Part shown: in pieces, positions 1 through 64,000 of the stretch | Numbering within the stretch: the stretch's first letter is position 1 | Layout of the letters: the number at the start of each line of letters is the position of its first letter | Virus record (IMG/VR): IMGVR_UViG_3300018424_000006 | Span: 155,820 to 219,819 of that record | Reading direction: 5' to 3' (one strand) | Length of the DNA: 64,000 nt | The notes under the pieces: generated by a model | The model's database searches: none | Told to the model about the DNA's origin: nothing | The model's input: the letters and a program-made list of their open reading frames with translations, nothing else | Translations under genes and position numbers: made by a program

Positions 1-1
1 G

Positions 2-355
2 AACATAATCCGCCTCTTTGAAGTTGTTAAGCTGAATAGTTACCAATCGATTTGAGACCGATGCTAAACTATTAGCATTGATCCACGGAATGCCAATGTA
101 CACAATGGTAGTTGAATCCGTAGCCAATGCTAGATAGTTGTAAGAGGTAAAGTCATTACTAATTAATGCTTGGTCTTCTGCTGGGATAGAAGGCCAAATA
201 TTAGTATGATTTACCTGTGCATTTGAATCGGCTGGCAAGGCTCTAGGATTTACTACGCCTAGAACCTTACCTGTGAACGACTGAACGCCGCCAATCAAAC
301 CGTGAGTTGTAAACTGAATTTCGTCATCAAGGATCAAGCTTGTTTGTGAGAGCAT
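2..355 (-). CDS. Conserved phiKZ-like protein, probably virion structural (runs off the window start; absent from ORF track)
   Basis: Manual translation from ATG at 355 (GGAG upstream): MLSQTSLILDDEIQFTTHGLIGG...NHTNIWPSIP...YNYL...IVYIGIPWIN, open to position 2. The NH..I.P / IG.PWI pattern is recalled from phiKZ-like virion proteins. Confidence 0.7.
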   Translation of the reverse strand, partial: MLSQTSLILDDEIQFTTHGLIGGVQSFTGKVLGVVNPRALPADSNAQVNHTNIWPSIPAEDQALISNDFTSYNYLALATDSTTIVYIGIPWINANSLASVSNRLVTIQLNNFKEADYV

Positions 356-656
356 GAGGGATCTCCAATAGAATACTGGTTCCGCCAATTAGCTTTAGAC
401 TATCTACATCTGGCGATGTAGACAAAGAAGCTTCTTTGCGGATGTCATTTAAAATTTCCATTATAAGATCAGTCGGCTCTTCTTCAATAAGTTCACCATA
501 AACAATGGCAACCTCAAGAAGTTCTTCTGCTTTCGCATAGAGTTGTTTCCGAACTTCCTTACAAGAAGGAGTATCCGGTAAGCTTTGATTATGAAGTAGG
601 TTAATCAGTTTTAAAACCGCGTTTGACTGACAGAGTAGTACTACGGGCTTATCCAT
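327..656 (-). CDS. Hypothetical protein, GGTS-motif paralog family
   Basis: 109 aa ORF with AAGG RBS, closely packed with neighbours; C-terminal LKLIGGTSILLEI. Confidence 0.75.
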   Translation of the reverse strand: MDKPVVLLCQSNAVLKLINLLHNQSLPDTPSCKEVRKQLYAKAEELLEVAIVYGELIEEEPTDLIMEILNDIRKEASLSTSPDVDSLKLIGGTSILLEIPHALTNKLDP

Positions 657-665
657 GTACCTTAC

Positions 666-1076
666 CTATTTATAGTTGACTATACCGAAACTGGCCGACC
701 ATTGATCGATGGTGACGAGTTCAGCTTCTAAGTATTCGATACCATCTACGTTTAAATTTTTCTCGGCGAATGAGACAAGGCGATAAAATATCTCCTTAAA
801 GTAAACGTAGAAAGTGTCTTCTTCAACATGTCCTATTGATAGACGGATACCATTAATTATGTCATCCGAAAAAGAATGCTCTGCAACTGCGATATGTTGC
901 AGCATATCTATAAAATTATCTTCTACGTTATCAGGCATGTAGCCACGACTAAGTAGACGCCGTTTAGCATCGATAATTATATCTTTAATATCAATTATAA
1001 GGATCAAGGGCTGGTGTTCAGACAAGCCTGTTCGGGAGAGTACTTCTCCCTGCGGTGCTTTGAACGGGAATGGCAT
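666..1076 (-). CDS. Hypothetical protein, probable member of the same paralog family
   Basis: 136 aa ORF in a co-oriented cluster; N-terminal LIIDIK strand resembles neighbours. Confidence 0.7.
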   Translation of the reverse strand: MPFPFKAPQGEVLSRTGLSEHQPLILIIDIKDIIIDAKRRLLSRGYMPDNVEDNFIDMLQHIAVAEHSFSDDIINGIRLSIGHVEEDTFYVYFKEIFYRLVSFAEKNLNVDGIEYLEAELVTIDQWSASFGIVNYK

Positions 1077-1494
1077 TTTGCATTGCGCCTCGATTAACGT
1101 TCTGAATGAAGTCTATTGTAAAAGACGTACCTCCTACATACTTCGCCATAATGCTTAAATTGGGGCGATGAATATGGTAAATAGGTGGCAGCGCAGAAAA
1201 CTCAGTTTGCATATACGCGCCCACATCCATTATCAAAGTATACGCATGACTTTGCTGATTGGCCAGAAGGTTGCAATCTCCGCAAATATAACTTACGTCA
1301 CACTGACAAGTTTTAGGTGGTGAGTACAAGTCTAGATAGTCAGTAGAGACCATATCGTCAATGATATTTTCTAGAGTCTGGAACTGGAACACTGCTTCTA
1401 TACAATGGCAAGCTAAGGTAACGTTGTCAATAGTAGCCAACTTACCCTGCAAGATTGGAACATCGATAATGAGTCGACTGGGTAGTACGTCCAT
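1018..1494 (-). CDS. Hypothetical protein, GGTS-motif paralog family
   Basis: Start moved to ATG 1494 (AAGGAAA RBS). Has RLIIDVP, a CQCDVSYICGDC Cys cluster and AKYVGGTSFTIDF. Confidence 0.75.
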   Translation of the reverse strand: MDVLPSRLIIDVPILQGKLATIDNVTLACHCIEAVFQFQTLENIIDDMVSTDYLDLYSPPKTCQCDVSYICGDCNLLANQQSHAYTLIMDVGAYMQTEFSALPPIYHIHRPNLSIMAKYVGGTSFTIDFIQNVNRGAMQNAIPVQSTAGRSTLPNRLV

Positions 1495-1504
1495 ATCTAT
1501 TTCC

Positions 1505-1939
1505 TTATAGGTTTTCTTTGAGAAGAACCCCTTCGTTGGGACCAATCCATTGAAACTTAATTCTTTCCAATGGCCATCCTGCCGGAAGAAATACTAGTAA
1601 AGCTCTCAGCTTATCTTTAATCATTTCGCTGGCTAGATTAAAGGTTGACTCGGCATGATAGGTAGGCATACCTAACGTGACGAACATGTCGAAGTTATGC
1701 GGAGTTTTCATTAACCTCTGATAGAGATCTCTGACTCCTTCCCCATAAAGAATGCAACTGACTTCTGCGTCCAAAAACCCTCGTATATCAAAGAAGCTTA
1801 TTCCTAGATTCGAGTGGTTCTCAAGCGATTGTCGGATGTGTTCTTTGACATCAACAAAACTGATAACTTCTATTTCATTATTTTCGTTTAGGATCGGTGA
1901 ATATATTTCCCGTCCCGGTCGGTATTGAGTCGCTCCCAT
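1505..1939 (-). CDS. Hypothetical protein, probable paralog family member
   Basis: 144 aa ORF; C-terminal FQWIGPNEGVLL resembles neighbours' terminal hairpin. Confidence 0.7.
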   Translation of the reverse strand: MGATQYRPGREIYSPILNENNEIEVISFVDVKEHIRQSLENHSNLGISFFDIRGFLDAEVSCILYGEGVRDLYQRLMKTPHNFDMFVTLGMPTYHAESTFNLASEMIKDKLRALLVFLPAGWPLERIKFQWIGPNEGVLLKENL

Positions 1940-2379
1940 TCTAAAACCCTATAATCTCCAAGTGGTTCGGCTACTACGGTAGTATTCATGCATGTAACAT
2001 GAAATACCTCGAACATGTTTTCTGGGCAATAAGGTGTGACTTCCCGTAGAATGAATAGATTGATAGGGTCGTAGTAACGAACACCGTAAACCAACTCATT
2101 AACGTCTTGGTCAGTAAACGTAATAGTACTCTTCAAGGCAAACATTCTAGAGATGATATCTCGACGTACACCATGTAGTTTGTCTCCCACATTACCGCCA
2201 CCCAAATACTGGTTTAAGTCATGATGCAACGAATCTGCCACAGCAGCCGTTATTAACTCTAAACCAAATAGTTCCCAGATCTGGTGAAAGGGACTACCCT
2301 TACCATGAGACGACTCTAGAAACTCTAGAGTAGACCGCGTTATCCCCCCAATATCTATCAGGATAGTTTTATTTTGCAT
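1888..2379 (-). CDS. Hypothetical protein, probable paralog family member
   Basis: Start moved to ATG 2379 (GGAGAA RBS): MQNKTILIDIGG. Confidence 0.7.
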   Translation of the reverse strand: MQNKTILIDIGGITRSTLEFLESSHGKGSPFHQIWELFGLELITAAVADSLHHDLNQYLGGGNVGDKLHGVRRDIISRMFALKSTITFTDQDVNELVYGVRYYDPINLFILREVTPYCPENMFEVFHVTCMNTTVVAEPLGDYRVLEWERLNTDRDGKYIHRS

Positions 2380-2752
2380 ATTCTTTCTCCAAAGCTGCAA
2401 AACTGGTTCCGCCCAAATATCGAATTTCAAAGTTCTCTGGTAGGTGATGGCTAGTTGGAATACTCTCTCGTATTTCAGCAGACATTTCCGCAAGGATCTT
2501 TCGATCTAATGCTTCCAGAGGTTCGAAATCAAAAGCGGTACTTTTTGTTCCACTTAAATCACAAACTAAATACATCCCTTCTATAACCCGTCCGATCCAG
2601 AAGACGACAATATCGATAGGCTCATTACCTAACGAGTCTACAGGATGTGCATTTGGGTTGTTTGGATTTTTAATTTCAGATTTAACAATGGAAATAGCAT
2701 CATAAAAACTTTCCGGTACTGCAAAGATAGTTCCTTTAAGTCCATTAACCAT
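2369..2752 (-). CDS. Hypothetical protein, GGTS-motif paralog family
   Basis: 127 aa ORF; C-terminal IRYLGGTSFAALE. Confidence 0.75.
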   Translation of the reverse strand: MVNGLKGTIFAVPESFYDAISIVKSEIKNPNNPNAHPVDSLGNEPIDIVVFWIGRVIEGMYLVCDLSGTKSTAFDFEPLEALDRKILAEMSAEIRESIPTSHHLPENFEIRYLGGTSFAALEKEYAK

Positions 2753-2780
2753 TTTTAATAAACCCTATATTAAGAAAAAA

Positions 2781-2806
2781 ATATCGGGAGAATTAACTCC
2801 CGATAT
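2781..2806 (-). terminator. Rho-independent terminator after phuZ
   Basis: ATATCGGGAG-aattaa-CTCCCGATAT perfect 10-bp stem; the A-run to its left reads as a U-tract on the minus strand. Confidence 0.8.
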
Positions 2807-2820
2807 TTTAAGTTTTGCCT

Positions 2821-3822
2821 TTAGAAAACGAAACCGTCTTCTTCTTCACCGGCTACTTCAGTAGTCTTAGAAGCTTCTTCTACCAATGCAGATGCCGCAC
2901 GAGTAAAGTCTGCTACTTTTTCTTTTAGCTTGGCGATACGAGGCTCACGCTGAACCGCTGTAGTCGCGAAGTGTAGAGATAGCTTTTCATCTGGCATACT
3001 GTCCAGAATCTCTTTAGGGTAGTAACCTACAGTTGAGTACAACTGGCTACCAGAGATTTGCTCAGAATCTGCATTAGGAATAACCGATGCAGTACTGATC
3101 ATCTTGCCCTTTAGAGTGTCTAGACGACTGACGTCAGACGTAATAACGACATCCACTAGTTGTGGAGGTACGCTAGTTACTTTGTTATAGCAGATGAAGT
3201 TAGCAATGTCTGCACGGTCTAGCTCAAGGTGTTGTTCACCCATCAATAGAGCCATGCGAGTTGCATCGTCAAGAACGCGAGCATCAACCTTTGTACGAGT
3301 ATTGATGTTACGACTACCTTCTTCGCCATTAGTGATGTTCTCATAATAGCTAATAAGGATTGGGTTCTTGGCGGTCTTTGAAGCTAGGTTCTGAAGAGTA
3401 GCTAGAGTCTTCAAAGTGTTGTCAGTTTCTTTTGCAGAGATAGTGCTACCCACTACTAAGCAAATTGCTGGTACCTGACGACGCGCTAGTTCTGCAGCTA
3501 CTAATGGGCCAATAACAGAACCAGAACCACCAGAGGTGCTGAACAGTACAAGGTTAGTAGTACCCGGTTTGAAAGTTTTCAACATTTCAACCACTTGGTC
3601 ATATGCAGCTTGGTGAGCCACTGCACGATTCTTGCCTGCTCCAGACATACCTGCTACCACGAAGGTATTGGCATTGTCTTCTTCGGTTACGTTTGAATGG
3701 CTGGTATCCAAGAAAGTCTTTTCAACTGCTGGATAACCTACAGCGTTAGGGACAGTCAATTGCTTGGCCAAGTTAATGCCACAACCACCACAACCGTAAA
3801 TACGAAGTTTTGCTTTTTCCAT
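2821..3822 (-). CDS. phuZ: PhuZ phage tubulin/FtsZ-like GTPase
   Basis: RIYGCGGCGINL N-terminal motif, tubulin signature SGGSGSVIGP, LDRADI T7-like loop, acidic-aromatic tail EEEDGFVF; 333 aa. Confidence 0.95.
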   Translation of the reverse strand: MEKAKLRIYGCGGCGINLAKQLTVPNAVGYPAVEKTFLDTSHSNVTEEDNANTFVVAGMSGAGKNRAVAHQAAYDQVVEMLKTFKPGTTNLVLFSTSGGSGSVIGPLVAAELARRQVPAICLVVGSTISAKETDNTLKTLATLQNLASKTAKNPILISYYENITNGEEGSRNINTRTKVDARVLDDATRMALLMGEQHLELDRADIANFICYNKVTSVPPQLVDVVITSDVSRLDTLKGKMISTASVIPNADSEQISGSQLYSTVGYYPKEILDSMPDEKLSLHFATTAVQREPRIAKLKEKVADFTRAASALVEEASKTTEVAGEEEDGFVF

Positions 3823-3903
3823 AGTTCTCCCCTTTAGGAAATAAGATTAATGTATTTGGGTTTTCTTACTACCATGAGAGTTTTATTATCTCATGCCACT
3901 AAA

Positions 3904-3916
3904 GTAATATAGAATT
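3904..3916 (-). promoter_or_regulatory. phiKZ-type early promoter (TATATTAC) upstream of phuZ
   Basis: Minus strand reads AATTCTATATTAC; the same motif recurs upstream of six other minus-strand genes; TATATTAC is the described phiKZ early promoter core. Confidence 0.75.
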
Positions 3917-3995
3917 GAAATTCCCTAGAACTCCCATGAAATCAAGGGTCTAGGTATTTTTAGTTAATCCTCTGTAAAGCAATGAGGATATAAAA

Positions 3996-4778
3996 ATGAA
4001 CGCTATTGACTATGCTTTGAATAATCTTTTTCAACGTATACCTTCTGAACTAATCACTCAGGCTTTTGGTACTTCTCCTGTCTATGGTTATATTGATAAT
4101 CGTAGCTTAGAGCAGCGAGTTCGTGAAACCGTAATTGATTCTTTTGTTTCTATAGACTGCAATTTAGTAGGTGGACAACAGGTAATGCTTCCGATGAGTA
4201 CTTTGCCAGGCAAGCCTGTGGAAACTGGATGGATTTATGAAATACCTTTAGCCATGACTCAAGGAAGAAAGATTACTTCTGTATTGGGAGTAGAGTATTC
4301 GTCTGGCAATGGGAACCTTTCTAATCCTGATATGAATGCAATGGGTAGAAGTTTAATGGATATGGTAAACTTCGCTACAGGGCCTTCCGGAGGCGTCGCT
4401 AGCGGTAACGTCATGCTGGTGGGACCTAATACTGTTTTCGTTGGATCGAATATGGGAACCGGTAGCTTGTACCTGCGGTGCATGATTGCGAATGATTCAC
4501 AGATGGCTAATCTGAATCCACGTGCACTTCCTATCTTTGCTCAGTTATGTGAGTATGCTTGTAAAGGAATGATTTACAATGCATTACGAATTAAGCTTGG
4601 TGAAGGTTCGATTACGGGTGGTTCTTTAAATAGCTACTTGAATCAGATACTGGATGAATACTCTGATTCTTTTACGTTGTACAATGAACTACGTGACGGT
4701 AAGTGGAAGAAGGTTTCTATTCTTGCTGATGACTTCACTCGACGTGAGTTGACTAGAATGTCATTACCTAGAAGCTAA
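3996..4778 (+). CDS. Conserved phiKZ-like virion structural protein
   Basis: 260 aa with GAGG RBS; the MNAIDYAL...IP.ELI..AF N-terminus is recalled from conserved phiKZ-like virion proteins divergent from phuZ. Confidence 0.7.
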   Translation: MNAIDYALNNLFQRIPSELITQAFGTSPVYGYIDNRSLEQRVRETVIDSFVSIDCNLVGGQQVMLPMSTLPGKPVETGWIYEIPLAMTQGRKITSVLGVEYSSGNGNLSNPDMNAMGRSLMDMVNFATGPSGGVASGNVMLVGPNTVFVGSNMGTGSLYLRCMIANDSQMANLNPRALPIFAQLCEYACKGMIYNALRIKLGEGSITGGSLNSYLNQILDEYSDSFTLYNELRDGKWKKVSILADDFTRRELTRMSLPRS

Positions 4779-4789
4779 AAGCATATTTA

Positions 4790-4818
4790 CTCTATACCCA
4801 GCATAGCTGGGTATAGAG
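4790..4818 (+). terminator. Rho-independent terminator
   Basis: CTCTATACCCAGC-ata-GCTGGGTATAGAG 13-bp stem followed by CTTTATT. Confidence 0.8.
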
Positions 4819-4830
4819 CTTTATTCTGTT

Positions 4831-5060
4831 TTAAATTTTCTAAATGTAAATCATATAGATATTAATAATTAATTATAATATTAATTTAATATTTATTTTT
4901 ATTCTTTAAAATTACTTAAAAAATTTATTCCCTTATATTATAGACAGTAATATATTTGACGAGGAACGAGGCAAATATATATACATTTAGTAGTCAATAT
5001 CAGAACTACTAAAAATAGACCTATTTTAAGCTACTTTCTATCTTAGGATAGGAGGTAGTT
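4831..5060. other. Extremely AT-rich intergenic tract with inverted repeats
   Basis: 6 G/C in 4831-4920 and none in 4859-4903; inverted repeats at 4950-4958/4972-4980 and 5031-5042/5047-5058. Confidence 0.6.
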
Positions 5061-5133
5061 ATTATGCTGTTTAAAAATACAAATAGGTATTAGGGTATGA
5101 ATTAAACATAAACCAACCAAAAGGAATTTAGAT

Positions 5134-5700
5134 ATGAACTTCTTTAAGTTATTATGGAAACGGATAGTAATATCCATTCTAGTGGATAGACCTTTCTTTG
5201 CTTTCTCAAATGAGATAGTGGAAAGTTTCTATCGGGGTTATAAGTCAATAGGTCGTACTAGGTTTACCCAAGAGCTGGATAGGCTCTTCGTGGCAAAGAG
5301 AGCTAAGATTGATCCTAAGTACACAAGTCCTAAAGCTTTAGGTTCTTATTCAGCCTTAGAAAGATTGAAAACTTTAAACTACTGGGCTGCTTATCACACT
5401 AACCTATTTGCAGACGCATGGGCGCTTATGTCTAAAGAGCCATTGTTTTTCTCTATCTTACCTCTAAGCAAGACTCGATACGAAGACGAAGATAGTCTAC
5501 AGGACTATCTAGAAGACTCTAGAGATCTTTTTACGTTTTTGGATATAGAAGATCTATGGAGCAGTAGTCCTAGACTAGATTTATATAACCGCCTAGTCGC
5601 TTACAAGGAAGTCTATGAAGAACGTGGTCAGTTAGAATACTGGCAACGAATCTATGATATGCTAAAACCAAGATTGATTGAGGTGGGTTATGACCTATAA
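5134..5700 (+). CDS. Hypothetical protein (KR-I-x-L-x-P family)
   Basis: 188 aa with AAGGA RBS; N-terminus LLWKRIVISILVDRPF. Confidence 0.7.
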   Translation: MNFFKLLWKRIVISILVDRPFFAFSNEIVESFYRGYKSIGRTRFTQELDRLFVAKRAKIDPKYTSPKALGSYSALERLKTLNYWAAYHTNLFADAWALMSKEPLFFSILPLSKTRYEDEDSLQDYLEDSRDLFTFLDIEDLWSSSPRLDLYNRLVAYKEVYEERGQLEYWQRIYDMLKPRLIEVGYDL

Positions 5701-6247
5701 GAATTGGTTCAAACGAAAGATCCTAAGTTTCTTTCTTGATATTCCTATGGACTATGTTCCGATGCGTTATGCAGACGCAGCATTTGCACATCTGACTAAT
5801 GGTCCTTGGGAAACCAGAAAGTATCGTGCTCGGATGTATTTAGCTCAGTGTAGAAGTATTCCGTGCAAAGACTCTACCCCGGATGTACTTTATTTATATC
5901 CGTTCCATGAGGTACTTACCTATCTTGCCGATAATCAATACGACATGGAGAAGGCCAAGTTCTTATGGAAAGATAAGAACATGGCCAAACACTGGATGGA
6001 AGTCTTTAGGGTATATAAGCTAGCGGATGGTACATATTCCAATAGTAATTTTATTTCGAATTACTATCTTAAGTTGGCAGGCTATATCGATATGGGTACT
6101 CCCGGGTTTTTAGAAGCGCTGGATGACTTTATTATGAATTTGAATGTAGTAGCCTACTCTGTCCAGGATGCCGATAAACACGTTGCTCTAGTTCAGGAGA
6201 TTGAAGTTTATAAGAAGCTACAATCTAAGCTTAGGGGCGAATCATGA
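5690..6247 (+). CDS. Hypothetical protein (KR-I-x-L-x-P family)
   Basis: Start moved to ATG 5690 (GAGGTGG RBS); N-terminus WFKRKILSFFLDIPM. Confidence 0.7.
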   Translation: MTYKNWFKRKILSFFLDIPMDYVPMRYADAAFAHLTNGPWETRKYRARMYLAQCRSIPCKDSTPDVLYLYPFHEVLTYLADNQYDMEKAKFLWKDKNMAKHWMEVFRVYKLADGTYSNSNFISNYYLKLAGYIDMGTPGFLEALDDFIMNLNVVAYSVQDADKHVALVQEIEVYKKLQSKLRGES

Positions 6248-6807
6248 TCAGACTAAAGCGCTATATACTAGAGGTCGTCCTACAACGGCCTCTAGAGTCG
6301 CTCACGGATAAAAACATCCTTGAGATATGGCATTACCTTCCTGATGGCGTAAAAGGTCTTATGGGGGTTTACAGCGCCCCTAAGGAATGGATTAGGAATC
6401 TTTATTTCCTAGGACTTCTCCCTATAACGGAATTTACGATCTCTGAGATTCATGATTTCTTTATAAATCCAATGTGTGATATCCATCCAGATATTCCGGG
6501 CGAACCTATACTTCCATATTACTTATCTGAAGCAGCGAAGCATAAACGCAAAGTAGAGATCTTTAAAGACTTCTGGGAAACCTGTCCTCCAAAGACTTTA
6601 TTTGCATTCTTTATGAGTCCTCATCAAAGTACTCATAAGCTGCTGTTAGAAAATGTAATAAGGGAGACGGGTAATGGCCGCTACGATTATCAGAAGTGGC
6701 TACTGAAGTATGGGAAAGATTATAGTCATATTTTCCATCAGTTACCGATGCCTTTTATACATGTCGATTTAATAACTAAGTTGGAGTTTGATTTAAGACG
6801 TAAATAG
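6244..6807 (+). CDS. Hypothetical protein (KR-I-x-L-x-P family)
   Basis: 187 aa; ATGA overlap with the upstream stop; N-terminus RLKRYILEVVLQRPL. Confidence 0.7.
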   Translation: MIRLKRYILEVVLQRPLESLTDKNILEIWHYLPDGVKGLMGVYSAPKEWIRNLYFLGLLPITEFTISEIHDFFINPMCDIHPDIPGEPILPYYLSEAAKHKRKVEIFKDFWETCPPKTLFAFFMSPHQSTHKLLLENVIRETGNGRYDYQKWLLKYGKDYSHIFHQLPMPFIHVDLITKLEFDLRRK

Positions 6808-6865
6808 GTTGTTAATCCTATGTATTAGCTTGTTCATTAATTAACCTGAAAAAGGAGAAAAGGTT

Positions 6866-7408
6866 ATGAGCTTTAAAATCTCAATGAAAACTTTGTTTAT
6901 AAAGTTTTTACCATTAGCGTTGTTGTCTGGGTTGTCTCGACGCTTAACTGCTGCGTTGTTTATTGGTCCTCGCGGTTTTAAATTAGATAACGAAGGTCTT
7001 GATATGGCAATCGCTGCTATCAAGAAAACGCCTCTGTCAATCTTTCTGCGTCCATTTGAATTACTAGAGAAGCTTTATCTAGCTAATAAGCTAGAGGCTT
7101 CTCAATTGTTCAATGAAGAGATTGCAAACTTTACTGAAGAATCCTACATCGCCATTATTAACCGCTACCTGACTCTGAATCCAGAGCGGGCTAGAATGAT
7201 ATGGAACTGGACCTCTTTAGATCGTCAATTACATATTCTTTTGAATAGCCATTTCTTGTCTGCTAAGATCAGCAACCTTGGCGATGTAATTGCAAACGAG
7301 CCGTTGATTAAAACTGTTTGGGATGCAAACACCCCATTCAAGAAAGGTGAGCGTCAGCGTGCTAAGAACTTAATCCGCAGAATGTATCCGCATCTGGATT
7401 TGACTTAA
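6866..7408 (+). CDS. Hypothetical protein
   Basis: 180 aa with AGGAGAA RBS; helical composition. Confidence 0.75.
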   Translation: MSFKISMKTLFIKFLPLALLSGLSRRLTAALFIGPRGFKLDNEGLDMAIAAIKKTPLSIFLRPFELLEKLYLANKLEASQLFNEEIANFTEESYIAIINRYLTLNPERARMIWNWTSLDRQLHILLNSHFLSAKISNLGDVIANEPLIKTVWDANTPFKKGERQRAKNLIRRMYPHLDLT

Positions 7409-7518
7409 AATAAACAGATGACCTTATACTTTGTAATTACTATTGATCCAGTCGTTAACTTGTTTGGTAGTGGTTCTTTAAAAATTCGATTTTAAATCAA
7501 ATTTTAAATTAGCCCTTA

Positions 7519-7947
7519 GGAACAATATTGATAGTTCCGTGCCTTTTATGGTGGGCAATAAGACTAACAGTAAAGAGACTCCTGTTAACTGGTCCTCGTT
7601 TTCCCGGGTTACACTGACCGTTAGTCTTCTCCAAATTTACGTCTTCTTGTCGGATCTGCTGGGTGTCCGACATTTAGGTTGGAAAGGTATGAAGGCCGCT
7701 ATAAGCTTTAGCGTTTTTTTGCGGCTTCTCCCACTCGTGCTGCTTTGTTACTTACGCTCGTTATTGGCAACGTCCTTTTGGTTGGTTCGTCGTGCCAGAA
7801 TAAGCTATTCCGGATATTTTTCTAATGGGTTTATATCCGTGCGACTCACAGCGGCCTTTATACCGATCCTTCTCCACTTCTCCCTTACCCGCACAGACTT
7901 TGTCCTCACTGCAGTCTTCGGATTGCAGTGGGGCGTTTTCTGCCGTT
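7519..7947 (+). ncRNA. Candidate large structured non-coding RNA (family unassigned)
   Basis: No credible ORF. Multiple stems, including a 15-bp long-range helix 7686-7700/7850-7864 and a 13-bp cUUCGg hairpin 7904-7933. G-U pairs work only on the plus strand. Boundaries are approximate. Confidence 0.6.
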
Positions 7948-8007
7948 AAAAAAAAATAAAGAGGCTCCTGAGTTATTGTAATCAACCCAGCCAAGAGAAA
8001 AACTTCG

Positions 8008-8994
8008 ATGTTAAAATTACATAAACTCCCCTACTCTCGATTTCAAGAACTTGTCGATGAAGATATCTTCCCTGCCGCTATCGGTGATGAGCTACTTGCT
8101 TTCCAAATCCAGAAGAAAGAAGGTAACTTGTTTATCGCTTATTTCGATATGGATAAATTCGGTACCGTTAATACTGAAACTAACGTTACCTATCGTGAGT
8201 TACAACTACCGGTAGAAGTTGAAACTATCGGTAGATTGCGCCTAGAATGTAGTAATGCATTCGCGGTCCCAGTAACATATAAAGACCCCCAAACTAAAAA
8301 GATCGTCAATCAGCTACTGCATGTCAAAGATTATCTGCCGGGTCAAGAAACTCTAATCACTTTTGATAATCTTAATCTGACAGATCACTATGAGCTTGAG
8401 ATTAATGAGAAAAGTTTTAAGGTAACTCCGGCAACTGGTACTGTACTGAAGATTTCAGATTCCGATAAACTTGGTGAAATTTGTGATAGTGCTGTTGAAG
8501 CGATCAATAAAAACCCTGAAATCCATCTACAGTTTGCTTTTGAATTGCAGATGCCGTTCAGTATTCTAGGCGGTATTGATAATCTGTTCTTCGCATATAT
8601 GGATTTAGCAAAAGGACATCGCACGGCATTTGTAATCGATAGAAATACTGGCGAAGCTAAGTTGTTGTCTCAGTTATTTGCACCTCTTAATCTAGAACGC
8701 AAGTCAATAGCGATTTGCGGACATAACTCCGACGGCTTCTTTGTGCTCTTCGGCCATCAAGATGGCGAGCGTAGTGGTTCGATTATGTTCGTTACTTATG
8801 ACGAACTACGTAACTGGAAGATCACAGATGGCTCTTTAACTACTGAAGCGATTGTGTTCCGAGACGAAATCTATCTTCTTGGTGAAGATGGTTACTTCAT
8901 TAATGATGCCACTGGTGATATCGTTGGTCGTCTTAATGAAGACGAACTACTTGTTGCAGTATCTCCAAATCTACCTTTCATTTTGATTGGTTAA
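8008..8994 (+). CDS. Hypothetical beta-rich protein (possible beta-propeller)
   Basis: 328 aa ORF followed by a terminator; repeated short hydrophobic strands with G/D turns; weak RBS. Confidence 0.7.
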   Translation: MLKLHKLPYSRFQELVDEDIFPAAIGDELLAFQIQKKEGNLFIAYFDMDKFGTVNTETNVTYRELQLPVEVETIGRLRLECSNAFAVPVTYKDPQTKKIVNQLLHVKDYLPGQETLITFDNLNLTDHYELEINEKSFKVTPATGTVLKISDSDKLGEICDSAVEAINKNPEIHLQFAFELQMPFSILGGIDNLFFAYMDLAKGHRTAFVIDRNTGEAKLLSQLFAPLNLERKSIAICGHNSDGFFVLFGHQDGERSGSIMFVTYDELRNWKITDGSLTTEAIVFRDEIYLLGEDGYFINDATGDIVGRLNEDELLVAVSPNLPFILIG

Positions 8995-9007
8995 AAAAGA
9001 AAAAAAG

Positions 9008-9039
9008 ACTACTCCCTAGGCTAATGCCTAGGGAGTAGT
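9008..9039. terminator. Bidirectional terminator
   Basis: ACTACTCCCTAGGC-taat-GCCTAGGGAGTAGT 14-bp stem between convergent genes. Confidence 0.85.
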
Positions 9040-9048
9040 TAGTCTGCC

Positions 9049-9459
9049 TTAAAGAGTAGATTCTGGGAATATCTTCTTTATGGTAATGTTGACTAGTGGA
9101 ATCACATCTAGGTATGGAACTAAGATATCTAGGACCGCTTGACGATCGTAGTTATCCACCCACCTACTATCTAGAGTTAGGAAACCAGCATTGCGTACTT
9201 TATCTCGAGCAGGATGAGAATACGTTATCACTGTTTGGAATAGGATATCGTAGTAATAGTTCTCGGCATACTTGATAGCAGCTTCTGCGATCTCTTCTGG
9301 ATTGAAATTCTCGCCTACACGACCACTAAATAGAAGATAGCCAAAATGATCCTTGGCGACCCTATGGGCTCCGTACAGAGCCATTGTTTCCGACCGGTCA
9401 ATGAAGTTATGTACTTCATCGATAAGTGCTAGCGAAAGGGGCAAAGTTTCATATTGCAT
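9049..9459 (-). CDS. Hypothetical protein
   Basis: Start moved to ATG 9459 (AAGGAG RBS); 136 aa. Confidence 0.7.
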   Translation of the reverse strand: MQYETLPLSLALIDEVHNFIDRSETMALYGAHRVAKDHFGYLLFSGRVGENFNPEEIAEAAIKYAENYYYDILFQTVITYSHPARDKVRNAGFLTLDSRWVDNYDRQAVLDILVPYLDVIPLVNITIKKIFPESTL

Positions 9460-9470
9460 ATCCAATCTCC

Positions 9471-10439
9471 TTATTGACATTCTGCTAAACTCGAAAAATA
9501 ATCTTCCAGCATTTTACGTACAAATTCTTTGCACTCGCTGCGACTATTATATTTCTTAAAGTTTTCCAGTCTTTTCCAAGGACTTCTACGATCCACTGCC
9601 ATATAAAAGTTTCCAATTCGAATGGAAGGAACACCTTCTCTAGAAGTACCTAGAGAAATAACTCCCGTTCCAGTATGGTTTTCTTCTATGGCCGGATAGT
9701 AGACATCGACAAATGGACCATTATACCCCCTATGATAGAGAACTCCATAGCTATCTTGCTTCTGACTAATCTCTATAATCCTTGGGAATAAAGAGTATAT
9801 AGTCTCCACTGCCTTTTCTTGCTCAGCATTTAAAGCCAGAGTAATAAAAGACCGTTTGACAGTTTCCTTGCCTCGATTAAGGCTAATATACATAGGAGAA
9901 TATTTAGTACGTAGGTTGTACGTTTTATCGAAACAAAAGAACTGACGTTCAAGAATGAGCCTGGCTCGTTGAAATAAAACAAGAAGTGCTACATCCTCGA
10001 AACTTACATTTAAGTTACTAAGATATAACTTAGTAGTTACGCTAAGCCCAAAGAAATCTTTGTCAGGCTCAGGCCTGCTTGGCTTTAGTAGTTTATGCAT
10101 CGATTCAGCTAGCATCTCTTTCTGTTCACATTCCACGTCTTTTTCAAAACGCCCGTGACGAAAGTAATCATAGATGTTTTTATAGATCGGAAAATACTTT
10201 CTAAGTGCAAGTATTTTTTTAATTTTCTCTTGGTCTTCTCCGCCATGTCGTAGAGTATTTCCTGAGTCGCTATACATCCACCACCAGTCGTAATGGTCAA
10301 GTAGTAAGAAAAAATCTTCTGGGGTATAGTCCTCTGGATTAACCAGCGTTCTTTTTCGTATCATCAAATCCCCAATTAATTTACCGTGCTCTTGGGTATC
10401 CTTTATAAACTGCTTTTCTTCTGTTGTTAAAAATCGCAT
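9471..10439 (-). CDS. Hypothetical early protein
   Basis: 322 aa with AGGAGAG RBS, downstream of an early promoter motif; contains HYDWWWMYSDS. Confidence 0.75.
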   Translation of the reverse strand: MRFLTTEEKQFIKDTQEHGKLIGDLMIRKRTLVNPEDYTPEDFFLLLDHYDWWWMYSDSGNTLRHGGEDQEKIKKILALRKYFPIYKNIYDYFRHGRFEKDVECEQKEMLAESMHKLLKPSRPEPDKDFFGLSVTTKLYLSNLNVSFEDVALLVLFQRARLILERQFFCFDKTYNLRTKYSPMYISLNRGKETVKRSFITLALNAEQEKAVETIYSLFPRIIEISQKQDSYGVLYHRGYNGPFVDVYYPAIEENHTGTGVISLGTSREGVPSIRIGNFYMAVDRRSPWKRLENFKKYNSRSECKEFVRKMLEDYFSSLAECQ

Positions 10440-10507
10440 TTGTGTTGCTCTCCTTTAAATGGATTATTTTATAGGAGACTTAGATTATATATCACAGCCT
10501 CACTTAA

Positions 10508-10520
10508 GTAATATAGAATT
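10508..10520 (-). promoter_or_regulatory. Early promoter (TATATTAC)
   Basis: AATTCTATATTAC on the minus strand, ~70 nt upstream of the 10439 start. Confidence 0.75.
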
Positions 10521-10600
10521 CAAATATTCTAAAAATACATATCCTACTTAGCGTATGAAGTAGTAACCAACCAAATTAAAAAAACCTACGGAGAAGGAAA

Positions 10601-11098
10601 ATGATTACATATGTTGAAGGCGATGTCTTCGATAAGAAACTCCTTAAAGAAAATGACTTCTTTTTACATCTAGCCAATTGCCATAAAACAATGGGTGCGG
10701 GTGTAGCTCTGGGAGTGAAGCATTTTATGCCGGAGCTATATCAGGCTGACCTAAATGATTCTCGAACCCCAAAACAGAGGCTGGGTTCTTATAGTACCGC
10801 CAGCGTTACTCTGACTGAAAGTATCCCTAGTATGAGAATTCCTGCCGAAAAAATAACGGGTGTCAATATTTATGGCCAGTTTTATTACGGTAGAGAACAA
10901 ACCTACGTACGGTATAAAGACTTAGAGGCAGCACTTTTAGCTTTCCATAAATCTTTCGAGTTGAAAGAAACCTCTAGAATCATCATGCCTATGATGGGTT
11001 CCGGTCTAGCTGGCGGTAGTTGGAAACGTGTTGAAGAAATCATCGGACGCACTTTCCCATTGCAAAAAGTAACAGTAGTTATTAAGAAGGATCAGTAA
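10601..11098 (+). CDS. Macrodomain (ADP-ribose binding/processing) protein
   Basis: ITYVEGDVF, ANCHKTMGAGVA, NIYGQ and MPMMGSGLAGGSW match macrodomain motifs. Confidence 0.88.
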   Translation: MITYVEGDVFDKKLLKENDFFLHLANCHKTMGAGVALGVKHFMPELYQADLNDSRTPKQRLGSYSTASVTLTESIPSMRIPAEKITGVNIYGQFYYGREQTYVRYKDLEAALLAFHKSFELKETSRIIMPMMGSGLAGGSWKRVEEIIGRTFPLQKVTVVIKKDQ

Positions 11099-11382
11099 TG
11101 GAAAACATGACTCAGTCCCCTAACTGGGATCTACCTACGTCTTTAGCGGAATTAATTGAATACAATGAAGATTGCCTTCTTTCCGAAAAGCCGGACCGCA
11201 TGGCAATTCTTCTATCTGACCCTAATGACCCGGGTAAATTGGTTATATTGGAATATGGTGATGATGGCTGGCAGAACCGTCCGGGTTCTCGTGAGTGGGT
11301 TTGTGACATGCCTATCCTGGATCTTCAGGAAGGTATTAACGCCGTACTAGAACGTCATACTTTCGATAATGAAAAAGGATAG
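11098..11382 (+). CDS. Hypothetical protein
   Basis: 94 aa; TAATG coupling to the macrodomain gene; AAGGA RBS. Confidence 0.65.
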   Translation: MENMTQSPNWDLPTSLAELIEYNEDCLLSEKPDRMAILLSDPNDPGKLVILEYGDDGWQNRPGSREWVCDMPILDLQEGINAVLERHTFDNEKG

Positions 11383-12118
11383 ATTTGGGATAGAGCAGTA
11401 TCCCGATGAAATTGCTTACCAATCAGTGCCTTGTCCCGGACACGAGGCCTATCTGAGGGAAATGTATATGCCCAGTTATAAATCTAACGTAGTTATAGAA
11501 CGAGCCGCTATTTCAGCTAGACAAACTGGCAAGACTTTAGCTAATAAGTATGCGTTTGATATTCTGGCAGAACGTTTACGAGATAGTCATGGGGATAACT
11601 TTTCTTTTAGTTCGATAAGTCCTTTTGGGACTGCTTCACATATTTCCGAACTCTATCCTCGGATTAACTTAGACTATATGTATGAAAACAGTGCGGCTAT
11701 TCGTAACCATATATCTAATGCTAGGTTCTCTTTGAAGATGTTTAAAAACTCTTCAGTATTTCAGACGATGTTGAAGTGTTGGCTACGCTATACTATCGAT
11801 ATGAATCGCTTTGTCGATTCTCTTATAGCTAAAGAGGAGGTAAGCCGGTATAATGAAAGTCTTTCTCCGATAGGAAACTTCATTAACCAAGCTAAGGCTA
11901 AGTTCGGATTTAGGGATGACTATTATACCCCTATTAACGTAGGTACACTTTCCAGCTATGATGAATCCAAATACGAATTTGTCTATGGCATACCACAACC
12001 TAGAAATACTTTCCCGTTCGAGATTTTTGATTACTATTTAGATAACCGTAATACTGGTCTTGATACTCTGAATGTCTTTTCGGAAGAGTTCTATTGGTTA
12101 ATTATCTACCCTAGCTAA
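11369..12118 (+). CDS. Hypothetical protein
   Basis: 249 aa, overlaps the upstream gene, followed by a terminator; contains ARQTGKT. Confidence 0.7.
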   Translation: MKKDRFGIEQYPDEIAYQSVPCPGHEAYLREMYMPSYKSNVVIERAAISARQTGKTLANKYAFDILAERLRDSHGDNFSFSSISPFGTASHISELYPRINLDYMYENSAAIRNHISNARFSLKMFKNSSVFQTMLKCWLRYTIDMNRFVDSLIAKEEVSRYNESLSPIGNFINQAKAKFGFRDDYYTPINVGTLSSYDESKYEFVYGIPQPRNTFPFEIFDYYLDNRNTGLDTLNVFSEEFYWLIIYPS

Positions 12119-12128
12119 AAAAAGAAAA

Positions 12129-12164
12129 AGCTATACACCAGAGCTAGTGCTCTGGTGTATAGCT
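12129..12164. terminator. Bidirectional terminator
   Basis: AGCTATACACCAGAGC-tagt-GCTCTGGTGTATAGCT 16-bp stem. Confidence 0.85.
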
Positions 12165-12205
12165 TGATCTGCGTTTAGGTAAACGTACAGGAACTACCTC
12201 GTCAG

Positions 12206-12661
12206 CTAACCTACTTTTTTCATTTGAATGACGTTGTCATATTTGCCCATGACTTTACAACCTTTAAAGTGAAGATCCTTTTCAAAGTTAAAGCAAGCTA
12301 CTCGAGCTAGATTGTTTTCAATCAAGTTCTTAAGTAACTTAACGTTATCAGGATCTTCAATGGGGTTAGTATTGAACAATTCAAACATATGCTTTTGTAT
12401 TTCAACAACAAGATAGGTGTTATCTACATCTTCTTTGTACATTCCAAATTGCACTCGAAACTCTTGACACTTTTTAACATAAAGACCTAGCTCATCTAGA
12501 CGAGGTTTAGTCATTAAGTTAAGCGCATCCAAACGAACTGCGTCTTCAATGTCTTCCGTAAATGCTCGTACAGAATATTGAAGGTTAAGATCACGACGCG
12601 GAATGTTTTCCCCAAGTACTTTTAATTTGGAGAGTACAAACTCCTTTATTTCTTTGTTCAT
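12206..12661 (-). CDS. Hypothetical early protein
   Basis: Start moved to ATG 12661 (MNKEIKEF), in ATGA overlap with the upstream microprotein stop. Confidence 0.7.
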   Translation of the reverse strand: MNKEIKEFVLSKLKVLGENIPRRDLNLQYSVRAFTEDIEDAVRLDALNLMTKPRLDELGLYVKKCQEFRVQFGMYKEDVDNTYLVVEIQKHMFELFNTNPIEDPDNVKLLKNLIENNLARVACFNFEKDLHFKGCKVMGKYDNVIQMKKVG

Positions 12662-12807
12662 TGCTCGTCTACCCACTTAGGGTCGTTATAGCACGAAGAA
12701 CAGTGATCCTGATATTCACGATTACCGTCTTCGTCTACTCCAGTTAAAACGATCTGTGCTCCGCAGCAGTCAGAAACTTTATCGTCCATATCTGTAGTTG
12801 TTTGCAT
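12658..12807 (-). CDS. 49-aa zinc-finger-like microprotein (absent from ORF track)
   Basis: MQTTTDMDDKVSDCCGAQIVLTGVDEDGNREYQDHCSSCYNDPKWVDEQ; GAGGAGAA RBS; ATGA coupling to the next gene. Confidence 0.75.
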   Translation of the reverse strand: MQTTTDMDDKVSDCCGAQIVLTGVDEDGNREYQDHCSSCYNDPKWVDEQ

Positions 12808-12811
12808 TTTT

Positions 12812-12985
12812 TTATTTCTCCTCTCTACCAGATTTATTGTCCGTCACTCTAACCGGCCTCATATCCCAACTACATTTACTGCAGTGATCAGAATAGTAAT
12901 GCCAGCCATTTTTAAATTTGCCGTAATAATCAACAGGCACATTGCAGCAGGGAGAAATAAAATCACCCTTCTTCTTAGTCCTCAT
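12812..12985 (-). CDS. 57-aa zinc-finger-like microprotein (absent from ORF track)
   Basis: MRTKKKGDFISPCCNVPVDYYGKFKNGWHYYSDHCSKCSWDMRPVRVTDNKSGREEK; first ORF after the early promoter at 13019-13031. Confidence 0.75.
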   Translation of the reverse strand: MRTKKKGDFISPCCNVPVDYYGKFKNGWHYYSDHCSKCSWDMRPVRVTDNKSGREEK

Positions 12986-13018
12986 CTAGCAACCCTTTTA
13001 TTATCTCATGTCAATATA

Positions 13019-13031
13019 GTAATATAGAATT
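13019..13031 (-). promoter_or_regulatory. Early promoter (TATATTAC)
   Basis: AATTCTATATTAC on the minus strand. Confidence 0.75.
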
Positions 13032-13057
13032 GAAATGTTTTCCACAACGGCAAAAAA

Positions 13058-13084
13058 CTCCATGCCCCAACTACGGACATGGAG
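13058..13084 (-). terminator. Rho-independent terminator
   Basis: CTCCATG...CATGGAG stem with an A6 run (U-tract on minus), just after the 13094 stop. Confidence 0.6.
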
Positions 13085-13093
13085 TGAAAGGCC

Positions 13094-14311
13094 TTAGCCG
13101 TTATAGTAACGGATACTAAGAATACGTAAAGAAATGTAAACTAAGACAGCTACTTTAGTTGCAGATAGAGTTGCTTCATGGCGAGCGCTTATAGAACGCT
13201 TCACAATGTCCTCTACCTTCTCTTTTATGTCTAGCACTGCTTTGTTATTAGTTCGATGCGATCGGAAGCCTGAGCGCAATCTAGAGACGATCTCGGGGAT
13301 GTTCTTTTCATCTATCTCAGAACTTTTCATGAACTGGTGAATATAGACTACTAGAGCCCCTACTTCTTTAGTGATATCGAATCGCTTCTTACCGTCAATG
13401 TTATCTGAGATAAAGTCTAGAGCTTTAACTAGATTACTCTCAGTAGCAGATTCTACTAAGTTAAGAGTTGCTTGAATTAACTCTTCCTTAATGAAGTCAT
13501 TTCGATACTGAAGAATGTCATGCATCTTCTTGGCATTATCTTCGATATTGTTAGTAAACTCACGAAGTACTTGCTCGCCTTCTAGGTTTGTAATGAAAGC
13601 TTGCTGACTAAGAATACGAGCTTCTGAATCTCGTAATTCATAGAAGGTACTAGTCAGCTTATTATAGCTCTTACGAACCCTATCCTGAACATCATTTACT
13701 AAAGCAACTTGCTCTTCGTTATCATCCATCTTATTTAAAGCTTTTTGATGGATACTCTTCTTACTCAAGAAGCCGTCTGTACGATATTCAATTAATGCTT
13801 TCCAATTACCAGTCAGCTTAAGTAGGCTCTTTCTGCTAAGCTGTTCATATACTGCCTGTGCCAATGCTTCATCTGCACGATATGGAAAACGCTTAGCGTC
13901 CACACTGGTTAGGAATTTAATCTGCAGCATGTTCATTGCTGCATGAGCACCCATCTCCTTATATTTGGAAGGAAGATCTGCTGTAAGGCATTTATGAATA
14001 ATCCAAGTAAAGATATAGTTTACTGGGTTACCAGAAACCGCAAACTCTTTGTTGATCTCTGGTAGTTCGTGTAATTCTTCTTTGAAAGATTCTATATCTA
14101 GAACCTCGGCTACATCTTCGACCCAGTAGTCACGATCTTCAGACTTAAAGCGGATAGGATAAACTCCTATTAAGTTTCCGCCAAAGAACTGGATATGGTC
14201 ATCGTTCTTATGAATAAAGTTATTATAACCGCGAACGATCATTTCCATCTTAGCGCGGTCAAATTTTGCCTCGCTATATTTTTCAATTAAATCTTTGATT
14301 GTTTTCTTCAT
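13094..14311 (-). CDS. Conserved phiKZ-like virion structural protein
   Basis: 405 aa; H..FFGGNLIGVYPIRF motif recalled from conserved phiKZ-like virion proteins next to the tail tube/sheath genes. Confidence 0.75.
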   Translation of the reverse strand: MKKTIKDLIEKYSEAKFDRAKMEMIVRGYNNFIHKNDDHIQFFGGNLIGVYPIRFKSEDRDYWVEDVAEVLDIESFKEELHELPEINKEFAVSGNPVNYIFTWIIHKCLTADLPSKYKEMGAHAAMNMLQIKFLTSVDAKRFPYRADEALAQAVYEQLSRKSLLKLTGNWKALIEYRTDGFLSKKSIHQKALNKMDDNEEQVALVNDVQDRVRKSYNKLTSTFYELRDSEARILSQQAFITNLEGEQVLREFTNNIEDNAKKMHDILQYRNDFIKEELIQATLNLVESATESNLVKALDFISDNIDGKKRFDITKEVGALVVYIHQFMKSSEIDEKNIPEIVSRLRSGFRSHRTNNKAVLDIKEKVEDIVKRSISARHEATLSATKVAVLVYISLRILSIRYYNG

Positions 14312-14759
14312 CGTAAATACTCAGTTTGCCATGGAAGGCTTCTCGGAAGTCTGGATGTTTCTTTGCTAATAACTTAGCATATTTAACAGAGTACGAAATG
14401 CGGTCTACATCTCGCTGTAACCCTACGGAGTCAGTACCAATATCAACAAGCTTTTCATGTACCTTATCTTTACTAGGAACTGTCTCTTCTATGGTAGTAT
14501 CAATAAAGTCAGCGATCATTGCAACGGAACGCATAAAGACTTTACCCGCATACTTATTCAGATACTTAGTATCCTTATAGGAGCTATGGTCGGTCAAGAA
14601 AAAATGTAGGAATTGATCCTTCGTTTTCAAGTCCTTCTCGACTATTTTAGTTAGACAGTAATCCATCATATTCCATTCCATCTCGCCGATCGGAAAGAAA
14701 CCCCAGATTATGCTATTTAATTCATGACGTAATTTATCATTCATTTGTGCTTCTAACAT
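14283..14759 (-). CDS. Hypothetical protein
   Basis: 158 aa with AAGGGGAG RBS. Confidence 0.7.
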   Translation of the reverse strand: MLEAQMNDKLRHELNSIIWGFFPIGEMEWNMMDYCLTKIVEKDLKTKDQFLHFFLTDHSSYKDTKYLNKYAGKVFMRSVAMIADFIDTTIEETVPSKDKVHEKLVDIGTDSVGLQRDVDRISYSVKYAKLLAKKHPDFREAFHGKLSIYDEENNQRFN

Positions 14760-14917
14760 GGCAAGCTCCCCCTTCTTATTTTTGGGCTTACATTTGATTC
14801 GGCAATTTAAAATAAAAAGGTAGGATTATATACATAATCGAAAAGTAGCCTATAAAATTTCAGTGTCGTTTTTACAGAGCTGCTTTGTTGTCAAAAACTT
14901 TCTAAAGGAAAAAAGAG

Positions 14918-15790
14918 ATGAGTGGTAACTTTCAACCCAAGCCTCGTCCAGTGATCGAAGAACCCGGTCATGACTTAAACCCAATGGCAGAATACATGAT
15001 TGCCAGTAAAAAAGATTTGAAGCCTCATGCCACTCCGGGTGGTCAGGTTTCTGGTAACACCATGCCTGTAAATGGCCAGATGGTTAAGGTGGGCACTTTC
15101 GCAGTTATTGCTAAGTACCAAATAGGTATCCCTGCCGACCATCCTAACTTCCCAGAAGTAGCTAAGTTCGCTACTACTTTCCCAGAGAACGAATACTTCG
15201 TTGCTTGGGGTAAGTCCGGCCCTGTACCTTGGGAGAAAGATGAGTCTTTCCGTTACATCCCAACCTTCTCTCGTTATGTAGTAAACGAAGCAGGTACCGT
15301 TAAAAATGCGCATACCGGCGCTGTTGTATATGAAGACGTATTCGACAAGCGTGCTCAGTTAGTAGCTGACGGTTTCATGAATGGCCTATCTTGGGTTATG
15401 GGTAACATGATCAAGATCCTAGCATTCAGCAAACTACCTGAAACATTCACTGACTATACTTTCCAGAACTATAGCCATTCTATTGGTGTAGTGGACGGTC
15501 AATTAGGCTGGGAACCAAAACCGGTAATCTCTGCTCGTAGTAATGTTGATGGTCAGATTGTTAAATCTCGTACTGTACAAGATTTCATTACTTGCCGCAT
15601 TAAAGACTTCACTCAGAAAGGTGAGGCGCGTAAACAGATCCGTAACCTATCTTCTACCGCTGCCGTGCGCATGGGTGAGTTTAGTGTTCTTAAAGGTGAC
15701 GTTGACGACGTGACTAAGTTTGGTCCTGCTCAAGAGTCTGCTCCTGTCCCACAAGGCAATGCAAGCTTTGACAATGATCTAAGCTTCTAG
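14918..15790 (+). CDS. NUMOD4-like domain protein with acidic-aromatic C-terminal tail
   Basis: EKDESFRYIPTFSRYVVNEAGTVKNAHTG aligns with the N-terminus of the intron HNH; no HNH motif; ends SFDNDLSF. Confidence 0.75.
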   Translation: MSGNFQPKPRPVIEEPGHDLNPMAEYMIASKKDLKPHATPGGQVSGNTMPVNGQMVKVGTFAVIAKYQIGIPADHPNFPEVAKFATTFPENEYFVAWGKSGPVPWEKDESFRYIPTFSRYVVNEAGTVKNAHTGAVVYEDVFDKRAQLVADGFMNGLSWVMGNMIKILAFSKLPETFTDYTFQNYSHSIGVVDGQLGWEPKPVISARSNVDGQIVKSRTVQDFITCRIKDFTQKGEARKQIRNLSSTAAVRMGEFSVLKGDVDDVTKFGPAQESAPVPQGNASFDNDLSF

Positions 15791-15804
15791 ACAAAAAAAT
15801 AAAG

Positions 15805-15832
15805 CTACTCCTAGCCTAATGGCTAGGAGTAG
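15805..15832. terminator. Bidirectional terminator
   Basis: CTACTCCTAGCC-taat-GGCTAGGAGTAG 12-bp stem with A/T runs on both sides. Confidence 0.85.
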
Positions 15833-15843
15833 TCTTTTATGTC

Positions 15844-16320
15844 CTAATCGGAAATAGACTCTACCATGAGGTTGATATCAGGAAACATACCAAAGCCTCC
15901 ATAATCTTCATCTGGATCGTAGATAGTTTCTATTGTGTCCGGTTCCTCTACAGCTAAGTAGGTAAGTATACCTATGGCCGGTTTTACATCCTCAAAGTAG
16001 AATACTCCAGAATGCTCCATTAAAGAACCTAGTACAATCTCGATAGCATGACGTATTAGATATTTTCTATAGTCAGTATAGCTAAGGTAGTCATACGGAC
16101 CCTTTACTATATCTTCAGCAAGTGCGTGATCAGGGACTTTGTTATTCATTAATAAAATCGAGTTCATATAGCTAACCGATTTATGTAACGAACGTGCCTG
16201 AGTTCCTTTCCAATTTCCATTTACAAAGATTAGCGATGGAGAGGTTAGTGCTCTCCCTTCTATCTTTTTCTCCATTTCCATAATCGCTAACAGAAGTTTT
16301 TCTCTAGACATTTCTGCCAT
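15844..16320 (-). CDS. Hypothetical early protein
   Basis: 158 aa with GGAGAA RBS, directly downstream of an early promoter. Confidence 0.7.
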   Translation of the reverse strand: MAEMSREKLLLAIMEMEKKIEGRALTSPSLIFVNGNWKGTQARSLHKSVSYMNSILLMNNKVPDHALAEDIVKGPYDYLSYTDYRKYLIRHAIEIVLGSLMEHSGVFYFEDVKPAIGILTYLAVEEPDTIETIYDPDEDYGGFGMFPDINLMVESISD

Positions 16321-16354
16321 AGGTTTCTCCAGTTATGGTTGGTAATGCATTTAA

Positions 16355-16367
16355 GTAATATAGAATT
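16355..16367 (-). promoter_or_regulatory. Early promoter (TATATTAC)
   Basis: AATTCTATATTAC on the minus strand. Confidence 0.75.
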
Positions 16368-16392
16368 ACAAAATTCTCGACAACAGAAAAAC

Positions 16393-16422
16393 CTATCCTA
16401 CCCCAATAAAGGAGTAGGATAG
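16393..16422 (-). terminator. Terminator after the tail tube gene
   Basis: CTATCCTAC...GTAGGATAG stem with an adjacent A-run. Confidence 0.7.
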
Positions 16423-16431
16423 ATAAATACC

Positions 16432-17280
16432 TTATTCTTGAACTTCGTCTGGTAGACTTGCAAAGCCGTTGTCGGCTGCTGCAACGTCTGCAGAGATCTC
16501 TTCAATGAAAGTAGGTAAGGCGTCAGGATTCAAACCTAATTTGTTTAGGTTATCCAAGTAGTCCTGTGCCATGGCGCGTACAGAATTACCACGTTCGGTA
16601 ATAGCTGTAAACTCGATGTCGGTCTGAGGAGACTCTAGAGCCTCACCCATAACACGACTACCAGTATTCTCACCACCAGTCTTAGGCATCATGTTGCTAC
16701 ACAACCAAGCGTTTACAACGCCATCTAGAGATGGGTTAGGCTCGATGAATAGAACAGTGAAGCTAACTTGAGATTCCAATAGAGGAAGCTTGTTAGGATC
16801 GTTCTGGTACGCTTCAGTACTAATAATACCTGCACGTCCTAAGTCAGGGTCATGCAATAATGCTTTACCCAACTGTTCCCAGAAACGGTTAACTTGCTTA
16901 CCATAGATCTCAGGCCATGAAAATGCCGGAACACTACGTTCAATTGTGGCATTGGTAACAGTCTCACGCATCTCACCAGAGTTGCCTTCAACAGTCTCAC
17001 CAAATTCCCAAGTGATAGTAGAGTTAAGTCCAGTAATGGAAATCGCACGATCTTCGATTAGGCTCTTAAGAACCGCAACACGCTTTTCGTAGTCATCCAT
17101 ATAACGCATGGCTGGAGGAGCTTCAACTAGAACAGGAATGATACGTTGTTTAACGTAGCGAGCTGAACTTTCGAAGCTGGATGGATCGCGCATCGCGCCT
17201 TGTTGGCCACGCGCAGAAGCATCAATACCCGGAGCATAGCCGCCATTCAGACTTGTTTTTTCGTCTAATAGAACACCCAT
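16432..17280 (-). CDS. Tail tube protein (phiKZ gp30-like)
   Basis: 282 aa immediately downstream of the sheath; AWLCSNMMPKTGGE and FT.I.E.P motifs typical of phiKZ-like tail tubes. Confidence 0.82.
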   Translation of the reverse strand: MGVLLDEKTSLNGGYAPGIDASARGQQGAMRDPSSFESSARYVKQRIIPVLVEAPPAMRYMDDYEKRVAVLKSLIEDRAISITGLNSTITWEFGETVEGNSGEMRETVTNATIERSVPAFSWPEIYGKQVNRFWEQLGKALLHDPDLGRAGIISTEAYQNDPNKLPLLESQVSFTVLFIEPNPSLDGVVNAWLCSNMMPKTGGENTGSRVMGEALESPQTDIEFTAITERGNSVRAMAQDYLDNLNKLGLNPDALPTFIEEISADVAAADNGFASLPDEVQE

Positions 17281-17291
17281 TGTTTAATCTC

Positions 17292-19349
17292 CTATGCTTC
17301 TAAGTCAGCACGACGCTTAGCGATAACGTTAAACGTACCTACAGTCTTCATTGGGTCACCGTAAACAGCAACGTCCATAGTCCAGCTATAGCCGCGTGCA
17401 TCATCAGCAGTGGTGAAGTAAGTTGTAGGAACGATAGTAACGCGGTCATCGTAACGACCTTCTACTAAGTCATTCATTAACTGGTTAGATTTCTCAATGA
17501 ACTGAGCTTTAGTCAAACGAGTTTGACCACTTAGTTCACGCCATACCACGTCACAAAGTTTTGTAACGTCGACCATGATGGTCATTAGCATCTCTGAGTT
17601 CAGGATACTAGTGTCATCTTTGTACACTGTCTGGAATGCAGGATAGAAAAGAGTCTGACGGTCATTATACTGAACGTAGTTAAGACCCGCTTCCCAATCC
17701 GCTTCACGGATAGACAGTTTCTTGTAGGTACAGTTAACGTCAGAGAAACCAGCAACACGGTTAAGTGGAGCTTCATCGTAACGCTTGTTAGGACGCATCT
17801 TACCATCGCCAGAGCCAGCATATTCTGCACGCTTCATTGCTAGGTCGTGTACAAAGCTAACCAAACCTTTATAAGGAGAGTTAGGTTGATAACCAGCATG
17901 GCCAACGATAACAGCACGACAAACAGAAGTACCGTACAATTGAGATTCTGGGAAAAGACCAATCTTGGCGTTAAGAACACCAGTGATTGAACTTTCTTCA
18001 GCGATAGTATTTTGAACGCCGCCGTTAGTCACTAAGTCGTGAGTAGAGAAGGCAACGTGAACGTCAGGACGATAGCCCATGGCTAACATCAAAGCGTCTT
18101 TAACCGCTGATGGGAAACCGGTATCGTACATCGCAGAGAAAGGATAACGAGCTACGTCTTTAAGCGCGTAGTCTGGGTTTTCCCAGTTGTAGTTCATCTC
18201 GTCGATAATACGGTTACCCAGTTCTTCAACACTTACTGTACCGTCGTTGCCGCCTGTAGCAAAATGAGTAGTGATCTCATCAAGGCTGATACTATCAGCA
18301 CTATAAATGAAGCTCTCGTACTCAACGCCAGACATGTCCTTACCAGTCAAGAAGTTGATAAGGTGGGCATCAGCAAAAGTGTTAGAAGAAATTAATTCTT
18401 CTTGGGTTTTCAATAGACCAAGAACTGTTGCGATGTTATCTGAATAAACATGCATGTCTTGGAATGGGCCATACGTTGGAACACGGCCAGAAGTAGGATC
18501 GTTATCTTCGTACGCTTTCACGATACGGTCAGAACCTAAATCTAAGTTGGTAGCGCGATCGAAAACACCTTCTTTAAAGGCGAAGTCAATGTAGCGTTCA
18601 GAATTAATAGTTTCTTGAACTACCGCAGTGCCAGTTTCGCTTAGCTCAACTAACTGAGCGCGATATAGCATTGCATTCTGATCCAGAACGATTCCGGCAT
18701 CAGCAGGATCGTTAGTACCATCAACAGGAGCACTTAGACGAATGCCCATGTTGTTGCCATAGTCACCAATATAGGTTTCTAAACCTAAGATTGGATAGAT
18801 AGTCGAAGTCTCACCAGTCTTACCGGTAAGAGTACCACCAACCTGAGTTGCTACTGTTTTAATGTCAGTTGCATCATCAACAGGCAATAAGCTCCAGCGT
18901 AACTTGTAACCTTCAACTACGTTTGAGCCGTCTTGTTGCTTCTCACCGCTACCGGCATCTACAAGAACTTTACCGTCAGCACCACGAAGGTAGACTGGAA
19001 CAGCATCGTCAAGTACGATTTCTAGAGCAAGAACAAAACGAGCAGACTTAGCATCAGCAGCTACTACACGCTTAATGAAACACTGGTTACCCGCACCAAT
19101 TATAGATTGGGCTAGATAAGTGTGGTGGTTATAGAACTTACCACGAACATCAAAGGTTTTAGAACCGAAGATTTTTTGTAGGGGAGCACCTACAACCATC
19201 TGAGGATCTAAAGGACCACGTTCAGTTTGCAAATAAAAGAACGGTAGATGTTGGGGTAACTGTTCAACTTCGGATTGTAGAGTTCCGCCTGACTCGTCCT
19301 TAATGCCGGGACGAATAGAACGCGGAGCGGCATTTTTAATCGACGCCAT
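17292..19349 (-). CDS. Contractile tail sheath protein (phiKZ gp29-like)
   Basis: 685 aa; NAAP...GIKD, PQHLP.F....ERGP, YDTGF and DARGYSW motifs. Confidence 0.9.
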   Translation of the reverse strand: MASIKNAAPRSIRPGIKDESGGTLQSEVEQLPQHLPFFYLQTERGPLDPQMVVGAPLQKIFGSKTFDVRGKFYNHHTYLAQSIIGAGNQCFIKRVVAADAKSARFVLALEIVLDDAVPVYLRGADGKVLVDAGSGEKQQDGSNVVEGYKLRWSLLPVDDATDIKTVATQVGGTLTGKTGETSTIYPILGLETYIGDYGNNMGIRLSAPVDGTNDPADAGIVLDQNAMLYRAQLVELSETGTAVVQETINSERYIDFAFKEGVFDRATNLDLGSDRIVKAYEDNDPTSGRVPTYGPFQDMHVYSDNIATVLGLLKTQEELISSNTFADAHLINFLTGKDMSGVEYESFIYSADSISLDEITTHFATGGNDGTVSVEELGNRIIDEMNYNWENPDYALKDVARYPFSAMYDTGFPSAVKDALMLAMGYRPDVHVAFSTHDLVTNGGVQNTIAEESSITGVLNAKIGLFPESQLYGTSVCRAVIVGHAGYQPNSPYKGLVSFVHDLAMKRAEYAGSGDGKMRPNKRYDEAPLNRVAGFSDVNCTYKKLSIREADWEAGLNYVQYNDRQTLFYPAFQTVYKDDTSILNSEMLMTIMVDVTKLCDVVWRELSGQTRLTKAQFIEKSNQLMNDLVEGRYDDRVTIVPTTYFTTADDARGYSWTMDVAVYGDPMKTVGTFNVIAKRRADLEA

Positions 19350-19536
19350 TTTTTACTCCTAAAGTTTCGTTGTTAACAAACAAATTTGACTACAGAAAAA
19401 GTCACCTAATAAAGGGTAATAGATTCCGTAATCTTGTGGGCGCTAGCATCACACATTATTATGTATTAAAGTGTGCATAAATAGTGCTAACTTTTATTTT
19501 TTTACTTGCAATGTAACTTAACTAATTGAGGGAACC

Positions 19537-20445
19537 ATGAACATTTATGAAACCTATTATGGCAAAAACCTTCGCGCACTTGCCGGTGAAGTAACAAAGC
19601 AGCTTAAAACTTACATTGCGATGAACGATGAAAATCTAAAACAGTCAGAAGTAGGCAATGTTTACTATCTTTCTATTGAAGACGAAAACGTCATTCAATG
19701 GAATTTCCCAATCGTTATTGATGGGAAGGCTTATGTAGATCTTCGTCCCTATCTAACTAAACAAGGTACGGTTCGTAATCCTCAAGATGTCTCAGCTGCT
19801 ATTCGTCGTGCCCAACTAGAACTTCTATGGTTAGAAGATCGAGACGACTTCGAAAACATTATGATTGGTACCGCAACAATCTTCGGTACTTGGATAGCTT
19901 CTTTATTGGCGTTTAGTCACAGCCTTTCTGGTCGTGATAAAGTAGTTATTGAAATAGCATTAACTGCTTACTATGCTGTTCTGTTTATGGACGAAGAAAA
20001 GCTAGACGATCGTGATGTCGAAAAGATCTTTGTACAGTTAGCTCGTAGTTCTAATGTTGGACGTCAAATCTTAGATGACGTTTTTGAAACAAAAGGTAGT
20101 GGTAGCTATACTTTAACCGAGGCTTTATTGGATAGAAGTATTGAACCTCTTGGTCCTGTACTGAACTGGATCAATAATGTAATCGATGTAGAAATTGAAG
20201 GTCTTTCTCCTAAGCTACTTTTCAATAAAGTAGTGAATGGTAGCTGGGTAGGTGCATTAGCGCCTGAACTAGCCTCTGCTTCATTGTACCATCCACCAAT
20301 CTTTATTAGCTTACTAGATCGTGCTATGACATATAGCTTCTTTGAGCGTACTGCTATTGGCCGTTCGGTTAAGAACAATAGTCGTAATCGCGCTGTACGT
20401 AATCTAGAGCCTTGGTTAAAACGGGCTCTTGAATATCAGGAGTAA
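19537..20445 (+). CDS. Virion structural protein (phiKZ gp28-like)
   Basis: 302 aa, first gene of the operon divergent from the sheath; synteny with phiKZ gp28-gp25. Confidence 0.7.
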   Translation: MNIYETYYGKNLRALAGEVTKQLKTYIAMNDENLKQSEVGNVYYLSIEDENVIQWNFPIVIDGKAYVDLRPYLTKQGTVRNPQDVSAAIRRAQLELLWLEDRDDFENIMIGTATIFGTWIASLLAFSHSLSGRDKVVIEIALTAYYAVLFMDEEKLDDRDVEKIFVQLARSSNVGRQILDDVFETKGSGSYTLTEALLDRSIEPLGPVLNWINNVIDVEIEGLSPKLLFNKVVNGSWVGALAPELASASLYHPPIFISLLDRAMTYSFFERTAIGRSVKNNSRNRAVRNLEPWLKRALEYQE

Positions 20446-20448
20446 CCA

Positions 20449-22968
20449 ATGTTAGATCAACTTGTCGATCGTGCAGTCCAAGAAGTTTGGGCTGCACCGG
20501 ATATCGATAGACAGTTCCTTATTGAACCTGTAGCACTTTCTGATAAGAATGGTGATATAGGTAAAGTCTATCTTCCGTATGAACAAATCATCTTGCCCGA
20601 CAACAGTGAACGCTTCATGGTCTATCAAGTAGGTCAATGGGCTCCTGACAGATTGGGTATTGATGACCGTCTTTGGAACTGGGTTAAATTAAGCGACCTA
20701 AGTAATGACGATGGTCTACTAGTGCAGTTTATGATTAATCATAAGTTGTTACCTCTCCATGAAGGCTATATCCGCAGAACTAAGAATCGTGCTTTAATCT
20801 TTGCTTTCCCATTAAGGGTAGCCGAAGAAGATATTAAGGCAGTCTATAGCCCCATGGTTCGTGTCTATACAAACCACTGGTATAGTACCCCTGAAGGAAC
20901 TGCGGACCCACGTCCTTCATATATGGGTTCTACTTACAGCCAGCTTACTGGCGACCCTGCGTTCTTTACGCACTGGGCAGGCATTAAAACTAATCCTGGT
21001 TCTTTCCTATATAAGAATGGTATTCTCGTAAATGATCTTACTCCGTCTGAAATAGTGACTGGAGATAAATTATCGTTATACGAAGACCATTCTGTTGAAG
21101 GTTATTTTGATATAGCTTTGGATGACTTACTCTTCTATACCTCTGATGTAGATTCTAAGAATAGATACATCATTCAAGTACCAGAAGAACTAACCAGTAA
21201 CCTCCATTACATAGATGACCTTGAAGTTTATATAATGGGTCATATCGAACAGAATGGGATTACTCGAGATGCAGGTATCTACGTTCCTCGTATTACGAAG
21301 GGAACGATTAAGATGCTTACTCACTGTGACTTCGCCCTAGAAGTTAACTATGTGACTAATGCGATTAACCAGAACGATCATTTAATTGATTTTGCTAACA
21401 CCCGCATTCGAGTTTATTACCGTAAGAATAATAAACTTCGTCCAGATGTTGCTAACTCTTCGTTCCTACGTCAGTTCTACCAGCTTCCTAAAACTACTCG
21501 TCTTCTCTTGATGACAGGTACTAACTCTAACGTTGCTGTATGGCAAGCTAAGAATCTAGAGCAAGGGGCCTTTACGACATTTATGTCCATGACTCCTCTT
21601 GAGTTAACTAATGCCTTACAGATTCCTGCTGCAGGTATTAATGACGTTTATAACTATTTCGGTTTAATGGAAATCTTTGAGACTTCCACTATTTCGAACG
21701 GTAAGATCCAGTGGTGTAGAGCAGATAAAGAGAATGGTTGCTTAATCAAGTCTTTTGATGCCGATGGGAATATGATTGATTATCGATTTGTTGACGATAT
21801 CTATACGTCAATGGAGAGAGACATCTTCCCGGGTACGACCTACATTGAAACTATCCCGGGTAAACAGACTTCAACTGCCGAGATAAATGGCTATGATGAA
21901 ACAAATGACTTTGTTGGTAAATATAACGAGGTTCGTTATTTGCTAAAAGAGTCCGGGGAAGTTAAAGCCGTCTTAGATAATGACTTTACAGTCAATAGCA
22001 TAACTGGGAAGGTTACATGGGACGGGAAGAACGCAGGTATCCCCAAGCGTCTTATTCGTTCTACCGATATTATCATGAGTGAGTATACTCTAGCCGCTAC
22101 CGACGTAACAGAGTCTTTGCCTCTGTTAGGTCCTGAAACTCCATTAACGTTTACTCCGGGTATTCCGGGAGTAGAAGTTTATATTGATGGTAAGCGTGCT
22201 AACTTAGGTCTGGACTATATTCTGGAATATCCTAACTTCAGAATCTTTAAGCAGATTACTCATGACAATCCAATTGATGTTAAGGTTATCCTTCACGGCA
22301 TTCCTTTAGTCGATGATAAGATCTACCCTGCTCCTAAAACAGGCTGGATTTTAGATGGTGAGATTAGTCGCAACAATGTCTTTGAGTTTTACAAGGATAC
22401 CTACTCTGAGATCTATATCGATGGTAGATATGTTTCACAAGACCAAATCAAGCTCGCTGAAACTGGTTTAGGTTCAATGCCTAACTGGGTGACGAACGGC
22501 ATGCCTTACGCAATCTATCCTCGCGTACAGCACATCCCTACAGACTTTGTAGATAGTGTTACTGCCGGACGATTCTGGGCATACGAGACGCTCGATAATG
22601 CAGCAGGTGCTGTTGATAACATTCTTACTCAGGGTGCAGATCAGATACCTAGTGTGATCATTGGACAGTATGAATTAGTCAGTCCACTTCTTAAAAAGGT
22701 TATTGACGAGATTCGTAATGGTTCTATTCAGATTGATTCTAATCTTTCGGATGCTGCAGTAGGTGTTAAGATAACGCCATACTCTAACCTAGTTGAAATT
22801 GATCCTGCTTCTGTACGGACAGATATCGAATATTTAGATTTTGTCCCTCATAGTGAGACAACCCCAATATCAGTAACTCTTTTGGAATACAATTTCCTAG
22901 AGAGAGTTAACGCAATTTATCTGAATAATAATTGCACCCTTTCATCGTACATACTTATAGGTTCTTAA
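20449..22968 (+). CDS. Virion structural/baseplate protein (phiKZ gp27-like)
   Basis: 839 aa; VW.AP..DRQF N-terminus and ELVSPLL C-terminus; synteny. Confidence 0.75.
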   Translation: MLDQLVDRAVQEVWAAPDIDRQFLIEPVALSDKNGDIGKVYLPYEQIILPDNSERFMVYQVGQWAPDRLGIDDRLWNWVKLSDLSNDDGLLVQFMINHKLLPLHEGYIRRTKNRALIFAFPLRVAEEDIKAVYSPMVRVYTNHWYSTPEGTADPRPSYMGSTYSQLTGDPAFFTHWAGIKTNPGSFLYKNGILVNDLTPSEIVTGDKLSLYEDHSVEGYFDIALDDLLFYTSDVDSKNRYIIQVPEELTSNLHYIDDLEVYIMGHIEQNGITRDAGIYVPRITKGTIKMLTHCDFALEVNYVTNAINQNDHLIDFANTRIRVYYRKNNKLRPDVANSSFLRQFYQLPKTTRLLLMTGTNSNVAVWQAKNLEQGAFTTFMSMTPLELTNALQIPAAGINDVYNYFGLMEIFETSTISNGKIQWCRADKENGCLIKSFDADGNMIDYRFVDDIYTSMERDIFPGTTYIETIPGKQTSTAEINGYDETNDFVGKYNEVRYLLKESGEVKAVLDNDFTVNSITGKVTWDGKNAGIPKRLIRSTDIIMSEYTLAATDVTESLPLLGPETPLTFTPGIPGVEVYIDGKRANLGLDYILEYPNFRIFKQITHDNPIDVKVILHGIPLVDDKIYPAPKTGWILDGEISRNNVFEFYKDTYSEIYIDGRYVSQDQIKLAETGLGSMPNWVTNGMPYAIYPRVQHIPTDFVDSVTAGRFWAYETLDNAAGAVDNILTQGADQIPSVIIGQYELVSPLLKKVIDEIRNGSIQIDSNLSDAAVGVKITPYSNLVEIDPASVRTDIEYLDFVPHSETTPISVTLLEYNFLERVNAIYLNNNCTLSSYILIGS

Positions 22969-22969
22969 A

Positions 22970-24625
22970 ATGCCCATAGTTCAACATGACGGTAAAAAGT
23001 CAACTGTTATAAATATGGATGAGTTGTACCAAGGAGTCGATCCTGCCGAAGGTGAAACTCTCCATATTCCTGCTATAGGAGATCTGGTTGTTGATTTCAA
23101 TCGTGGTTTCTTTAAGGTAGACGCGGTTGACCCAATTACCAAAATCCCGACCCTATCTCCATGGAAACCTGAGACATTAGGCGACTCTGGAAATAGTGAT
23201 GACATTAACGCGGGTCTAACTCGCAACTTTACTTCTGGCGCTAACCGCGCCTTTGTAAATTACAATGTTTCTCCACCGACAATCAACATCGATCGTCGAG
23301 TACTTATTATGGATGCGGCAGCTACGACTGTTAAAATCTTTAAAGGTACTGATACTAGTTCCGCTACCGGGACGGTCATTAGTCGTGTATATGACAATAA
23401 CCAAAACTTCATTAGCGAGAACGTAGAACTTGAACGCGTCTTCCCTGAGAACGACGTTATCAAATATGTTCCAGAGACTCACATTGATACCGGCCTTAAT
23501 CAGGGCGAAATTGTTACTGTAGTTGCTTACTCCGCAAATAGCGGCGTAGTACATGAAGAACATTTCACGACTCGACTAACGGACGCCATTGGTACTCCAG
23601 ATCTTAATAATAAGTATCTGGTTGGTATCAGTCTGGTATCTGACTTAGTGTCTGCTGAAGATCCCGAGATGATCCTGAATGACCTTAACGTTCCTTTCAA
23701 TACTACATTAATGCAATGTCGTTTACATTATAACGACGGCTCCCATGTAGACATCGGTATCGATGGTATGAAAGCTAAGTTAATGGGTATTGATAATTTC
23801 AATGAATCTACTCTAGGTCCTGCCAATGATATTCTATTGGTATACTACCCTTCTGCAGATGAACCAGCGATAAATGTAGTTGATGGCGAGAATCCTGTTC
23901 TCACTAAGAGCTATAAGCTTTCTAATCAGCGTGGTGAGGCGACCTTCGGATTCAAGTTATATGTCATTCCGAAATATCAAGATATTAGTCTTGGCTATAC
24001 TTTAGAATATCGTCTAACTAACTTTGACTACGACATCGATGTGGACGTTACCGCAAATGTAACAACTACTCTTCGTTCAGACGGTTCTGCATGGTCTCCG
24101 ACTAACTACGGTAATCGTCAAGAGCTGTTGGCAGTACTTCGCTTAGAAGATGTAATGCCGGGCATCTATGATGGCTGGATTCATACTCAGAACTTTAATA
24201 TCACTCTTGACGTTCCTACTGACGGCGCTGGTAATAGCTGGGTTATTGATTACGCGGCTGATAACTCTCGTCTATTGGGTTACGATGTGGATATCGAAGC
24301 ATCTAATATTAATAGTCGTGTGTTGATTCAGAACGGACACGTTAATCAAGCTGACTGGCTTGATAAGCTTTACTATGAAGCTGTGCCGTTGTTCGACCAA
24401 GATCTTATTTCCGCTCCTCCTCGTCCGACACATTTCCGATTCACCTATGGCGAACCGGCAATCTCTAAAGTGTTTGGCATTGACGAATGGGATAAGTATC
24501 TTTCTCGCGATACTGCTGATCCGTATACTGCACATGAAACAGCCACAATTACGTGGTTATTGGAAGATGGACCAAGTACCTTTACTTTGGGTCATACTCC
24601 ACTACTAGTTCGTATTGTAGACTAA
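22970..24625 (+). CDS. Virion structural/baseplate protein (phiKZ gp26-like)
   Basis: 551 aa; IP.IGDLVVD N-terminus and P.PTHF motif; directly upstream of the terminase. Confidence 0.75.
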   Translation: MPIVQHDGKKSTVINMDELYQGVDPAEGETLHIPAIGDLVVDFNRGFFKVDAVDPITKIPTLSPWKPETLGDSGNSDDINAGLTRNFTSGANRAFVNYNVSPPTINIDRRVLIMDAAATTVKIFKGTDTSSATGTVISRVYDNNQNFISENVELERVFPENDVIKYVPETHIDTGLNQGEIVTVVAYSANSGVVHEEHFTTRLTDAIGTPDLNNKYLVGISLVSDLVSAEDPEMILNDLNVPFNTTLMQCRLHYNDGSHVDIGIDGMKAKLMGIDNFNESTLGPANDILLVYYPSADEPAINVVDGENPVLTKSYKLSNQRGEATFGFKLYVIPKYQDISLGYTLEYRLTNFDYDIDVDVTANVTTTLRSDGSAWSPTNYGNRQELLAVLRLEDVMPGIYDGWIHTQNFNITLDVPTDGAGNSWVIDYAADNSRLLGYDVDIEASNINSRVLIQNGHVNQADWLDKLYYEAVPLFDQDLISAPPRPTHFRFTYGEPAISKVFGIDEWDKYLSRDTADPYTAHETATITWLLEDGPSTFTLGHTPLLVRIVD

Positions 24626-24629
24626 TAAT

Positions 24630-24657
24630 GAATGCTAGGTCTTCGGGCCTAGCATTC
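24630..24657 (+). terminator. UUCG hairpin between the gp26-like gene and the terminase
   Basis: GAATGCTAGGTC-ttcg-GGCCTAGCATTC 12-bp stem with a weak U-tract. Confidence 0.55.
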
Positions 24658-24679
24658 TTATCTTACCCGGGAGTCTATT

Positions 24680-26830
24680 GTGATTTTATTTAGAAAAGAT
24701 TGGGCCAAATATCCCGGCGCAATCATACATGCTAATACTAAGAATAAATCATTCTTACGCTATAGCTATATCTTAAGGGAAATGGGAATAAAGAATAACT
24801 TCTTTCATCTAGCTTTATTGCAACCAGAGTTAGCTAACGTTGATCCCTTTGATCCTGACTTAGATAATGAAACTAAGTTCAAAATTATCCGAGAATGTAA
24901 ATACAACATTTGGTACTTCTTAAGAGAAGTTGCACGATTCCCTCCAAAGGGCGGTAACGAAGCAATACCATATGCAGCCAACCGCGGTAACATGGCCCTT
25001 ACTTGGTCATTCATGAACCATATCGACTTTGCGCTTATCATGATCCGTCAGGCTGGTAAGTCGGGTTCAACTGACCAAATACATTCTTATATAACCCATG
25101 TAGCTGGGGAAGGTAATGCTACACAGATTCTAACTAAGGATAACAAACTTAGAAAGGCAAACATCGAACGTATTAAAGCGATTCGAGATCAATTGCCTAG
25201 TTATTTGCATACATGGACTCGTGACGATGCCGACAATACCGTTGAGGTCACCTGTAAGGCCCTAGGGAACGAGATTCAGACTGGAGTGGCCCAGAAGTCG
25301 GAAGACGGTGCAGATAATCTTGGAAGGGGTCTGACGGCGCAGGTGCAGCATATAGACGAAGCGCCATACATTGCAAACATCCATATCTCTCTTCCGGTAG
25401 CACTTGCATCCGGTACAGCAGCACGTGACCTTGCTAAAGCAGCAGGTGGTTTCTATGGAAACATCTTCACTACAACGGCTGGTAAGAAAGATACAAAAGA
25501 GGGTCGTTATATTTATGATCTAATTCATGAAGGCATGTATTGGAATGAAGCAATCTTAGATTGTGCTGATATTAATGAAGCTATTGAAATGATTGATAAG
25601 AACTCAGTGGGAGATTCTATCATTATCAATGGTACATTCAGTCATTCTCAGATTGGTAAGTCAGATGAATGGTTACGTAAGGCAATCCTTAATACGAAAG
25701 CCACTGAAGATATCGCTGACCGAGACTTCTTCAATGTATGGACTTCCGGTTCTGAAAGTTCTCCTCTATCTCAGAAACTAAGTACGGTAATTCGTGCTTC
25801 TGAAACTAGCCCTATTTATACCAACATTACTCCAGAGAAATATCAGATACGTTGGCAGATCCCTAGAGAAGATATCTTTAGACGAATGCAGAATGGACAA
25901 TTCGTAATGGGTCTCGATACGTCGAATGCGGTAGGTCGAGATGGTAACGGTATAGTACTTATAGATGTGAAGACTCTAGAAGTAGTTATGCTTGCCAGAA
26001 TAAGTGAAGCGAATATTCTTAAGTTTGCTAAGTGGATTTCTAGCTTTATGGTTATGTTCCCGTCAGTTACTTTGGTTCCAGAGAACAAGTCTTCGGGTCA
26101 GTCTATTATGGATATTATATCCACAGACTTAATGGCCGCTGGATACCATCCATTTAAACGAATCTTTAATAGATTGGTAGGCGGTAGCGAAGGGAAAGCT
26201 GAGAGAGGCTGGTTGGAGATTAAGAAGAACTTACCTTGTACTGAAGAGTTCTATGTTTCCTATAAAGGTTACTTAGGGTTTATGACCACAGGTAATACTC
26301 GTGCTCAACTATATGACTCTGTATTTCAACAAGCTGCTGGTTCTGCGGGCCACTTAGTTAAAGATAAGATTTTGATTGACGAGATCTTAGCTCTTGTAAC
26401 TAAGAATGGACGTGTTGATCACCCTTCCGATGGACACGATGATACGACTATTGCGTGGCTATTAGGTAACTGGTTCTTACGTCAAGCATCACACCTTGAT
26501 AACTATGGGCTATCTAGATTGAATGTATTGGCTGAAGTATCCGATGAAGGTGCAACAGTTGATCCAGAAGAACTAGAACGTGTACGTGAACGAAACCTTG
26601 TTCGTAAAGAAATAGAAGAATTGAAACTTGCTCTTGAAGGCACTAATGACATTATTGCCAAGACTAAGATTGAAGCTCGTCTATCTATCTTAACAAACAA
26701 ATCTCAAGTAGACGGCGGTGAACCTGTAAGCCTAGATGCTGTATTAGGTGAAGCTCGTGAGAAGAAGAAGTCTAAGACTACTATTCTTGAGAAGATGAAG
26801 CGTATACAGCAATACCGTAATGCGACATAG
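24680..26830 (+). CDS. terL: Terminase large subunit
   Basis: Walker A RQAGKS, Walker B HIDE, nuclease GLDTSNAVGRD and HDDTTIAWL; 716 aa, GTG start with GGGAG RBS. Confidence 0.92.
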   Translation: MILFRKDWAKYPGAIIHANTKNKSFLRYSYILREMGIKNNFFHLALLQPELANVDPFDPDLDNETKFKIIRECKYNIWYFLREVARFPPKGGNEAIPYAANRGNMALTWSFMNHIDFALIMIRQAGKSGSTDQIHSYITHVAGEGNATQILTKDNKLRKANIERIKAIRDQLPSYLHTWTRDDADNTVEVTCKALGNEIQTGVAQKSEDGADNLGRGLTAQVQHIDEAPYIANIHISLPVALASGTAARDLAKAAGGFYGNIFTTTAGKKDTKEGRYIYDLIHEGMYWNEAILDCADINEAIEMIDKNSVGDSIIINGTFSHSQIGKSDEWLRKAILNTKATEDIADRDFFNVWTSGSESSPLSQKLSTVIRASETSPIYTNITPEKYQIRWQIPREDIFRRMQNGQFVMGLDTSNAVGRDGNGIVLIDVKTLEVVMLARISEANILKFAKWISSFMVMFPSVTLVPENKSSGQSIMDIISTDLMAAGYHPFKRIFNRLVGGSEGKAERGWLEIKKNLPCTEEFYVSYKGYLGFMTTGNTRAQLYDSVFQQAAGSAGHLVKDKILIDEILALVTKNGRVDHPSDGHDDTTIAWLLGNWFLRQASHLDNYGLSRLNVLAEVSDEGATVDPEELERVRERNLVRKEIEELKLALEGTNDIIAKTKIEARLSILTNKSQVDGGEPVSLDAVLGEAREKKKSKTTILEKMKRIQQYRNAT

Positions 26831-26834
26831 TAAG

Positions 26835-26864
26835 CTACTCCTCCAGCCTGGGCTGGAGGAGTAG
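26835..26864. terminator. Bidirectional terminator
   Basis: CTACTCCTCCAGCC-tg-GGCTGGAGGAGTAG stem between convergent genes. Confidence 0.85.
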
Positions 26865-26867
26865 TCT

Positions 26868-27680
26868 TTATGCAAATCCAAAATCAGCAGCAGTCTTTTC
26901 GCCAATACCTATATCTTTAAGTAATGGATTCAGCTCACTAATCAAATCTTTATGGAAAGTTAAAATCGAATTAGAGCTATTGAAAGTTAATTGATCATTA
27001 GTCTTATTAGCAATAAAGATAACAGGACGAATTTCGCCTAACTCAGTTCTAACGAAGTCATCCCACCCAGGAGCATTAAGGATTTCAGGAACCTTACAAA
27101 TATACTCCATAAACTTTAAATAATTAGGGTGACTACTATTCTTATTATAATAGTTCTTAAAGTCATTCAGATAAGCGCCAAATGTTGGATCATTCATTAA
27201 GTTGGATTTAACTACAAAATTAACACTGGAAGTATTCATCTTGTCATAACCACCTAAGGCAGCGACGATTTGCGGAATGTCTGACGGGAATACTGAGATC
27301 AAAGCAAGCATAAGTAAGTTACGGTTAGTATCTTCCATACCACTTGTATCAGTATGAGCTACATCCCCCGCTTCAAATAGCTGGACTTTAGTATCTCTTC
27401 CAGATCCTAAACTCTCCCATTTAGCTCGTATAGCAGGCCCATCTAAACGAGCTGGATTTAGAGCAGTCATAGAAATGAATGCTTCATATGCATCCACAAT
27501 CATAACTGCATACTTATGAAAGATACATTCTTCTACTACTGGAGTAGGCTGTACTTTGTTATATGCAGGATAGTCTCCGGTTGCAGGGACTTCTACCGTA
27601 GGATAGTCGGTATACTCCCTGTAGTGTGGAGGACGTCGAAACATCCCCTCTAAATACTTAAGCGCTTCTGGCTGTTCCAT
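26868..27680 (-). CDS. Hypothetical protein
   Basis: 270 aa ORF overlapping the exonuclease stop. Confidence 0.7.
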   Translation of the reverse strand: MEQPEALKYLEGMFRRPPHYREYTDYPTVEVPATGDYPAYNKVQPTPVVEECIFHKYAVMIVDAYEAFISMTALNPARLDGPAIRAKWESLGSGRDTKVQLFEAGDVAHTDTSGMEDTNRNLLMLALISVFPSDIPQIVAALGGYDKMNTSSVNFVVKSNLMNDPTFGAYLNDFKNYYNKNSSHPNYLKFMEYICKVPEILNAPGWDDFVRTELGEIRPVIFIANKTNDQLTFNSSNSILTFHKDLISELNPLLKDIGIGEKTAADFGFA

Positions 27681-28263
27681 CTGGTTTTCCTATATAGTCT
27701 TGTGTGCCAGCGATAAGAACTTTAGCTTCAAAACGAGCATCGTCAAGAGCATGATGCTTTCTTCCTTCAAAAGGAATTTTGTGAGTAAGCTTTTCGCCGT
27801 GTTTGTATACATACAATCTATTGACTGTTCTTAAGGATTCTTGATTCCAGAAGAACCATGGAATAGGCATACCGACATGAGTATAAGCATTGTTTAAGAT
27901 ACTACAATCAAACTCTGGACCATTCCCATATACAACAACACGACTAGCGTCTCCAAAATGCTTCATTAGAAAATCAGAGAACTCTCTAAGAGTATCTTTC
28001 AGTGTCAACCTTTCTTTTTCGCGGGTAAAGACCTCATCATAAGCTTCAGGAGAATCTTTCTTCTGCCTTCCCCAGAAACGTAATGTATCTTCGCAAGTAT
28101 CACGCTCACGATTGTGCAGACATTGATGCGCTACTCGTCGATAGAACGTCCCTACCTCTTCCCCTGTTATAGGGTTAACAATTACACAGCCTACGTTAGT
28201 AATAACTGCATTCTCTTTCTTAGAGAAAGTTTCGATATCGGCTACCGCCGCTAATTGATTCAT
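27658..28263 (-). CDS. DEDDh 3'-5' exonuclease (RNase AS/Rv2179c-like)
   Basis: VADIETF, YGNGPEFD and HHALDDA motifs; start moved to ATG 28263. Confidence 0.88.
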   Translation of the reverse strand: MNQLAAVADIETFSKKENAVITNVGCVIVNPITGEEVGTFYRRVAHQCLHNRERDTCEDTLRFWGRQKKDSPEAYDEVFTREKERLTLKDTLREFSDFLMKHFGDASRVVVYGNGPEFDCSILNNAYTHVGMPIPWFFWNQESLRTVNRLYVYKHGEKLTHKIPFEGRKHHALDDARFEAKVLIAGTQDYIGKPDGTARSA

Positions 28264-28298
28264 TTTAAAATCCAACAAAAAATAAACCCACTAGACAC

Positions 28299-28667
28299 CT
28301 AAGTGCCTAGTAGAGTTGTAACATAAGTAGTTAGGAGGATGATCGGAATAGCTACTTTCAGATAGCGCTTTCTAAAACTCCGTTCATCTTCAAGAGTTCT
28401 CCGGTCCAGACCATAACTACCGATACAGGCCATGAATAAACAAAGGATTCCTAAATGCCCTAGAAGTATTATGCCCGGCATGTTTCTTAGTACGTCGGTA
28501 ATATACTCTAGACTATTGGGCCCCGTAACAATCTTTATAATGAACACAGACATTGATAGTTGAAAGAGAGCGTGGAGTAACAGGAAGCCAAATACTCTTT
28601 TACGGTGACCAAATCCTATTCCAAGCATAAGTTGGAATAGGATTATCGTGGAAAGGTAAGCTACCAT
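28299..28667 (-). CDS. Small membrane protein
   Basis: 122 aa with three to four hydrophobic segments. Confidence 0.65.
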   Translation of the reverse strand: MVAYLSTIILFQLMLGIGFGHRKRVFGFLLLHALFQLSMSVFIIKIVTGPNSLEYITDVLRNMPGIILLGHLGILCLFMACIGSYGLDRRTLEDERSFRKRYLKVAIPIILLTTYVTTLLGT

Positions 28668-29086
28668 TAAACTTGCATCACTGCGATAAGAACGACGATA
28701 ATAACGCGGATAGCCAAAGTCTCAATAAGCGGAATTATAAAATCTTTGTACTCGCGTAGATCATCTTTCATGTTGCGCGCTTTGATTAATATGGAATAGA
28801 CAACGTCAAGTAGAACACTAATAATTAAAAGTGCGGCTACTTCGCCCAGCGCACTAGTCGCACTAAGATTAGCTAAAGCGGTAATCGCACCGCCGATCAA
28901 TAACGTATAGCCGTGATCACGAATATTTGAATAGCCTAAGCGACGGACGAAGTTTTCATTTTTTGTATCAACAACTTGATCGACATACGCTTTCGTATAA
29001 GCACGATAAAGGCTAGAACGCGTCTTAGTAAAAGTCCAGACCATAACCGCTAGTAGAAATAGCGAAATAGCGAAATTAGTTTCCAT
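28667..29086 (-). CDS. Small membrane protein
   Basis: Start moved to ATG 29086 (AAAGGA RBS); four hydrophobic segments. Confidence 0.7.
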   Translation of the reverse strand: METNFAISLFLLAVMVWTFTKTRSSLYRAYTKAYVDQVVDTKNENFVRRLGYSNIRDHGYTLLIGGAITALANLSATSALGEVAALLIISVLLDVVYSILIKARNMKDDLREYKDFIIPLIETLAIRVIIVVLIAVMQV

Positions 29087-29202
29087 GATTATTTTCCTTT
29101 TGGTTGGGATAATTGAGTTATACAGGCTATAAGAAAAATAAATAAAAAAAGAAAGAGGGTACTCTCTCCCACAGGGGGAGAGAGCTGGGTGCATTGACAG
29201 GG

Positions 29203-29607
29203 CTAGGCTAACTCTTCTTCCGTGAGAGTCATGTCTGCTGCCATACGACGAATAGTATCGAAGTTAGGCATCGCTGTTACCAACGAAGTCTTAACATCGA
29301 TATTGTCGCCGTCTTTTGAAGCGTAGATGTCACTGGTAACGTGATCAGTGAAACGCACAGTAGTAACTACTTCATGCATATCACTATTGATTACGCCAGC
29401 ACCTACTTCAGCTGTTGCGAGGGTCGCAGCTTCAGTAAAGTTCTGAGTGAACTCCATTGCTTCGTTATATTGTTCAGGTGTCAGCGTTGCAGGTAACATA
29501 CCTTGTACAACATCTTGTCCGATGTTGGCAATGCCGTTCTGATCAAAATTAATTTCGTCTTTAATTTGAGCGCTAAGTGCAGTCAAACTAGTTGGTAGTG
29601 TAGACAT
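29203..29607 (-). CDS. Hypothetical protein
   Basis: 134 aa, AGGAGAA RBS, acidic. Confidence 0.75.
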   Translation of the reverse strand: MSTLPTSLTALSAQIKDEINFDQNGIANIGQDVVQGMLPATLTPEQYNEAMEFTQNFTEAATLATAEVGAGVINSDMHEVVTTVRFTDHVTSDIYASKDGDNIDVKTSLVTAMPNFDTIRRMAADMTLTEEELA

Positions 29608-29716
29608 TATTTCTCCTTAATGTCAATGGGTTTTACACTCGACTAAATGCCGAGATGTTCTTTTGCCTTTTCTTCAATAAAGCTTTCGAAAGCATTACGA
29701 AGATCAGGCTTAAGTC

Positions 29717-30106
29717 TTATGCCATATACAAAACGACAGATGGTAAAACGAATACATAGCCCAATGTCATCGGGCCCATGTTACCGCCTAGCGAATTACG
29801 AATACTGACTCGAGACTTCTTATTTGTATAAAGCACGAAAGCTAAAACATGAAGAAAGATCTCGATGAACAAGACAGAGAAGATGGTTTCCAAATGCTCA
29901 GTGATCGGTTCTTGGCTAATGCTAATTAAGAACAAAACAATTAAAGAGCCCGAGGCAAATCCGAAAATTCGACGAACTTTATTTATGCGCCTTTGTTCTG
30001 CAGGTGTATAGGGTTTGGAAATAGCCCCTACTTCTGTCTTATAAATTAGATACTGCATAATAAATATAAGTGCATAAGCAGTACCGATTAGTAAAAAAAG
30101 TTCCAT
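29717..30106 (-). CDS. Small membrane protein
   Basis: Start moved to ATG 30106; three to four hydrophobic segments; downstream of an early promoter. Confidence 0.65.
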   Translation of the reverse strand: MELFLLIGTAYALIFIMQYLIYKTEVGAISKPYTPAEQRRINKVRRIFGFASGSLIVLFLISISQEPITEHLETIFSVLFIEIFLHVLAFVLYTNKKSRVSIRNSLGGNMGPMTLGYVFVLPSVVLYMA

Positions 30107-30166
30107 AGTTTTATCCCCCAAAACTTATAGTAGTTTAATAGAGATTATATATCTCTACTCATTAAA

Positions 30167-30179
30167 ATAATATAGAATT
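30167..30179 (-). promoter_or_regulatory. Early promoter variant (TATATTAT)
   Basis: AATTCTATATTAT on the minus strand with the same upstream TTGTCTAG element as other copies. Confidence 0.65.
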
Positions 30180-30204
30180 GTAATTTCCTAGACAACGGCA
30201 TAGT

Positions 30205-30233
30205 AAGGACTACTACCAAACGGTAGTAGTCCT
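30205..30233 (-). terminator. Rho-independent terminator
   Basis: AAGGACTACTACC-aaac-GGTAGTAGTCCTT 13-bp stem. Confidence 0.75.
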
Positions 30234-30242
30234 TTAAAATCT

Positions 30243-30560
30243 CTAAAAATAAGAGAGAATAAATCCTAGAAGAAATGTTAATGCAAATGTAAGCAAGAAA
30301 ATATAAGATTTATACTTCTTAGCTTTCTTTGAAATATATTCCATAGAAACGTTTCTACGTTCACTAACGGAATAGAATACAAGACCGTATGAAACGTTCA
30401 GGCTAATATTTATCCGATTAAAGATAATCACCAGCTTTCTAGTCCAGCCTTTACTTGTAAACTTATTAGACACAAACTTAGCTATTAGTAATGATAGTAA
30501 GAACCACACTATAATAGCTATTCCCATAGCAGCGCTATATAAGAGCCTCTCTTCAACCAT
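30243..30560 (-). CDS. Small membrane protein
   Basis: 105 aa; hydrophobic N- and C-terminal segments with basic linkers. Confidence 0.65.
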   Translation of the reverse strand: MVEERLLYSAAMGIAIIVWFLLSLLIAKFVSNKFTSKGWTRKLVIIFNRINISLNVSYGLVFYSVSERRNVSMEYISKKAKKYKSYIFLLTFALTFLLGFILSYF

Positions 30561-30597
30561 TTCCCCTTTTACTCCCTCTTTTATTTATTCTTAAAGA

Positions 30598-31359
30598 TTA
30601 CCAATCCATAGAACTTGGCTTAATAAGCTGGGTCTTAGACCAGCCTAAATCATCACGAATCATCGTGGTGGTTACCAATGGATTACTTTCCAGACCAGCG
30701 CCATCAATCAATACAGCTTGCTCGGCCATATTTAAAAGCTCTGGAGTTACTTCAAAGCTATAAGCAGATTCCAAACCAGCAGAGTCGTATTTGTTAGCGA
30801 TTAGAATACCGCCATCATTAACATTATCCCAAGTAATTAATTCACGTACCTCGCGAACCAGACGGCCATTTACTGGACGCTCGCCACAGATAGTACGAAC
30901 AGAGAAGCAAACGTTCTCTTCTTTATTACTTAGTTGATCAAGAAGTACATCACGCTTAACGCCTGATGGACGAACACTTGCTTCAACTAGAATAATATCA
31001 CGACCTTCATGGTCTTTAGCTGCAGTAGCAGTAACGTCTTTAAAGTGGCAGATGGTATTGCGACCATCGATCATACGAAGACGGTTAAAGTACTGAGCCA
31101 TATTTTGACCCGGGGTCATTTGGGGATGCTCAACTTCTCCACGAAGACGTCCAGCGCTAATGCGCTGTTGTAAGAGAGAGCCCTGAGAGAACATATTCTT
31201 CAAATAGTTATTGAAGGTATAGAAAGTCCCGTGAGCATTATAGGCTTCAAAAGCACCTAAGTTAACTCGGTAGTAACCGTCAGCATCCGCTTTCAGTTTA
31301 CCTACCTTATTAGTGCCATTTAAAACCGTTCTTTCGAATTTCATTTTTTGATCGGCCAT
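30598..31359 (-). CDS. Prohead (head maturation) serine protease, phiKZ gp175-like
   Basis: RGEVEHP, CFSVR and TWDNVNDGG motifs; synteny upstream of the vRNAP genes. Confidence 0.85.
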   Translation of the reverse strand: MADQKMKFERTVLNGTNKVGKLKADADGYYRVNLGAFEAYNAHGTFYTFNNYLKNMFSQGSLLQQRISAGRLRGEVEHPQMTPGQNMAQYFNRLRMIDGRNTICHFKDVTATAAKDHEGRDIILVEASVRPSGVKRDVLLDQLSNKEENVCFSVRTICGERPVNGRLVREVRELITWDNVNDGGILIANKYDSAGLESAYSFEVTPELLNMAEQAVLIDGAGLESNPLVTTTMIRDDLGWSKTQLIKPSSMDW

Positions 31360-31361
31360 AA

Positions 31362-32084
31362 TTATTTCCTTAATAGCTCTTCAATTTCTTCGGTTTGTTT
31401 GGCAGGGTTAAGCAGCGAGGAATTAATACCCTCACTTAAATACGCGCCAGTAAGGCGAGCCGTGGTGTTGGTTGCACCATATGACACAGAGCGCAATGGG
31501 ATAACGTCTGTTGGCATATTTATCAAATCATCTTGAGTCTTATATACTTCACGAGCATAACGAGACCGGTCACCCGGAATACGAACGCGAGAAGCAGTAA
31601 AGATCTGAAGAATGGCAGGAGCAGAATGTAAGTTCGCGCCAGCATGTTTAACGGAACTATCAAACAACGTACCTAGATCGACAGGTGTTAGATACCACGG
31701 AGTTTTCCCTTTAGCTACGATTTCATCGTAAACAGCGTATGCCATTTTATCATTAACCACCAAGTTCCGGTTTGGGCATACTACCGATCCAGCTTCCCAA
31801 GATAGTTCAGCATACGGAGTTCCGTCGATAGTAACAACATTGGTTTCGTCAGGAGTAAATGGCATGACGGCTAAGGCAGATGAAACGCCATAACTATCAC
31901 CCATCACTACCGCAAAGATGGCGATGGTATTAAAGCGTTCATCAACACTACCTAACTGTGAGTCTAGGTAGTGTTTAGGGAAAAGTACCTTACAAGGAAC
32001 CTTAGTGACAATCTGCCCGCCTTTCTGATTAACCCAGTTGCGGTGAATGACGTCGGGTGCTCGCTTCAAATTTGAGATATCCAC
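31362..32084 (-). CDS. Virion protein, phiKZ gp176-like
   Basis: 240 aa; G.IPWY and TT.RL.GAY motifs; synteny. Confidence 0.7.
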   Translation of the reverse strand: MDISNLKRAPDVIHRNWVNQKGGQIVTKVPCKVLFPKHYLDSQLGSVDERFNTIAIFAVVMGDSYGVSSALAVMPFTPDETNVVTIDGTPYAELSWEAGSVVCPNRNLVVNDKMAYAVYDEIVAKGKTPWYLTPVDLGTLFDSSVKHAGANLHSAPAILQIFTASRVRIPGDRSRYAREVYKTQDDLINMPTDVIPLRSVSYGATNTTARLTGAYLSEGINSSLLNPAKQTEEIEELLRK

Positions 32085-32103
32085 GAAAGGTTCCTCCTAA
32101 AGA

Positions 32104-33528
32104 TTAAAATGCTTCGCAAGAAAGCTGATCAGCAATCCAATTAGCAACTAGATCACATACTGCTAAACAAGCAGCATCGCTAGGAGATAGTTCAGGATTG
32201 TCGGCTAGCTCGGAATCAATCTGAACAAGAATAGCTTTAGCGTCAGTACCTTCAGCCAATACATCACAAACTAGGTTGCGAATAAAGGCATGTAGGTCTT
32301 CGCCGATAACAAACTTGTTAGTAGCCATCAGCTTGTTAAGCTTCAAGTTAAATTCGGCTTTAACGTCATCCTCAAAATCAAATTCGCTGATCTTTTCGGA
32401 AAGACCACGAACAAGATATTTGTTGATAGCGACATTAGCTTCAGCTTTGCGCTTAATAAGCTTCATTGCTTCACGGCTCTTCCAGAAAGCAACTAGACCA
32501 TCGATGTCTTCAGTCAATGCAGAAATTGGACGCTTAGATTCTAAGAACGCTAGGTAAACTTCAGCAGAAGCGCCATCGTTGTCCTTGATCCACTTACGGT
32601 AAGGCTTAGAGCGAACGGCTTGTTCATATTCAGTACTTAGAGTTGGAATGCCGAAACCTTCCATGTTCTCAAGCAGAGAAAGATGCGTACGCTGAGTCTC
32701 AAGGATATAAGCGAAGTGATTACGTAGCTGAGCTAAACGACCACGAATATCGTGAGATTGCTCATCGATATTAACACCTTCAGCACGGCCATTTAAAACG
32801 CCGTTTAGGAACAAGAAGATTAGAAGCGGACCATATTCAGTATAGGGGTTCGATTTAGAACCAATACCAAACTTATATTCTCCGTTAAGTACAGAGAAAG
32901 CAGAATCTGCTAAATAACTAAAAGTGCTTGACTCTTCAACCATTTCTAGAATTTGCTTATCAATAGCAGGTAAGCCTGTAGAAAGAACAGACTTAAGTTC
33001 ATCAATAGAAAGAGTACTGAAGATATCCAAGCCATTCATGTTTGGACGACTTGCCTTCACCTGAGAATAGTTGCTTACCAACGTATCAAAGATGTTACCT
33101 TCAAAGAAAGCAGGAACTTCATATAGACGAACCATGTTATCTGCGAAGTCAGAACCAATTGCCTTTTCACGAATGATAGAGGCTTCTTTATTAAGTTCAC
33201 GAATAACGGGATTGATTTCTTTACGAGCGAAAAGGATATTGGCAGAAGCCATTTGGATAAGCTTTTCTGTTAATGCATTCATCTCGCTATTGTGAATCTC
33301 AACGCCGCCAGCATTTTTAGCAAAGCCTAGCTTTTGCATGGCTGCTTCTTCGGCAGTTAGAGCACCATCTACCGGAGTTGGAGAATCAATATACATATCT
33401 GCTGGTAATGCGGTATAACCAACTAAAGCAGATAATGGACTTTCTGGCTTAACGGATACTTCCTTACCAGAATAAGTTAGGTCGTCAACAAGAGGACGTA
33501 CTGCGATTAATGCGTCACGATTAAGCAT
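32104..33528 (-). CDS. Virion protein, phiKZ gp177-like
   Basis: 474 aa; V.PESPL..LV and WIADQL patterns; synteny. Confidence 0.7.
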   Translation of the reverse strand: MLNRDALIAVRPLVDDLTYSGKEVSVKPESPLSALVGYTALPADMYIDSPTPVDGALTAEEAAMQKLGFAKNAGGVEIHNSEMNALTEKLIQMASANILFARKEINPVIRELNKEASIIREKAIGSDFADNMVRLYEVPAFFEGNIFDTLVSNYSQVKASRPNMNGLDIFSTLSIDELKSVLSTGLPAIDKQILEMVEESSTFSYLADSAFSVLNGEYKFGIGSKSNPYTEYGPLLIFLFLNGVLNGRAEGVNIDEQSHDIRGRLAQLRNHFAYILETQRTHLSLLENMEGFGIPTLSTEYEQAVRSKPYRKWIKDNDGASAEVYLAFLESKRPISALTEDIDGLVAFWKSREAMKLIKRKAEANVAINKYLVRGLSEKISEFDFEDDVKAEFNLKLNKLMATNKFVIGEDLHAFIRNLVCDVLAEGTDAKAILVQIDSELADNPELSPSDAACLAVCDLVANWIADQLSCEAF

Positions 33529-33718
33529 TACGTTTCTCCTCTAGGTAACCACTTACTTTTGTAGAAATGATCTCAGAAAGATCTAAAGAGGCAGACTTAC
33601 CCAACTCTTTTCCTACCATACCCTGCACAGTACGAACGCCGACTGTAACGGCGTTCGCTAGCGCATTACGGGTTTGCTTAGCGGCGTCCCGCTTAGCTAC
33701 TTCCGATGCTGTTTTCAT
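33521..33718 (-). CDS. Small hypothetical protein
   Basis: 65 aa with a strong AAGGAG RBS overlapping the vRNAP stop; overlaps the next start. Confidence 0.6.
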   Translation of the reverse strand: MKTASEVAKRDAAKQTRNALANAVTVGVRTVQGMVGKELGKSASLDLSEIISTKVSGYLEEKRNA

Positions 33719-33721
33719 TGT

Positions 33722-34843
33722 TTACTCCTTAAAGTACTTTTCAGAGGCTTGTCGTGAAATCTCCATAAGTACCGCATTAACAATACCCATTATTTCAGCC
33801 GACAAAACGATACGATCCATGACGGATCGCCAACCAAAGATCATATCTATACTATCACCTTCTAGAGTCTCGTTGGTACCAGTAAGGATGCCGCCAAACA
33901 CAGTTTTTAACTGACTTGCCAAAACACCCTTATCCCCAATACCTACCCCTAGGTCTTGATCGATAAATATTTCAATTGCTACTTGACCCGGCTCCACTTT
34001 GTTGCCGGATACATAAACATTTTTATCTACATAACCACTAGTGGCCATGCCGCTACTCGTCGCTTTAACGTGTTGTGCGCGACGGCGGTCTCCCGCTTCT
34101 ACAATCTTCTTAACTGACTCAGACATGTTCTCTTTCTTAGAGCGATAAAGAACTTGTATGTCGGATACCTTACCCACAATTTTAGCTTTAGGGGCATGGT
34201 TAGAAAACTTACTTAACGCAGCTAATGCTTGTTCGTCAATAGAGTCTAAAGAAACACTACCGTCTTGGATAATACATAAAGGACTATCTAGATCAGTCTC
34301 GTCCCCAATCTTGACCATATTTAGAACATGGTCATCTTCATCAACAACAATAACTTTGCGTTTAGTATAAGCAGAACCTAGTTTCTCAGCTAAAGCAGCA
34401 CTAATCAAAGAACTATCTTCTAAGGTTCCATTACCTTCCATGAAAGCAACATTGGCAATCGCCCCAACCTTAAATGTAACGTTCTTTGGATTTAACCAAT
34501 CACGTTCGAAGTAGTCCTTGTTCCATGCAACGATATCGCCTTCTTTAACTTTGTCTCCAACTTTAAAGTCGGTAATAATTTCCTGAGGAATAGTTAAACC
34601 GCCTTGGATACCATGGTTAGTCCCAATCTTAACACCGGATGTTGAACCGTCTTTATTTTTGATGTAGACATATTCGTCAGTAATCTTTTCAATTACCCCA
34701 TCCATCTTAGCAGTATATGCAAACTCATCTGCTGTACGCGCACCAATCACCTGTTCATAACCAGTACGAAGAGGCATGGATTGATAACCCTTAGCATGAA
34801 CCATAGCAGACATCTGTACGTTCAATAAATTGGCTCTTTTTCC
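33722..34843 (-). CDS. Virion RNA polymerase beta subunit (gp178-like), exon 2
   Basis: In-frame GKRANLLNVQMSA continues exon 1 HDD, matching RpoB HDDANRALMGANMQ; also contains EDS and GDK...QLKT beta motifs. Confidence 0.88.
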   Translation of the reverse strand, partial: GKRANLLNVQMSAMVHAKGYQSMPLRTGYEQVIGARTADEFAYTAKMDGVIEKITDEYVYIKNKDGSTSGVKIGTNHGIQGGLTIPQEIITDFKVGDKVKEGDIVAWNKDYFERDWLNPKNVTFKVGAIANVAFMEGNGTLEDSSLISAALAEKLGSAYTKRKVIVVDEDDHVLNMVKIGDETDLDSPLCIIQDGSVSLDSIDEQALAALSKFSNHAPKAKIVGKVSDIQVLYRSKKENMSESVKKIVEAGDRRRAQHVKATSSGMATSGYVDKNVYVSGNKVEPGQVAIEIFIDQDLGVGIGDKGVLASQLKTVFGGILTGTNETLEGDSIDMIFGWRSVMDRIVLSAEIMGIVNAVLMEISRQASEKYFKE

Positions 34844-36375
34844 TGTTGGTATTAACTAGGTGTCGTTAGTACCTAGCCAGCAGTAATCTGCTGCTGCATG
34901 TCGCCATGCAGACTAGACCATATCTTCACCTCCAGCTTTACCTGCTGAGGTGCTCTCCGTTTCGAGTCCACTTGGACCCTACACCGTGATAAGCGGTTGG
35001 TCGTTGAACCTTGATCTTAGTCTTTCTAGACCTTAGACCCTTGGCTGCTGATTGTCTCTCACTTTACTTTTTCAAACATTCACGCTCACCGTTTCCAGTC
35101 ACGTTGTAGTAGTAAGCTTCTGAGTAGACCGGGTATGCAATTTATTAAAAATACCCGGCCCAGTTAAGCCATAACAACTTAACAGTTTCCAGCAATTAGA
35201 AGAGATTCTGACTAATCATTTCTGAATTAGCAGGACAGAATCAGTTTTAATTTCTTTGTAAATATCAGAATAGTTGTAGAACTTAAAGCCCTTCTTACGA
35301 GTTTTACCGGGACATTTGTTTATCCAGTAAGACATGGTTGTTTTACCAACCTCGAAGCTTCTAGCCGCATCAGCTAGTCTGATATAAATCCTCTCTTCAC
35401 CAGTCTCATCATTCTTGCAATAGATAGCACTATAGCCAGAACTCTTTTCGTAGTTAAGAACTGGATCATCCACAGTCTCCCATGGAGTTCCATCATCCAT
35501 CTTCAGCAAGTACAGGTTACCTTTAACAGCGAAGACTTCGAATGGATTATTTTTAATCCTAGTTGTAATGTTACTTTCCGGTAAGTCAATGGCACGTGCC
35601 GCTTCCCGGAAAGAACCATAACGCTCTATAGACCCCTTACAGTAGTCTTTTACCAGTATGGGTATCGATCTACCATAATTCTGCATTTCAAGCCGTAGTG
35701 CTTCATTAGAGGCCTTTTTCCATGGCGTTGTCGAAGTCCCGGACTTGTATAGCTTCCCTTCAGGAAAGATTTTCTGTCCGTCGCTACCTATGCGCTTCAG
35801 TAACTCGCCGCTACTCAATCCAAGTGTCTCCATTGCAATGGAGCGAAGAGGAAACTCTTCTATTTCTCCAGTGAATGGATCATAACTTATTAGAGGTGAG
35901 CGTGTACGCTTAAGTCCTGTGTCGACTGAATGTCTTACGTTCTCTTTAGCTGTACACCATTCAAGATTCTCTGCCGAATTGTCCTTAGGTAAACCATTTT
36001 TATGATTTACTTGTAAAGACTCCTTATTTGGAGTTTCTGGATAAAAGGCGGCTGCTGCTAATCGATGAAGAGCTACATGTACCTTCTTTCCGCTATCGTC
36101 AATAAAGCGGGTAGTAATGTAGCCTCTATCGTTAGGACTGACTTCCAGTAGACGACCGGTTTCTTTTACCTTAAATCTACCTTTGGCATTTACGCAATAA
36201 CGGCTAAAGTTAGGGATTTCGAAGAAGGTCTCGTCGCCCTCAACTGGTTTTGGATTAAAAATATTTCTCATTGTAATATACCTAATACTGATACATACAA
36301 TAAGATGACCTAAAATACTAACTGTACAAATTATAGATTAGGTCGCCAAAGAAATTATGAAACTAATTTTAGTTT
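34844..36375 (-). mobile_element. Group I self-splicing intron (IA2-like) with homing endonuclease ORF
   Basis: P1 GAUGAU/GUCAUC with a terminal U-G pair; P3 CUCUUC (35199-35204)/GGAGAG (34953-34958); P4 UGCUG (35190-35194)/CAGCA (35046-35050); P7 GACCA (34998-35002)/UGGUC (34916-34920); R element GUUCAACGACC, S element AAGAUAUGGUC; P9 hairpins. Confidence 0.92.
35216..36271 (-). CDS. Intron-encoded NUMOD4-HNH homing endonuclease
   Basis: NUMOD4 (IPNFSRYCVN..G), HRLAA..F, VNHKNG..DN..ENLEWCT..EN..H, and C-terminal NUMOD1-like helices (SFREAARAI, LADAARSF). Confidence 0.93.
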   Translation of the reverse strand: MRNIFNPKPVEGDETFFEIPNFSRYCVNAKGRFKVKETGRLLEVSPNDRGYITTRFIDDSGKKVHVALHRLAAAAFYPETPNKESLQVNHKNGLPKDNSAENLEWCTAKENVRHSVDTGLKRTRSPLISYDPFTGEIEEFPLRSIAMETLGLSSGELLKRIGSDGQKIFPEGKLYKSGTSTTPWKKASNEALRLEMQNYGRSIPILVKDYCKGSIERYGSFREAARAIDLPESNITTRIKNNPFEVFAVKGNLYLLKMDDGTPWETVDDPVLNYEKSSGYSAIYCKNDETGEERIYIRLADAARSFEVGKTTMSYWINKCPGKTRKKGFKFYNYSDIYKEIKTDSVLLIQK

Positions 36376-39180
36376 ATCATCGTGGTTAGTGCCCGGCATT
36401 AATAGGCCAGTGGTGGATAGCACACTACTAGAACCTTGTCCTTCTTTATAACGACTACTCACACCACGAACAGTGTCAATATTAGCGTTAGGAGAAAGAA
36501 TAGAACGAATACCTACTTTAGCACTATCTGGCGTACCTTCTGAGATAAGACCTAAGTCATTCTTATGGAAGATACGAGAACGCTTAACAAGAGTCTCTGC
36601 TGAACGACCACCCGCACCACCTAGGTTAACAGTTTCCTGTTCCTTTAAGCTGCTGATTGGATTCAGAGAACTTGCAGGAATAGTTGTTTGGTCGTTCTGG
36701 ATATCACCCATTACTGCCATTGGATTTACATCAATAGTAGCTGTCTTAGTAAACTGATTGTTCCTATGGCCACGCACACCTTCAACAAGTCTACGATACA
36801 AGGTACCAGAGAAACGCTCAATGCCACGGATACGCATGAACTCAGGATCAGTCTCATCAGGATGACGGTCGTCTTGAAGTAACTCAACCGCATAAAGCAA
36901 TAGCTCTTTATAGACAGTTGGTTGGTCTTTAGACTTTAGGATTTCTTCAGTGATTGGATCAATGAACATATCTTCCAAAAGTTCTAATTCATTTAAGTGG
37001 TAGTTACTACCGCCTAGGAATGTCATTAGAGGACCATAGCCTTCTTTACGGTTTAGCTGATCCATACGCAAAGTATGAATGGCTTTTCGTACAGGACGGA
37101 AGCCAGCATAAAGCATTGAGATCTCAGAGCGGCTAGCGTCGATAATAACCGTTTCGTCTTTAAACTTAACAGCAATTTCGTTGGCTTCAATAGGCTCACG
37201 AGAACCAGTGGCGACTATTCGGTAATTTACTTTGAGATACTTAAGTAGTTTCTCAAAACCTAGCAGATAAGAAAGAACCATAACAATAGGTACTTGCTTA
37301 TTGAAGACAGACATTACAATATGGTCACGAGGAGCAGTTCCTGCTTCAGGTAGAATGAAAGACTCTAGACGACCTTTAGACTCTGAATTACCCTTAGAAT
37401 GAAGAGTCAGTGCATTGTCCATATTGATAGTTAAGAACTCACCAGAGGAATTAGTAGCACAAACGACTACGCCATCTTTCTCTAGTTTCTTAAGTACGTC
37501 TTTACCGTACAATTCTTCACGTTTATCATAAGCAAAGTTGAATACAAACTTATTCGAAGTAAAGCCTTCTAACTTACTACCAATTGAGGAATAAGCTAGA
37601 GGTACCTTAGCTTCGATCTTCGTCATGTCGCCATAGCGAAGAGCCGTGATTGCTTTATTAGAAACGTCTAGACCAGCAGCATTGATATGCTTTAATAGCC
37701 AACGACCATAGTTATCTACAGCTTTAGGGGAACGCTTAATAAACGTCTTACCATAATAACTAGTCAGAGCAACCTTATCTGGTCCACTCTTACGAATTGG
37801 CATATCTACACGCTGAGAGTCAAACGTGTATTTAACACCACCCTTAAAGAAACGACCTTGGTCATCTAGTTTGGGGATTTGGAATTTAATAGTAGAACTC
37901 TTACCGGTAATAGGTTGAACTTTCACCGTGTATTCTAGCTGAGAATCCAGAGCATCTACAATCTCTTCCATCTGAACGTCGCGAACAATAACACCGGCAT
38001 CCTTAAGTTTAAGGAACATGTTATTTATATCACGGAACATGATGTTGTCCTGATAGTGCTTATCGAAATTACTTACTGAACTTTCCTTAATGGTAGGATC
38101 AATAATCTTATCGATAGCAGTAGGGATAGTACGAGAAACTACAGTCTCTTTAAATTCCACTTTAGAGGCTTCGCCGATAGGCTTACCAGTAATCGGGTCA
38201 GGAATAGATTCCGTAGCTTTGGCAAGTTCTATAATCTTAGCTTGCTCACGAGAAGACAATTGTCCTTCAGAACCTAGCTCAGAAACCATTTTAAGGATCT
38301 TAGGGCTAACCGCACCGTCAGCAGCCTGTTCAGTTTCTTTCTCAACTTCTAACGCAGCTGTCTCTACAAGACTCTTCTGCTCAACAAACTTCTCAAGTAC
38401 TTGATAGAAATGTTTCTGTCTAGTCTCTACTGAATCTTTATCGTCTTCATTAAAGCGGAATTGCAGAGCAGGAATCACGCTAACAAAACCAGCACCCATG
38501 AAAACAAAGTTAAGTTGCTTTAGCTGTTCCTCAGAAAGAGTAGAAAGACTACCTTTCCCTTCAATGAACAACCATAGGTCACGAAGTCCTAATGCTTCAA
38601 ATGTATGCCACTTAGTCGCATGCGTATTACTTAGCTCCTCAGTGATCATTTTAAAATCAGCAAAAGCAGGCAATACGTTTGGAAGACGATACAAAGAAAA
38701 CGTCTCACGTTCTTCCGTGGTAATCTTAATGCCCTTCAAGAACATATCGTTAATGTTACTCCATTCATAGTACGGAGTAAGGATATGGTCAGAGTAGTCG
38801 ATACCATGAGTTAGGAAACTATAATCATAAACAACTAAGTTACGACGACTATCTAAAGCTTTACCGATGTCGCGAGCACGACGTACACGTCCTTGACTAC
38901 GGAAGTAGACGGATTCCATCTTCTTGTAGTTTTGCTTCTTGCGGATGGCCTTACCTTTGGTAATTGGTAATTCAGTTTCATGAAAGACACGAACGTCTTT
39001 AGGGAAATTAACAATCATTGGATGGGAGCCCCGAATACCTAGTTCAGGACTGTCCATATCGATATAGTGCAAAGCAGAGTCTAAAGGTAGCTGGAAGTCT
39101 TTAGCTGGATGAACCTTAAGTAGGTTCAAGGCTTTGCCCGGAAGTATAGAAAACTTCTTTAAAAAGGGAGCATAAAGCAT
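36376..39180 (-). CDS. Virion RNA polymerase beta subunit (gp178-like), exon 1
   Basis: 935 codons ending ...LMPGTNHDD; contains QRVDMPIRK, VALTSYYGK, GGAGGRS and SEGTPDSAKVG motifs. Confidence 0.9.
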
Positions 39181-39207
39181 AATACTTGCCTTCTTGTTTT
39201 AATGGGT

Positions 39208-40824
39208 TTATTTGAAGTTCTTGAGTACCCAAGAGCTTACGTCGGTGGTTGTGTCATACATCAAACCACCAGAAGCCTGTAGGTACATTTCCTTCCCGTT
39301 TAAAATCTTACGCATTTCTTTAACAGATTCGTCCGAGTAGACTAAAGTCAAGGAGACAGTATCTCCATCGAAATCAGCTCCCAGAGGCTTAAGCATAGCG
39401 CTATGCGGAATCGTCGTATCAACGAAACTCTGTGAACCTTTATCTGCGTCTGGCATCTCAGGGAATACGCTTCCACTTGAAGTCCAGTCGTCAGCCAATT
39501 CAGTTAAAGAGATAGCAGGGTTGGTAGATTTACAATATAGCTTAGTAGGATAGATCGAACCTAAGCCAGTAACAGGATAGCGAGTAACGAAACCATACAC
39601 ACGGTCGCTAACAGAGTGCGCAGCATAATAAAATAACTCCGCCCAAGTCAATGGATAAACATTCTCTTTCTCTAGGTGAGGAGGAAGCTCTTCCATATTC
39701 TTAAAGATACGAAAAGACTTCTCATCTTTATAGATAAGAGCTAGAAAATGACCATCAACCATAACAGGCTTGTGTCTACGTTCAAGTAGATCAAAACCAT
39801 TCATGGTATCGTTAAGGCCATCTATAGTTGTCCATTTGTCCCGAGTCTTTTGTTTTAATTTTACAGGAACTAATTTAAGTGTTTTAGGATCGATTAAAGG
39901 AACCTCTCCATCTGGGTTACTGACAATATCAACTAACAAAGTTGTATTCAGCTTATGCTGAATCAAAGGAGAACAACCTTTAATAAACTGATGGATACCA
40001 ACTTGAGTTGTATTGATATCGGCAAGACGTGGACTATCCATGTCCTCTGCTGTCATGTCCATGGCACTGATAACATTCCGTGTACTACCAAATACCCGAC
40101 GTGCAGCCCACTTGCCTTGTATGAACCCTGATTTACCTGAGATCATATTCTCAAGGTATGCGTAAACTTCCAGTACTGCTCGTTGTACTTTCCATCGAGT
40201 CAAGTCTAGATCTGCAGTTTCCTTATTCTGCATTACAGGACTGATTGTTGCAGCTGAAGTTAGAACGGAGCGATAAAGTTTACTTAACTCGTGTTCGATT
40301 GGACGGCCACCTTCTGTCATCTCGATATCTCGAAGACCGGCAGGTAGGACAACCAATTTATCCATTAGAGCAACCTTACGATATTTCTCTATTAGATCGA
40401 TATTAAGATCACGTCGCTTTGATTCGTTCCGTGCAAACTTAATATCATTAAAATGTTTAACGAAGAAATGGAATCCAGTATCTCCGTCTAGTGCATCACT
40501 TCGAACAAAGTCTTTTAACTTCTTATCGAAGATTGCATATCCTTTACCTTCAAGAATATCTTTATAAAGACCTTTCAATCTAAAGATTTCCATAAGTAGT
40601 TTAGGATGAAAAACGGTTGTATTCAGTTTGATGAGTGCGTGTTGTTGATTACGCTTTTGTTCGCCAGCCAAACCGAATATAAGAGTGGAGTATAAACCTG
40701 CTGGATGATACTCTCCGCTGGACGTATCCCAAATGTCCGATGCAGTGATCTCAGCTAGATGACCTACCTTCTGTTTGGTTGGTTCAAGTATAGAGATATT
40801 AAAGGGTAGGCGCTTCTGTTGCAT
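39208..40824 (-). CDS. Virion RNA polymerase beta-prime subunit (gp180-like)
   Basis: Catalytic LGADFDGD, VTRYP and KSGFIQGKWAARR motifs. Confidence 0.92.
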   Translation of the reverse strand: MQQKRLPFNISILEPTKQKVGHLAEITASDIWDTSSGEYHPAGLYSTLIFGLAGEQKRNQQHALIKLNTTVFHPKLLMEIFRLKGLYKDILEGKGYAIFDKKLKDFVRSDALDGDTGFHFFVKHFNDIKFARNESKRRDLNIDLIEKYRKVALMDKLVVLPAGLRDIEMTEGGRPIEHELSKLYRSVLTSAATISPVMQNKETADLDLTRWKVQRAVLEVYAYLENMISGKSGFIQGKWAARRVFGSTRNVISAMDMTAEDMDSPRLADINTTQVGIHQFIKGCSPLIQHKLNTTLLVDIVSNPDGEVPLIDPKTLKLVPVKLKQKTRDKWTTIDGLNDTMNGFDLLERRHKPVMVDGHFLALIYKDEKSFRIFKNMEELPPHLEKENVYPLTWAELFYYAAHSVSDRVYGFVTRYPVTGLGSIYPTKLYCKSTNPAISLTELADDWTSSGSVFPEMPDADKGSQSFVDTTIPHSAMLKPLGADFDGDTVSLTLVYSDESVKEMRKILNGKEMYLQASGGLMYDTTTDVSSWVLKNFK

Positions 40825-40913
40825 GATAACTCCACATTTAAAAATCTAATAATTTATAAGGACTAGAAATTTTGGCCTTATCTAATTTATAGTGTTAACA
40901 AGAGGTCACTGTT

Positions 40914-43900
40914 ATGTCTGATGACATTAATTTAGATGACATCGATATGGACGGACTGGATCTGGATTTCGATTCGGACTTAGATCCATTTGATGTCAAA
41001 GATGACCGTAAGCCTGCTACTAAGGTAATGGATGGTGCTCTGGGTTCGCTTAGAGACAAAGACAACCTTGCGCATGCGGCTAAGACTATAGCGGATAATT
41101 CTTTACCGCCGGGTTTTAAAGCTGCAAGAGGACAGGCTGATAAAGTTCTGTCTGAGGCTCGCAGTATATACGATAAAACAGCCAAAGAGCTAAAGGGTCC
41201 AATGGAGGACCTGAAAAGGGCTGTTCATAACAATATTGATGGTTTATCTTTCTTACCAAACAGCATTAAAGATAAAATCAAAAGCATGACCAAGGAAGAG
41301 AAGAAGTATGGTTTAGAGTCTCAGCGCGAGATTGATGAAGCTAATATTTCTTCTGCTGCCAACGAAATCTTTGGTCGCCAACTTAATCTTCAGATGGCTA
41401 CTGAAGAGAAGAATGCTAAGGCCGAAGGTGCTAGAGACAAACGTGACCAAAAACGCTTTGAGGCCAGTAGTGCATTACTAGGTCAAATTTCTAATGCCGT
41501 AACTCGTTTGGCTGCGTATACAGAACAGATTGAAAGTCCATACCAACGTAAGATGTTGGAGCTGGGTCATCGTCAGTTCTTTATGCTTCGAGATATTGCT
41601 GAAACGAATAGAGCGTTCTCTTCTGACGCTATTTCTAATCTACGCAGCATCTCTAAGAACACAGGTCTTCCTGAGTTTGTTAAGTTACGTGGAACAGAAA
41701 GTTATATCCAACTTACCCGTGAACGGTTAATGGGTCGTCTTAACGACACTGCTGCTCAAGGGATATCTAAGTTTGGTAGTCGCTTTGCTTCTAACGTTAA
41801 GAGTCGAGTATCTGAATTCACATCTCAAGTCTCTGAAGGCTTGTCGATGGGTGCGGATATGATCGATACTGTTGGCGGAATGGCTGGCGATGATATGCCG
41901 GGTATGGATGCTCATGAGATGGCTGGTGAAAACATCGGCTCTATCGGAATGAGCATAGCCTCTAAAGCGGCCGGTAAACGTCTCGGCGCATTCCTCGCTA
42001 AGAACCCTACTATGTCACGATGGAGTAACCAACTACTCTATCTTTCCGAAAACGCCCCAGAGGCTCTTGTAGAGCTTTCTAAGATGGGTGATACGGAACG
42101 TTTCAGTATGCTTAGGGAACTTATCCCGGGCATAGGCGGAGATAATGAATCTGTTGTCCATAGTCTAGCCGAAACGATGACGGACGCTTCTCTTTTCGAT
42201 GAGATGACTCGTCGTAGTATTGTTGAAATTATACCGGGTTATTTATCCCGTATTTTAAAGACAACTACGGATATAGCAACAGGCCAAGATAACGAACGAT
42301 TAACTTACTCTGTAGATAAGGAAGAGTTTGTTACGATTGGTTCTGAAGTCAAGTCTCTTCGTAAACGTATTTATGACGAACGAAATGTAAGTCGTTCTGT
42401 TTCTGCTGGCTTTGATATCATCGATAAGATTGATCCTGAAGGTAAGCTTTCCAAGGAACAGAAGAATGCGTTAATGCGTATGTTAGTTGACAATGCTAAT
42501 GGGGGTCAACTATTCAGTTTGGGTAACCTTTCTAAACTAACCGATAAAGACGTTGAAGGCGGCGATCTATTTGCCAGTCTGATTCGTGATACTTATATTG
42601 GTGAAGGTAAGGAAGGTAGACTGGCGGAAGGTAATCTAGGCCTCTCTCGTATCTACAAAGATATGAAAGATGGATTTGGTAATATCAATCCAGAACTAGG
42701 TAAGCTTAATGCTAGCGGCAATAAAGAAATTGCTAGACGTCTTGGCATCATCGGTAAAGTCGGTGAGAAAGATATGGTGGATCATACCAATAAGAGAACA
42801 ATGTTCTTTGAAGAGGCAATGAATGATCCTGAACTAGCGGCTCGCCTAACGGGCGTTAAAGGTGTTGATCTAGATCTAGGATCTGGCGAAGCGGCCAAGA
42901 AGAAAGGTTTCTTTAAGCAGCGTAGAAAACAGCAGTTCTATAACGGCCCTACTAAAGGGTTTGAAGAGGAAGAATATGGGGAAGTGCTTTCCCTTAAATC
43001 TTTCATGGGTGCTGATGGCGGTCTTAAGTTGGATATCTCTGGTATCCAAGAAGTTGCTAACGGAATGCCGGGCAGCCTCAAGGAAGAGTTCTTCGAAGAA
43101 ATCGAAAATAAACTTGGCATCCCTGTTCATGTTCTTACTATGCCGGGAGGCTCTGTACGAATGGATGATGGGGCTGGACCAGAGGGTTCGGGTCCGGAAG
43201 GTCCATTATTTGGAATGCTTAAGGGTCAGTTGGATGAAGTTAATGTCCAGCTACGCGCTATCTTTGAAGCAACTATGTCTAGCGGTAACACTACCTATTC
43301 TTTCGGTGCTGGCGATCTAGCTAAGTTCGCTAAAGAGAAGTTAGGTAAAGCAACAGGTTTTATTACTGGCTACTATTCTAACTTAGGCAAGGCATTTACT
43401 ACTGCTAAAGATACCGTTATGGGTGGTGCTACATCCATGTACGAGAAGATCAAGAAAAAGACTAAGGACTTTAAACAGTTACCTTTTGATCTTTATATTC
43501 CGGGTAAGCCTGATCCAGTCTTGATTTATCAAAAACTTCGTGATGGCGAATACTTTGATGCAGTAAGTGGTAAAATACTAACCAGCTTTAATGAAATCAC
43601 TGGTCCTGTAGTAGACGCAGATGGGAACATCGTATTGTCCTTTGAAGATCTTAAACAAGGTCTTGTCGATCGCTTCGGTAAGAAGATTGATATAGAGGCA
43701 ATGAAATCAACTATAAGTGATCTATTCACTAAAGCGAAAGAAGGTCTAGGTAATATCTACGGCATGCAGTTTGGTCTAGCGAAGACTGCTTTAAATGCAG
43801 TTAAGCCTTTATTGGGTCAAGCTAAGAAGTTGTTAAGTGCTCCGATGGATGTCTATGTAGCTGGTGAGCGATCGCCTCGACTACTAGCTCGTATTATGGA

Positions 43901-46160
43901 GAACGGCGGATACGTAGATGCCGATGGTAAGATAGTTTCATCTTTACGAGATGTTAAAGGTGATATCTATGACCTTAAAGGAAACGTAGTATTAAGTTTA
44001 GATGATATCCGAAACGGTATCTTTGATAAGTTTGGTGTTCAAATTAAGAGCAGTGAATTATTATCTCGCTTAACTATGGCTCCTAAGCTTGCTATTAAGA
44101 AAGCAAAAGAAATGTTTACTATGGCTAAGAACTTCGGTCTTGGTGCCATGGGACACGCGAAAGATTTATTTAAATCTCTCTTCTCTGGTTTTGGTGGGCC
44201 GGAAGGAATCGCTATTGGCGGTTTCAATTCTGACATACTAGAACGAATCTATCGCCACATGGAAATGCGCTGGCCAGTTCAAAAGGCTGCTCTAGCGGGT
44301 GACATGCAGACCGTTTACAAGAACGAGGCGGAAGCTAAGGTTAACCTCACCGAAGCTATGAATAACTTTGTAGCCCAAGCTAAAGAAGCGAAGGATAAGT
44401 TTTCTGCAGATTCAAAAGAGAAAGTTGATAAGCACATCAAACCGCATCTAGATCGATTGATGAAAGAAGTCAAAAACTATAATCCGTTTATGGATGATGA
44501 AGTTGATGCGGAAGTGGACGTTACTAGTAAACGCAAAGTAAACTCTGCTAGTCTTAAAGATCTAATGGCAACATTGATTAATAAGATTGATGGAGATGAA
44601 GTACGCGGTGACGGTAACGGGGATGGTCTTCGAGACGGTGGTTGGAGAGCCCAACTGAAGCGTCGTAAAGATCAACTTAAAGAGAAGATGAACCTTAAGC
44701 CTAAGGATCGCGCAAAAGCCGAGAAGGATGCAGAGAAATCTGGAGACTCTACTGGCTTAATTGCAATGGTACTTGGCGGAATCTCGGACAAGATTACAGG
44801 GGCCCTTGGAGGGTTCTCTGGCGTTCTAGATGGGTTAAAGAGCTTAATAGCGGGCAAGGCTTTAGGAGGAATGCTTCCTGACGGTACTCCTGATTTGGGT
44901 AAAGGAGGGAAGAAAGGTCTCTTGCGTAGAGTTGGAGGAAAACTTGGAGGTCTAGCTAAGGGCGCTGGCCGTCTTGCATTGGGCGCTGGTAGCACCTTAG
45001 GGCGAGTAGCCTTAACTGCTGGTGCCGGTTTAGGTAAGATGGCTTTAGGCGGCTTAGCAGTTGCCGGTAAGGGCTTACTTGCCGCAGGCGCTGCTGTCAT
45101 CAGTAGTCCTGTACTTATAGCTGCCGCTGTGGGTGGATTGGCCTATGGCGGCTATAAAGCTTATAAGTATTTCTCGGATAGATCTGAGCCTGAGGGTGTT
45201 GAGAAAATGCGTTTTCTTCAGTACGGCGTAGACCTTACTGATAAGAGTGCAATCGCAAACATCCGACAGCTTGAAGCTGAGGTGATGGATGAAATAAGCT
45301 GGCAGGGTAATCGCCCAATACTTAAGAAGCCTGTAAAAGAGTTTGCTCAAGAATTTGCTGAAGACTTTGGTGTGGACATGAACCGTCCAGAACAAATCCA
45401 AGCATGGGCAATCTGGTTTGCTAAGCGCTTCATTCCTATTTTCCTTACTCACTTAAGTGCAGCTAAGAAGATGGGGATTGGTGATGACATTGAAGATATC
45501 GAAAGTGATATCAAAGAAGACCAACGTCAGGCATTTATCAAGGCAGCAGTAGCTCCTAGGTTCTATGGTGAACATAGTCCATTGGATGTATCTGCTAATC
45601 CTTGGCCAATGTCTCAGCCTACTAATACTGAGTCTGAACTAAACAGCATGTTAAGTACTGCTCTTAGTACTGCTCCAGTAACTGCTATTGCTTCCAAGGC
45701 TAAAGCAGATAAAGCTGAGAAGGTAGGTCGCCGTCGCACCAGAAACAAAACTAAAGACGTTGCTGAAACGAAACTTGACACAAAAGAAATAAAAGAACAG
45801 GATGGCTCTAAAGCCGCCGATGTAGTGAAAGCTACAACTTCTGTTGTTTCTTCTATGAAAGCAGCTAAGCCTGCTGAAACGACAAGTGACAAGTCAGTAG
45901 TAGATAAAGGTATGGAAGCTATGGCTTCTAACCAACATCTAAGTAACGAAACCATGTCTCGAATCGAAATGGAGCACAATAAAGCATTTGCTCAACGTGA
46001 ACGTAGTATCCAACAACAGGTTATTACGAACTCCAAACTTGATGAATTAATTGAGATTATGGCCGCTGGTCGTCAAAGATCTGCGAGTGCTACTAAAGCG
46101 AAAGCTAAGAGCCAAAACGTTTCAGTTCCTGTGGATCTTCGCAGGAGTGAGGCGAGCTAA
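40914..46160 (+). CDS. Large tail protein / tape-measure-like (phiKZ gp181-like)
   Basis: 1748 aa; RRS.VEIIPGYLSRI, duplicated D.Y..G...P...D.DGN.VLS..D repeats, Gly/Ala-rich segment, RFLQYG and RF.PIFLTH; divergent from the vRNAP genes. Confidence 0.82.
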   Translation: MSDDINLDDIDMDGLDLDFDSDLDPFDVKDDRKPATKVMDGALGSLRDKDNLAHAAKTIADNSLPPGFKAARGQADKVLSEARSIYDKTAKELKGPMEDLKRAVHNNIDGLSFLPNSIKDKIKSMTKEEKKYGLESQREIDEANISSAANEIFGRQLNLQMATEEKNAKAEGARDKRDQKRFEASSALLGQISNAVTRLAAYTEQIESPYQRKMLELGHRQFFMLRDIAETNRAFSSDAISNLRSISKNTGLPEFVKLRGTESYIQLTRERLMGRLNDTAAQGISKFGSRFASNVKSRVSEFTSQVSEGLSMGADMIDTVGGMAGDDMPGMDAHEMAGENIGSIGMSIASKAAGKRLGAFLAKNPTMSRWSNQLLYLSENAPEALVELSKMGDTERFSMLRELIPGIGGDNESVVHSLAETMTDASLFDEMTRRSIVEIIPGYLSRILKTTTDIATGQDNERLTYSVDKEEFVTIGSEVKSLRKRIYDERNVSRSVSAGFDIIDKIDPEGKLSKEQKNALMRMLVDNANGGQLFSLGNLSKLTDKDVEGGDLFASLIRDTYIGEGKEGRLAEGNLGLSRIYKDMKDGFGNINPELGKLNASGNKEIARRLGIIGKVGEKDMVDHTNKRTMFFEEAMNDPELAARLTGVKGVDLDLGSGEAAKKKGFFKQRRKQQFYNGPTKGFEEEEYGEVLSLKSFMGADGGLKLDISGIQEVANGMPGSLKEEFFEEIENKLGIPVHVLTMPGGSVRMDDGAGPEGSGPEGPLFGMLKGQLDEVNVQLRAIFEATMSSGNTTYSFGAGDLAKFAKEKLGKATGFITGYYSNLGKAFTTAKDTVMGGATSMYEKIKKKTKDFKQLPFDLYIPGKPDPVLIYQKLRDGEYFDAVSGKILTSFNEITGPVVDADGNIVLSFEDLKQGLVDRFGKKIDIEAMKSTISDLFTKAKEGLGNIYGMQFGLAKTALNAVKPLLGQAKKLLSAPMDVYVAGERSPRLLARIMENGGYVDADGKIVSSLRDVKGDIYDLKGNVVLSLDDIRNGIFDKFGVQIKSSELLSRLTMAPKLAIKKAKEMFTMAKNFGLGAMGHAKDLFKSLFSGFGGPEGIAIGGFNSDILERIYRHMEMRWPVQKAALAGDMQTVYKNEAEAKVNLTEAMNNFVAQAKEAKDKFSADSKEKVDKHIKPHLDRLMKEVKNYNPFMDDEVDAEVDVTSKRKVNSASLKDLMATLINKIDGDEVRGDGNGDGLRDGGWRAQLKRRKDQLKEKMNLKPKDRAKAEKDAEKSGDSTGLIAMVLGGISDKITGALGGFSGVLDGLKSLIAGKALGGMLPDGTPDLGKGGKKGLLRRVGGKLGGLAKGAGRLALGAGSTLGRVALTAGAGLGKMALGGLAVAGKGLLAAGAAVISSPVLIAAAVGGLAYGGYKAYKYFSDRSEPEGVEKMRFLQYGVDLTDKSAIANIRQLEAEVMDEISWQGNRPILKKPVKEFAQEFAEDFGVDMNRPEQIQAWAIWFAKRFIPIFLTHLSAAKKMGIGDDIEDIESDIKEDQRQAFIKAAVAPRFYGEHSPLDVSANPWPMSQPTNTESELNSMLSTALSTAPVTAIASKAKADKAEKVGRRRTRNKTKDVAETKLDTKEIKEQDGSKAADVVKATTSVVSSMKAAKPAETTSDKSVVDKGMEAMASNQHLSNETMSRIEMEHNKAFAQRERSIQQQVITNSKLDELIEIMAAGRQRSASATKAKAKSQNVSVPVDLRRSEAS

Positions 46161-46163
46161 TCG

Positions 46164-46189
46164 AGTGGGCATGAGAGATCATGCCCACT
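46164..46189 (+). terminator. Rho-independent terminator
   Basis: AGTGGGCATGA-gaga-TCATGCCCACT stem followed by TATCTTTTT. Confidence 0.7.
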
Positions 46190-46220
46190 TATCTTTTTTA
46201 AAAGCCATTAGGAAGACGTC

Positions 46221-48137
46221 ATGGAAAATCGAGAAAAGTTTACAGGCGAAATAGATGACACTAGCTGGATTCGCCAAGCTATGTTCGTACCACGAACCGT
46301 ATCCGAACAATCCCGTCACGTCAATCGTACTTATTCCAGTGCCGGAGAAAAGTTCTTCGACACGACTCTTGGGGGTAATCTAAGCATTAACCCTAAGCCG
46401 CAATTTACTCGTACCGCAGATTTAAAGATGCCATCTCTTTCCCCTAGCTCTAAAGGGATGGGTCGTTACTACTCAGAAGCATTGGACGATAATGCATTCC
46501 GTGTTTCTTTACAGTTCGGTGTTCCCGAATTCAATTCCCTAAGTCAGTTCTTAGGGAACTTCTATAACCCTCAGTTAGCCACGCTAGTAAATCGTGGTGA
46601 GAACCAAGGGTTTAGTTATAAGCTAGGCTATGCCGTAGGCTTTATCATGACTCTGCCTCTACAGGCGTTCTTTGGTATAAGCTACTTAGTTACTCGTTTG
46701 AGTTCTTTTGCCGCTGGTACGCCTTACAGTAAGTTCTATTACATGAAGCCCACTATGCCTCTGTATTGGAATACTGTAACCAGTTTAGTAAACCATCTGT
46801 CCGTTAGCATGGGTATTACTCAGGGTGCATTTAAGAAAGGTTCCGAAAAAGATCCTTTAACTGACAGCGAGATTGCTTTGTTAAACAAATCTCTTCCGGA
46901 TATCTTTAAGCGCGATACGGATTCAGATAAGAACTTAAACGGTATTGATGTATATGCTGTAGCGACTCGTGCACAACGTTTAGCAGATGAGCACTATGCT
47001 CGCTTAGACGGGATTGCTAAGAGTGCAGGTACGACTGAAGAATATGTTAAGCAGGTTAAAGCGGAACTAAGTCAACAGAAATCTAAGAAAGGAGATCTTC
47101 GAATGAAGTACCCTTCTTATGGTGAATATATGGATAGTTTCCTTAGCGGTAAGTTAATGGAACCTAAACCTGCCCCTGCTGAAGGTGAAGAACTATCTGA
47201 GAATCACGAATACGTTCGTGCAGATGAGCCTAGTTGGACAGACCACTTCAAAGCAGAGATTCGAGATGGTTCCCACTTTGTTTCTTTCATTACTGATTTG
47301 TCTAACCCTACTGAGTCATTCAGTAACAGCGTTAAGACCTCTGCTGTAGCTGAGAAATTAAACGGAGCTAACAATGCTGCTCGTGATATGCGTTTCAGTT
47401 TTGCTGAAGGTAACTTAATTGGCGATACTCAGAAATCTATTACTGACGCTATCGGTAACTTCGCAACAGGCGCTTTAGATTCCGTTGGTCTTGCAGGACT
47501 ATCTGCTTTCTCTGGTAATGCTTATGTTGATATTCCTAAGACTTGGGATAGTTCTTCTGCTGAACTAGGAAAGACCTCTTACAAAATTCGACTGCAAAGT
47601 CCTTATGGTAATAAGTTCTCTTTATTGACGAACATCTATATTCCTCTTTGTATGTTATTGGCAGGTGCTCTACCTAGAAGTACCGGTAAAGCTTCCTACT
47701 CTTCTCCTTTCCTTTGTCGTGTATTTAGTCAGGGCGTAACGGATATTAAGTTGGGTATGATTGATAGCTTAACGATTACTCGTGGTGTAGGTGGGATAGG
47801 TTGGACTGAAGACCGATTGCCGAATGCTATCGAAGTAGATATCGGTATTGTTAACTTAGATGAGATTATGCATGTCCCTGTAATGGAGTCATTCGGAGAC
47901 GGCGGGATCTTTTCTGCATTCGATGAAGATACGGCAATTGGTGATTACTTAAATACTCTTTCGGGATTATCTTTGTATGACCAATACTATATCTCTCCTC
48001 GTATTAAGTTAGCGTGGGCTAAGACAGTACAGAACTTTGAGAGCTGGACAAGTAAGTCTCATATGGCTAACTGGGCAGCTGGTACTATACCGGGTCAAGC
48101 TTTGTCTGCGATTGCTCGTGGTTCGGAAGTTTTATAA
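46221..48137 (+). CDS. Virion structural protein (phiKZ gp182-like)
   Basis: 638 aa; DTTLGGNLSINP.PQFTR.AD, FGVPEFNSL, KFYYMKPTMPLYW and IPKTWDSS motifs. Confidence 0.82.
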   Translation: MENREKFTGEIDDTSWIRQAMFVPRTVSEQSRHVNRTYSSAGEKFFDTTLGGNLSINPKPQFTRTADLKMPSLSPSSKGMGRYYSEALDDNAFRVSLQFGVPEFNSLSQFLGNFYNPQLATLVNRGENQGFSYKLGYAVGFIMTLPLQAFFGISYLVTRLSSFAAGTPYSKFYYMKPTMPLYWNTVTSLVNHLSVSMGITQGAFKKGSEKDPLTDSEIALLNKSLPDIFKRDTDSDKNLNGIDVYAVATRAQRLADEHYARLDGIAKSAGTTEEYVKQVKAELSQQKSKKGDLRMKYPSYGEYMDSFLSGKLMEPKPAPAEGEELSENHEYVRADEPSWTDHFKAEIRDGSHFVSFITDLSNPTESFSNSVKTSAVAEKLNGANNAARDMRFSFAEGNLIGDTQKSITDAIGNFATGALDSVGLAGLSAFSGNAYVDIPKTWDSSSAELGKTSYKIRLQSPYGNKFSLLTNIYIPLCMLLAGALPRSTGKASYSSPFLCRVFSQGVTDIKLGMIDSLTITRGVGGIGWTEDRLPNAIEVDIGIVNLDEIMHVPVMESFGDGGIFSAFDEDTAIGDYLNTLSGLSLYDQYYISPRIKLAWAKTVQNFESWTSKSHMANWAAGTIPGQALSAIARGSEVL

Positions 48138-48150
48138 AAAAAAAGAATAA

Positions 48151-48184
48151 ACTATACTCCTAGGCTAATGCCTAGGAGTATAGT
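48151..48184. terminator. Bidirectional terminator
   Basis: ACTATACTCCTAGGC-taat-GCCTAGGAGTATAGT 15-bp stem. Confidence 0.85.
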
Positions 48185-48196
48185 ATTTATGTTGTC

Positions 48197-48892
48197 TTAT
48201 TTTCCAAGAGGAACGACTTCAATAGATTCAAACTTACCAGACTCGTCATGGATAAGATTGTAGCGAAGAGAAAGGTCGACATCCATGACTTTCTTTATCT
48301 TTTCTACATACTTCAGTTTATCTCCAGAGTAGCCCATTACCATGCCTCGGAATGGTGAGCCATCGGGAGCAACTTGATCCATTGAACGCATTAGGCCGTT
48401 TTGAACAACGTAGATCTTTTCTCCTAATACAGGATGAAACAATTGGAGAGTCATATTGTCATAGTCTGCCGTGCCCGTGCATGCGAATGCAGAGTAGGTA
48501 GTGTTCGTTTCAATCTCATGCACTTCTATAGGATAGCGAAGGTCGTTTTCATACTTATACGTACGGCCATGAACTCCACTATACGGAAGGTATCGACGAA
48601 TGGCTGTTAAGCGACCTAAGTAATCTACCTCAGTCTCGACAAAGAACTCATTAAAAGTATCTGTCTGCTTAAATAACTTCCCATCTTTATCGAACCAGTA
48701 TTTGATTCCATCTATTCGTTTAAGAAGAATGTTTCCGCCTTCCAATTCTTCAATAGAAGAAATCTCTCGGATTTCATGGCAGAATTCATAGTCTAAAAGA
48801 ACTACGCGCATTTCAGGGAGAGTCAAATCTAAAAGACCCGACTTCTCTATCATAGCGATAGTTTCCCAAGACCAATCCATGCACTCCATCAT
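48197..48892 (-). CDS. Hypothetical beta-rich protein, paralog of the 48912 gene
   Basis: Start moved to ATG 48892 by similarity to the neighbour; YD/RHS-like strands (YLGRL, YKYEND, YDESG). Confidence 0.7.
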   Translation of the reverse strand: MMECMDWSWETIAMIEKSGLLDLTLPEMRVVLLDYEFCHEIREISSIEELEGGNILLKRIDGIKYWFDKDGKLFKQTDTFNEFFVETEVDYLGRLTAIRRYLPYSGVHGRTYKYENDLRYPIEVHEIETNTTYSAFACTGTADYDNMTLQLFHPVLGEKIYVVQNGLMRSMDQVAPDGSPFRGMVMGYSGDKLKYVEKIKKVMDVDLSLRYNLIHDESGKFESIEVVPLGK

Positions 48893-48911
48893 CAATCGGT
48901 TGAGCCGCATA

Positions 48912-49640
48912 CTACTCATAACTATAATCCCCAGACGTATGAAGATAGTCCTCAGTAACGTCTGTACAATTCCCTTCATCATCATAGCTAAACTTCAGCT
49001 TAACTGAGTCAAGAGTACGTACGACGTATTCGATTTTCACTTCATCCAACTTCCCGTCTTTATGATAAGTCAGATGCGCTTCAAAGTGTTCGTCATAATC
49101 ATCAAAGCGAGATAGACGCCATTGATTAATATCGCAGGGTTCGAATGCACAGCGAGCATCAAGGAATCGAGCGTCAATCCCAGCCTTGAATTCCTCGCCC
49201 TTATCTTTACCGTAGTAATCAATATCGAAGCCATTGAAGTCCTCATCGTTCTCGTTGATAACAAGTACGTGTCCATACGGATCGTATTTGAAAGAGGCAA
49301 ACTGATGTTCTTCAGAGCCCTCTTTGGCAAAGATAAGCTTCTCTGGACGATTATCGGGACGAAAGGTACCGGAGATTTGGAATACCTCGTCTCCGTTATC
49401 TACTTCCCAGATAATGCCTTCTTTGTCACACTTAAGTGTAACGCCATCATCTAGCTCTATATCAACACCATCTTTAACTTCTTTGATGGACTTAATGTCA
49501 TCTAGCGTATCGAAACCCGGAGTATAATCTATTAGTTCTTTCGCTAGTTCAATATTTTTGAATAAGCGACTGCGGCGTAAGATGGTTTGCTCGAACACAT
49601 TCATGCCCATCATATCCATCGTTATTTGCTTAAGTTCCAT
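48912..49640 (-). CDS. Hypothetical acidic beta-rich protein
   Basis: 242 aa with AGGAG RBS; FKYDPYGHV, YHKDGKL and FSYDDEGN repeats. Confidence 0.72.
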   Translation of the reverse strand: MELKQITMDMMGMNVFEQTILRRSRLFKNIELAKELIDYTPGFDTLDDIKSIKEVKDGVDIELDDGVTLKCDKEGIIWEVDNGDEVFQISGTFRPDNRPEKLIFAKEGSEEHQFASFKYDPYGHVLVINENDEDFNGFDIDYYGKDKGEEFKAGIDARFLDARCAFEPCDINQWRLSRFDDYDEHFEAHLTYHKDGKLDEVKIEYVVRTLDSVKLKFSYDDEGNCTDVTEDYLHTSGDYSYE

Positions 49641-49648
49641 GTGAACTC

Positions 49649-50029
49649 CTATGTGCGTTTAATTATAAATTTAGAAAAGAAGGTTAGAGTCTTAAGCCAA
49701 AGATAAAAAGATAAACTTCTTTCACCCTTAAGTCCGAGTAGGATATAAAGACTGGTCCGACGCATTAACTTTAATACAGTAATACTACGCGTCTTTCTTT
49801 TCCAAACGGATTCATGAAGAGACTTATCATAATGAGTTAAAGGGATGGCTCTGCGTTCCGCGATAAGCATTGTTATTTGCGCATCAAGGTTATGTTTGAA
49901 TTTATATAATTCCATCTGGTAGTCCCCATTTTGGAATACGTCAATAAATTTCATAAGCCATTGTTGCTCAGTTTTAGAATCACGTACTACGGCAAGTGCG
50001 TCACTAACCGGTCTAAGATAACTAACCAT
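49649..50029 (-). CDS. Hypothetical protein
   Basis: 126 aa; TAATG coupling. Confidence 0.65.
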   Translation of the reverse strand: MVSYLRPVSDALAVVRDSKTEQQWLMKFIDVFQNGDYQMELYKFKHNLDAQITMLIAERRAIPLTHYDKSLHESVWKRKTRSITVLKLMRRTSLYILLGLKGERSLSFYLWLKTLTFFSKFIIKRT

Positions 50030-50418
50030 TAGCAGACTTCCTTTAAGTCTAGAGTAACTACATCACGATATTCGTCCCATTTAAGCGGGTCGGTATTTTT
50101 CATCGTTTTCATTACTACTGCAAGTTTATTCCAAGCGTTGCGAGATAATCTAACCATGTCAACATTGATAATAGACTTAGCGTCTTCAATTAAGTCTTTA
50201 GCAGTTAACATATCTTTTTCATCTAGGCCGTAAATGGTTTGTATACAGGCCATATCAGTTGCAGTGTATTTACATACAAGTGGGTTCTCAAACGCATCAA
50301 TTGATTCAACGGATATTCCATTAGCTTCCGCTAGAGAGTACTTACCGTATTTAAGTAGAGTACGCTTTACACGTAAGAAGTGAGCGATGTCTACATATTC
50401 GTTTTGAAACTGTTCCAT
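50029..50418 (-). CDS. Putative XRE-like HTH protein
   Basis: LRVKRTLLKYGKYSLAEANGISVESIDAFEN resembles the Cro/CI HTH; AGGAGAA RBS. Confidence 0.6.
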   Translation of the reverse strand: MEQFQNEYVDIAHFLRVKRTLLKYGKYSLAEANGISVESIDAFENPLVCKYTATDMACIQTIYGLDEKDMLTAKDLIEDAKSIINVDMVRLSRNAWNKLAVVMKTMKNTDPLKWDEYRDVVTLDLKEVC

Positions 50419-50476
50419 TTTTATATTCTCCTGTAATGGACAAGTGCTCCGTGTTACCGGAGCTTTATTTTATTTA

Positions 50477-50857
50477 TTACTTTGTAAAGAGGTGAATGAA
50501 GAACGCGCCTACAGTAATCATTAAGATGCCGATACGCGCCCCTTTCTCTACTTCCGTTTCGCCAGATGACAATCCAAATGTTAAAGCAAAGAATCCAAAT
50601 AACACTAAGTTAAATATAAATTCTGATTTAGCTAGAATTGGATCTACGTTAAGCATGGCTGTTGCAACACGTATGGATACTACTATAAATGCTGCAGTAA
50701 ATGCGCCAGAAAAGAAGACGGCATAAAACCAACGCCCCTTCTTAAATTCGTCAATCATATCGCTGACACCTAGAAGACCCCAAGCTCCTTCGGTACCATT
50801 CTTTATGAGTAGTATGCCTACTCCAATGATTGCCATTATTAATATTAAACTTATCAT
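50477..50857 (-). CDS. Four-helix membrane protein
   Basis: 126 aa, four hydrophobic segments, GGGAGAA RBS. Confidence 0.72.
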   Translation of the reverse strand: MISLILIMAIIGVGILLIKNGTEGAWGLLGVSDMIDEFKKGRWFYAVFFSGAFTAAFIVVSIRVATAMLNVDPILAKSEFIFNLVLFGFFALTFGLSSGETEVEKGARIGILMITVGAFFIHLFTK

Positions 50858-50920
50858 AATCGTTTCTCCCGATTTTATTTATAATGTCCCCCTCTATGTA
50901 AGCAGGGGGACGTGGTCTCT

Positions 50921-51325
50921 TTAACCTACACTACGTAGGCGGCGAGGTGAGACCATCGCACGGTGGCGACCTAACCATTCAATGATACCAGTTTCTAGTT
51001 TTTCTCGATGGTATTCATATCCTTCAGGATTCAACTTAGGTAAAGTTAAAGCCTGTAGTACATTGTAAGCGATAGAGCAGGAAACGAAGTCACGATCGGA
51101 TGATTTCATCGCGTCGAATTCTTCATGTCCACCTAAGGCCCAAGCCATTGTACCAGTAGTGATGTCGTCTTTTAATTTATTTTTATAGTCCAAGACTAGC
51201 TCAGATAAATTTTCGCTATCGAGCTTAGAAGCAATCTCGCGTAGAGTCTTGCTGTGTTCCCTTCCTTCTGCTAGTTTAGGCAGTTCAATAAGAGCGGCGT
51301 CAACTAATGCATCAATGCGTTTCAT
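50921..51325 (-). CDS. Hypothetical protein
   Basis: 134 aa with GGAGAG RBS. Confidence 0.7.
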   Translation of the reverse strand: MKRIDALVDAALIELPKLAEGREHSKTLREIASKLDSENLSELVLDYKNKLKDDITTGTMAWALGGHEEFDAMKSSDRDFVSCSIAYNVLQALTLPKLNPEGYEYHREKLETGIIEWLGRHRAMVSPRRLRSVG

Positions 51326-51401
51326 TGTTTTCTCTCCAGTTAAAATTTGAGGCTGCAGAAAAGGACCTTGCCCACTAGGAGCAAGGCCTTCGTACTACAG
51401 G

Positions 51402-51986
51402 TTAAGCAGCTAACATTTCTTGAATCAACTTGCCAGAAGACAGACGCTGAAACAATTCAAATGACACTCTGGTAAAACCAGAAGGCCACTCACCAACCAA
51501 GACTTCCTCCTCAAGGGTGTTGAAGAAAGCAGCATGACCGACAAGTCGATCCGTGCGCAAGATAATCTTACTCACGTCCATTGCATGCTCGATGGTAAAA
51601 GAACCATCCTCTTCGAACAACTTCGCCCTAAGTTCAAGCCATGTACTAAAAAGCAGCATTTCATTTATAGATGAACCCTCCTTAACAATGTTGTTAACGA
51701 GATGCATGGGTACATCGTCAATATCCTGACATGCGACATAGGCCGCACATAGAACATTGTGATACTCTGCTTTAGAGACAGATTCCTCACGATACGCCCC
51801 AGCAATTTGGTTAAGCCATACAGCATGACTTAAGTAAGGATTGCCAGAAGCTCTCCCTAGACGTTCGCAAGTGTCCTTCGCCTTTAAGATCTCAGTCGCC
51901 CACTTTCGTGAGGGATTGTATCTCATCTCAGAAGCAATTAAGCTTTCTTCGATTTTGGCTAGTCCTTTCTCTATTTTAGTATCCAT
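51402..51986 (-). CDS. Hypothetical early protein
   Basis: 194 aa, AAAGGA RBS, downstream of a TATATTAC motif. Confidence 0.7.
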   Translation of the reverse strand: MDTKIEKGLAKIEESLIASEMRYNPSRKWATEILKAKDTCERLGRASGNPYLSHAVWLNQIAGAYREESVSKAEYHNVLCAAYVACQDIDDVPMHLVNNIVKEGSSINEMLLFSTWLELRAKLFEEDGSFTIEHAMDVSKIILRTDRLVGHAAFFNTLEEEVLVGEWPSGFTRVSFELFQRLSSGKLIQEMLAA

Positions 51987-52044
51987 AGATTTTCCTTTGT
52001 AAGGTAGTCAAGAGACGCAGAATCATTTCTACAGCCTCACCTAT

Positions 52045-52053
52045 GTAATATAG
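52045..52053 (-). promoter_or_regulatory. Early promoter core (CTATATTAC)
   Basis: CTATATTAC on the minus strand; the downstream leader GTGAGGCTGT is shared with the 10508 copy. Confidence 0.65.
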
Positions 52054-52060
52054 TACTATT

Positions 52061-52606
52061 TTACTCTGGAACACGCCCAGGGATAGTTTCGGCTTCTGCC
52101 TGAGTTACCATATTCAATTCTAGGTAATATGCACCATAGATAGCATAAAGGAAAGGACAGCCATTGCAGGAACGTCTACGTTCACGATCATTCATAGAAC
52201 GCTTAGGGTCTTTAAAGGGAAGGTACTTACTTCTTACTTCAGGAATAATATTGTGTTTATCGTCGCGTTTGTCCAGAAAGAAGTTCCCGTCTCTTTTAAT
52301 ATAAAGAATGCCTTGAAGTAGGTCATCGTTTTCTTCAGGTACTTCCGGAGAAACATGCCAACCTTCCGCTTCTAAAATTGTCCTTACTTCTTCTACTCGG
52401 TTAATAAGAACCATAAGGTCAAATCCTAATAGTCCTGCAAACTCATACAGCTTAGAGAGGGACGGTTTACCCTGCCCTACCTCATAACGACCAAGACTGT
52501 TCTCAGTTAAACATAAACGCTTAGCGGCTTTAGTTAAACCATATCCTAAAATCTCCCTAGCTTCTCTTAGAGCTAGTCCGGTAATAGTTGCAATAGAGGT
52601 TATCAT
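52061..52606 (-). CDS. XRE/Cro-family HTH DNA-binding protein
   Basis: LREAREILGYGLTKAAKRLCLTENSLGRYEVGQGKPSLSKL matches the HTH_3 pattern; C-terminal CNGCP. Confidence 0.8.
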   Translation of the reverse strand: MITSIATITGLALREAREILGYGLTKAAKRLCLTENSLGRYEVGQGKPSLSKLYEFAGLLGFDLMVLINRVEEVRTILEAEGWHVSPEVPEENDDLLQGILYIKRDGNFFLDKRDDKHNIIPEVRSKYLPFKDPKRSMNDRERRRSCNGCPFLYAIYGAYYLELNMVTQAEAETIPGRVPE

Positions 52607-52659
52607 AACAAATCCCTTATTTAAGTTTTTTATATAAAAAATAAGTTAAGGGCATAAAA

Positions 52660-52689
52660 AACTACCCTACCGAAAAAGGTAGGGTAGTT
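52660..52689 (-). terminator. Rho-independent terminator
   Basis: AACTACCCTACC-gaaaaa-GGTAGGGTAGTT stem with an A-run on the left. Confidence 0.8.
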
Positions 52690-52693
52690 AGTA

Positions 52694-53836
52694 CTATAGA
52701 TAGATTCTACGGTATTGTTTTCTAGCTAAACGCTTCCAGTCGGTAGGGCGATACTTTCTGGTTTTCCAAGTAACAAAGGAAACCTTGGTACGAGGGTCAT
52801 AGGCTAGTGCAGTCTGAGCATCTCTAGAAGCATAACGATAATTATCCATCTTGGAGATAGTCGTACCATTGCGAATAGCTTTATTCCAGTTAGGGTCTAC
52901 TTTATTTAAAGCATCTATTAAAGCAGCGCCTTGCTGAGCTTTTGTAGGATAAGATTTCTCTTCCGTTAAACCTTCTGCCGTTTCACCAATTAAATTGGCA
53001 AAAGCAGAACTGGCCCCAAAGAACTCAGCAGTATCTGTAATCAGACTTTTCTCGCTAGTACTAAGAGAAGTAATCACAGGCTTATCGCTATATTTAAAGC
53101 CCTTAAGTAATTCTTTTGCAGTCTGAGTACGCTTCTCGTTTGTCATCCTGTCTCCGATAACATCTATCAGAGAAGAAACAACATCTTCTAATCCATATTC
53201 GGCAGCTAGATCCATAATAGAATCCATTGCAGCATTCTGGAGAAGAGAAGGAAGTTTCGTACCGGCTATCATTCCAAGTAAGTCTTCACGACCTTCGCTT
53301 GTCATAGCTTTCTTAACTACATAGACGCCTACTGCAGCAGTCACTGCATAATCAAATCCGGAGGCATCTTTTAAATTATCTAAGGTAAGTTTGCCGTCTC
53401 GAATAATAACACTATTCGTTAACTTACCTGTTTCCTTTATAAGGAAGTCTACATCATCTCCTGCCAGACTACCTATTAAAGAAGGGTCCATTGTCTCAGT
53501 AAGACGTTTAGTGGTAGCGATAACATCACTTAAGCTATTGCTCTTAAGGACATCGTCTAGAGAAGCATTTGGAGGTAGATCATTCTTAACATTTCGAATA
53601 GCGTCTGCAAGAGTAAGGTTGTCTCGCTGCAATGCGGCAGTTAAGTCTCCATCCAAAAGAGTTTCACTGATCTTACCCGGCGGTAGACCGGGGATGGAAA
53701 AACCACCCCCACCTAAACTACTGGAAAGATCGACATTAAAACCGAATACAGAACCGGGGTCGTATGCATCGGCTACTTTGGGGGAATCGCTCGGACCATT
53801 AGAAAACGTAGTCGGCTTAATAGTAGATTCAGTCAT
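52694..53836 (-). CDS. Probable virion structural protein
   Basis: 380 aa; C-terminal LNKVDPNW...R...AS.DA..AL pattern recalled from phiKZ-like virion proteins. Confidence 0.6.
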   Translation of the reverse strand: MTESTIKPTTFSNGPSDSPKVADAYDPGSVFGFNVDLSSSLGGGGFSIPGLPPGKISETLLDGDLTAALQRDNLTLADAIRNVKNDLPPNASLDDVLKSNSLSDVIATTKRLTETMDPSLIGSLAGDDVDFLIKETGKLTNSVIIRDGKLTLDNLKDASGFDYAVTAAVGVYVVKKAMTSEGREDLLGMIAGTKLPSLLQNAAMDSIMDLAAEYGLEDVVSSLIDVIGDRMTNEKRTQTAKELLKGFKYSDKPVITSLSTSEKSLITDTAEFFGASSAFANLIGETAEGLTEEKSYPTKAQQGAALIDALNKVDPNWNKAIRNGTTISKMDNYRYASRDAQTALAYDPRTKVSFVTWKTRKYRPTDWKRLARKQYRRIYL

Positions 53837-53858
53837 ACGGACTCCTGTTTATTTGTAT

Positions 53859-54392
53859 CTACTTCTTCTCAAACGGTATTAACATTAACTCTTTGTTAAC
53901 AACCGGAAGAAGATCTTTAAATTCGGCAGCAAAATAGCAGAAAGCTTGTAGATTACAAACAGCATCTTCAGGGAAACTGACCATAATCTCTTCAGGCTTA
54001 TTAGTTAGATTTCCTAATACCGCTTCTTTAAAACGTACGGTATGTAAAACAGGCTTACCTTCACCGAAGTCACTTTCTGCCATTTCTACACCACTGTGGG
54101 TATCGGCAACAAAGTGGGTATCGGTAATATCGATATTAATAGCAGGTTCGTCGAAATAGTTAGGGAGTGCTGGTGAAGAAGCATGTAAGGAAATCCACAA
54201 ATAATCAGATTTCTTAGTACCTACCCTTAGCCATGCGCCACTAGGCTGCACAACAATCATAGTAGTCGCGTCTATCTTTATGGATGATAAGCCTCGCTTG
54301 TCTCCATTGCAAGATCTATGGACGCCATCTTTATATCTATCTAGATAGACTAAATCGCCACCTAGATTAAGTATTAAAGTTTTAGCTTTCAT
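53859..54392 (-). CDS. Hypothetical protein
   Basis: Start moved to ATG 54392 (GGAGAAAAGGA RBS). Confidence 0.7.
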   Translation of the reverse strand: MKAKTLILNLGGDLVYLDRYKDGVHRSCNGDKRGLSSIKIDATTMIVVQPSGAWLRVGTKKSDYLWISLHASSPALPNYFDEPAINIDITDTHFVADTHSGVEMAESDFGEGKPVLHTVRFKEAVLGNLTNKPEEIMVSFPEDAVCNLQAFCYFAAEFKDLLPVVNKELMLIPFEKK

Positions 54393-54408
54393 TTCCTTTT
54401 CTCCATCG

Positions 54409-54747
54409 TTAGTGGCAAGGAGCCACATATTCTTTTTCTAATTCTTTTGTTAATGGAGGACAGTAAGGCTTGTTAAACCAAAGACTACCGTCCGCTTCCG
54501 ATACAGATAAAACCATACCTTCATGTAAAGCAATACCTACATAGGCAAGTAGACTAAAAATAGACTCGCCCACTTCATAAAGATCTTCAATTACGTTATA
54601 ATCAAGGTATGCAGGTATCCAATGAGTAAAGTCTTCTTCATTTACCGTACTTACATGGTCCGGTATCATACGAAGGTAATGTCTATGGCATGACTTTTCA
54701 GCCTGCCCAGCCTTCATTAGTTTTATTTTTGTTATCTCAATTAACAT
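54409..54747 (-). CDS. Hypothetical protein
   Basis: Start moved to ATG 54747 (GGGGGGAA RBS). Confidence 0.65.
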   Translation of the reverse strand: MLIEITKIKLMKAGQAEKSCHRHYLRMIPDHVSTVNEEDFTHWIPAYLDYNVIEDLYEVGESIFSLLAYVGIALHEGMVLSVSEADGSLWFNKPYCPPLTKELEKEYVAPCH

Positions 54748-54791
54748 AATTCCCCCCAAAAAAATAAGGGCCGAAGCCCTTACTTATACTT

Positions 54792-55151
54792 CTACGCTAC
54801 CTTAACTGGTAGAATAGAAGCGCTACGTGGATCAACTACGAATTCGCAGTATCCATTTAAATCTGGCTTTTCAGTCATAGGTACAAAGGTTTTAATGTCT
54901 TCTTCAAAGACGTAGTGAGATTCTTGTTTTGAATCATCCCAAGATTGTTTCGATAATATAAGTTTTTCTTTGCCCACCATAAGCGAGACCAGATCATCTT
55001 CTATCGGTACCGGTACGCCAACATCTTCCTGATGATAAACATCAGTGATCTTTAGCTTACCGTTACAAATATGAAAAGCATGGATTCCTGTTGGTTGTGC
55101 GATCGTTAGAGATTTACTAAAATCAATATCGCCATTAATATGCTTAGTCAT
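54792..55151 (-). CDS. Hypothetical protein
   Basis: 119 aa with GGGAGAA RBS. Confidence 0.7.
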   Translation of the reverse strand: MTKHINGDIDFSKSLTIAQPTGIHAFHICNGKLKITDVYHQEDVGVPVPIEDDLVSLMVGKEKLILSKQSWDDSKQESHYVFEEDIKTFVPMTEKPDLNGYCEFVVDPRSASILPVKVA

Positions 55152-55186
55152 ATGTTTCTCCCGTTTTGTTTTTATATACCTTAGGG

Positions 55187-55891
55187 CTATAGATTAGCCC
55201 TAAGATTTAATTGCAAGCAGCGTGTGCCGCCTAGGACTAATGTTAGCTCGATATAGTCAAGCTCACATATTTCCAATCCCTCTACGAAGGACTTCCACAT
55301 TATAGTTGGAGTTTTCAGTTTCTTCTTAATAGAAGATCTGACTGCTGAAGCTGAGCGTTCTTCGCCTTCACGTTCAACCGATACTTTAGACTTTTGTTCG
55401 GAGTATTTGACTAATGCATTTTGCCAATCCTCTTCATTTCCTATATAGGTATCGAAGATATCGTTCAATACATTCTTCAAGTTAATCCGACTCTCTTCCA
55501 TATGTTCTAGTTCGAATACTTCATTCGCTCTGGTACATGTGGCAACCGTCTTAATAACAATTGTTCGCTCCAGTTCTACTTCGCCCTTGACGGCACGGAA
55601 AGTTAATTTTGTTATAGGGCGGTTTAGAATAACCATCCCTTTAACAAAGTTAGCCCACGTCATGTCGTCAGCTTTAAGGGCATCATCAAGATTACCCTTA
55701 ATATTTTGGGCTCGCTTAACTCCATATATCCTTTCCATAATGGCTACATAGTTTCCTACGTTTGATTCCCATTTAGGATAGCTGAGTTGCAGTTTCCAAA
55801 GTGTTAGTCTCCATAGTCGAGAGAGGATACCCGTACTGGAATTAATAAACTCCAGATCTGGGTTCAGTAGGTCTTCGGTTTCAACCGACAT
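55187..55891 (-). CDS. Conserved phiKZ-like hypothetical protein with internal duplication
   Basis: Start moved to ATG 55891; two copies of a (N/S)L..AL...(M/I)(T/M)W..FV.G..I motif. Confidence 0.72.
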   Translation of the reverse strand: MSVETEDLLNPDLEFINSSTGILSRLWRLTLWKLQLSYPKWESNVGNYVAIMERIYGVKRAQNIKGNLDDALKADDMTWANFVKGMVILNRPITKLTFRAVKGEVELERTIVIKTVATCTRANEVFELEHMEESRINLKNVLNDIFDTYIGNEEDWQNALVKYSEQKSKVSVEREGEERSASAVRSSIKKKLKTPTIMWKSFVEGLEICELDYIELTLVLGGTRCLQLNLRANL

Positions 55892-56777
55892 GTTTCTCTC
55901 CAACTTTACAAATCTTAACTCCGTTAACAGACAGTGAGGACTTGATTGCCTCAATGATATTGTCAGGGATAAGACCAGACTCAGAATTTAATACAACGGG
56001 TGTTGCATTAAGAGCTTTGTAAAATGGCATACGTTCTTCCATCTTTAAACGTTTAAGATCAATGCTGGATTTTGTTCCAAGCAAATGATTAATCGCAAAC
56101 CGCTCGCCGTCAACTTCAATAAGCATGTCAGGCATTAGCAGTTCAAAGATTTCAGTAGTATGCGCAATATCGAAGTAAGTGGCTTCTGGCCCTCGATACT
56201 TTGCTTCAACCAAACTTTCAAATATGTCACGTATAGACTCTTCAGCCAACTGGATAGTGTCTTCTCTATTTAAATCAACTTCATATTTACGAAGGGATTC
56301 GAATGAGTTAGCCTCTAGTTCCAGATCGGTGCTAAGTCGACAGTCGACGATTCCATCACTAATGACGGATTGTTCGATGTAAGTGCAAATGTTCTCAGGT
56401 AAGAGTCCACTAGCAGAACGCAATACTACCGGAATTGCATTCAGTGCTTTATAAAACTCCAGACGCGAACGCATCTTAGAGCGCTTGATCTTAACAGTGG
56501 CGCGAGTACCGATTGTTAAATCGATAGCATAGCGCTGACCATTAAATTCAATAAGGTAGTCTATTCCGAATAAATCTAATAGACAAAAGTAGTCTGGATC
56601 TTCGTGACGAATTTGTTCTTCAGTCAATCCAGACTTCTCGAGGATAACCTCGAATACTTCAGGGATATAGCATTTGGCTTTGTCGATAATCTCGTTATGG
56701 TCAATGCTAACTGTCTTATCCCAAAAGGGCTTCATCGCATTAAGCTCGAGATTTATTGCCCGCTTTACTTTGTTCAT
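55881..56777 (-). CDS. Tandem-duplicated protein, possible PD-(D/E)xK nuclease fold
   Basis: Two similar halves, each with D.LIE..G.R.AI..and FYKALNA.PVVL.S.SGL.P.NI. Confidence 0.7.
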   Translation of the reverse strand: MNKVKRAINLELNAMKPFWDKTVSIDHNEIIDKAKCYIPEVFEVILEKSGLTEEQIRHEDPDYFCLLDLFGIDYLIEFNGQRYAIDLTIGTRATVKIKRSKMRSRLEFYKALNAIPVVLRSASGLLPENICTYIEQSVISDGIVDCRLSTDLELEANSFESLRKYEVDLNREDTIQLAEESIRDIFESLVEAKYRGPEATYFDIAHTTEIFELLMPDMLIEVDGERFAINHLLGTKSSIDLKRLKMEERMPFYKALNATPVVLNSESGLIPDNIIEAIKSSLSVNGVKICKVGEKHVG

Positions 56778-57279
56778 CTTTAGCCTCTACTAGAGTAAAG
56801 CTCGATAGTAAAGTAAACAAGGATATCAGATCACCGTTCACCGACTTTAATAGTCGGCCTACGGCTGTCCTATCACTATCGGCTTCTGTGGCGTTTAAAA
56901 TCCGTTCTAAATATTCGCTTAACATACCTAATTGTTGGTTTATAAAGGAAGGAGTTATATCAATCTCCTCCAACCATTCGGTAACTGCTTGTTGAGAGCG
57001 TTCGTCTTTCAACATCCCGGGGTTGGTATTAGGATATTTTTGAAGGGATCGTTTTAAGTCACTAAGACGGATATAGCGAGTCTCTAAACTATACTCTGCT
57101 AAGTCCTCTGTAATCAAAGTAACCTTCATTCTTTTAAGCAATTCGGATATTTCTTTTAGGAAATAAAACTGCTTCATTGGACTGTCTTGAGGTAGTACCT
57201 CAAACTCATCCAGTAGATCGAGGAGCCGTTTTCTGACTCGTACCGAGGAAAAGTATCCCCTGATCGCTTGGAAAGGCAT
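56740..57279 (-). CDS. Hypothetical early protein
   Basis: 179 aa, AGGAGG RBS, downstream of a TATATTAC motif. Confidence 0.72.
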   Translation of the reverse strand: MPFQAIRGYFSSVRVRKRLLDLLDEFEVLPQDSPMKQFYFLKEISELLKRMKVTLITEDLAEYSLETRYIRLSDLKRSLQKYPNTNPGMLKDERSQQAVTEWLEEIDITPSFINQQLGMLSEYLERILNATEADSDRTAVGRLLKSVNGDLISLFTLLSSFTLVEAKDEQSKAGNKSRA

Positions 57280-57311
57280 ATGGCCTCCTATAATTTCTTT
57301 CTGTCGTTAAT

Positions 57312-57320
57312 GTAATATAG
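57312..57320 (-). promoter_or_regulatory. Early promoter core (CTATATTAC)
   Basis: AAATCTATATTAC on the minus strand with the upstream TTCTAG element. Confidence 0.7.
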
Positions 57321-57354
57321 ATTTGTACTGATCTAGAACACGGAGGATTCAACT

Positions 57355-57765
57355 GTGACTGATATAAAAGAATTAGATACAAGTCCAGATAACGTAGTAG
57401 AGTTGGTTCAAGCTAAACGACTTGAAATGTTACTGGATGATACATCAGACATCGATAAGACTAGACTAGAGCTTATGCGAGATCTGGCTAAAACCGCAAC
57501 TGATACTAACCGCATTCAAGCAGATAAGACTGCCGCAGATTCTAATGCAGAATTGGCGCGCGCCCTTATTGCTGGAATTAATAGTTCCAAAAAGGATGAT
57601 CCTTTTGCTATTGACGTTGACTATGAAGTTATCGCTGATGAAGCAAACATCCCTACTCTCTCTCAAGAGGACCTACCTGAGTTTGAGTTAAATGATAATG
57701 AGACTTCTACTGAACAAAGTAGTATGACTTATAAAGAAATGTTTGCTGCCACTGACGAAGAATAG
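57355..57765 (+). CDS. Conserved hypothetical acidic protein
   Basis: 136 aa, GTG start with GGAGG RBS, followed by a terminator. Confidence 0.72.
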   Translation: MTDIKELDTSPDNVVELVQAKRLEMLLDDTSDIDKTRLELMRDLAKTATDTNRIQADKTAADSNAELARALIAGINSSKKDDPFAIDVDYEVIADEANIPTLSQEDLPEFELNDNETSTEQSSMTYKEMFAATDEE

Positions 57766-57774
57766 GACAGCATT

Positions 57775-57806
57775 ATACCACCTAGACCATTCGGTCTAGG
57801 TGGTAT
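57775..57806. terminator. Bidirectional terminator
   Basis: ATACCACCTAGACC-attc-GGTCTAGGTGGTAT 14-bp stem. Confidence 0.8.
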
Positions 57807-57810
57807 GGTT

Positions 57811-58536
57811 TTATGCCGTCGTCCCGATGAGTTTAGCCAACTCAATATCAAAGCTGAAATCTTTAAGAGGCAAAAGGTTTAATTCCAGGTGTTCGGCTAA
57901 GAACATCTTAGAACCCGTTACTGCGTCTCGAAGATCTATCTCTTCTTCTGCTCTGGGCTTAATGGCCTTTATAGGACCAGACAGCATAAACCTAGGCATT
58001 TTGTTTTCTTTCAGCTCTTCCCCATGCATACTTAACCATTCGTCTACTTCATAAGTTATATACTGAGTATACTGAGAAACAGATTTTGGATTAAGAAACT
58101 GCTGAGGAATACTAACGATGTTAACAGACTCCGCGCCCTTAAAAGAATCCTGCATGGCAGAAAGAATAACTTCCTTTTCTGCATCGGAGAACTTATAGGG
58201 ATATAGATTAACCGTTATATTTACGTATTGTTTTACAGGAGACTTATCTCGAGTAGATACGCAACTATAAATGTGGTCTTGGATTTGAACAAGCATGTTA
58301 GTAGGTAAAACCTGCCCCTTAATATCTTCAACTGTTCTTTCCATATAAGCTTTAAGGAAAGAACTGTTATCAAAGTCAGGGACAAGATCAGAGAATAAAT
58401 CCGAAATCCGGGTATGGTAAGTATTCTCTTTAAGAATAGTATCGGACGACTGACGATCAATTCGATTTAAAATAGGGATACGAGTATCCCAGATACAATC
58501 TAAATCAACCAGTAAGTTATCGTTATAGCTATTCAC
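57811..58536 (-). CDS. Conserved phiKZ-like hypothetical protein
   Basis: 241 aa; LVDLDCIWDTR and TVNLYPY motifs; lies in the gp149 neighbourhood. Confidence 0.72.
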   Translation of the reverse strand: MNSYNDNLLVDLDCIWDTRIPILNRIDRQSSDTILKENTYHTRISDLFSDLVPDFDNSSFLKAYMERTVEDIKGQVLPTNMLVQIQDHIYSCVSTRDKSPVKQYVNITVNLYPYKFSDAEKEVILSAMQDSFKGAESVNIVSIPQQFLNPKSVSQYTQYITYEVDEWLSMHGEELKENKMPRFMLSGPIKAIKPRAEEEIDLRDAVTGSKMFLAEHLELNLLPLKDFSFDIELAKLIGTTA

Positions 58537-58957
58537 TAACCACCTCTATCTGCTCAAGAAGAGCAATCATAATAATGACCGGTCGCTTCATTATAACCTG
58601 ATAGTGAGCTTTGTAGCTTTGCTCGTTATAAGCGTCGTCATTTACGAACGAACCCATAGAGATAGCTAAAGACTCGACTATATTACCAAGGTCAACATTA
58701 TTCAGATTGCCACGAATACATAGCTGACTAAAAAGCTTCTTTAGTAAAGCTAACTTAACTTTAGGAATGTTCTTGATGAACTTATCAACTTCCCCGTTAG
58801 CCAAGATCTCAGATACACAAATATCTTGTAACCCTTTCCAGCTACCCAGTCCTAATATAGCCCCTGCTTCTTCTTTACTGAGCTTCTGTAAAAGTTCAGC
58901 TAGAATATCAGTTGCATATTTAACAGTTGTCGTTTCGACTACTTTCATTTTTATCAC
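58529..58957 (-). CDS. Hypothetical protein
   Basis: 142 aa, coupled to neighbours by overlaps. Confidence 0.68.
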   Translation of the reverse strand: MIKMKVVETTTVKYATDILAELLQKLSKEEAGAILGLGSWKGLQDICVSEILANGEVDKFIKNIPKVKLALLKKLFSQLCIRGNLNNVDLGNIVESLAISMGSFVNDDAYNEQSYKAHYQVIMKRPVIIMIALLEQIEVVSE

Positions 58958-59625
58958 GCTAATAAATCATTATCGAGATGCATGGCAAATAAGATAGCGG
59001 CAAATGTTTCATTCGCTTTCGTGTTAGTGCCAGCTTCTTCGATGGGTTTTAGACTATAGCTACCTTGCTCAACCATCGACTTGTTCATATGGCGGAATGC
59101 TGCCGCGTCACCGCCACGAACTTTAATCATTTCAACGAGACTGTTTTCAAAACCTTTAGAGTTAAGAACCAAAAGCTCTGGCATAGAAATGGATGAACCT
59201 TTACTATCGCCAGTAGCCTGGCCAGACAAGTGGTCAACAACTCGATCATCAGGCGGAAGAGACTTCTTCTTAATAAGGTGCTGTTCTTGACGACGAACAG
59301 GCATAGGTAGAACCAGATATTTAAGTGGAGTAGTAAACTCCTCTCCGGTCTGTGGGTCGGTTAACTTAAGATGATGGAAAAGATCCAAACCTAGTTCTTC
59401 AGCTACCTTTAATGCCTGTCCTTTAAAGACTTCGTTTTCACTTAAGTTAGGAGCATATAAAGGAACGGCCCATTCGCCATCCCTCGCTTTCTCCATATAT
59501 GCCTTGAAGTCTTTCTCGGATAAAGAGTTCAAATGGTCAGCAACCATCTTAATGCCGTCGTTTTTAGGCGCTAGTTTTTCAAGTTGTTTTACAATGAACT
59601 CTATTGTTTTTGCTTTGTTGGACAC
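58954..59625 (-). CDS. Virion RNA polymerase beta C-terminal subunit (gp149-like)
   Basis: RRQEQHLIKKKS, DHLSGQATG.SK...S.PE..VL...G and KVRGGD correspond to the RpoB C-terminal region. Confidence 0.85.
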   Translation of the reverse strand: MSNKAKTIEFIVKQLEKLAPKNDGIKMVADHLNSLSEKDFKAYMEKARDGEWAVPLYAPNLSENEVFKGQALKVAEELGLDLFHHLKLTDPQTGEEFTTPLKYLVLPMPVRRQEQHLIKKKSLPPDDRVVDHLSGQATGDSKGSSISMPELLVLNSKGFENSLVEMIKVRGGDAAAFRHMNKSMVEQGSYSLKPIEEAGTNTKANETFAAILFAMHLDNDLLA

Positions 59626-59638
59626 AGGGAAATCCTCT

Positions 59639-60025
59639 TTACATAGGGCCCTGAATTACAACACTGCGCGAGATAATTTCAGGGTGCCTTTCAATTGCAC
59701 TACATATGATTTCCTCAGTTTCTTTAATGAACGAAATCACATCCTGATAGTTTCTTTCTCGACAAGTCTTAACAAATAAACTAGTATCTAAACCGGCAGC
59801 TTCAAACTGTCTAGCCCAATACTCAGTCATCCAATAGACTTGCCCGGCGGGAGGAACCATATTAATGCTGTCCAGTATACCCGGCAGTTGTTCAGTAAGG
59901 TGCTGTAGGAATTCATCGCCTGCAAAACTATCGCTTCCTAGAGAAAGGCTGCGGTACATTTCCATGATGATATCCTTGGACGCGTAATTCGCGCCCGGGA
60001 TTGTGGAGATAGAGACAGAAGTCAT
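59639..60025 (-). CDS. Hypothetical protein
   Basis: 128 aa between uvsX and the gp149-like gene. Confidence 0.65.
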   Translation of the reverse strand: MTSVSISTIPGANYASKDIIMEMYRSLSLGSDSFAGDEFLQHLTEQLPGILDSINMVPPAGQVYWMTEYWARQFEAAGLDTSLFVKTCRERNYQDVISFIKETEEIICSAIERHPEIISRSVVIQGPM

Positions 60026-60026
60026 T

Positions 60027-61448
60027 TTATTCTTTTCCCTTTTGTGCAGGCAGCCAGAATGGATGGTATTCGCCTGTACGCATTTTAAGTAAATCCATAG
60101 TTGATAGGTAAGGAAGTTCTAACGGAGCGTCTTCCTCAAAACACCACCAACCGCGTGTGTTCAATAATACATCCCAATCATAACCTTTAGACTTAAGATC
60201 GTCATAAAGGTCTTTAGGAGAACAGATGTATTTCTCATCCAAGTTCCAGTGACGCTGCATCTGTGCCATCTGAGCAGTAATCTCAATAGCGCGTGCTAAT
60301 CTAGCATCTTCTAGAACTTTATGGGCTACAGTAGTACGACCCAATTTAACACCCGGATAGATATCCATTTCATAACTTACGTTATTACCACTGATACCGA
60401 AACGGTCTGCTGTTTCTTTTAAATAATGGAACTCAGTAAGTGTAGGCTGGAAACCACGAGTCTGAGAAACGATCAAGTTAAATTGGAAACCAGAAGGACC
60501 ATTCTTGTTACGAGTATTAACCATACGCACTAACATTAAGTCGATAGTACCTTCCTGACGATCGGATTCGCCAAATGGATATTTAGCTGTACGGTCACTA
60601 GAAGAATTGATCAATGGTTTGGCATCGAAGATTTCGAATAGGTTATTGTTAATGAATTCGAATTTCTCAGTAGCGCCTTTAACAGTTGCGCCTTTACGGG
60701 AGTGAGCTAACTTAGCTGCTTTAGGTGCATATTGATCCATCTCAATCTTGTTGCCTGTATGAGCAACCATACCAAATAACATATTGTTTTTAGTAGTCAT
60801 GTTTGGCAACTGAGTAATAAGCTGAGCCTTAGCCGCACCTTCTTTCATGAACTGGGTATTGGCACCAGATTCACCTACAGCATTCTTATCTACAATTTTA
60901 CCTTCAACAGAACTTATCTTGAACTGAGATAATGAATCAACAACCAGCATTACCGGAGGCATCATCTTAAGGTTTTTATCGCCGAAGTCTTTAAACGGAG
61001 TCGTCTTAAGTAATTTATCTTCAACTTTCTTACGTTCATCTAAAGACTTCTTAATTTCTTCAAACCACTTATCGCCTAAGATATCTCCGCTAGAAACAAG
61101 CTGGATAATTTCAGCTGACGTAGGGTCGTCTAAGTCAATATGTTTTAATCGAGCAAAATTTTCAAGGATAGATTTAAGGCGCTCATATGTGAAACTACCT
61201 TCGGTGTCATATACACCCATAAAGCTACCTTTATAGCGACTAAGTACAGTTAAGAAAACATACATAGTCAAAGCAGTTTTAAAGCTATTCTGTGGACCAA
61301 TAATAGAATTGATAGATGATAGTCCAGACGAAAGAATAGATTCTCCATTCTTACCGGTAAGATAGTTGCCAGTCGGAATGTCTAAAAGTCCCCCTAAACT
61401 GAACTGAGGTTTAATCTTTGAAGCAGTGGGTAATCGGTTAAAGAACAT
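60027..61448 (-). CDS. uvsX: UvsX/RecA-like recombinase (phiKZ gp152-like)
   Basis: Walker A GPQNSFKT, YDTEGS and Walker B VVDSLS; 473 aa. Confidence 0.9.
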   Translation of the reverse strand: MFFNRLPTASKIKPQFSLGGLLDIPTGNYLTGKNGESILSSGLSSINSIIGPQNSFKTALTMYVFLTVLSRYKGSFMGVYDTEGSFTYERLKSILENFARLKHIDLDDPTSAEIIQLVSSGDILGDKWFEEIKKSLDERKKVEDKLLKTTPFKDFGDKNLKMMPPVMLVVDSLSQFKISSVEGKIVDKNAVGESGANTQFMKEGAAKAQLITQLPNMTTKNNMLFGMVAHTGNKIEMDQYAPKAAKLAHSRKGATVKGATEKFEFINNNLFEIFDAKPLINSSSDRTAKYPFGESDRQEGTIDLMLVRMVNTRNKNGPSGFQFNLIVSQTRGFQPTLTEFHYLKETADRFGISGNNVSYEMDIYPGVKLGRTTVAHKVLEDARLARAIEITAQMAQMQRHWNLDEKYICSPKDLYDDLKSKGYDWDVLLNTRGWWCFEEDAPLELPYLSTMDLLKMRTGEYHPFWLPAQKGKE

Positions 61449-61549
61449 GTAATTAAATCCTTATGCACTTGATGGTATGTTGAGGCACGTTTGCCTTATA
61501 TACGAAAAAGCTTTTATGTATTTTATTCTTAAGAAAGAAGGCCTGTAAA

Positions 61550-62383
61550 ATGAACGAACATTTTATGAAAATGCGCCAAGCTTTGGAAGTTGAGACGTCA
61601 ACTACTGTAGCTGGTAATGAAGGCCTTGGTGATATCATCTCACGCGTGATGGGTGATTTCAAACAAGGTTTCGCAGGAAGTGGATTTGTCGAAGATATCG
61701 ACTCAGCTAAAGAGGATTTTAGTCGTAATCTACTATCCGAAAAATTAATAGCCGACTTGGAAGAAGTTGGTTTCAATAAAGTTAAAGATATTCCGGTATA
61801 TCGTCCTGAGCGCCTTAAAGTAAATATGCAGCGCGCCGCTAATACTTTAACGGAAGCTATCGACGAAACTAAAGGTATCGCAGAATCTTTGTTGTTGCCT
61901 GTAGCCCAATGGTTCGAAAAAGCTGTTACAGAGAAAGACTTCCGCGAGAAGATCTGGACGGCTAAAGAAGTGAAGCCTGCTGACATTGACGGTATTACTG
62001 ACAAGGTAGCTAAGCTTTATGATAAGAAGCGTAATGGTGAAGCAGACACTGCTAAATTCCGTGAGCTTTATCCTTCCGTTAAAGTGTTCAAGGAATGTGG
62101 AAACATTCTATTTGAACTTCGTAAGAAGGTAGAAGAGATTGATCTAGACGAAGTATCTCGTTTGGAAGATCGCTTAACCGAAGCAGTTCGTCTTTATCAA
62201 AAAGAGAACCTAGTTTCTGAAATTCCTAAAGATACTTCTCGTCGTCTTGCTGTTATGTTCCGTCACATTGGTGATGAGATGGAATTGCTAACCAGCGTAA
62301 TTGTTCAGGCTAAGAAACTTATCGTTGCATATAGCGATACCTTAGAAGGACTGGAAGAAGACCTCAAAGAACTGGAGGGCTAA
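61550..62383 (+). CDS. Virion (internal head-type) protein, gp153-like
   Basis: 277 aa; VAGNEGLGD resembles S/A/G-x-E protease-processing sites of phiKZ head proteins; coiled-coil composition. Confidence 0.7.
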   Translation: MNEHFMKMRQALEVETSTTVAGNEGLGDIISRVMGDFKQGFAGSGFVEDIDSAKEDFSRNLLSEKLIADLEEVGFNKVKDIPVYRPERLKVNMQRAANTLTEAIDETKGIAESLLLPVAQWFEKAVTEKDFREKIWTAKEVKPADIDGITDKVAKLYDKKRNGEADTAKFRELYPSVKVFKECGNILFELRKKVEEIDLDEVSRLEDRLTEAVRLYQKENLVSEIPKDTSRRLAVMFRHIGDEMELLTSVIVQAKKLIVAYSDTLEGLEEDLKELEG

Positions 62384-62386
62384 TAA

Positions 62387-63688
62387 ATGAATGTATTTAT
62401 TAAAGGCTTTGGTCGATTAAATGCATATCTAGATACAGTAGATGGAGGCATCTCTCCTGTAGGTGAACTATCTACTCAATCTAAAACGTTCAGTATCGAC
62501 AAAGACGTCCTTCGTGACCCAACGAAAGATGCTGGCGAAGCAGTAATCTTCCACTCAAAAGGTGAAGATAAATCTGACTATGCAATCCCCACTTCTTTCA
62601 AAGATGAGATCTTAGATATCATCGAAACGGTAAATGGGTTTGATGACCAGTCTACCGCCGAAGCTCAGTTCAATGCGGTATTCAATGCCAAGCCATGGAC
62701 AGATGTAGTAATCGGTCCTTCTGTACTGGGTAATGCTCAAAATATTCCTGCCTACGTTTTATTCAAAACTGTTATCGGTCTAGATACAATTGAATTTAAA
62801 CTATGGTTTGCTGACAGTACATTCCAGACTGAATATGACGAATGGAGCATCTTGCTGGTTCCGCCTGTAGACGATCTAAACTCTCTATGGGGAACGTATG
62901 CTGATGTTTCCAATGCATTAGTAAATGTTAAGTTAACTGATCGCCTAAGTAAAGTTGAGCCTCTTAAGGCCGGTAATCCAGAAACCAAACTAATGGGTTC
63001 TACGATCACTTGGCAAGACCGCGCAGATAACTCTCGTCTACTTCAGACCGAATGGACCGTAATCGGTTATGGCCCTAAGTCCTCTGCCCAAGAAAACATC
63101 ATGGAAGCTGTCCGTGAGTACTTGGTCGATAACTCGTCATATACCATTGAACAATGGGTAGAGCATTTCCCTGAGATTGTAGCCCTAGATAGCTATACGT
63201 TTATTCCTTTATGGGACCAGCCAGCTATCTCTGTAGCCGGACAATCTGAGTCTGTATTCAATCCTAGTATTGCTTATGCAGATGTTGTGCCTAGAACTCA
63301 ATTAGTTATCCCCGCTCTTTCTGAAACTGAAATTCAGAACCGTGCCGATATAACCAGTATTCTTTATAAGAGCATTGGTTTCATTGTTATGGGTGAAGCA
63401 GCAAATGCCGTTGATGCTATTCGTTTCACGGATCGCTTTACTGATTATGCAGTATTGGCAACTAATGACGCGAACATCAACCGTCTATCTGAAACAACCA
63501 AACAGGTTATTCAGGGACTGGAGCGTTTGGCTCGTCAGTGTGAAGTGGATGACGGCATCTCAGCGCTACCTGCTGATATGAACCGTATTACGACTGGTCA
63601 ATTAACTCTAGTTACTTTGACTATCGGTACAGCTCAACTTAAGATGGGTACAAAGAACAGCTATATGGCTGTTGTTAATGCTGTCTAA
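62387..63688 (+). CDS. Conserved virion structural protein
   Basis: 433 aa; SP.GELST.S.TFS.D, FKLWFAD..F..EYDE and FIPLWD motifs. Confidence 0.75.
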   Translation: MNVFIKGFGRLNAYLDTVDGGISPVGELSTQSKTFSIDKDVLRDPTKDAGEAVIFHSKGEDKSDYAIPTSFKDEILDIIETVNGFDDQSTAEAQFNAVFNAKPWTDVVIGPSVLGNAQNIPAYVLFKTVIGLDTIEFKLWFADSTFQTEYDEWSILLVPPVDDLNSLWGTYADVSNALVNVKLTDRLSKVEPLKAGNPETKLMGSTITWQDRADNSRLLQTEWTVIGYGPKSSAQENIMEAVREYLVDNSSYTIEQWVEHFPEIVALDSYTFIPLWDQPAISVAGQSESVFNPSIAYADVVPRTQLVIPALSETEIQNRADITSILYKSIGFIVMGEAANAVDAIRFTDRFTDYAVLATNDANINRLSETTKQVIQGLERLARQCEVDDGISALPADMNRITTGQLTLVTLTIGTAQLKMGTKNSYMAVVNAV

Positions 63689-63700
63689 TAGGAGGTAGTT

Positions 63701-64000
63701 ATGCCACTTAATAATACGCCCCCTATTAACGCCACAGGGGAGTATAGTTTATCTGCTCCCTTTTCTACTCCTTCTGGTGCCATTTACCGCTGTGAGGCCA
63801 TACAGGGCTTTGAGGCGCTGGATCAGAAGAATGTAGATATCTTTGCTACGTACTACGAACCTCATGGCTTGACTAGTCAAGACTATGAGAACGATAGAAC
63901 AAATGCAATAAATATCATTACGTTGATATCCGATGTAGAACCTACGATCTATGTGCCTAGTTCATATATCGCTGGCTTCCCTACAACTACTAATATTCCG
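63701..64000 (+). CDS. Conserved virion structural protein (partial, runs off the window end)
   Basis: ATG 63701 with AGGAGG RBS: MPLNNTPPINATGEYSLSAPF...YVPSSYIAGFP; open to the end. Confidence 0.7.
   Translation, partial: MPLNNTPPINATGEYSLSAPFSTPSGAIYRCEAIQGFEALDQKNVDIFATYYEPHGLTSQDYENDRTNAINIITLISDVEPTIYVPSSYIAGFPTTTNIP

What the first reader, a model, noticed from the sequence alone, without database searches (positions are those of the whole stretch)
7519..7947. Candidate new ~430-nt structured ncRNA in a jumbo phage
This ORF-free region is more GC-rich than the nearby intergenic DNA and is densely paired. Helices: GGAAC/GTTCC (7519-7538); AAGACTAAC/GTTAGTCTT (7560-7568/7620-7628); TGTCGGA/TCCGACA (7648-7672); a 15-bp long-range helix GGTATGAAGGCCGCT/AGCGGCCTTTATACC (7686-7700/7850-7864) enclosing three smaller hairpins (7765-7797, 7798-7810, 7811-7839); a possible pseudoknot GTGCG/CGCAC (7839-7843/7890-7894); and a terminal 13-bp cUUCGg hairpin (7904-7933). 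G-U wobbles and the UUCG loop favour the plus strand. I see no hallmark of tRNA, tmRNA, RNase P or group I/II introns, so it may be an undescribed RNA class.
Basis: partly seen in the sequence, partly recalled or inferred. Interest (0 to 1): 0.88.

Follow-up and report, generated by a model that had tools for sequence, protein, structure and literature searches.

The report
Unverified non-coding RNA spacer in phage
A 0.5-kb stretch of a phiKZ-like jumbo phage is most likely non-coding and read on the + strand up to a normal phage terminator, but its folding is ordinary for this genome and it has no relatives, so a "new structured RNA class" cannot be shown; the best lead is that it pairs with ribosome-binding sites of the phage's own mRNAs.

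Summary
All listed helices exist at the stated coordinates. The region is the longest gene-free gap in the window (599 nt). Its GC is 0.47 (98.7th percentile) and its A content of 0.18 is the lowest in 64 kb. It is not ORF-free: one + frame is open for 155 codons (P about 0.01). That ORF looks spurious. It has no Shine-Dalgarno sequence, its codon and synonymous-codon scores lie below all 64 real genes, GC3 is 0.53, it has no homologue among 1.84 billion representatives, and the terminator lies inside it. No Rfam, tRNA or tmRNA match was found.

Folding beats shuffles (z -2.7 to -3.8), but the genome background averages z -2.1, and ensemble definition is ordinary. No homologue exists: 14 contigs carry identical copies and the neighbouring genes are also ORFans. 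Covariation therefore cannot be tested.

New lead: two accessible 15-nt stretches are perfectly complementary to sense phage mRNAs, one being the RBS of the first gene of the upstream operon (P 0.003). Four exposed CUUCUCC motifs complement the phage's GGAGAA-type RBSs.

Best guess is a terminator-bounded antisense or 3'UTR-type regulatory RNA (about 0.3). The main rival is a functionless spacer or decayed minus-strand gene start (about 0.3).

The parts
7409..7518 (+). AT-rich spacer between the stop of gene 6866-7408 and the first hairpin. It has no terminator, so read-through from the upstream four-gene ORFan operon is possible. No recognisable copy of the phage promoter motif is present.
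7482..7949 (+). 155-codon open frame (possible starts GTG 7539, ATG 7548), judged spurious.
   Evidence: Open frame P about 0.01. No SD. Codon LLR -0.38 or -0.29 against real genes at +0.235 (sd 0.126). Synonymous-codon z -4.1. GC3 0.53, z +4.6. No Pfam, PHROG, NCBIfam or PADLOC hit. No homologue. The terminator lies inside it.
7519..7538 (+). 5' hairpin, 5-bp stem
   Evidence: pair probability 0.93
7560..7628 (+). 9-bp helix closing a small branched domain
   Evidence: 0.83
7626..7632 (+). CUUCUCC motif copy 1. The other copies are at 7725-7731, 7869-7875 and 7877-7883. The motif is the complement of the GGAGAA(G)-type Shine-Dalgarno sequences of the phage.
   Evidence: 4 of the 10 copies in the window lie here. 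P 0.025 that any 7-mer occurs 4 or more times in shuffles. Mostly unpaired in the ensemble. RBS list.
7648..7672 (+). 7-bp hairpin
   Evidence: 0.69
7686..7864 (+). Domain closed by the 15-bp long-range helix 7686-7700/7850-7864
   Evidence: 0.99; P 0.04
7697..7720 (+). Small 5-bp hairpin followed by U7, terminator-like. It overlaps the 5' arm of the long helix, so the two are mutually exclusive.
7739..7753 (+). Seed A: 15 nt perfectly complementary to the + strand mRNA at 19589-19603 (codons 18-22 of gene 19537-20445)
7765..7797 (+). Hairpin whose apical part carries seed B (7773-7787). Seed B is 15 nt perfectly complementary to 5111-5125 (5'UTR plus SD of gene 5134). It also matches 13 nt at 29095-29107 (-), 12 nt at 40774-40785 (-) and 11 nt at 10565-10575.
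7811..7839 (+). Hairpin, 7-9 bp stem
7904..7947 (+). Intrinsic terminator: 13-bp stem, UUCG loop, then a U-rich tail. It has the same build as the phage's other long-stem terminators at gene ends. It ends before the stop codon of the open frame.

Best explanation
The stretch 7409-7947 is non-coding DNA at the 3' end of a + strand transcription unit of a phiKZ-like (Chimalliviridae-type) jumbo phage. It is transcribed on the + strand, either as a long 3'UTR of the four-gene ORFan operon 5134-7408 or from a start in the AT-rich spacer. Transcription ends at the terminator 7904-7933. The resulting A-poor, pyrimidine-rich RNA of about 430-530 nt is a string of hairpins whose open segments act by base pairing. 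The loop of hairpin 7765-7797 can cover the ribosome-binding site (ACCAACCAAAAGGA, 8 nt before the ATG) of the operon's first gene and of gene 28667-29086. A neighbouring linker can pair with the 5' coding part of gene 19537-20445. Four exposed CUUCUCC motifs can pair with GGAGAA(G)-type Shine-Dalgarno sequences. The predicted outcome is translational repression or altered stability of a small set of phage mRNAs, including feedback on its own operon. Shown: the non-coding character, the terminator, the helices, the complementarities and their accessibility in silico. Inferred: transcription, the 5' end, and any regulatory effect.
For: Non-coding: all six frames score negative across 7440-7980, while both flanking genes score +0.2 to +0.6 in frame. 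The open frame scores below all 64 real genes on codon and synonymous-codon usage (z -4.1). GC3 is 0.53 against a maximum of 0.434 in real genes. There is no SD and no homologue in the 5.8-billion or 1.84-billion-protein libraries.

Strand and 3' end: a 13-bp cUUCGg hairpin plus U-rich tail on the + strand belongs to the phage's family of long-stem terminators. G-U pairs in the two longest helices fit only the + strand. MFE is -135 on + against -125.5 on -. There is no terminator between 7408 and 7697.

Antisense seeds: two separate perfect 15-nt complements to sense mRNAs; P 0.003 for two matches of 14 nt or more in 1000 dinucleotide shuffles. They show no flanking similarity. Duplex energies are -28 and -29 kcal/mol. 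Opening costs are 3.3 and 3.9 kcal/mol against a median of 6.3 for 15-mers of the RNA.

The target motif is a real RBS architecture used at two gene starts and is enriched in the window. CUUCUCC occurs four times here, unpaired. Precedent: P1/P7 c4 RNA blocks an RBS of its own operon from loop-exposed complementary sequences (PMC12197685). UTR-derived ncRNA candidates are reported for phiKZ and PAK_P3 (PMC10914365).
Against: There is no expression data and no relative, so neither transcription nor conservation of seed-target pairs can be tested. Overall complementarity to translation-initiation regions is only marginally above composition-matched shuffles (P 0.05). A further 63 kb of the same genome holds no additional antisense match of 13 nt or more. 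The seed B complement can instead be read as a minus-strand copy of the phage's RBS architecture with ATA in place of ATG, which would be a relic. Several tests were run, so P values near 0.003-0.05 should be discounted. The 155-codon open frame (P about 0.01) is left as chance.
Confidence: 0.3

Rival explanations
1. Functionless spacer or relic. The stretch is decayed DNA, for example the remains of one or more minus-strand genes or a patchwork of short duplicated pieces. Only the terminator is functional, ending the upstream operon. The helices and complementarities are by-products.
For: The minus strand is purine-rich and coding-like in GC, like sense strands here. It reads ACCAACCAAAAGGA-N8-ATA, the phage's own RBS architecture with a non-start codon. 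It also carries four SD-like GGAGAAG motifs. Folding is not above the genome background. The whole block 5134-8994 is lineage-specific ORFan DNA inside a variable region that is 6 kb shorter in the relative L010. There are no further targets in 63 kb more of the genome.
Against: No minus-strand frame scores as coding, not even in pieces. The matches are sharp 15-mers without decaying flanks. The RBS complement sits in a hairpin loop flanked by an inverted repeat, at one of the most accessible sites of the + strand fold. A GC of 0.47 maintained in non-coding DNA of a 0.41-GC phage, whose other spacers are 0.23-0.33, needs a reason.
Confidence: 0.3
2. A complex-fold structured ncRNA of an undescribed class. 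Its function would rest on tertiary structure, as in GOLLD, ROOL or OLE-type RNAs.
For: It is the longest and GC-richest intergenic region. It has a 15-bp long-range helix enclosing three hairpins. Its z-score against shuffles is negative. No known family matches.
Against: Stability, ensemble diversity and entropy are ordinary for this genome. The helix count equals that in shuffles. At A 0.18 with pyrimidine-rich linkers it is unlike known large structured RNAs, whose junctions are A-rich (general knowledge). There is no second member anywhere searched.
Confidence: 0.12
3. A real gene for a small (133-136 aa), basic, hydrophobic membrane protein of foreign codon usage.
For: The frame is open for 155 codons (P 0.007-0.011 with matched composition). 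Three of the four CTTCTCC copies are in frame as Leu-Leu with spacings of 99 and 144 nt. There are hydrophobic segments of TM length. It is called as a gene on some contigs.
Against: There is no SD or alternative start context. Codon, synonymous-codon and GC3 statistics lie outside all 64 genes. The terminator hairpin and U-tract lie inside the ORF, before its stop, whereas all other strong terminators follow stop codons. There are no homologues; the single hit is a tandem-repeat artefact. Shadow ORFs of 156 and 176 codons occur elsewhere in the window.
Confidence: 0.1
4. A cis-acting leader or attenuator of the downstream gene 8008-8994. The terminator 74 nt before its ATG would be read through under some signal sensed by the upstream structure.
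For: The terminator lies between co-directional genes with only 74 nt to the next start, and no recognised promoter sits in between. Two mutually exclusive structures exist at 7686-7720.
Against: No antiterminator alternative to the 13-bp terminator was found (inspection). No riboswitch, T-box or other leader family matches. A leader of about 430 nt is unusually long.
Confidence: 0.1
5. The functional RNA is the minus strand: a purine-rich RNA carrying five RBS-like sites without ORFs, acting as a decoy for 30S subunits or an RBS-binding factor.
For: The minus strand has four GGAGAAG motifs and one full RBS motif. Its composition is more typical of structured RNAs. Its z-score is -4.1.
Against: There is no minus-strand promoter motif or terminator around the region. 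G-U pairs of the main helices become A-C mismatches. Both flanking genes are on the + strand.
Confidence: 0.05

Closest known systems
c4 antisense RNA of phages P1 and P7
   Same: A phage RNA encoded in the same transcription unit as its target. Short complementary sequences exposed in loops cover the ribosome-binding region of an mRNA of that operon (PMC12197685).
   Different: c4 is a processed RNA of about 77 nt lying upstream of its target in a temperate phage and is experimentally proven. Here the RNA would be 430-530 nt, lies downstream of the target, and is in a lytic jumbo phage. Nothing about it has been tested.
Staphylococcus aureus RNAIII (multi-hairpin regulatory RNA with C-rich anti-SD loops)
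   Same: Similar size (about 0.5 kb). A chain of hairpins with several pyrimidine-rich exposed motifs that pair with Shine-Dalgarno regions of several mRNAs. Carries an ORF-like frame. This comparison rests on my general knowledge, not on a tool result.
   Different: RNAIII is bacterial, conserved, quorum-controlled, and encodes a real peptide. There is no sequence or structural relation here.
UTR-derived ncRNA candidates of Pseudomonas phages (phiKZ 3'UTR_PHIKZ298 and 5'UTR_gp40; PAK_P3 ncRNA1/2)
   Same: Non-coding RNA species at gene ends of lytic phages, including a phiKZ-like phage. They are bounded by terminators or processing and their function is unknown (PMC10914365).
   Different: Those are 89-210 nt, detected by RNA-seq and northern blot, and conserved within their genus. 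This one is 2-5 times longer, has no expression data and has no relatives.
Large structured ncRNAs found in phages (GOLLD, ROOL) and group I introns
   Same: A long, GC-elevated intergenic region in a phage, with a multi-helix prediction.
   Different: No Rfam hit even at E<=10, whereas the real group I intron of this window scores 82.8 bits. The composition is A-poor. Folding is not above background and there is no conservation.

Membership tests
Any Rfam 15 family (including group I/II introns, RNase P, tmRNA, 6S, riboswitches, GOLLD, ROOL, OLE, HEARO) | Covariance-model score at or near the family's gathering threshold | tested here: not met
   No hit in 7300-8100 better than 17.5 bits against a threshold of 40, with E 1.6-9 and unrelated families. 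The whole-window scan finds only the intron at 34894-35259.
tRNA / tmRNA | ARAGORN-detectable cloverleaf or tmRNA tag | tested here: not met
   0 genes in the window
Group I intron | Interrupts a gene whose two halves match one protein family | tested here: inconclusive
   The flanking ORFs 6866-7408 and 8008-8994 have no homologues at all, so a split cannot be shown. The upstream ORF is one of four similar-sized tandem ORFs. The terminator at the 3' end argues for a transcript end.
Protein-coding gene | Open reading frame longer than chance | tested here: met
   155 codons, P 0.002-0.011
Protein-coding gene | Codon usage and codon-position composition of the genome's genes | tested here: not met
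   Codon LLR -0.38 against +0.235 (sd 0.126). Synonymous-codon z -4.1. GC3 z +4.6. No frame discrimination in 7680-7920.
Protein-coding gene | Ribosome-binding site, and a stop codon upstream of the terminator | tested here: not met
   No SD within 25 nt of ATG 7548 or GTG 7539. The terminator 7904-7933 and its U-tract precede the stop at 7947.
Protein-coding gene | Homologues or a known domain | tested here: not met
Base-pairing regulatory RNA (c4-like, RNAIII-like, 3'UTR-derived sRNA) | Accessible seed complementary to a target's translation-initiation region | tested here: met
   A 15-nt perfect match to the RBS of gene 5134 and a 13-nt match to the RBS of gene 29086. The seed lies in a hairpin loop with an opening energy of 3.3 kcal/mol. 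This is in silico only.
Base-pairing regulatory RNA (c4-like, RNAIII-like, 3'UTR-derived sRNA) | Defined, expressed transcript | not testable with these tools
   The 3' end is predicted from the terminator. The 5' end and expression are unknown, and no transcriptome is available.
Base-pairing regulatory RNA (c4-like, RNAIII-like, 3'UTR-derived sRNA) | Seed and target conserved or co-varying in relatives | not testable with these tools
   Only identical copies exist. There are no relatives of the region or its neighbours.
Large complex-fold structured ncRNA | Fold stability and definition above the genomic background | tested here: not met
Large complex-fold structured ncRNA | Covariation-supported helices across homologues | not testable with these tools
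   No homologue was found. A CM of 7760-7947 finds only itself, and nhmmer over 2.2 Mb of fetched loci finds only self copies.
Riboswitch / transcription attenuator | Terminator just upstream of the regulated ORF, with a competing antiterminator | tested here: inconclusive
   The terminator lies 74 nt before ATG 8008 (met). No convincing antiterminator pairing and no known aptamer were found.

The most novel reading that the evidence does not exclude
A nucleus-forming jumbo phage encodes a multi-seed anti-RBS RNA of about 0.45 kb, functionally like RNAIII or c4. It would be made from the 3' end of an accessory operon and would mask the ribosome-binding sites of that operon and of a few other phage genes. 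This would be a phage-internal layer of translational timing carried by RNA. The relative L010 carries a non-homologous but compositionally near-identical A-poor stretch of about 325 nt ending in a cUUCGg terminator at a roughly syntenic place, which hints that such RNAs could recur in this lineage.
Probability: 0.2. Interest if true: 0.65.

Novelty: new member of a known kind. Interest (0 to 1): 0.3.

Why it matters
If the RNA is real and acts as proposed, it would be one of very few trans-acting regulatory RNAs assigned targets in a lytic phage, and the first in a phiKZ-like phage. In such phages, mRNAs must leave the phage nucleus to be translated, so translational control is of particular interest. 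If it is only a spacer, the case is a useful caution. In this genome, coding DNA already folds about 2 sd better than its own shuffles. A shuffle z-score alone therefore does not single out structured RNAs, and a T-rich spacer can carry a 155-codon open frame by chance.

Tried and rejected
- **Rfam.** Searched at gathering and at E<=10: nothing.
- **tRNA/tmRNA.** ARAGORN: nothing.
- **Phage genomes.** blastn and megablast of the region and its 6-kb surroundings against 50,697 phage genomes: no match. tblastn of both flanking proteins: no match.
- **IMG/VR with flanking proteins**: self only.
- **5.8-billion-protein search.** The downstream protein, the ORF product and a profile of the four upstream ORFs were searched: self only.
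- **HMMER of the ORF product against 1.84 billion representatives**: one spurious tandem-repeat hit.
- **Other contigs.** 14 contigs carry the locus; six were aligned with the window and are 100% identical, so there is no variation to analyse.
- **DNA pattern scans.** Four scans were run: the double CUUCUCC 17-mer in IMG/VR and in metagenome contigs, the long-helix arms with a gap, and the triple-motif pattern. Hit counts were at chance level and none had extended similarity by nhmmer.
- **Walking the genome.** 63 kb more of the same phage was fetched. It holds no paralogue and no further antisense match of 13 nt or more.
- **DUF7484-anchored relatives**. L010 (42% identity) has an analogous A-poor non-coding stretch but no detectable homology (alignment P 0.15). 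L294 and L295 have no such gap.
- **Covariance model of 7760-7947**: self only, plus a generic hairpin hit at E 3.8.
- **Promoter search upstream of the region.** The phage motif TTCTATATTAC is absent. ATTTTAAATT and GTATGAA are not enriched.
- **Long-sequence duplexfold**: uninformative.
- **Minus-strand small ORFs (54 and 77 aa).** Codon scores are at the spurious level and there is no family hit.
- **AlphaFold2.** The 328-aa neighbour gave pLDDT 36, unusable, so no fold search was made.
- **Neighbour annotation.** Defence and NCBIfam scans of the neighbours gave only a weak DarG-like macrodomain at 10601-11098.

Full report
**Context.** The window is the last 64 kb of the 219.8-kb contig IMGVR_UViG_3300018424_000006. 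It is a phiKZ-like (Chimalliviridae-type) jumbo phage. It has a tail sheath, a large terminase, split multisubunit RNA-polymerase genes and DUF7484. The closest cultured relative is Vibrio phage BONAISHI, at 43% amino-acid identity in an RNAP subunit. The finding lies in a + strand block. An AT-rich spacer (4779-5133) is followed by four weakly similar ORFan genes (5134-7408), then the 599-nt gap 7409-8007, then an ORFan gene (8008-8994), then a bidirectional terminator. The relative L010 lacks this whole block: its DUF7484-to-tail module is about 6 kb shorter. The region therefore sits in variable accessory DNA.

**Observation.**
- The gap is the longest in the window.
- Its GC of 0.47 is at the 98.7th percentile.
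- Its A content of 0.18 is the lowest of any 430-nt window on either strand.

Two parts of the description fail.

First, the region is not ORF-free. One + frame has no stop from 7482 to 7949. Composition-matched shuffles give such a frame in 0.2-1.1% of cases.

Second, the pairing is not exceptional for this genome.
- The shuffle z-score is -3.8, or -2.7 with my own shuffles.
- 44 random windows of the same genome average -2.14 (sd 1.5).
- The composition-corrected MFE residual is -1.2 sd.
- Ensemble diversity and entropy are at the 28th-30th percentile.
- The number of helices of 9 bp or more equals that in shuffles.

Only the 15-bp long-range helix (P 0.04) and the terminal hairpin stand out.

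**Coding or not.** The open frame is the strongest argument for a gene, but everything else argues against it.
- There is no Shine-Dalgarno sequence, whereas most genes here have GGAG-type sites.
- The codon log-odds is -0.38 per codon. The 64 real ORFs average +0.235 (sd 0.126) and none is below -0.16.
- Synonymous-codon usage has z -4.1, with frequent CTC, TCC and CTG and none of the favoured CTA, GTA and TCA.
- GC3 is 0.53 against a maximum of 0.434.
- In sliding windows no frame on either strand scores positive between 7440 and 7980. Both neighbouring genes are clearly positive in frame.
- The score sits in the middle of the window's spurious open stretches. Shadow ORFs of 156 and 176 codons occur elsewhere.
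- The product has no domain. It has no homologue in the word-indexed 5.8-billion library or in a full HMMER pass over 1.84 billion representatives. The single hit is a translated tandem repeat.
- The terminator hairpin and its U-tract lie inside the frame, before the stop codon. Every other strong terminator of the phage follows a stop codon.

I put the coding reading at about 0.1.

**Transcription signals.** The hairpin 7904-7933 has a 13-bp stem, a UUCG loop and a U-rich tail. It has the same build as the phage's other long-stem terminators at gene ends. It works only on the + strand. The G-U pairs in the two longest helices would be A-C mismatches on the minus strand. No terminator separates gene 6866-7408 from the region. 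No copy of the phage's clear promoter motif TTCTATATTAC lies upstream on either strand; that motif has four exact intergenic copies, all on the minus strand. The simplest reading is a + strand RNA that either continues from the upstream operon as a 3'UTR of about 530 nt or starts in the AT-rich spacer. It ends at about 7940.

**Known families.** Rfam gives nothing at E<=10 on either strand, and ARAGORN gives nothing. The same Rfam scan finds the window's real group I intron at 82.8 bits. That intron, with an HNH endonuclease ORF, interrupts an RNAP beta-type gene.

**Relatives.** None were found.
- There was no DNA or protein match for the region or its neighbours in 50,697 phage genomes, in IMG/VR or in the large protein libraries.
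- The 14 contigs that carry the locus hold identical copies.
- Motif-based scans of IMG/VR and of metagenome contigs returned only chance hits, as judged by nhmmer.
- 63 kb more of the same genome holds no paralogue.
- A covariance model of the 3' half finds only itself.

Covariation, the test that would settle structure, is therefore not possible now.

**What else the sequence shows.**

(i) CTTCTCC occurs four times in the region, against ten times in the whole window. The chance that any 7-mer occurs four or more times in shuffles is P 0.025. The copies lie in predicted single strands. The motif is the exact complement of GGAGAAG, and many RBSs of this phage are GGAGAA-type.

(ii) Two 15-nt stretches, 19 nt apart, are perfectly complementary to sense-strand mRNA sequences of the phage.
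- 7773-7787 pairs with 5111-5125, the 5'UTR and SD of the first gene of the upstream operon, 8 nt before its ATG.
- 7739-7753 pairs with 19589-19603, codons 18-22 of gene 19537-20445.
- Two independent antisense matches of 14 nt or more arise in 0.3% of shuffles, and one match of 15 nt or more in 2.6%.
- There is no flanking similarity.

(iii) The first seed also matches three further sites. It matches 13 nt at 29095-29107 (-), where inspection shows the same architecture: CCAACCAAAAGGA, 8 nt, then ATG at 29086, behind a terminator. This relocates that gene's start. It also matches 12 nt and 11 nt near the 5' ends of two more genes. The motif ACCAACCAAA is enriched in the window (13 against 3.65 expected).

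(iv) Both seeds are among the most accessible 15-mers of the predicted + strand fold. Opening costs are 3.3 and 3.9 kcal/mol against a median of 6.3. Seed B forms the apical part of hairpin 7765-7797. Duplex energies are about -28 and -29 kcal/mol.

**Caveats on these signals.** Overall complementarity to all 64 translation-initiation regions is only marginally above shuffles (P 0.05). No further strong match appears in the additional 63 kb. The minus strand reads ACCAACCAAAAGGA-N8-ATA, so the seed could be a relic of a minus-strand gene start rather than a selected antisense element. Its purine-rich, coding-like composition fits that, although no minus-strand frame scores as coding.

**Mechanism and weights.**
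- My best single explanation (0.3) is a terminator-bounded + strand RNA that works by base pairing with RBS regions of a few phage mRNAs, including its own operon. This resembles the way c4 RNA of P1/P7 masks an RBS from loop-exposed sequences (PMC12197685). In size and multi-seed layout it resembles RNAIII (general knowledge). UTR-derived ncRNA candidates are documented for phiKZ and other lytic Pseudomonas phages, but they are 89-210 nt (PMC10914365).
- Nearly as likely (0.3) is a functionless spacer or relic in which only the terminator matters.
The reasons are ordinary folding, an A-poor composition, and no second member.
- A leader or attenuator for gene 8008 gets 0.1.
- A small membrane protein gets 0.1.
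- A minus-strand decoy RNA gets 0.05.

**A weak hint of recurrence.** L010, the only moderately close relative (42% in DUF7484), has its own non-coding stretch of about 325 nt directly after DUF7484. Its composition is almost the same (A 0.175, T 0.345) and it ends in a cUUCGg terminator. Sequence alignment is not significant (P 0.15) and the architectures differ, so I do not claim homology.

**Verdict.** The interpretation as a novel structured RNA class is not established and is in part contradicted. The region remains a reasonable but unverified candidate for a phage regulatory RNA, now with a concrete and testable target hypothesis. Interest is modest (0.3).

Noticed in passing
window 33722-39180 (-): An RNA-polymerase beta-type gene (phrog_3148) is split into 36355-39180 and 33722-34825. 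It is interrupted by an HNH homing-endonuclease ORF (35216-36271) and a group I intron core (Rfam RF00028, 82.8 bits, 34894-35259). This is the known arrangement of intron plus homing endonuclease in jumbo-phage RNAP genes.
   Followed up: partly
window 3904, 10508, 13019, 16355 (exact); 30167, 52045, 57312 (1 mismatch); all on the - strand: A conserved intergenic promoter-like motif, TTCTATATTAC. Three copies are preceded by GCCGTTGT-like sequence about 15 nt upstream and sit directly after a terminator, forming terminator-promoter modules.
   Followed up: partly
window 5113-5125 (+) and 29095-29107 (-): Shared RBS architecture: CCAACCAAAAGGA, 8 nt, then ATG. It shows that the true start of ORF 28667-29194 (-) is ATG 29086, downstream of a terminator at about 29140-29180. 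Related ACCAACCA(A/T)A elements lie in the 5'UTRs of genes 10601 and 15844.
   Followed up: partly
window 2778, 4790, 9007, 12128, 13057, 15804, 16391, 26834, 30205, 48151, 57772: A family of long-stem (11-17 bp) intrinsic terminators with short 3-7-nt loops at gene ends. Several share ACTACTCC...-like stems and several are bidirectional.
   Followed up: no
window 10601-11098 (+): A macro-domain protein with weak similarity to the DarG antitoxin macrodomain (NCBIfam 31.6 bits, far below the cutoff; PADLOC 1.8e-08). It is a possible counter-defence ADP-ribosyl glycohydrolase. Its leader carries both an 11-nt complement to seed B and a GGAGAAG RBS.
   Followed up: no
L010 1507-1831 (IMGVR_UViG_3300035034_000875): A distant relative has its own A-poor (0.175), T-rich non-coding stretch of about 325 nt right after the DUF7484 gene. 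It contains several hairpins and a cUUCGg terminator (1781-1803). A spurious 149-aa GTG ORF overlaps it. There is no detectable homology to the window's region.
   Followed up: partly
window 12677-13093 (-): A 417-nt 'gap' that seems to hold very small Cys-rich ORFs (CxxC-type spacing seen in the DNA), behind a terminator-promoter module. These are probably unannotated mini-proteins.
   Followed up: no
window 5134-7408 (+): Four tandem ORFan genes of 180-189 aa with about 20-23% pairwise identity, possibly a diverged paralogue array. They have no homologue outside this phage in any library searched.
   Followed up: partly

What the first reader, a model, noticed from the sequence alone, without database searches (positions are those of the whole stretch)
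7626..7883. Four copies of CTTCTCC: anti-Shine-Dalgarno RNA or GGA-rich protein sponge
The 7-mer CTTCTCC occurs at 7626, 7725, 7869 and 7877, mostly at helix junctions, far more often than chance for ~260 nt. On the plus strand it complements GGAGAAG. GGAGAA is the dominant RBS of many genes here (phuZ, 2379, 6866, 10601, 12807, 16320, 29607, 50418, 50857, 55151), so the RNA could act as a multivalent translation regulator. On the minus strand the region carries about 14 GGA triplets by my count, reminiscent of CsrB/RsmZ-type CsrA sponges. Either mechanism would be a new phage regulatory system; both are inference.
Basis: partly seen in the sequence, partly recalled or inferred. Interest (0 to 1): 0.75.

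Follow-up and report, generated by a model that had tools for sequence, protein, structure and literature searches.

The report
Abundant orphan noncoding RNA, jumbo phage
The four CTTCTCC copies lie in a real, highly expressed non-coding RNA of an uncultured nucleus-forming jumbo phage, but the dominant RNA species is a ~170-nt structured core that carries only one of them and whose loops match the leaders of phage genes, so it probably acts by base pairing; that role is still inferred.

Summary
The 7-mer CTTCTCC is at 7626, 7725, 7869 and 7877, against 0.06 expected from local composition. The stated span has 9 minus-strand GGA triplets, not 14, and the full complement GGAGAAG sits at only 3 of 215 ribosome-binding sites.

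The 599-nt gap 7409-8007 encodes an RNA. In salt-marsh metatranscriptomes it is 10-30 times deeper than the flanking genes. The dominant species is a core, 7694 to about 7862, closed by a 15-bp helix. Six runs hold this core almost whole.

The plus strand is favoured. It has a sharp 5' end at 7694 with a read-2 adapter, the phage's own terminator signature at 7904-7945, and plus-strand neighbours. The 133-codon ORF over the region is not coding.

No Rfam family, paralogue or homologue was found in phage, viral or metagenome collections, or in 38 related jumbo-phage records.

Only the core is enriched in 10-mers complementary to phage translation-initiation regions (10 against 2.05, p about 0.0005). 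The signal comes from two hairpin loops that match a recurrent leader motif, AACC(A/C)A, including a perfect 15-nt match to the leader of gene 5134.

Best reading: a processed antisense regulator with several seed loops. The minus-strand CsrA-sponge idea is not supported. The mechanism remains inference.

The parts
7448..7945 (+). Probable primary transcript or precursor span, about 490 nt. The 5' limit comes from where RNA contigs start. The 3' limit is the terminator.
   Evidence: Metatranscriptome contigs start at 7448 (X3) and 7459 (X4). Depth jumps from about 5 to 58-69 there. Terminator at 7904-7945.
7694..7862 (+). Dominant stable RNA species ('core'), about 170 nt. The 5' end is exact. 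The 3' end is approximate: 7858-7885 is possible, because random-primed libraries under-cover 3' ends.
   Evidence: X3 contig 7694-7862 at word depth 72, against 2-3.5 for neighbouring genes, with an Illumina read-2 adapter joined directly to 7694. The X12 contig ends at 7861. The core is held at share 1.00 in 4 runs, 0.85 in 2 and 0.69 in X12. Fold z-score -3.8.
7686..7700 (+). 5' strand of the 15-bp closing helix of the core domain. The mapped 5' end, 7694, lies inside it and leaves a 6-bp GC clamp.
   Evidence: MFE and centroid folds agree; pairing probability about 1.
7850..7864 (+). 3' strand of the closing helix.
7626..7632 (+). CTTCTCC copy 1, on the 3' shoulder of stem 7560-7628 in the less structured 5' domain.
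   Evidence: 5' domain fold z -0.7. The extended 17-bp match to one TIR (genome 59879) is a single case.
7721..7743 (+). Hairpin L2: a 5-bp stem with a 13-nt loop (7726-7738). It carries CTTCTCC copy 2 (7725-7731), the only copy inside the core.
   Evidence: TTCTCCC is complementary to GGGAGAA, found in 9 TIRs against 0.5 expected from CDS density.
7765..7797 (+). Hairpin L3. Its apical part, 7773-7787, is a perfect 15-nt complement of the leader and SD of gene 5134. Its GGTTGGTT complements the recurrent leader motif AACCAACC.
   Evidence: (-23.9 kcal/mol, 15 contiguous pairs).
7811..7839 (+). Hairpin L5: a 7-bp stem with a 15-nt loop region. Positions 7823-7834 are complementary to ATAAACCCATTA in the leader of the RNA polymerase beta gene and to AAACCCATTA in two further TIRs.
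7869..7883 (+). CTTCTCC copies 3 and 4 (7869-7875, 7877-7883), in the single-stranded linker between the closing helix and the terminator. No assembled RNA contig covers them.
7904..7945 (+). Intrinsic terminator: a 13-bp GC-rich hairpin with a cUUCGg loop (7904-7933), followed by TTTTCTGCCG. This fits the phage-wide, orientation-specific signature of a strong hairpin followed by TT(A/T/C)TGCCG.
   Evidence: One search found 43 TT[A/T/C]TGCCG sites, 21 of them intergenic and most preceded by a strong hairpin; this site is one of them.
7548..7949 (+). 133-codon ORF that gene callers annotate as a hypothetical protein. Judged spurious. Three of the four CTTCTCC copies are in frame as Leu-Leu.
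   Evidence: Codon score -0.137, against 0.187 +/- 0.091 for short genes. No SD. The terminator lies inside it. No homologue among 5.8 billion proteins. A 2-nt deletion at 7714 in the X12 variant shifts the frame. The abundant RNA starts at 7694, downstream of both candidate ATGs.
5111..5125 (+). Best predicted target: the leader and SD of gene 5134-5700, positions -23 to -9. This is the first of four tandem ORFs directly upstream of the RNA and possibly on the same primary transcript.
39200..39211 (-). Predicted target: the leader of RNA polymerase beta exon 1 (gene 36355-39180), 12 nt complementary to loop L5.

Best explanation
The gap 7409-8007 is a non-coding RNA gene on the + strand of an uncultured phiKZ-like (nucleus-forming) jumbo phage.

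A transcript of about 490 nt runs from about 7448 to the terminator at 7904-7945. It is either made from its own promoter or is the 3' end of the 5134-7408 operon. It is processed to a very stable core of about 170 nt (7694 to about 7862), whose ends are clamped by a GC-rich helix.

The core displays three hairpin loops:
- L2 carries CUUCUCCC and is anti-SD.
- L3 carries UCCUUUUGGUUGGUU.
- L5 carries UAAUGGGUUUAU.

These loops are complementary to ribosome-binding regions and to a recurrent leader motif, AACC(A/C)A, found in about 5% of the phage's genes. The most likely mode of action is base pairing with those leaders, in trans or in cis with the leader of gene 5134 on the same precursor, to control their translation or stability. 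The logic is that of S. aureus RNAIII, the Rsa RNAs, LhrC, or the icaR 3'UTR.

Shown:
- the motif repeat
- expression and abundance
- the 5' end at 7694
- the non-coding nature
- the orphan status
- the excess complementarity of the core to initiation regions

Inferred:
- the strand (about 85% sure)
- processing as opposed to a second promoter
- the 3' end
- the loop exposure
- the whole regulatory mechanism
For: Expression:
- Word depth is 58-72 over 7448-7862, against 2-9 for genes on both sides, in two metatranscriptomes.
- The region is held by 8 RNA runs.
- The core alone is held at 0.85-1.00 in six runs and accounts for all that five of them hold.

Strand:
- A read-2 adapter is fused to + sequence at 7694. 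This is a sharp end of the kind reverse transcriptase run-off makes at RNA 5' ends, while the right end is ragged.
- A cUUCGg-capped terminator with the phage's orientation-specific TT(N)TGCCG signature is present.
- The neighbouring genes 5134-8994 are all on the + strand.

Non-coding: (frameshifting variant).

Structure: core fold z -3.8 with a 15-bp closing helix.

Complementarity:
- Whole RNA: 16 TIRs carry a complementary 10-mer, against 5.9 +/- 2.6 in shuffles (p 0.001) and p 0.006 against random genome segments. The reverse strand has 2.
- The signal is confined to the core: 10 against 2.05 +/- 1.6 (p 0.0005), and 1.4 +/- 1.35 for CDS-internal segments.
- The leader motif is enriched 4.5-fold upstream of starts.
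- There is a 15-nt perfect duplex with the leader of gene 5134 (-23.9 kcal/mol) and a 12-nt duplex with the RNA polymerase beta leader.
Against: - There are no homologues, so there is no covariation and no test of loop or motif conservation.
- A full cofold model shows no difference between initiation regions and CDS controls (-3.81 against -3.80 kcal/mol). Loop-limited duplex energies show only small shifts, apart from a few top targets.
- The 15-mer match alone has a genome-wide blastn E of 0.32.
- The k-mer excess rests on essentially two loop/motif pairs. It equally fits 'TIR-like modules on the minus strand'.
- Gene starts were called crudely.
- Logan contigs carry no direction, and their depth is a contig mean.
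- Library strandedness is assumed from my knowledge of usual JGI practice.
- The host is unknown, so host targets are untested.
- Three of the four CTTCTCC copies are outside the abundant species.
Confidence: 0.4

Rival explanations
1. The core is a protein-binding, decoy or scaffold RNA whose function lies in its fold or in protein recognition of its loops. Examples would be titrating a host or phage RNA-binding protein, or an anti-defence decoy. The complementarity to leaders would then be incidental, or would reflect mimicry of something that binds those leaders.
For: It is very abundant and stable, with clamped ends and significant structure. It lies in a hypervariable accessory region between conserved anchor genes, where counter-defence genes often sit. 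The closest long relative has a different highly structured non-coding stretch of about 450 nt in the same region (z -7.6) with no anti-TIR signal. Thermodynamic target tests are flat.
Against: No match to any protein-binding RNA family in Rfam. Neighbouring proteins give no RNA-binding clue. This reading does not explain why two loops match both variants of a leader motif.
Confidence: 0.25
2. The core is a by-product: a nuclease-resistant remnant of the 3' untranslated end of the 5134-7408 operon. It accumulates because of its GC-clamped fold and has no function of its own. The CTTCTCC copies are a by-product of the local T- and C-rich composition.
For: There is no terminator between gene 6866-7408 and the RNA, and the only terminator is at 7904-7945. 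The core is much more abundant than its flanks in most runs, as expected for a decay intermediate. No conservation is detectable.
Against: A gap of about 600 nt is costly in a genome that is 92% coding. The biofilm variant, about 96% identical overall, shows no listed change in roughly 7721-7830, the part that carries the three loops. The core has excess complementarity to initiation regions. The CTTCTCC excess is not explained by composition.
Confidence: 0.17
3. The RNA is made from the minus strand and acts as a mimic of ribosome-binding regions or as a GGA-rich sponge (CsrB/RsmZ-like, or a decoy for 30S subunits or a leader-binding factor). On that strand the loops read AACCAACCAAAAGGA, AUAAACCCAUUA and GGGAGAAG.
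For: The k-mer statistic cannot tell 'antisense on plus' from 'TIR-like on minus'. The minus strand has 14 GGA in 7448-7940, slightly more than shuffles give (p 0.03). The thermodynamic strand test is undecided. The contigs have no direction.
Against: The adapter type and the sharp end at 7694 fit a + sense 5' end. No early promoter motif and no terminator signature lie on the minus strand here, while the + strand has the signature. Most minus-strand GGA are predicted paired, and only 4 lie in the abundant core. No CsrB/RsmY/RsmZ match.
Confidence: 0.08
4. The region encodes a small hydrophobic protein (ORF 7548-7949, 133 aa, or its 86-aa version from ATG 7690), and the CTTCTCC copies are Leu-Leu codons.
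For: An open frame of 133 codons is unusual by chance. Three of the four motif copies are in frame. Gene callers predict it in some assemblies. An MK-plus-hydrophobic start follows ATG 7690.
Against: Codon score is 3.6 SD below short genes of this phage. There is no usable SD. The terminator hairpin lies inside the ORF. The abundant RNA starts at 7694, after both ATGs. A natural variant has a 2-nt deletion that shifts the frame. No homologue exists. A-poor, T-rich sequence lowers stop-codon frequency.
Confidence: 0.03

Closest known systems
S. aureus RNAIII and the Rsa RNAs (UCCC-loop sRNAs); Listeria LhrC (PMC2790875, PMC4132741)
   Same: Abundant, stable, multi-hairpin RNAs that present several C/U-rich sequences in loops or single strands. 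They pair with Shine-Dalgarno regions of several mRNAs. The seeds are redundant.
   Different: There is no sequence or structural homology. The RNA here is phage-encoded, the motif is CUUCUCC and not UCCC, and only one copy lies in the dominant species. The better-supported seeds are G/U-rich loops that pair with a leader motif upstream of the SD. Nothing has been tested experimentally.
icaR mRNA 5'-3' UTR pairing in S. aureus (PMC3868564)
   Same: A 3' untranslated region carries an anti-SD sequence that pairs with the leader of the same transcript. Here loop L3 is a perfect 15-nt complement of the leader and SD of the first gene of the upstream operon.
   Different: Co-transcription of 5134 through 7940 has not been shown. 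The distance is 2.7 kb. The 3' part accumulates as a separate processed RNA and could act in trans.
3'UTR-derived processed sRNAs of enterobacteria (CpxQ, SroC type; from my own knowledge); CisR of Vibrio (PMC13250501)
   Same: A stable regulatory RNA released from the 3' end of an mRNA, much more abundant than its parent mRNA.
   Different: Those RNAs keep the parental terminator as their 3' end. Here the assembled core stops about 40 nt before the terminator hairpin and begins inside a long helix.
sRNAs mapped in phiKZ and 201phi2-1 (PMC8244752, PMC11512511)
   Same: Non-coding RNAs of nucleus-forming jumbo phages, found by transcriptomics, with function unknown.
   Different: Those are under 250 nt, mostly 5'UTR-derived premature termination products. 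The conserved one lies upstream of a tail gene. No similarity to this RNA was found (blastn against 50,697 phage records; covariance model).
CsrB/RsmZ-type CsrA sponges
   Same: Multiple short repeats in a structured RNA. The minus strand is somewhat GGA-rich.
   Different: The strand is wrong on present evidence. GGA density is about half or less, the copies are mostly paired and not in hairpin loops, and no model matched.

Membership tests
CsrB/RsmY/RsmZ CsrA-sponge RNAs | Many A(N)GGA motifs exposed in hairpin loops on the transcribed strand | tested here: not met
   Minus strand: 9 GGA in 7626-7883, 14 in 7448-7940 and 4 in the abundant core, with 5 ANGGA in all. Most are predicted paired. 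The transcribed strand is most likely +.
CsrB/RsmY/RsmZ CsrA-sponge RNAs | Match to the family covariance models | tested here: not met
   No hit at gathering score in the window, nor at E up to 10 in 7300-8100.
CsrB/RsmY/RsmZ CsrA-sponge RNAs | Binding of CsrA/RsmA of the host | not testable with these tools
Base-pairing sRNAs with C/U-rich anti-SD seeds (RNAIII/Rsa/LhrC type; a functional class, not a homology family) | Stable, abundant non-coding transcript | tested here: met
   10-30 times the depth of flanking genes. The core is held in at least 7 metatranscriptomes. It is non-coding by codon score, a frameshifting variant and the absence of homologues.
Base-pairing sRNAs with C/U-rich anti-SD seeds (RNAIII/Rsa/LhrC type; a functional class, not a homology family) | Several C/U-rich seeds exposed in loops or single strands | tested here: inconclusive
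   Three of the four CTTCTCC copies are predicted mostly unpaired, but only one lies in the dominant species. The structure is predicted from one sequence only.
Base-pairing sRNAs with C/U-rich anti-SD seeds (RNAIII/Rsa/LhrC type; a functional class, not a homology family) | Seeds complementary to the SD or leader of target mRNAs beyond chance | tested here: inconclusive
   k-mer excess in the core is p 0.0005, but it is driven by loops L3 and L5 and not by CTTCTCC. GGAGAAG is at 3 of 215 RBSs. Cofold energies show no TIR preference.
Base-pairing sRNAs with C/U-rich anti-SD seeds (RNAIII/Rsa/LhrC type; a functional class, not a homology family) | Demonstrated repression or activation of targets | not testable with these tools
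   Needs reporters, toeprinting or RIL-seq.
Any Rfam family (6S, Y RNA/YrlA, tmRNA, ROOL, GOLLD, group I intron and others) | Covariance-model match | tested here: not met
   The only window hit is the group I intron at 34894-35259. Nothing credible matched in 7300-8100 (best E 1.6). No tRNA or tmRNA.
Protein-coding gene (hypothetical protein of 133 aa) | Codon usage, RBS, conserved open frame, homologues | tested here: not met

The most novel reading that the evidence does not exclude
The core is a dedicated 'anti-leader' RNA. Its two G/U-rich loops (GGUUGGUU and AAUGGGUU) each pair with one variant of a leader element, AACC(A/C)A(Y)(Y), shared by about a dozen phage genes. These include the non-virion RNA polymerase beta subunit, a macro-domain gene and the first gene of its own operon. 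A third loop is anti-SD. This would be a phage-encoded RNA that switches a translational regulon on or off in the cytoplasm, in a phage that keeps transcription inside a protein nucleus. No such post-transcriptional timing layer is known for jumbo phages.
Probability: 0.2. Interest if true: 0.75.

Novelty: new member of a known kind. Interest (0 to 1): 0.45.

Why it matters
Nucleus-forming jumbo phages separate transcription from translation, and little is known about how they control translation. Their few mapped non-coding RNAs have no known function. This locus gives environmental evidence, from eight independent metatranscriptomes, for a phage RNA that far outnumbers neighbouring mRNAs. 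It has a defined 5' end and a compact fold, and its loops match the leaders of specific phage genes, including an RNA polymerase subunit. The result is a concrete, testable hypothesis with named loop-leader pairs. It also corrects an annotation, because the 133-aa 'hypothetical protein' called here in public assemblies is almost certainly not a gene. Two limits apply: the phage is uncultured with an unknown host, and the RNA has no detectable relatives, so the claim cannot yet be supported by covariation.

Tried and rejected
Homologue searches that found nothing:
- blastn of the 599-nt gap against 50,697 phage records.
- Flanking proteins, tried by pattern scan, by tblastn and, for the downstream protein, against 5.8 billion proteins (self only).
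- The ORF translation used as a handle (self only).
- A 17-mer in viral contigs (chance matches).
- An 18-mer in metagenome contigs (59 loci, of which only the phage's own contig L083 shows extended similarity).
- Paralogues in the genome.
- Covariance model R1 of the core against 0.98 Mb of related loci and 38 related IMG/VR records, with a positive control in the phage's own genome.
- All independent assemblies of this phage are 100% identical here, so there is no microdiversity to exploit.

Synteny. In the closest long relative (51% aa identity in a neighbouring gene), the stretch between the DUF7484 and macro-domain anchor genes has entirely different genes and a different structured non-coding stretch. 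That stretch has no CTTCTCC cluster (one copy in the locus, outside it) and no anti-TIR signal.

Uninformative tests:
- A thermodynamic test of which strand folds better was undecided.
- RNAduplex of the whole RNA against initiation regions gave artefactual long-loop duplexes.
- Cofold binding energies showed no preference for initiation regions.

No functional clue came from the neighbours in PHROGs, Pfam or the protein atlas.

I compared the motif region with the 16S rRNA 3' tail recalled from memory and dropped the idea as numerology. A TATG at 7688-7691 as a possible late promoter for the 7694 end rests on my memory of phiKZ promoters and could not be confirmed in the papers I read.

Full report
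WHERE THIS IS. The window is the last 64 kb of a 219.8-kb virus record with direct terminal repeats. It encodes a PhuZ tubulin, split multisubunit RNA polymerase beta subunits and a phiKZ-type tail sheath. The closest cultured relative, a Vibrio phage, shares only 40% amino-acid identity in the sheath. This is therefore a deep-branching, uncultured, phiKZ-like, presumably nucleus-forming jumbo phage. The runs that hold its DNA are salt-marsh metagenomes. The finding lies in a 599-nt gap, 7409-8007, between two + strand orphan ORFs at 6866-7408 and 8008-8994.

THE OBSERVATION.
- CTTCTCC is at 7626, 7725, 7869 and 7877 on the + strand.
- Local dinucleotide shuffles give 0.06 copies on average and never gave four. 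Any 7-mer reaches four copies in 2-7% of shuffles. The repeat is real and local. Genome-wide the word is unremarkable.
- The minus strand of the stated span has 9 GGA, not 14. Fourteen is the count over 7448-7940.
- With crude gene calls, GGAG precedes 71 of 215 starts, GGAGAA 25 and GGAGAAG 3. The complement of the full motif is therefore rare at ribosome-binding sites.

IT IS AN RNA, AND AN ABUNDANT ONE.
- The 599-nt gap is held by eight metatranscriptome runs.
- I laid two of them, plus two runs with relatives, on 5100-10900. Contigs over 7448-7862 have word depths of 58-72, while genes on both sides have 2-9. DNA contamination cannot produce such a step.
- In run X3 the contig 7694-7862 (depth 72) carries 23 nt of Illumina read-2 adapter fused directly to base 7694. 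The 5' part, 7448-7618, has depth 10.8. In X4 one contig spans 7459-7765 at depth 69.
- A second index search with 7694-7862 alone returned shares of 1.00 in four runs, 0.85 in two and 0.69 in the biofilm run with a variant.
- This core makes up 24% of the sampled words of the gap. Five runs held only 23-30% of the gap. In those runs, essentially only the core is assembled.
- The dominant species is therefore about 170 nt, 7694 to about 7862. The right end is seen at 7862 and 7861 in two unrelated data sets. Random-primed libraries under-cover 3' ends, so the true end could lie up to about 20 nt further on.

STRAND.
- Contigs have no direction and a thermodynamic comparison was undecided. Four things point to the + strand.
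- First, a sharp adapter-fused end is what reverse-transcriptase run-off gives at an RNA 5' end, whereas 3' ends are ragged. The sharp end is the left one.
- Second, the adapter is the read-2 type, which marks the sense strand in dUTP-stranded libraries. That these libraries are of that type is my assumption from usual JGI practice.
- Third, 7904-7933 is a 13-bp GC-rich hairpin with a cUUCGg loop followed by TTTTCTGCCG. A strong hairpin followed by TT(A/T/C)TGCCG recurs in this genome: of 43 such sites, 21 are intergenic, most preceded by a strong hairpin. In the one case I checked against gene calls (window 13055), it lies just past the 3' end of a gene on the same strand.
- Fourth, the genes at 5134-8994 are all on the + strand. 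The phage's early promoter, ATTCTATATTAC, is absent on either strand here.
- I put the + strand at about 85%.

NOT CODING. Gene callers annotate a 133-aa ORF at 7548-7949 in some assemblies, and three CTTCTCC copies are in frame as Leu-Leu. The evidence against it:
- Its codon score is -0.137, against 0.187 +/- 0.091 for 100 short genes of the phage.
- It has no SD.
- The terminator lies inside it.
- The abundant RNA starts downstream of both candidate ATGs.
- A natural variant has a 2-nt deletion at 7714.
- It has no relatives among 5.8 billion proteins.
- The open frame is explained by the A-poor, T-rich composition.

ANATOMY.
- The 5' part, 7448-7693, is not significantly structured (z -0.7). 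It contains stem 7560-7628, with CTTCTCC copy 1 on its 3' shoulder.
- The core domain, 7686-7866, folds with z -3.8. It has a 15-bp closing helix (7686-7700 with 7850-7864).
- Hairpin L2 (7721-7743) has a 13-nt loop that starts with copy 2.
- Hairpin L3 (7765-7797) has an apex reading UUUUGGUU.
- A short hairpin lies at 7798-7810.
- Hairpin L5 (7811-7839) has a 15-nt loop region.
- The mapped 5' end, 7694, lies inside the closing helix and leaves a GGCCGC/GCGGCC clamp.
- Copies 3-4 (7869-7883) lie in the linker before the terminator and outside every assembled RNA contig.

NO RELATIVES.
- Rfam finds only a group I intron elsewhere in the window, and nothing credible here. There are no tRNA or tmRNA genes.
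- blastn against phage records found nothing.
- Exact-word scans of viral and metagenome contigs found only chance matches and the phage's own contig.
- A search of the phage's own genome found no paralogue.
- A covariance model of the core found nothing in 0.98 Mb of related loci or in 38 related IMG/VR records. The positive control in the phage's own genome scored 233 bits.
- Independent assemblies of the phage are identical here.
- The flanking ORFs are orphans too.
- In the closest long relative (51% identity in a neighbouring gene), synteny holds on both sides. The stretch between a DUF7484 gene (window 3996-4778) and a macro-domain gene (window 10601-11098) is replaced by other genes and by a different, strongly structured non-coding stretch.
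- The RNA therefore sits in a hypervariable accessory region.

WHAT MIGHT IT DO.
- I asked whether the RNA is more complementary to the phage's translation-initiation regions (-35 to +6 of 214 crude gene calls) than expected.
- For the whole RNA, 16 regions carry a complementary 10-mer. Shuffles give 5.9 +/- 2.6 (p 0.001), and the test against random genome segments gives p 0.006. The reverse strand has 2.
- Split by part, the excess is confined to the abundant core: 10 against 2.05 +/- 1.6 (p 0.0005), and 1.4 +/- 1.35 for CDS-internal segments. The 5' domain and the tail, which hold three of the four CTTCTCC copies, show none.
- The signal comes from L3 and L5.
- L3 (7773-7787) is a perfect 15-nt complement of positions -23 to -9 of gene 5134, including its SD. 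Gene 5134 is the first of four tandem ORFs just upstream.
- The GGUUGGUU of L3 complements AACCAACC, and the AAUGGGUU of L5 complements AACCCAUU. Together these form a leader motif, AACC(A/C)A(A/C/T)(C/T), present in 12 of 214 upstream regions against 2.7 expected.
- L5 matches 12 nt of the leader of RNA polymerase beta.
- The L2 sequence UUCUCCC complements GGGAGAA, found in 9 initiation regions.
- Cautions. The 15-mer alone has a genome-wide E of 0.32. A cofold model shows no preference for initiation regions. Loop-limited energies shift only slightly apart from the top targets. The statistic cannot separate 'antisense on plus' from 'leader-like on minus'.

VERDICT.
The 'multivalent anti-SD' reading is not supported as stated, because only one copy lies in the dominant species and the copies contribute nothing measurable.
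- The broader idea does survive: a phage RNA that pairs with ribosome-binding regions. It survives in a different form, as a processed, clamped core of about 170 nt with three loops that match leaders and SDs of specific phage genes.
- The closest functional analogues are RNAIII, the Rsa RNAs and LhrC (PMC2790875, PMC4132741) and the icaR 3'UTR-5'UTR pairing (PMC3868564).
- Jumbo-phage sRNAs mapped so far are unrelated and of unknown function (PMC11512511, PMC8244752).
- I rate the existence of an abundant, + sense, non-coding RNA at about 0.85, and the base-pairing mechanism at about 0.35-0.4.
- Rivals are a protein-binding or decoy RNA (0.25), a functionless stable remnant (0.17), a minus-strand mimic or sponge (0.08) and a small protein (0.03).

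Noticed in passing
window 33722-39180 (- strand); intron 34894-35259: A group I intron (Rfam 82.8 bits) with an HNH homing endonuclease ORF (35216-36271) splits the RNA polymerase beta-subunit gene. Exon 1 (36355-39180) matches profile positions 362-1051 of phrog_3148, and exon 2 (33722-34825) matches 1058-1421.
   Followed up: partly
genome-wide; in the window at 3904, 10508, 13019, 16355, 30167, 52045 and 57312 (written on the + strand as GTAATATAG): A strongly conserved early-promoter-like motif, (A)TTCTATATTAC(T)TTAATGA. Exact intergenic copies almost all point leftwards (minus strand), and the motif is often preceded by CGTGTTCTAG. It resembles my recollection of the AT-rich phiKZ early promoter.
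   Followed up: partly
genome-wide (43 sites, 21 intergenic); in the window at 7938 (+) and 13055 (-): Terminator hairpins are followed by a conserved, orientation-specific TT(A/T/C)TGCCG(T), most often TTATGCCGT. It might be a combined terminator and promoter or a processing signal.
   Followed up: partly
leaders of 12 genes, for example window 5111, 10565, 16343, 29107 and 39200: A recurrent leader element, AACC(A/C)A(A/C/T)(C/T), lies 8-36 nt upstream of start codons. It is enriched 4.5-fold. Its function is unknown; it could be a translational enhancer or a transcript 5' end.
   Followed up: partly
window 5134-7408 (+): Four tandem ORFs of 180-189 aa with weak mutual similarity (20-23% identity and a shared N-terminal pattern). 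They have no Pfam or PHROG match and no relatives. They lie directly upstream of the RNA, and no terminator follows them.
   Followed up: partly
L008:19352-19880 (- strand of the locus); the same stretch in L016:2431-2988 is 98.9% identical: The closest long relative (a 228-kb contig) has a different non-coding stretch of about 450-500 nt, directly downstream of its DUF7484 gene. It has an extremely stable predicted fold (z -7.6) and ends in a bidirectional terminator. It has no Rfam match and no similarity to the RNA studied here.
   Followed up: partly
window 4779-5133: A 355-nt gap with only 23% GC lies between the DUF7484 gene and the four-ORF cluster. It has a strong hairpin at its start and very AT-rich repeats, and is probably a terminator and promoter region.
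   Followed up: no
genome 147513-148304 (upstream of the window); window 48986-49648 and 12662-13093: Further gaps of 430-790 nt were left by my crude ATG-only ORF calling. They may hold other non-coding RNAs or genes with non-ATG starts. I did not examine them.
   Followed up: no

Follow-up and report, generated by a model that had tools for sequence, protein, structure and literature searches.

A zinc ribbon is built around two knuckles, normally C-x-x-C (or C-x-x-H), that together supply four metal ligands. Among small phage proteins, P2 Ogr and P4 Delta are transcription activators and Lar serves restriction alleviation, all of them acting on host machinery, and small cysteine-rich ORFans are common in phage genomes. 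To our knowledge, the early accessory genes of nucleus-forming jumbo phages are almost all uncharacterised. Prokaryotic one-domain zinc-finger microproteins, where their action is known, work via binding partners (PMC6562870, PMC11241148), and some predicted zinc-finger microproteins do not bind zinc (PMC11241148). Work on jumbo phages that encode their own RNA polymerases has shown that the virion RNA polymerase recognises, as its early promoters, conserved AT-rich motifs centred near -10 (PMC7598289), and for phiKZ and 201phi2-1 the predicted core of the early promoters is the 8-nt sequence TATATTAC (PMC7058600, table 2). Here we describe a short transcription unit that begins with a pair of microprotein genes, and propose, with a probability of about 0.6, that the two are anciently duplicated jumbo-phage microproteins, each a beta-ribbon metal domain, which serve as binding modules of an early unit.

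A three-gene unit in an uncultured jumbo phage

The window, which is the whole 64,000-nt stretch of DNA analysed, comprises positions 155,820-219,819 of a virus record that is 219,819 bp long and carries direct terminal repeats, and the sequencing runs that contain this genome are salt-marsh samples. Judged from its PhuZ, RNA polymerase and shared core genes (Table 1), the genome is that of a chimallivirus-type (phiKZ-like) jumbo phage; a tail sheath and a virion structural protein are also encoded within the window. The 405-aa protein encoded directly upstream of the unit has tblastn matches in 288 phiKZ-like jumbo phages of Vibrio, Pseudomonas, Erwinia, Ralstonia and other hosts, at identities of 34% or less, and no close relative in IMG/VR. 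The nearest cultured phage is Vibrio phage sm033 (34% identity for the 405-aa protein), in which the synteny is not the same and the 405-aa homologue is not followed by small ORFs of this kind. A megablast search with the region as query had no match among 50,697 phage records, and there is no close cultured relative. Two further genes near the unit are of separate interest. The Macro-domain protein on the plus strand could act on ADP-ribose and may have relevance to counter-defence, and a 249-aa ORF (window 11369-12118, plus strand) is called as 216 aa on ENA contig k141_319496 and as 249 aa on JGI contigs, such that a start-site or indel variant appears to exist among otherwise near-identical genomes.

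The two microprotein genes, designated type A (P0001) and type B (P0002), lie on the minus strand where the earlier note had located them, separated by 4 nt. Their description as unannotated is correct for the ORF track on which that note was based, but public gene calls already list both ORFs on nine near-identical contigs. Over the microprotein stretch these contigs differ at one base, which falls in the third gene, and are otherwise identical; being so alike, they are uninformative on selection. The difference in the third gene is a single A/G change near the start of the gene.

The early promoter that had been proposed ahead of the pair is present as an exact phiKZ-type TATATTAC core, positioned 33 nt upstream of the type A ATG, and this copy also fits an extended consensus, cgtgttctAGaat..tt.aAttCTATATTACtTt.aTGa, shared by about 18 minus-strand copies across the genome. 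Genome-wide, the minus strand carries 22 copies of the core against 4 on the plus strand, a bias suggesting that nearly all early units would be oriented one way. The same motif stands ahead of PhuZ and the RNA polymerase beta-like gene, which fits an early class, and we infer from the motif that the microprotein unit lies behind a phiKZ-type early promoter. The position of the beta-like gene directly behind a TATATTAC copy is as expected for an early-expressed gene of the non-virion RNA polymerase. We also noted that the CGTGTTCTAGA element, forming the upstream part of the long consensus, is absent from the published phiKZ core, and that the leaders following the promoter copies at 13026 and 3911 (the latter before PhuZ) share CATGAGATAATAAAA (window 13000-13014 and 3885-3899, minus strand), which may be a common 5'-UTR element.

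Terminator-like hairpins flank the unit on both sides, so that it is self-contained, with three genes in roughly 0.9 kb. The Shine-Dalgarno box GAGGAGAA is located 8 nt upstream of the type B ATG, and the type B stop codon overlaps the start of the 151-aa gene in an ATGA at 12661-12658; both the box and the coupling to the third gene had been noted earlier. The pair thus heads a unit behind an early-type motif, as proposed, although the term operon covers only three genes. The third gene product, P0003, gave no match by tblastn against the 50,697 phage records, and a word-index search of 5.8 billion proteins recovered only a 99%-identical copy (P0011); every search ended without a relative other than near-identical copies.

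Assembled contigs from three salt-marsh metatranscriptome runs, from three studies, span the microprotein ORFs (12392-12983, 12487-13046 and 12743-12999). These are low-depth assemblies, and neighbouring genes of other classes are patchily covered too; the contigs are consistent with transcription and are not proof of it, DNA carry-over being possible.

Table 1. Features of the unit, its surroundings and the related marine contig (L010). Positions refer to the window unless another sequence is named; G000:C1 is the phage genome.
Feature	Position	Strand	Remarks
Type A microprotein gene, P0001	12985-12812	minus	57 aa
Type B microprotein gene, P0002	12807-12658	minus	49 aa
Third gene, P0003	12206-12661	minus	151 aa; ORFan
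TATATTAC early-promoter core	13026-13019	minus	extended match to about 13050
TATATTAC copies within the window	57319, 52052, 36280, 28505, 16362, 13026, 10515, 4954, 3911	minus	
GAGGAGAA, Shine-Dalgarno box of P0002	12815-12822	minus	within the last codons of P0001
Terminator-like hairpin	13085-13057	minus	11-bp stem and T-run; ends the upstream 405-aa gene, insulates the unit
Strong terminator-like hairpin	12165-12128	minus	17-bp stem and T-run; end of the three-gene unit
405-aa gene directly upstream of the unit	13094-14311	minus	phrog_2921, 1e-97
PhuZ tubulin homologue	2821-3822	minus	phrog_4733, 6e-73; behind a promoter motif
Macro-domain protein, 165 aa	10601-11098	plus	Pfam Macro 24.5 bits (cut-off 22); phrog_335 'phosphatase' 6e-37
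RNA polymerase beta-like subunit, 682 aa	G000:C1 136196-138244	minus	phrog_3295, 4e-179
RHS-repeat ORF	L010 3-215	plus	just upstream of the A/B pair
AAGGAGAA, Shine-Dalgarno-like box with A-rich spacer	L010, before the type B start		counterpart of GAGGAGAA

An old, narrowly distributed pair

The type A protein carries S11-x-C13-C14 ... Y31-x-x-H34-C35-x-x-C38 and the type B protein S12-x-C14-C15 ... Y32-x-x-H35-C36-x-x-C39. The signature is shared as had been claimed, with S-x-C-C followed in both after 19-20 residues by D-H-C-S-x-C (SPCCN...DHCSKC and SDCCG...DHCSSC). Pairwise BLASTP aligns the two proteins ungapped with 13/36 identities (E 7e-8 for this single comparison), and a six-frame search of the whole 219,819-bp genome with the regular expression CC-x(12-30)-HC-x2-C finds only these two. 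Shuffled genomes give a mean of 0.1 matches (30 mononucleotide shuffles) and 0.0 (30 triplet shuffles). The motif pair is not due to chance, and the proposal that the two proteins are paralogous is upheld by the alignment and by the restriction of the motif to them.

When 1.84 billion cluster representatives were searched exhaustively with an HMMER profile, two small relatives only were recovered, a 61-aa protein resembling type A (P0009, profile E 3.3e-5) and a 47-aa protein resembling type B (P0006, profile E 1.8e-9). Both are encoded on a single 1,017-bp marine metagenome contig, adjacent to each other and in the order A then B, with the second ORF overlapping the first by 14 nt. The earlier note had suggested a profile search as a check on conservation of the cysteine pattern, and in this divergent pair the motif and tandem order are both kept. 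Nine columns are invariant in all four proteins (M1, T3, S11, C13, C14, Y31, H34, C35 and C38). Identities across the two lineages are 23/55 for A with A and 27/46 for B with B, and both comparisons are closer than A with B, which argues that the duplication is older than the split of the two lineages and points to an old duplication of which both copies have been kept. Synonymous sites are saturated between the lineages (pS 0.70-0.74) and dN is 0.55 for the A pair and 0.32 for the B pair, with nominal dN/dS of about 0.27 and 0.09 given that dS is saturated. Judged from the motif, the tandem order and a dN well below the saturated dS, P0001 and P0002 are real protein-coding genes. Four long hits from the same profile search (P0005, P0007, P0008 and P0010) were rejected as spurious, each with 6-11 matched stretches; the two of these that were read, P0005 and P0007, are Cys-containing repeat proteins.

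The flanks of the marine pair are unlike those of the phage locus, the pair being preceded by an RHS-repeat ORF and followed by an unrelated ORF of 75 aa, and since the flanking genes differ it is the pair itself that constitutes the conserved element. The phage genome encodes a 269-aa RHS-repeat protein (G000:C1, about 23,097-23,906, minus strand; Pfam RHS_repeat 28.3 bits) far from the microprotein pair, and the pairwise E value between it and the marine RHS-repeat ORF is 6e-5, a weak hint that the contig may derive from a related phage whose genes are arranged differently. The contig ends in 230 bases (790-1017) of purine-rich, low-complexity sequence, with GAGGA/GAAGA runs and no clear plus-strand ORF, which may reflect either a repeat region or an artefact of assembly.

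Other searches returned no further relatives. With both microproteins as queries, tblastn against the 50,697 phage records at E <= 10 gave chance rows only; the word-index search of 5.8 billion proteins with the type A protein recovered only itself; and a pattern scan derived from the four-sequence alignment found nothing new in IMG/VR, nothing in GTDB genomes, and only the same phage in JGI metagenomes. Nothing in Pfam, PHROGs, PADLOC or PDB sequences exceeded threshold. The sub-threshold Pfam rows are zf-A20 (16 bits, cut-off 21.6) and A2L_zn_ribbon (E 0.027), each with one member of the pair; PHROG rows have E >= 0.04, and PADLOC and PDB gave none. On these searches the A/B family is a narrow, lineage-specific one, from two lineages, and constitutes a new sequence family, with a variant signature, among the small Cys-rich phage proteins, which as a kind are very common.

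Predicted fold and metal site

AlphaFold2 was run on the four-sequence alignment. The type A model has a mean pLDDT of 67.5, with 76-81 over residues 11-40, and the type B model a mean of 77.3; the core of the two models lies at 76-89. In these moderate-confidence models both proteins are all-beta with four short strands, arranged as strand-loop(CC)-strand-strand-loop(HCxxC)-strand, with the CC pair in the hairpin loop that joins strands 1 and 2 and H-C-x-x-C in the one that joins strands 3 and 4. Foldseek searches of the models against PDB and BFVD found nothing at E <= 0.001, the best E being at least 0.2. With VIA-align, the type A model reaches a maximum Z of 4.0, the small SH3/Tudor/PipX barrels scoring 3.7-4.0 and the N-terminal zinc ribbon of NrdR, the closest superposition (rmsd 1.9 A over 39 residues), scoring 3.6; for the type B model Z is 2.5 or less. 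Non-significant matches include the InsA and PriA zinc ribbons in ESM Atlas (TM 0.46-0.57) and Ogr/Delta, Lar and NrdR-like rows in BFVD. A language-model search led to unnamed phage clusters (0.93-0.94), with zinc-binding families as weaker leads. Among the named rows of these weak fold matches zinc ribbons recur, and small SH3/Tudor-like barrels score equally well.

Compared with a zinc ribbon, the second knuckle, C35-x-x-C38, has the C-x-x-C form and in both models the knuckles sit in the turns of two packed beta-hairpins, whereas the two cysteines of the first site, C13 and C14, are directly adjacent in all four sequences, a departure from C-x-x-C. A zinc-ribbon-like metal-binding mini-domain is a plausible, and the best, reading of the two proteins, with metal binding predicted from the models. 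Each microprotein would be a single domain, a four-stranded beta-ribbon in which the hairpin loops carry CC and H-C-x-x-C, and the two loops would jointly coordinate a single structural metal ion, with Zn2+ the likeliest, as a zinc ribbon whose first knuckle is atypical and short. The zinc finger of the earlier note is a putative one: the signature has CC and not CxxC, and no structure or sequence match is significant.

The five conserved candidate ligands in each chain would also be compatible with an Fe-S site or with an intermolecular one. That the conserved cysteines and histidine hold an Fe-S cluster or form a thiol-disulfide redox switch instead of binding structural zinc would fit a vicinal CC pair, which is unusual among zinc ribbons, and the conserved set C, C, H, C, C is broadly similar to the 3Cys-1His ligation of clusters. 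However, the sequence searches gave no match to an Fe-S family, the models predict the topology of a zinc ribbon or a rubredoxin-like knuckle pair, and we consider such a site very improbable.

Possible roles and comparison with known systems

Under the reading that we prefer, of two anciently duplicated metal-binding microproteins, the virion RNA polymerase would transcribe the unit at an early stage and its genes would be translated in a coupled manner; the two microproteins, being too small for catalysis, would serve early in infection as binding modules on a macromolecule of the host or the phage. We infer this role, whether the target is of the host or of the phage, from size, timing and narrow distribution. 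The diverged A and B copies probably bind different surfaces or partners.

Several other explanations were weighed against this one. The least credible is that the ORFs are not translated and that the region is a long 5' leader or a regulatory RNA of the 151-aa gene: the ORFs are certainly short, but their amino acids are conserved despite saturated synonymous change, the motif columns are invariant, and start codons, Shine-Dalgarno boxes and reading frames are all kept on the marine contig, where the downstream gene is unrelated. It is more a matter of doubt whether the products are early host-takeover or anti-defence effectors, as the earlier note had put it, inhibiting a specific host protein such as a nuclease, RNA polymerase or a defence sensor. 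The early-type promoter, the very narrow distribution with fast divergence that is typical of accessory arms-race genes, and the weak structural rows to phage zinc proteins of the Ogr/Delta and Lar types would all suit this role. Against it, those rows all have E > 0.4, the proteins lack significant similarity to any anti-defence or takeover family, with no PADLOC, Pfam or PHROG match and with both neighbours in the unit being ORFans, and a host target is indistinguishable from one of the phage (the phage nucleus, RNA polymerase or a replication component). A takeover function is thus possible and a doubtful assignment.

An obligate A-B heterodimer, possibly with interchain metal sites and acting as one two-subunit effector, is unlikely, even though the A-then-B order is kept in both known lineages, translational linkage is tight in each (the 4-nt gap here, the 14-nt overlap on the marine contig), and five conserved candidate ligands per chain exceed the need of one tetrahedral site. 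The suggestion of a heterodimer had come from charge, and the contrast is real in the salt-marsh phage pair, where the type A protein has a net charge of +5 (pI 9.2) and the type B protein one of -9 (pI 4.05). It is not kept in the only known relatives, with net charges of -6 and -1, and the hint that it offered is lost with it. Moreover, in each model the CC and HCxxC loops come together within a single chain, and prediction of a complex of both proteins with two Zn gave no support, although its score of 0.00 counts neither for nor against binding. Improbable, too, is a more far-reaching version, that S-x-C-C ... Y-x-x-H-C-x-x-C defines a new mini-domain with a site unlike that of classical zinc ribbons, and that the pair is a two-subunit early effector with which nucleus-forming phages disable a specific host function before the nucleus is made; here the site formed by the vicinal cysteines together with the knuckle histidine would, for example, bridge a heterodimer or be an Fe-S site.

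If two old, metal-binding microproteins are indeed what the locus encodes, it would be a small and cleanly bounded early unit of a nucleus-forming jumbo phage, and the vicinal-cysteine first knuckle would represent a variant ligand geometry for the zinc-ribbon group. Both proteins are short enough for direct synthesis and study, and the conserved A/B pair is a simple system for the divergence of duplicated microproteins. The practical value is limited, the phage being uncultured, the family coming from only two lineages, and proteins of this kind being common in phages.

With zinc ribbons such as the N-terminal domain of NrdR, the C-terminal ribbon of Rpb9/TFIIS and InsA, the microproteins share a core of about 40 residues, the same predicted order of strands and knuckles, a classical C-x-x-C second knuckle and, for the NrdR ribbon, the best tight superposition; they differ in the first knuckle, a vicinal C-C after S-x in place of C-x-x-C, in the conserved histidine right before the second knuckle, and in the lack of a significant sequence or structure score. 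Like the C(P)XCG microproteins of Haloferax volcanii (PMC6562870, PMC11241148) they are stand-alone proteins of <70 aa with a single predicted metal-binding mini-domain, although the two groups have no sequence relation. P2 Ogr, P4 Delta and Lar are likewise phage-encoded, of 40-75 aa, with Cys-based mini-domains, and are among the top non-significant BFVD rows, but at E > 0.4 (0.5-1.5), with 13-21% identity and different Cys spacing; Ogr moreover acts with the host RNA polymerase, whereas phiKZ-like phages have no need of it (PMC7598289). The closest correspondence in organisation is with phiKZ-type early units, with which the locus shares the identical 8-nt TATATTAC core, AT-rich surroundings, its place at the head of a short unit, a strong strand bias and the occurrence of the same motif before PhuZ and an RNA polymerase subunit gene (PMC7058600, PMC7598289), while the extended upstream element (cgtgttctAGa...) is specific to the salt-marsh phage.

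What the first reader, a model, noticed from the sequence alone, without database searches (positions are those of the whole stretch)
34835..34860. 3' splice site appears to end in A, not the near-universal omega-G
P1 fixes the 5' splice site after GAUGAU (phase 0, position 36376). The RpoB alignment requires exon 2 to start at GGA AAA AGA (34843), making the last intron bases ...ACCAACA. Using the G at 34843 as omega-G gives GAU GAU GAA AAA GAG, which is out of frame by one base and would need a -1 slip on the A5 run. Using the G at 34856 inserts LIPT into a conserved motif and lies inside a hairpin. P7 retains the G-C guanosine-binding pair. So this is a rare omega-A intron, splicing coupled to frameshifting, or a one-base assembly error in the A-run (A6 would give DDEKR).
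Basis: partly seen in the sequence, partly recalled or inferred. Interest (0 to 1): 0.72.

Follow-up and report, generated by a model that had tools for sequence, protein, structure and literature searches.

The report
Phage group I intron ending in A

Summary

- **Setting.** The window is part of a 219.8-kb phiKZ-like jumbo phage from a salt marsh. On the minus strand, a 1532-nt group I intron (36375..34844) carries an HNH homing-endonuclease ORF. It splits the virion RNA polymerase beta gene right after the conserved HDD.
- **RNA evidence.** Contigs from two of four salt-marsh metatranscriptomes join 36376 directly to 34843, with no shared letters at the joint. This gives ...CAC GAU GAU|GGA AAA AGA..., so the last intron base is A34844.
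- **Assembly error excluded.** The A5 run is identical in several DNA assemblies and in every RNA contig that covers it. The in-frame joint also rules out frameshifting.
- **Family comparison.** Among 19 related introns at this insertion site, 18 end in G and only this one in A. The A sits in the same structural register, directly after a covarying 2-bp P9.0. The guanosine-binding G-C pair in P7 is unchanged.
- **Precedent.** Natural omega-A introns are published for hexacoral mitochondrial ND5-717. I found no phage or bacterial case.
- **Not shown.** Splicing efficiency, self-splicing without proteins, and read-level exclusion of a minor intron-less or omega-G allele.

The parts
36376..39180 (-). 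Exon 1 of the virion RNA polymerase beta-subunit gene (phiKZ gp178 / PhiPA3 gp211 homologue); ends ...TNHDD
   Evidence: ORF list. PHROG 3148 'RNA polymerase beta subunit', E = 1.7e-235, ending at profile position 1050. tblastn to chimallivirus RNAP beta genes.
36304..36381 (-). P1 region. Exon strand GAUGAU (36381-36376) pairs with the internal guide GUCAUC (36309-36304), with U36376.G36309 at the 5' splice site. A3 bulge at 36375-36373. P1 extension CUAAAAU (36372-36366) / AUUUUAG (36316-36310).
   Evidence: Read from the sequence. Constrained fold -9.4 kcal/mol against a local MFE of -15.3, so P1 is plausible but not the thermodynamic optimum. The RNA joint fixes the 5' splice site itself.
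34844..36375 (-). The whole group I intron, 1532 nt; begins AAACUA..., ends ...ACCAACA
   Evidence: Joint 34843->36376 skipping 1532 nt in two metatranscriptomes.
35216..36271 (-). Intron-encoded HNH homing endonuclease ORF (351 aa), between P1 and P2; its stop codon lies in the 3' strand of P2
   Evidence: Pfam HNH_3, E = 1.1e-10. PHROG 59 HNH endonuclease, E = 3.7e-35. 27.6% identity over 94% of its length to PhiPA3 gp210, E = 9e-25.
34894..35259 (-). Ribozyme core P2-P9, with the P7.1/P7.2 insertions typical of subgroup IA
   Evidence: Rfam RF00028, 82.8 bits (gathering score 50), E = 1.5e-19.
34998..35004 (-). P7 5' strand A-(C bulge)-GACCA; G35002 is the G of the guanosine-binding pair
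   Evidence: Rfam alignment. The G-C pair is invariant in 17 of 17 family members.
34910..34920 (-). P7 3' strand UGGUCU (34920-34915; C34916 pairs with G35002) and J7/9 AGUCU (34914-34910). G34913 and U34912 form P9.0.
   Evidence: Alignment A2.
34855..34911 (-). Peripheral hairpins: P9 (34911-34894), P9.1 (34893-34878), P9.2 (34877-34855; loop ACUAACGAC)
   Evidence: Fold -31.2 kcal/mol, z = -3.7. The same hairpins are present in relatives.
34844..34854 (-). 3' tail UAAUACCAACA. A34846 and C34845 form P9.0 with U34912 and G34913. A34844 is the terminal (omega) nucleotide.
   Evidence: RNA joint. P9.0 covariation: 88% of cells paired and both pairs change on both sides, against 24-48% paired for the whole 8-pair structure in slid controls. 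The omega column is G in 16 relatives and A here.
33722..34843 (-). Exon 2 of the RNAP beta gene, starting GGA AAA AGA (GKRANLLNVQMS...), with its stop codon
   Evidence: PHROG 3148, E = 2.8e-126, residues 2-371 on profile positions 1052-1421. tblastn.

Best explanation
This is a mobile subgroup-IA group I intron carrying an HNH homing-endonuclease gene. It belongs to the same site-specific family as the PhiPA3 gp210 intron and sits after the catalytic-centre HDD of the virion RNA polymerase beta gene. Its terminal nucleotide has changed from the family's G to A. It is still removed accurately in nature. Shown: the intron's extent, the exon junction in RNA, the A at omega, the unchanged G-C guanosine-binding pair, and the conserved P9.0 register. 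Inferred mechanism: step 1 is ordinary, with exogenous G bound at the unchanged P7 pocket attacking after U36376, which is wobble-paired with G36309 in P1. In step 2 the 3' splice site is positioned mainly by architecture: P9.0 (AC/GU directly before omega), a weak P10 (exon-2 AAAA with the UUUU next to the guide sequence) and the P9-P9.2 scaffold. The A34844 ribose is thereby presented to the active site even though the base cannot make the G-specific contacts. Exon ligation is probably slower than with omega-G, and may be helped by a phage or host protein. [quoted passage not shown] Because only one phage population carries it, the change is probably a recent, tolerated G-to-A substitution rather than an old adaptation.
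For: - **RNA joint.** Joint 34843->36376, unambiguous ('both' = 0), in two metatranscriptomes, with 66-nt and 38-nt anchors.
- **Depths in run X3.** The joint contig depth (5.3) matches exon depth (about 5-6). Intron contigs (depth about 7) stop 17 and 23 nt short of both boundaries, and no contig spans an unspliced boundary. This fits spliced mRNA plus excised intron and does not fit contaminating DNA.
- **Unspliced RNA also carries A.** Unspliced 3' boundaries in X4 and X5 show A at omega and no indels.
- **DNA agrees.** L006 and L007 are identical over 9119 bp, and the JGI contig has the same boundary.
- **No intron-less DNA found.** The joined sequence is absent from viral contigs, metagenome contigs and the phage's own genome.
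- **Expected junction.** About 45 intron-less homologues are contiguous at DD|xKR, and PHROG profile positions 1050 and 1052 flank the joint.
- **Family survey.** 18 of 19 introns at this site have U(-1) and omega-G. In alignment A2 the omega column is G in 16 sequences and A here. The P7 G-C pair is invariant, and P9.0 covaries.
- **Same-site introns are known.** 201phi2-1 gp273/274 is annotated as a joined CDS. The PhiPA3 intron is inserted after the same two aspartates (PMC11620839).
- **Precedent.** ND5-717 has omega-A and still gives perfectly ligated exons (PMC8146996, PMC6545197).
Against: - The RNA evidence is Logan contigs, not reads. It gives no spliced-to-unspliced ratio and can hide minor alleles.
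- Spliced RNA does not retain omega, so a minor omega-G subpopulation or an intron-less variant could in principle have produced the joint.
- The RNA libraries were not shown to be free of DNA.
- From my own recollection of the Tetrahymena literature, which I did not check here, omega-A mutants are severely impaired in exon ligation when the pocket is G-C.
- P1 as drawn is 6 kcal/mol above the local MFE, and P10 is only four A-U pairs.
- Omega-A occurs in a single phage population, so its evolutionary persistence is unknown.
Confidence: 0.8

Rival explanations
1. The joined contigs come from a co-occurring intron-less variant of the same phage (its DNA or its transcripts). On this view the omega-A intron allele is itself splicing-defective.
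For: Homing-endonuclease introns are often polymorphic in populations. RNA libraries can contain DNA, as the tool warns. About 45 related phages lack the intron.
Against: The joined sequence is absent from IMG/VR, JGI metagenome contigs and the phage's own genome. Every DNA assembly found carries the intron. In X3, joint depth is about equal to exon depth while the intron is present at similar depth without boundary-spanning contigs. A DNA mixture would not give that pattern. A phage unable to splice its virion RNAP beta gene should not be the dominant, complete genome in several samples. Even under this rival, the intron's boundaries, and so the A at its end, stay the same.
Confidence: 0.08
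2. A minor omega-G allele (G at 34844) in the population produces the spliced RNA, and the dominant omega-A allele does not splice.
For: Contigs drop rare variants, and spliced RNA does not retain omega.
Against: No alternative letter was reported in any contig. A is present in every assembly and in the unspliced RNA contigs. The dominant allele would be lethal if it did not splice.
Confidence: 0.05
3. One-base assembly error in the A-run. The true sequence would have six A's, and canonical omega-G (G34843) would give DDEKR.
Against: The A5 run is identical in two other IMG/VR assemblies and one JGI contig. It is also identical in RNA contigs X3 record 4, X4 records 11 and 12 and X5 record 17, with 0 gaps. 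The spliced RNA retains both G's.
Confidence: 0.01
4. Canonical splicing after G34843 or G34842 gives an out-of-frame mRNA, which ribosomal frameshifting on the A-run then rescues.
For: A slippery A-run follows the junction.
Against: The only joint observed is the in-frame one, 36376|34843. No joint at 34842 or 34841 was listed.
Confidence: 0.02

Closest known systems
PhiPA3 gp210 intron in the vRNAP beta gene gp211/209 (Birkholz et al. 2024, PMC11620839), and the annotated 201phi2-1 gp273/274 intron
   Same: Same host gene and same insertion point, directly after the two conserved aspartates. Same intron family: P7 5' strand UCAACGAC(U/C)A, P7.1/P7.2, three 3' hairpins with a UAACGA loop, and about 150-165 nt from P7 to the 3' splice site. 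The HNH endonuclease is homologous to gp210 (27.6% identity, E = 9e-25). The 201phi2-1 intron shares an identical J7/9 and P9 and the same AC/GU P9.0.
   Different: Those introns end in G (PhiPA3 ...AUCUCG|AUG; 201phi2-1 ...AUCACG|AUG). This one ends ...CCAACA|GGA. It also has U where the family has a nearly invariant G in the tail motif UGAAGA, and one compensated P7 pair (C-G for U-A).
Hexacoral mitochondrial ND5-717 group I intron (omega-A; PMC8146996, PMC6545197)
   Same: The terminal nucleotide is A instead of G, yet perfectly ligated exons are seen in transcriptome data.
   Different: ND5-717 is an obligatory, vertically inherited organellar intron of fungal origin. It has mitochondrial genes in P8 and no homing endonuclease, and it is conserved across a large clade. 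The intron here is a mobile-type phage subgroup-IA intron with an HNH gene, and omega-A is seen in only one phage population.
Classical phage subgroup-IA introns (T4 td/nrdB/sunY, SPO1, Twort)
   Same: Core sequence and architecture (Rfam RF00028, 82.8 bits). The core has blastn similarity to introns in many phage records (440 records; Staphylococcus, Escherichia, Pseudomonas, Bacillus and others).
   Different: From my own knowledge, these all end in omega-G.

Membership tests
Group I intron (Rfam RF00028) | Conserved core P3-P9 that scores above the family threshold | tested here: met
   82.8 bits against a gathering score of 50, E = 1.5e-19, full model 1-253.
Group I intron (Rfam RF00028) | 5' splice site after a U that forms a G.U wobble in P1 with the internal guide sequence | tested here: met
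   The RNA joint puts the last exon base at U36376. GAUGAU/GUCAUC, with U36376.G36309, can form, although it is not the local MFE.
Group I intron (Rfam RF00028) | Guanosine-binding G-C pair in P7 | tested here: met
   G35002-C34916; this pair is invariant in 17 of 17 aligned family members.
Group I intron (Rfam RF00028) | Terminal intron nucleotide is G (omega-G) | tested here: not met
   The last intron base is A34844 by the RNA joint and in DNA. The column is G in the other 16 aligned relatives.
Group I intron (Rfam RF00028) | Precise excision with exon ligation | tested here: met
   An in-frame joined form is present in two metatranscriptomes. It matches the contiguous sequence of intron-less homologues.
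Group I intron (Rfam RF00028) | Protein-independent self-splicing started by exogenous guanosine | not testable with these tools
   Needs in vitro transcription and splicing. No contig reached the intron's 5' end, so an added G could not be looked for.
Mobile intron with HNH homing endonuclease (PhiPA3 gp210 type) | Intron-encoded HNH nuclease homologous to gp210, at the same insertion site | tested here: met
   Pfam HNH_3 and PHROG 59. tblastn to gp210, E = 9e-25. Insertion after the HDD aspartates, as in PhiPA3.
Mobile intron with HNH homing endonuclease (PhiPA3 gp210 type) | Nicking of the intron-less target, and homing | not testable with these tools
   Requires biochemistry or co-infection experiments.
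Natural omega-A group I introns (ND5-717 type) | Omega is A and ligated exons are still produced in vivo | tested here: met
   compare PMC8146996 and PMC6545197.
Natural omega-A group I introns (ND5-717 type) | Common descent with ND5-717 (organellar, obligatory, vertically inherited) | tested here: not met
   This intron belongs to a phage subgroup-IA family whose other members have omega-G. The omega-A state arose independently.

The most novel reading that the evidence does not exclude
This may be the first phage or bacterial group I intron, and the first mobile, endonuclease-bearing one, that uses a terminal A while keeping a G-specific binding pocket. If so, in this subgroup-IA scaffold the 3' splice site is chosen by P9.0, P10 and tertiary geometry rather than by recognition of omega-G. 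It would be a natural system, with 18 omega-G sister introns as built-in controls, for asking how the second step tolerates a non-G leaving nucleotide. It could also show whether omega-A serves to block 3'-splice-site hydrolysis and circularisation, or to throttle virion RNAP expression.
Probability: 0.6. Interest if true: 0.7.

Novelty: new variant of a known kind. Interest (0 to 1): 0.6.

Why it matters
Omega-G is treated as essentially universal in group I introns because the same pocket binds the guanosine cofactor in step 1 and the terminal G in step 2. The only natural omega-A case I could find in the literature is a mitochondrial intron (ND5-717).

Here the exception sits in a compact, clonable phage intron of a well-studied structural class. 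Many near relatives differ at that position, and environmental RNA shows accurate exon joining. That makes the question 'how is the second step done without omega-G?' directly testable by swapping A and G.

There is also a practical point. Intron-aware annotation that insists on a terminal G would mis-call this essential RNA polymerase gene as frameshifted or split.

Tried and rejected
- **Alternative canonical splice pair.** I considered U36371 with G34842, which would give HDDKLKR. It adds a residue that no homologue has and contradicts the RNA joint.
- **Omega at G34856 (LIPT insertion).** This base is paired in P9.2, and no such joint was seen.
- **Unconstrained folding of the 5' region.** It does not return P1 (z = -0.48). 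P1 was obtained only with constraints.
- **Megablast of the locus against phages.** It found only about 45-nt core matches. Rfam at gathering threshold misses the BONAISHI and C-ZP2022 introns.
- **Search for closer relatives of the 3' end.** The exact P7-J7/9-P9 word found only this phage and 201phi2-1, so no sister lineage with omega-A could be found.
- **Literature searches for a phage or bacterial omega-A intron.** Searches found none. The search tool cannot match the Greek omega, so this is weak negative evidence.

Full report
**Context.** The window is the last 64 kb of a 219,819-bp IMG/VR virus record with direct terminal repeats. On the minus strand, a 941-aa ORF (36355..39180) and the frame that opens at 34855 and runs to 33722 (373 in-frame codons from 34843) are the two parts of one gene. 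PHROG 3148 'RNA polymerase beta subunit' matches both parts (E = 1.7e-235 and 2.8e-126). Exon 1 stops at profile position 1050 and exon-2 residue 2 starts at 1052. tblastn finds the gene in about 300 phiKZ-like jumbo phages. The 201phi2-1 record annotates its homologue (gp273/274) as similar to phiKZ gp178, a virion RNAP subunit.

Between the two parts lie an Rfam group I intron core (RF00028, 82.8 bits, 34894-35259) and a 351-aa HNH_3 ORF (35216..36271).

**The observation.** Reading the minus strand:
- Exon 1 ends ...AAC CAC GAU GAU at 36376.
- The intron starts AAACUAAAAU.
- The region before exon 2 reads ...CUAG(34856) UUAAUACCAACA(34844) | GGA(34843) AAA AGA GCC.

With a phase-0 5' splice site, the only in-frame G is G34856. 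It closes the last hairpin and would add LIPT. G34843 and G34842 break the frame.

**Direct RNA evidence.** The look-up of sequencing runs located salt-marsh DNA runs and four Illumina metatranscriptomes that hold this stretch. Laying the four RNA runs on 33725-37500 gave exactly one joint, 34843->36376, skipping 1532 nt.
- There are zero letters that could belong to either side of the joint.
- It occurs in X3 (437-nt contig, 371 + 66 nt, depth 5.3) and X4 (172-nt contig, 38 + 133 nt, depth 3.4).
- No substitutions or indels were reported anywhere, including the A5 run.

The mRNA is therefore ...CAC GAU GAU|GGA AAA AGA..., which reads HDD|GKR. The intron is 36375..34844 and ends in A.

In X3 the joint contig has about the same depth as the flanking exon contigs (about 5-6). 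The intron is covered at about 7, by contigs that stop 17 nt and 23 nt inside its two ends, and nothing spans an unspliced boundary. That is the pattern expected of spliced mRNA plus excised intron, not of contaminating phage DNA. X4 (34824-35294) and X5 (34439-34849) also contain unspliced 3' boundaries, again with A at 34844.

**Assembly error and frameshifting.** Two other IMG/VR contigs, from different metagenomes, match the window over 9119 bp with no mismatch. A 219,843-bp JGI contig shows the same boundary; it may be the source assembly. Together with the RNA contigs, this removes the A6 hypothesis. The in-frame joint removes the frameshift hypothesis.

**Could the joint come from an intron-less allele?** The 39-nt joined sequence is absent from IMG/VR and from JGI metagenome contigs. 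A 24-nt version of it, allowing up to 2 mismatches, is absent from the phage's own genome. The X3 depth pattern also argues against a DNA mixture. This rival cannot be fully excluded without reads. Even if it were true, it would define the same intron boundaries.

[quoted passage not shown] The ORF here is a gp210 homologue.

I collected 75 IMG/VR loci with an exon-2 homologue, plus seven GenBank phages, and located both exons in each.
- About 45 are intron-less and exactly contiguous at DD|xKR.
- 19 distinct introns sit at this same site. All share the P7 5' strand UCAACGAC(U/C)A, which lies 151-237 nt (mostly 151-167) upstream of the 3' splice site.
- 18 of the 19 have U at -1 and G at omega. 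This one has U and A.
- Most introns at neighbouring sites (3 to 11 nt downstream) also allow a canonical U/G solution; one, L082, does not obviously.

In a 17-sequence alignment running from P7 to exon 2 (A2), the omega column is G in 16 sequences and A here. The two nucleotides before omega pair with nucleotides 2-3 of J7/9 (P9.0), and this pairing covaries: UC/GA, AC/GU, AA/UU, CU/AG, AU/AU, CC/GG. 88% of cells are paired. The whole 8-pair structure (P7 plus P9.0) pairs 24-48% of cells when the partners are slid, and 0 of 500 shuffles reach the observed covariation score. In this intron the pairs are A34846-U34912 and C34845-G34913, the same AC/GU as in 201phi2-1, whose J7/9 and P9 are identical to this intron's. 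A34844 therefore occupies the structural omega position.

The guanosine-binding pair (G35002-C34916) is invariant in all 17. The only P7 difference is a compensated U-A to C-G change.

The genome's second intron, outside the window, splits the beta' NAD|FDGDQM motif. It ends canonically in ...AUUAG.

**Mechanism (inferred).**
- **Step 1.** It should proceed as usual. P1 can form between GAUGAU and GUCAUC, with the U36376.G36309 wobble and a 7-bp extension after an AAA bulge. The pocket for exogenous G is intact.
- **Step 2.** The base of A34844 cannot make the G-specific contacts. The 3' splice site is probably held in place by P9.0, a weak P10 (four A-U pairs) and the P9/P9.1/P9.2 scaffold. 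This would allow ligation at a reduced rate or with protein help.

[quoted passage not shown] The same could apply here. Because the A is seen in a single, essentially clonal phage population, a recent tolerated G-to-A transition is the most economical history.

**What is known.** Omega-A with perfectly ligated exons is documented for hexacoral mitochondrial ND5-717 (PMC8146996, PMC6545197). Those papers call omega-G 'universally conserved'. I found no report of a phage or bacterial case, but the text search cannot match the Greek letter, so this is weak negative evidence. I classify the finding as a new variant of a known kind: a known intron family at a known site, carrying a rare and independently arisen omega-A.

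**Limits.**
- The RNA evidence consists of assembled contigs. It gives no efficiency estimate and has no sensitivity to minor alleles.
- Self-splicing and the rate of the second step are untested.
- The P1 and P10 pairings are sequence-based proposals.

Noticed in passing
L002 (G000:C1:146294-149626; intron core at G000:C1:147794-148126, minus strand; outside the window): The same phage has a second group I intron (RF00028, 74.3 bits) with a 272-aa ORF. It splits an RNAP beta'-like gene inside the catalytic NADFDGD motif (exon 1 ...APNAD | exon 2 FDGDQMSG). It begins AAAC, like the intron studied here, and ends canonically in ...GAAGAUAUUAG.
   Followed up: partly
window 34853-34854 (tail position after P9.2); alignment A2 column 203: Besides omega, this intron has a second change at a nearly invariant G of the family: the tail motif UGAAGA reads UUAAUA here. 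The role of that G is unknown. Both conserved G's of the 3' tail are lost together.
   Followed up: no
window 34862-34870 (L9.2 loop ACUAACGAC); same loop in L003, L004, L008-L011 and many IMG/VR loci: The loop of the last hairpin carries a conserved UAACGA(A/C)C that resembles, and is not complementary to, the P7 5' strand CAACGAC. This may reflect a tertiary contact or an alternative pairing. It remains unexplained.
   Followed up: no
L018, L022, L023, L071, L012, L085, L086, L003: The same RNAP beta gene has at least two further intron insertion points 3-11 nt downstream (after DDG, and after DDPKR plus 1-2 nt). They hold a different-looking intron lineage whose 3' end reads ...GGACANNAGG.
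   Followed up: partly
L082 (IMGVR_UViG_3300042566_001512), locus positions 2822-3500: Exon 1 ends ...KDD and exon 2 resumes at ...RNFVAIQQ. The xKR codons are missing, and no canonical U/G pair restores the frame across the 666-nt gap. There may be two adjacent introns with a mini-exon, or another non-canonical junction.
   Followed up: no
L003 (BONAISHI ORF25/26), L004 (C-ZP2022), L009 (PhiPA3 gp211/209), L010 (Kodama), L011 (Haymo), L012 (phiKp_32): In these GenBank records the intron-split RNAP beta gene is annotated as two separate CDSs, with read-through tails or internal starts, rather than as a joined CDS. Only 201phi2-1 is annotated as joined.
   Followed up: partly
L005 (Shewanella phage FishSpeaker, locus 3887-4256): A group I intron (72.5 bits) follows a 1509-nt 'RNA polymerase beta subunit' CDS and shares a 35-nt identical core stretch with the intron studied here. 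Its host gene segment appears to be a different RNAP subunit.
   Followed up: no
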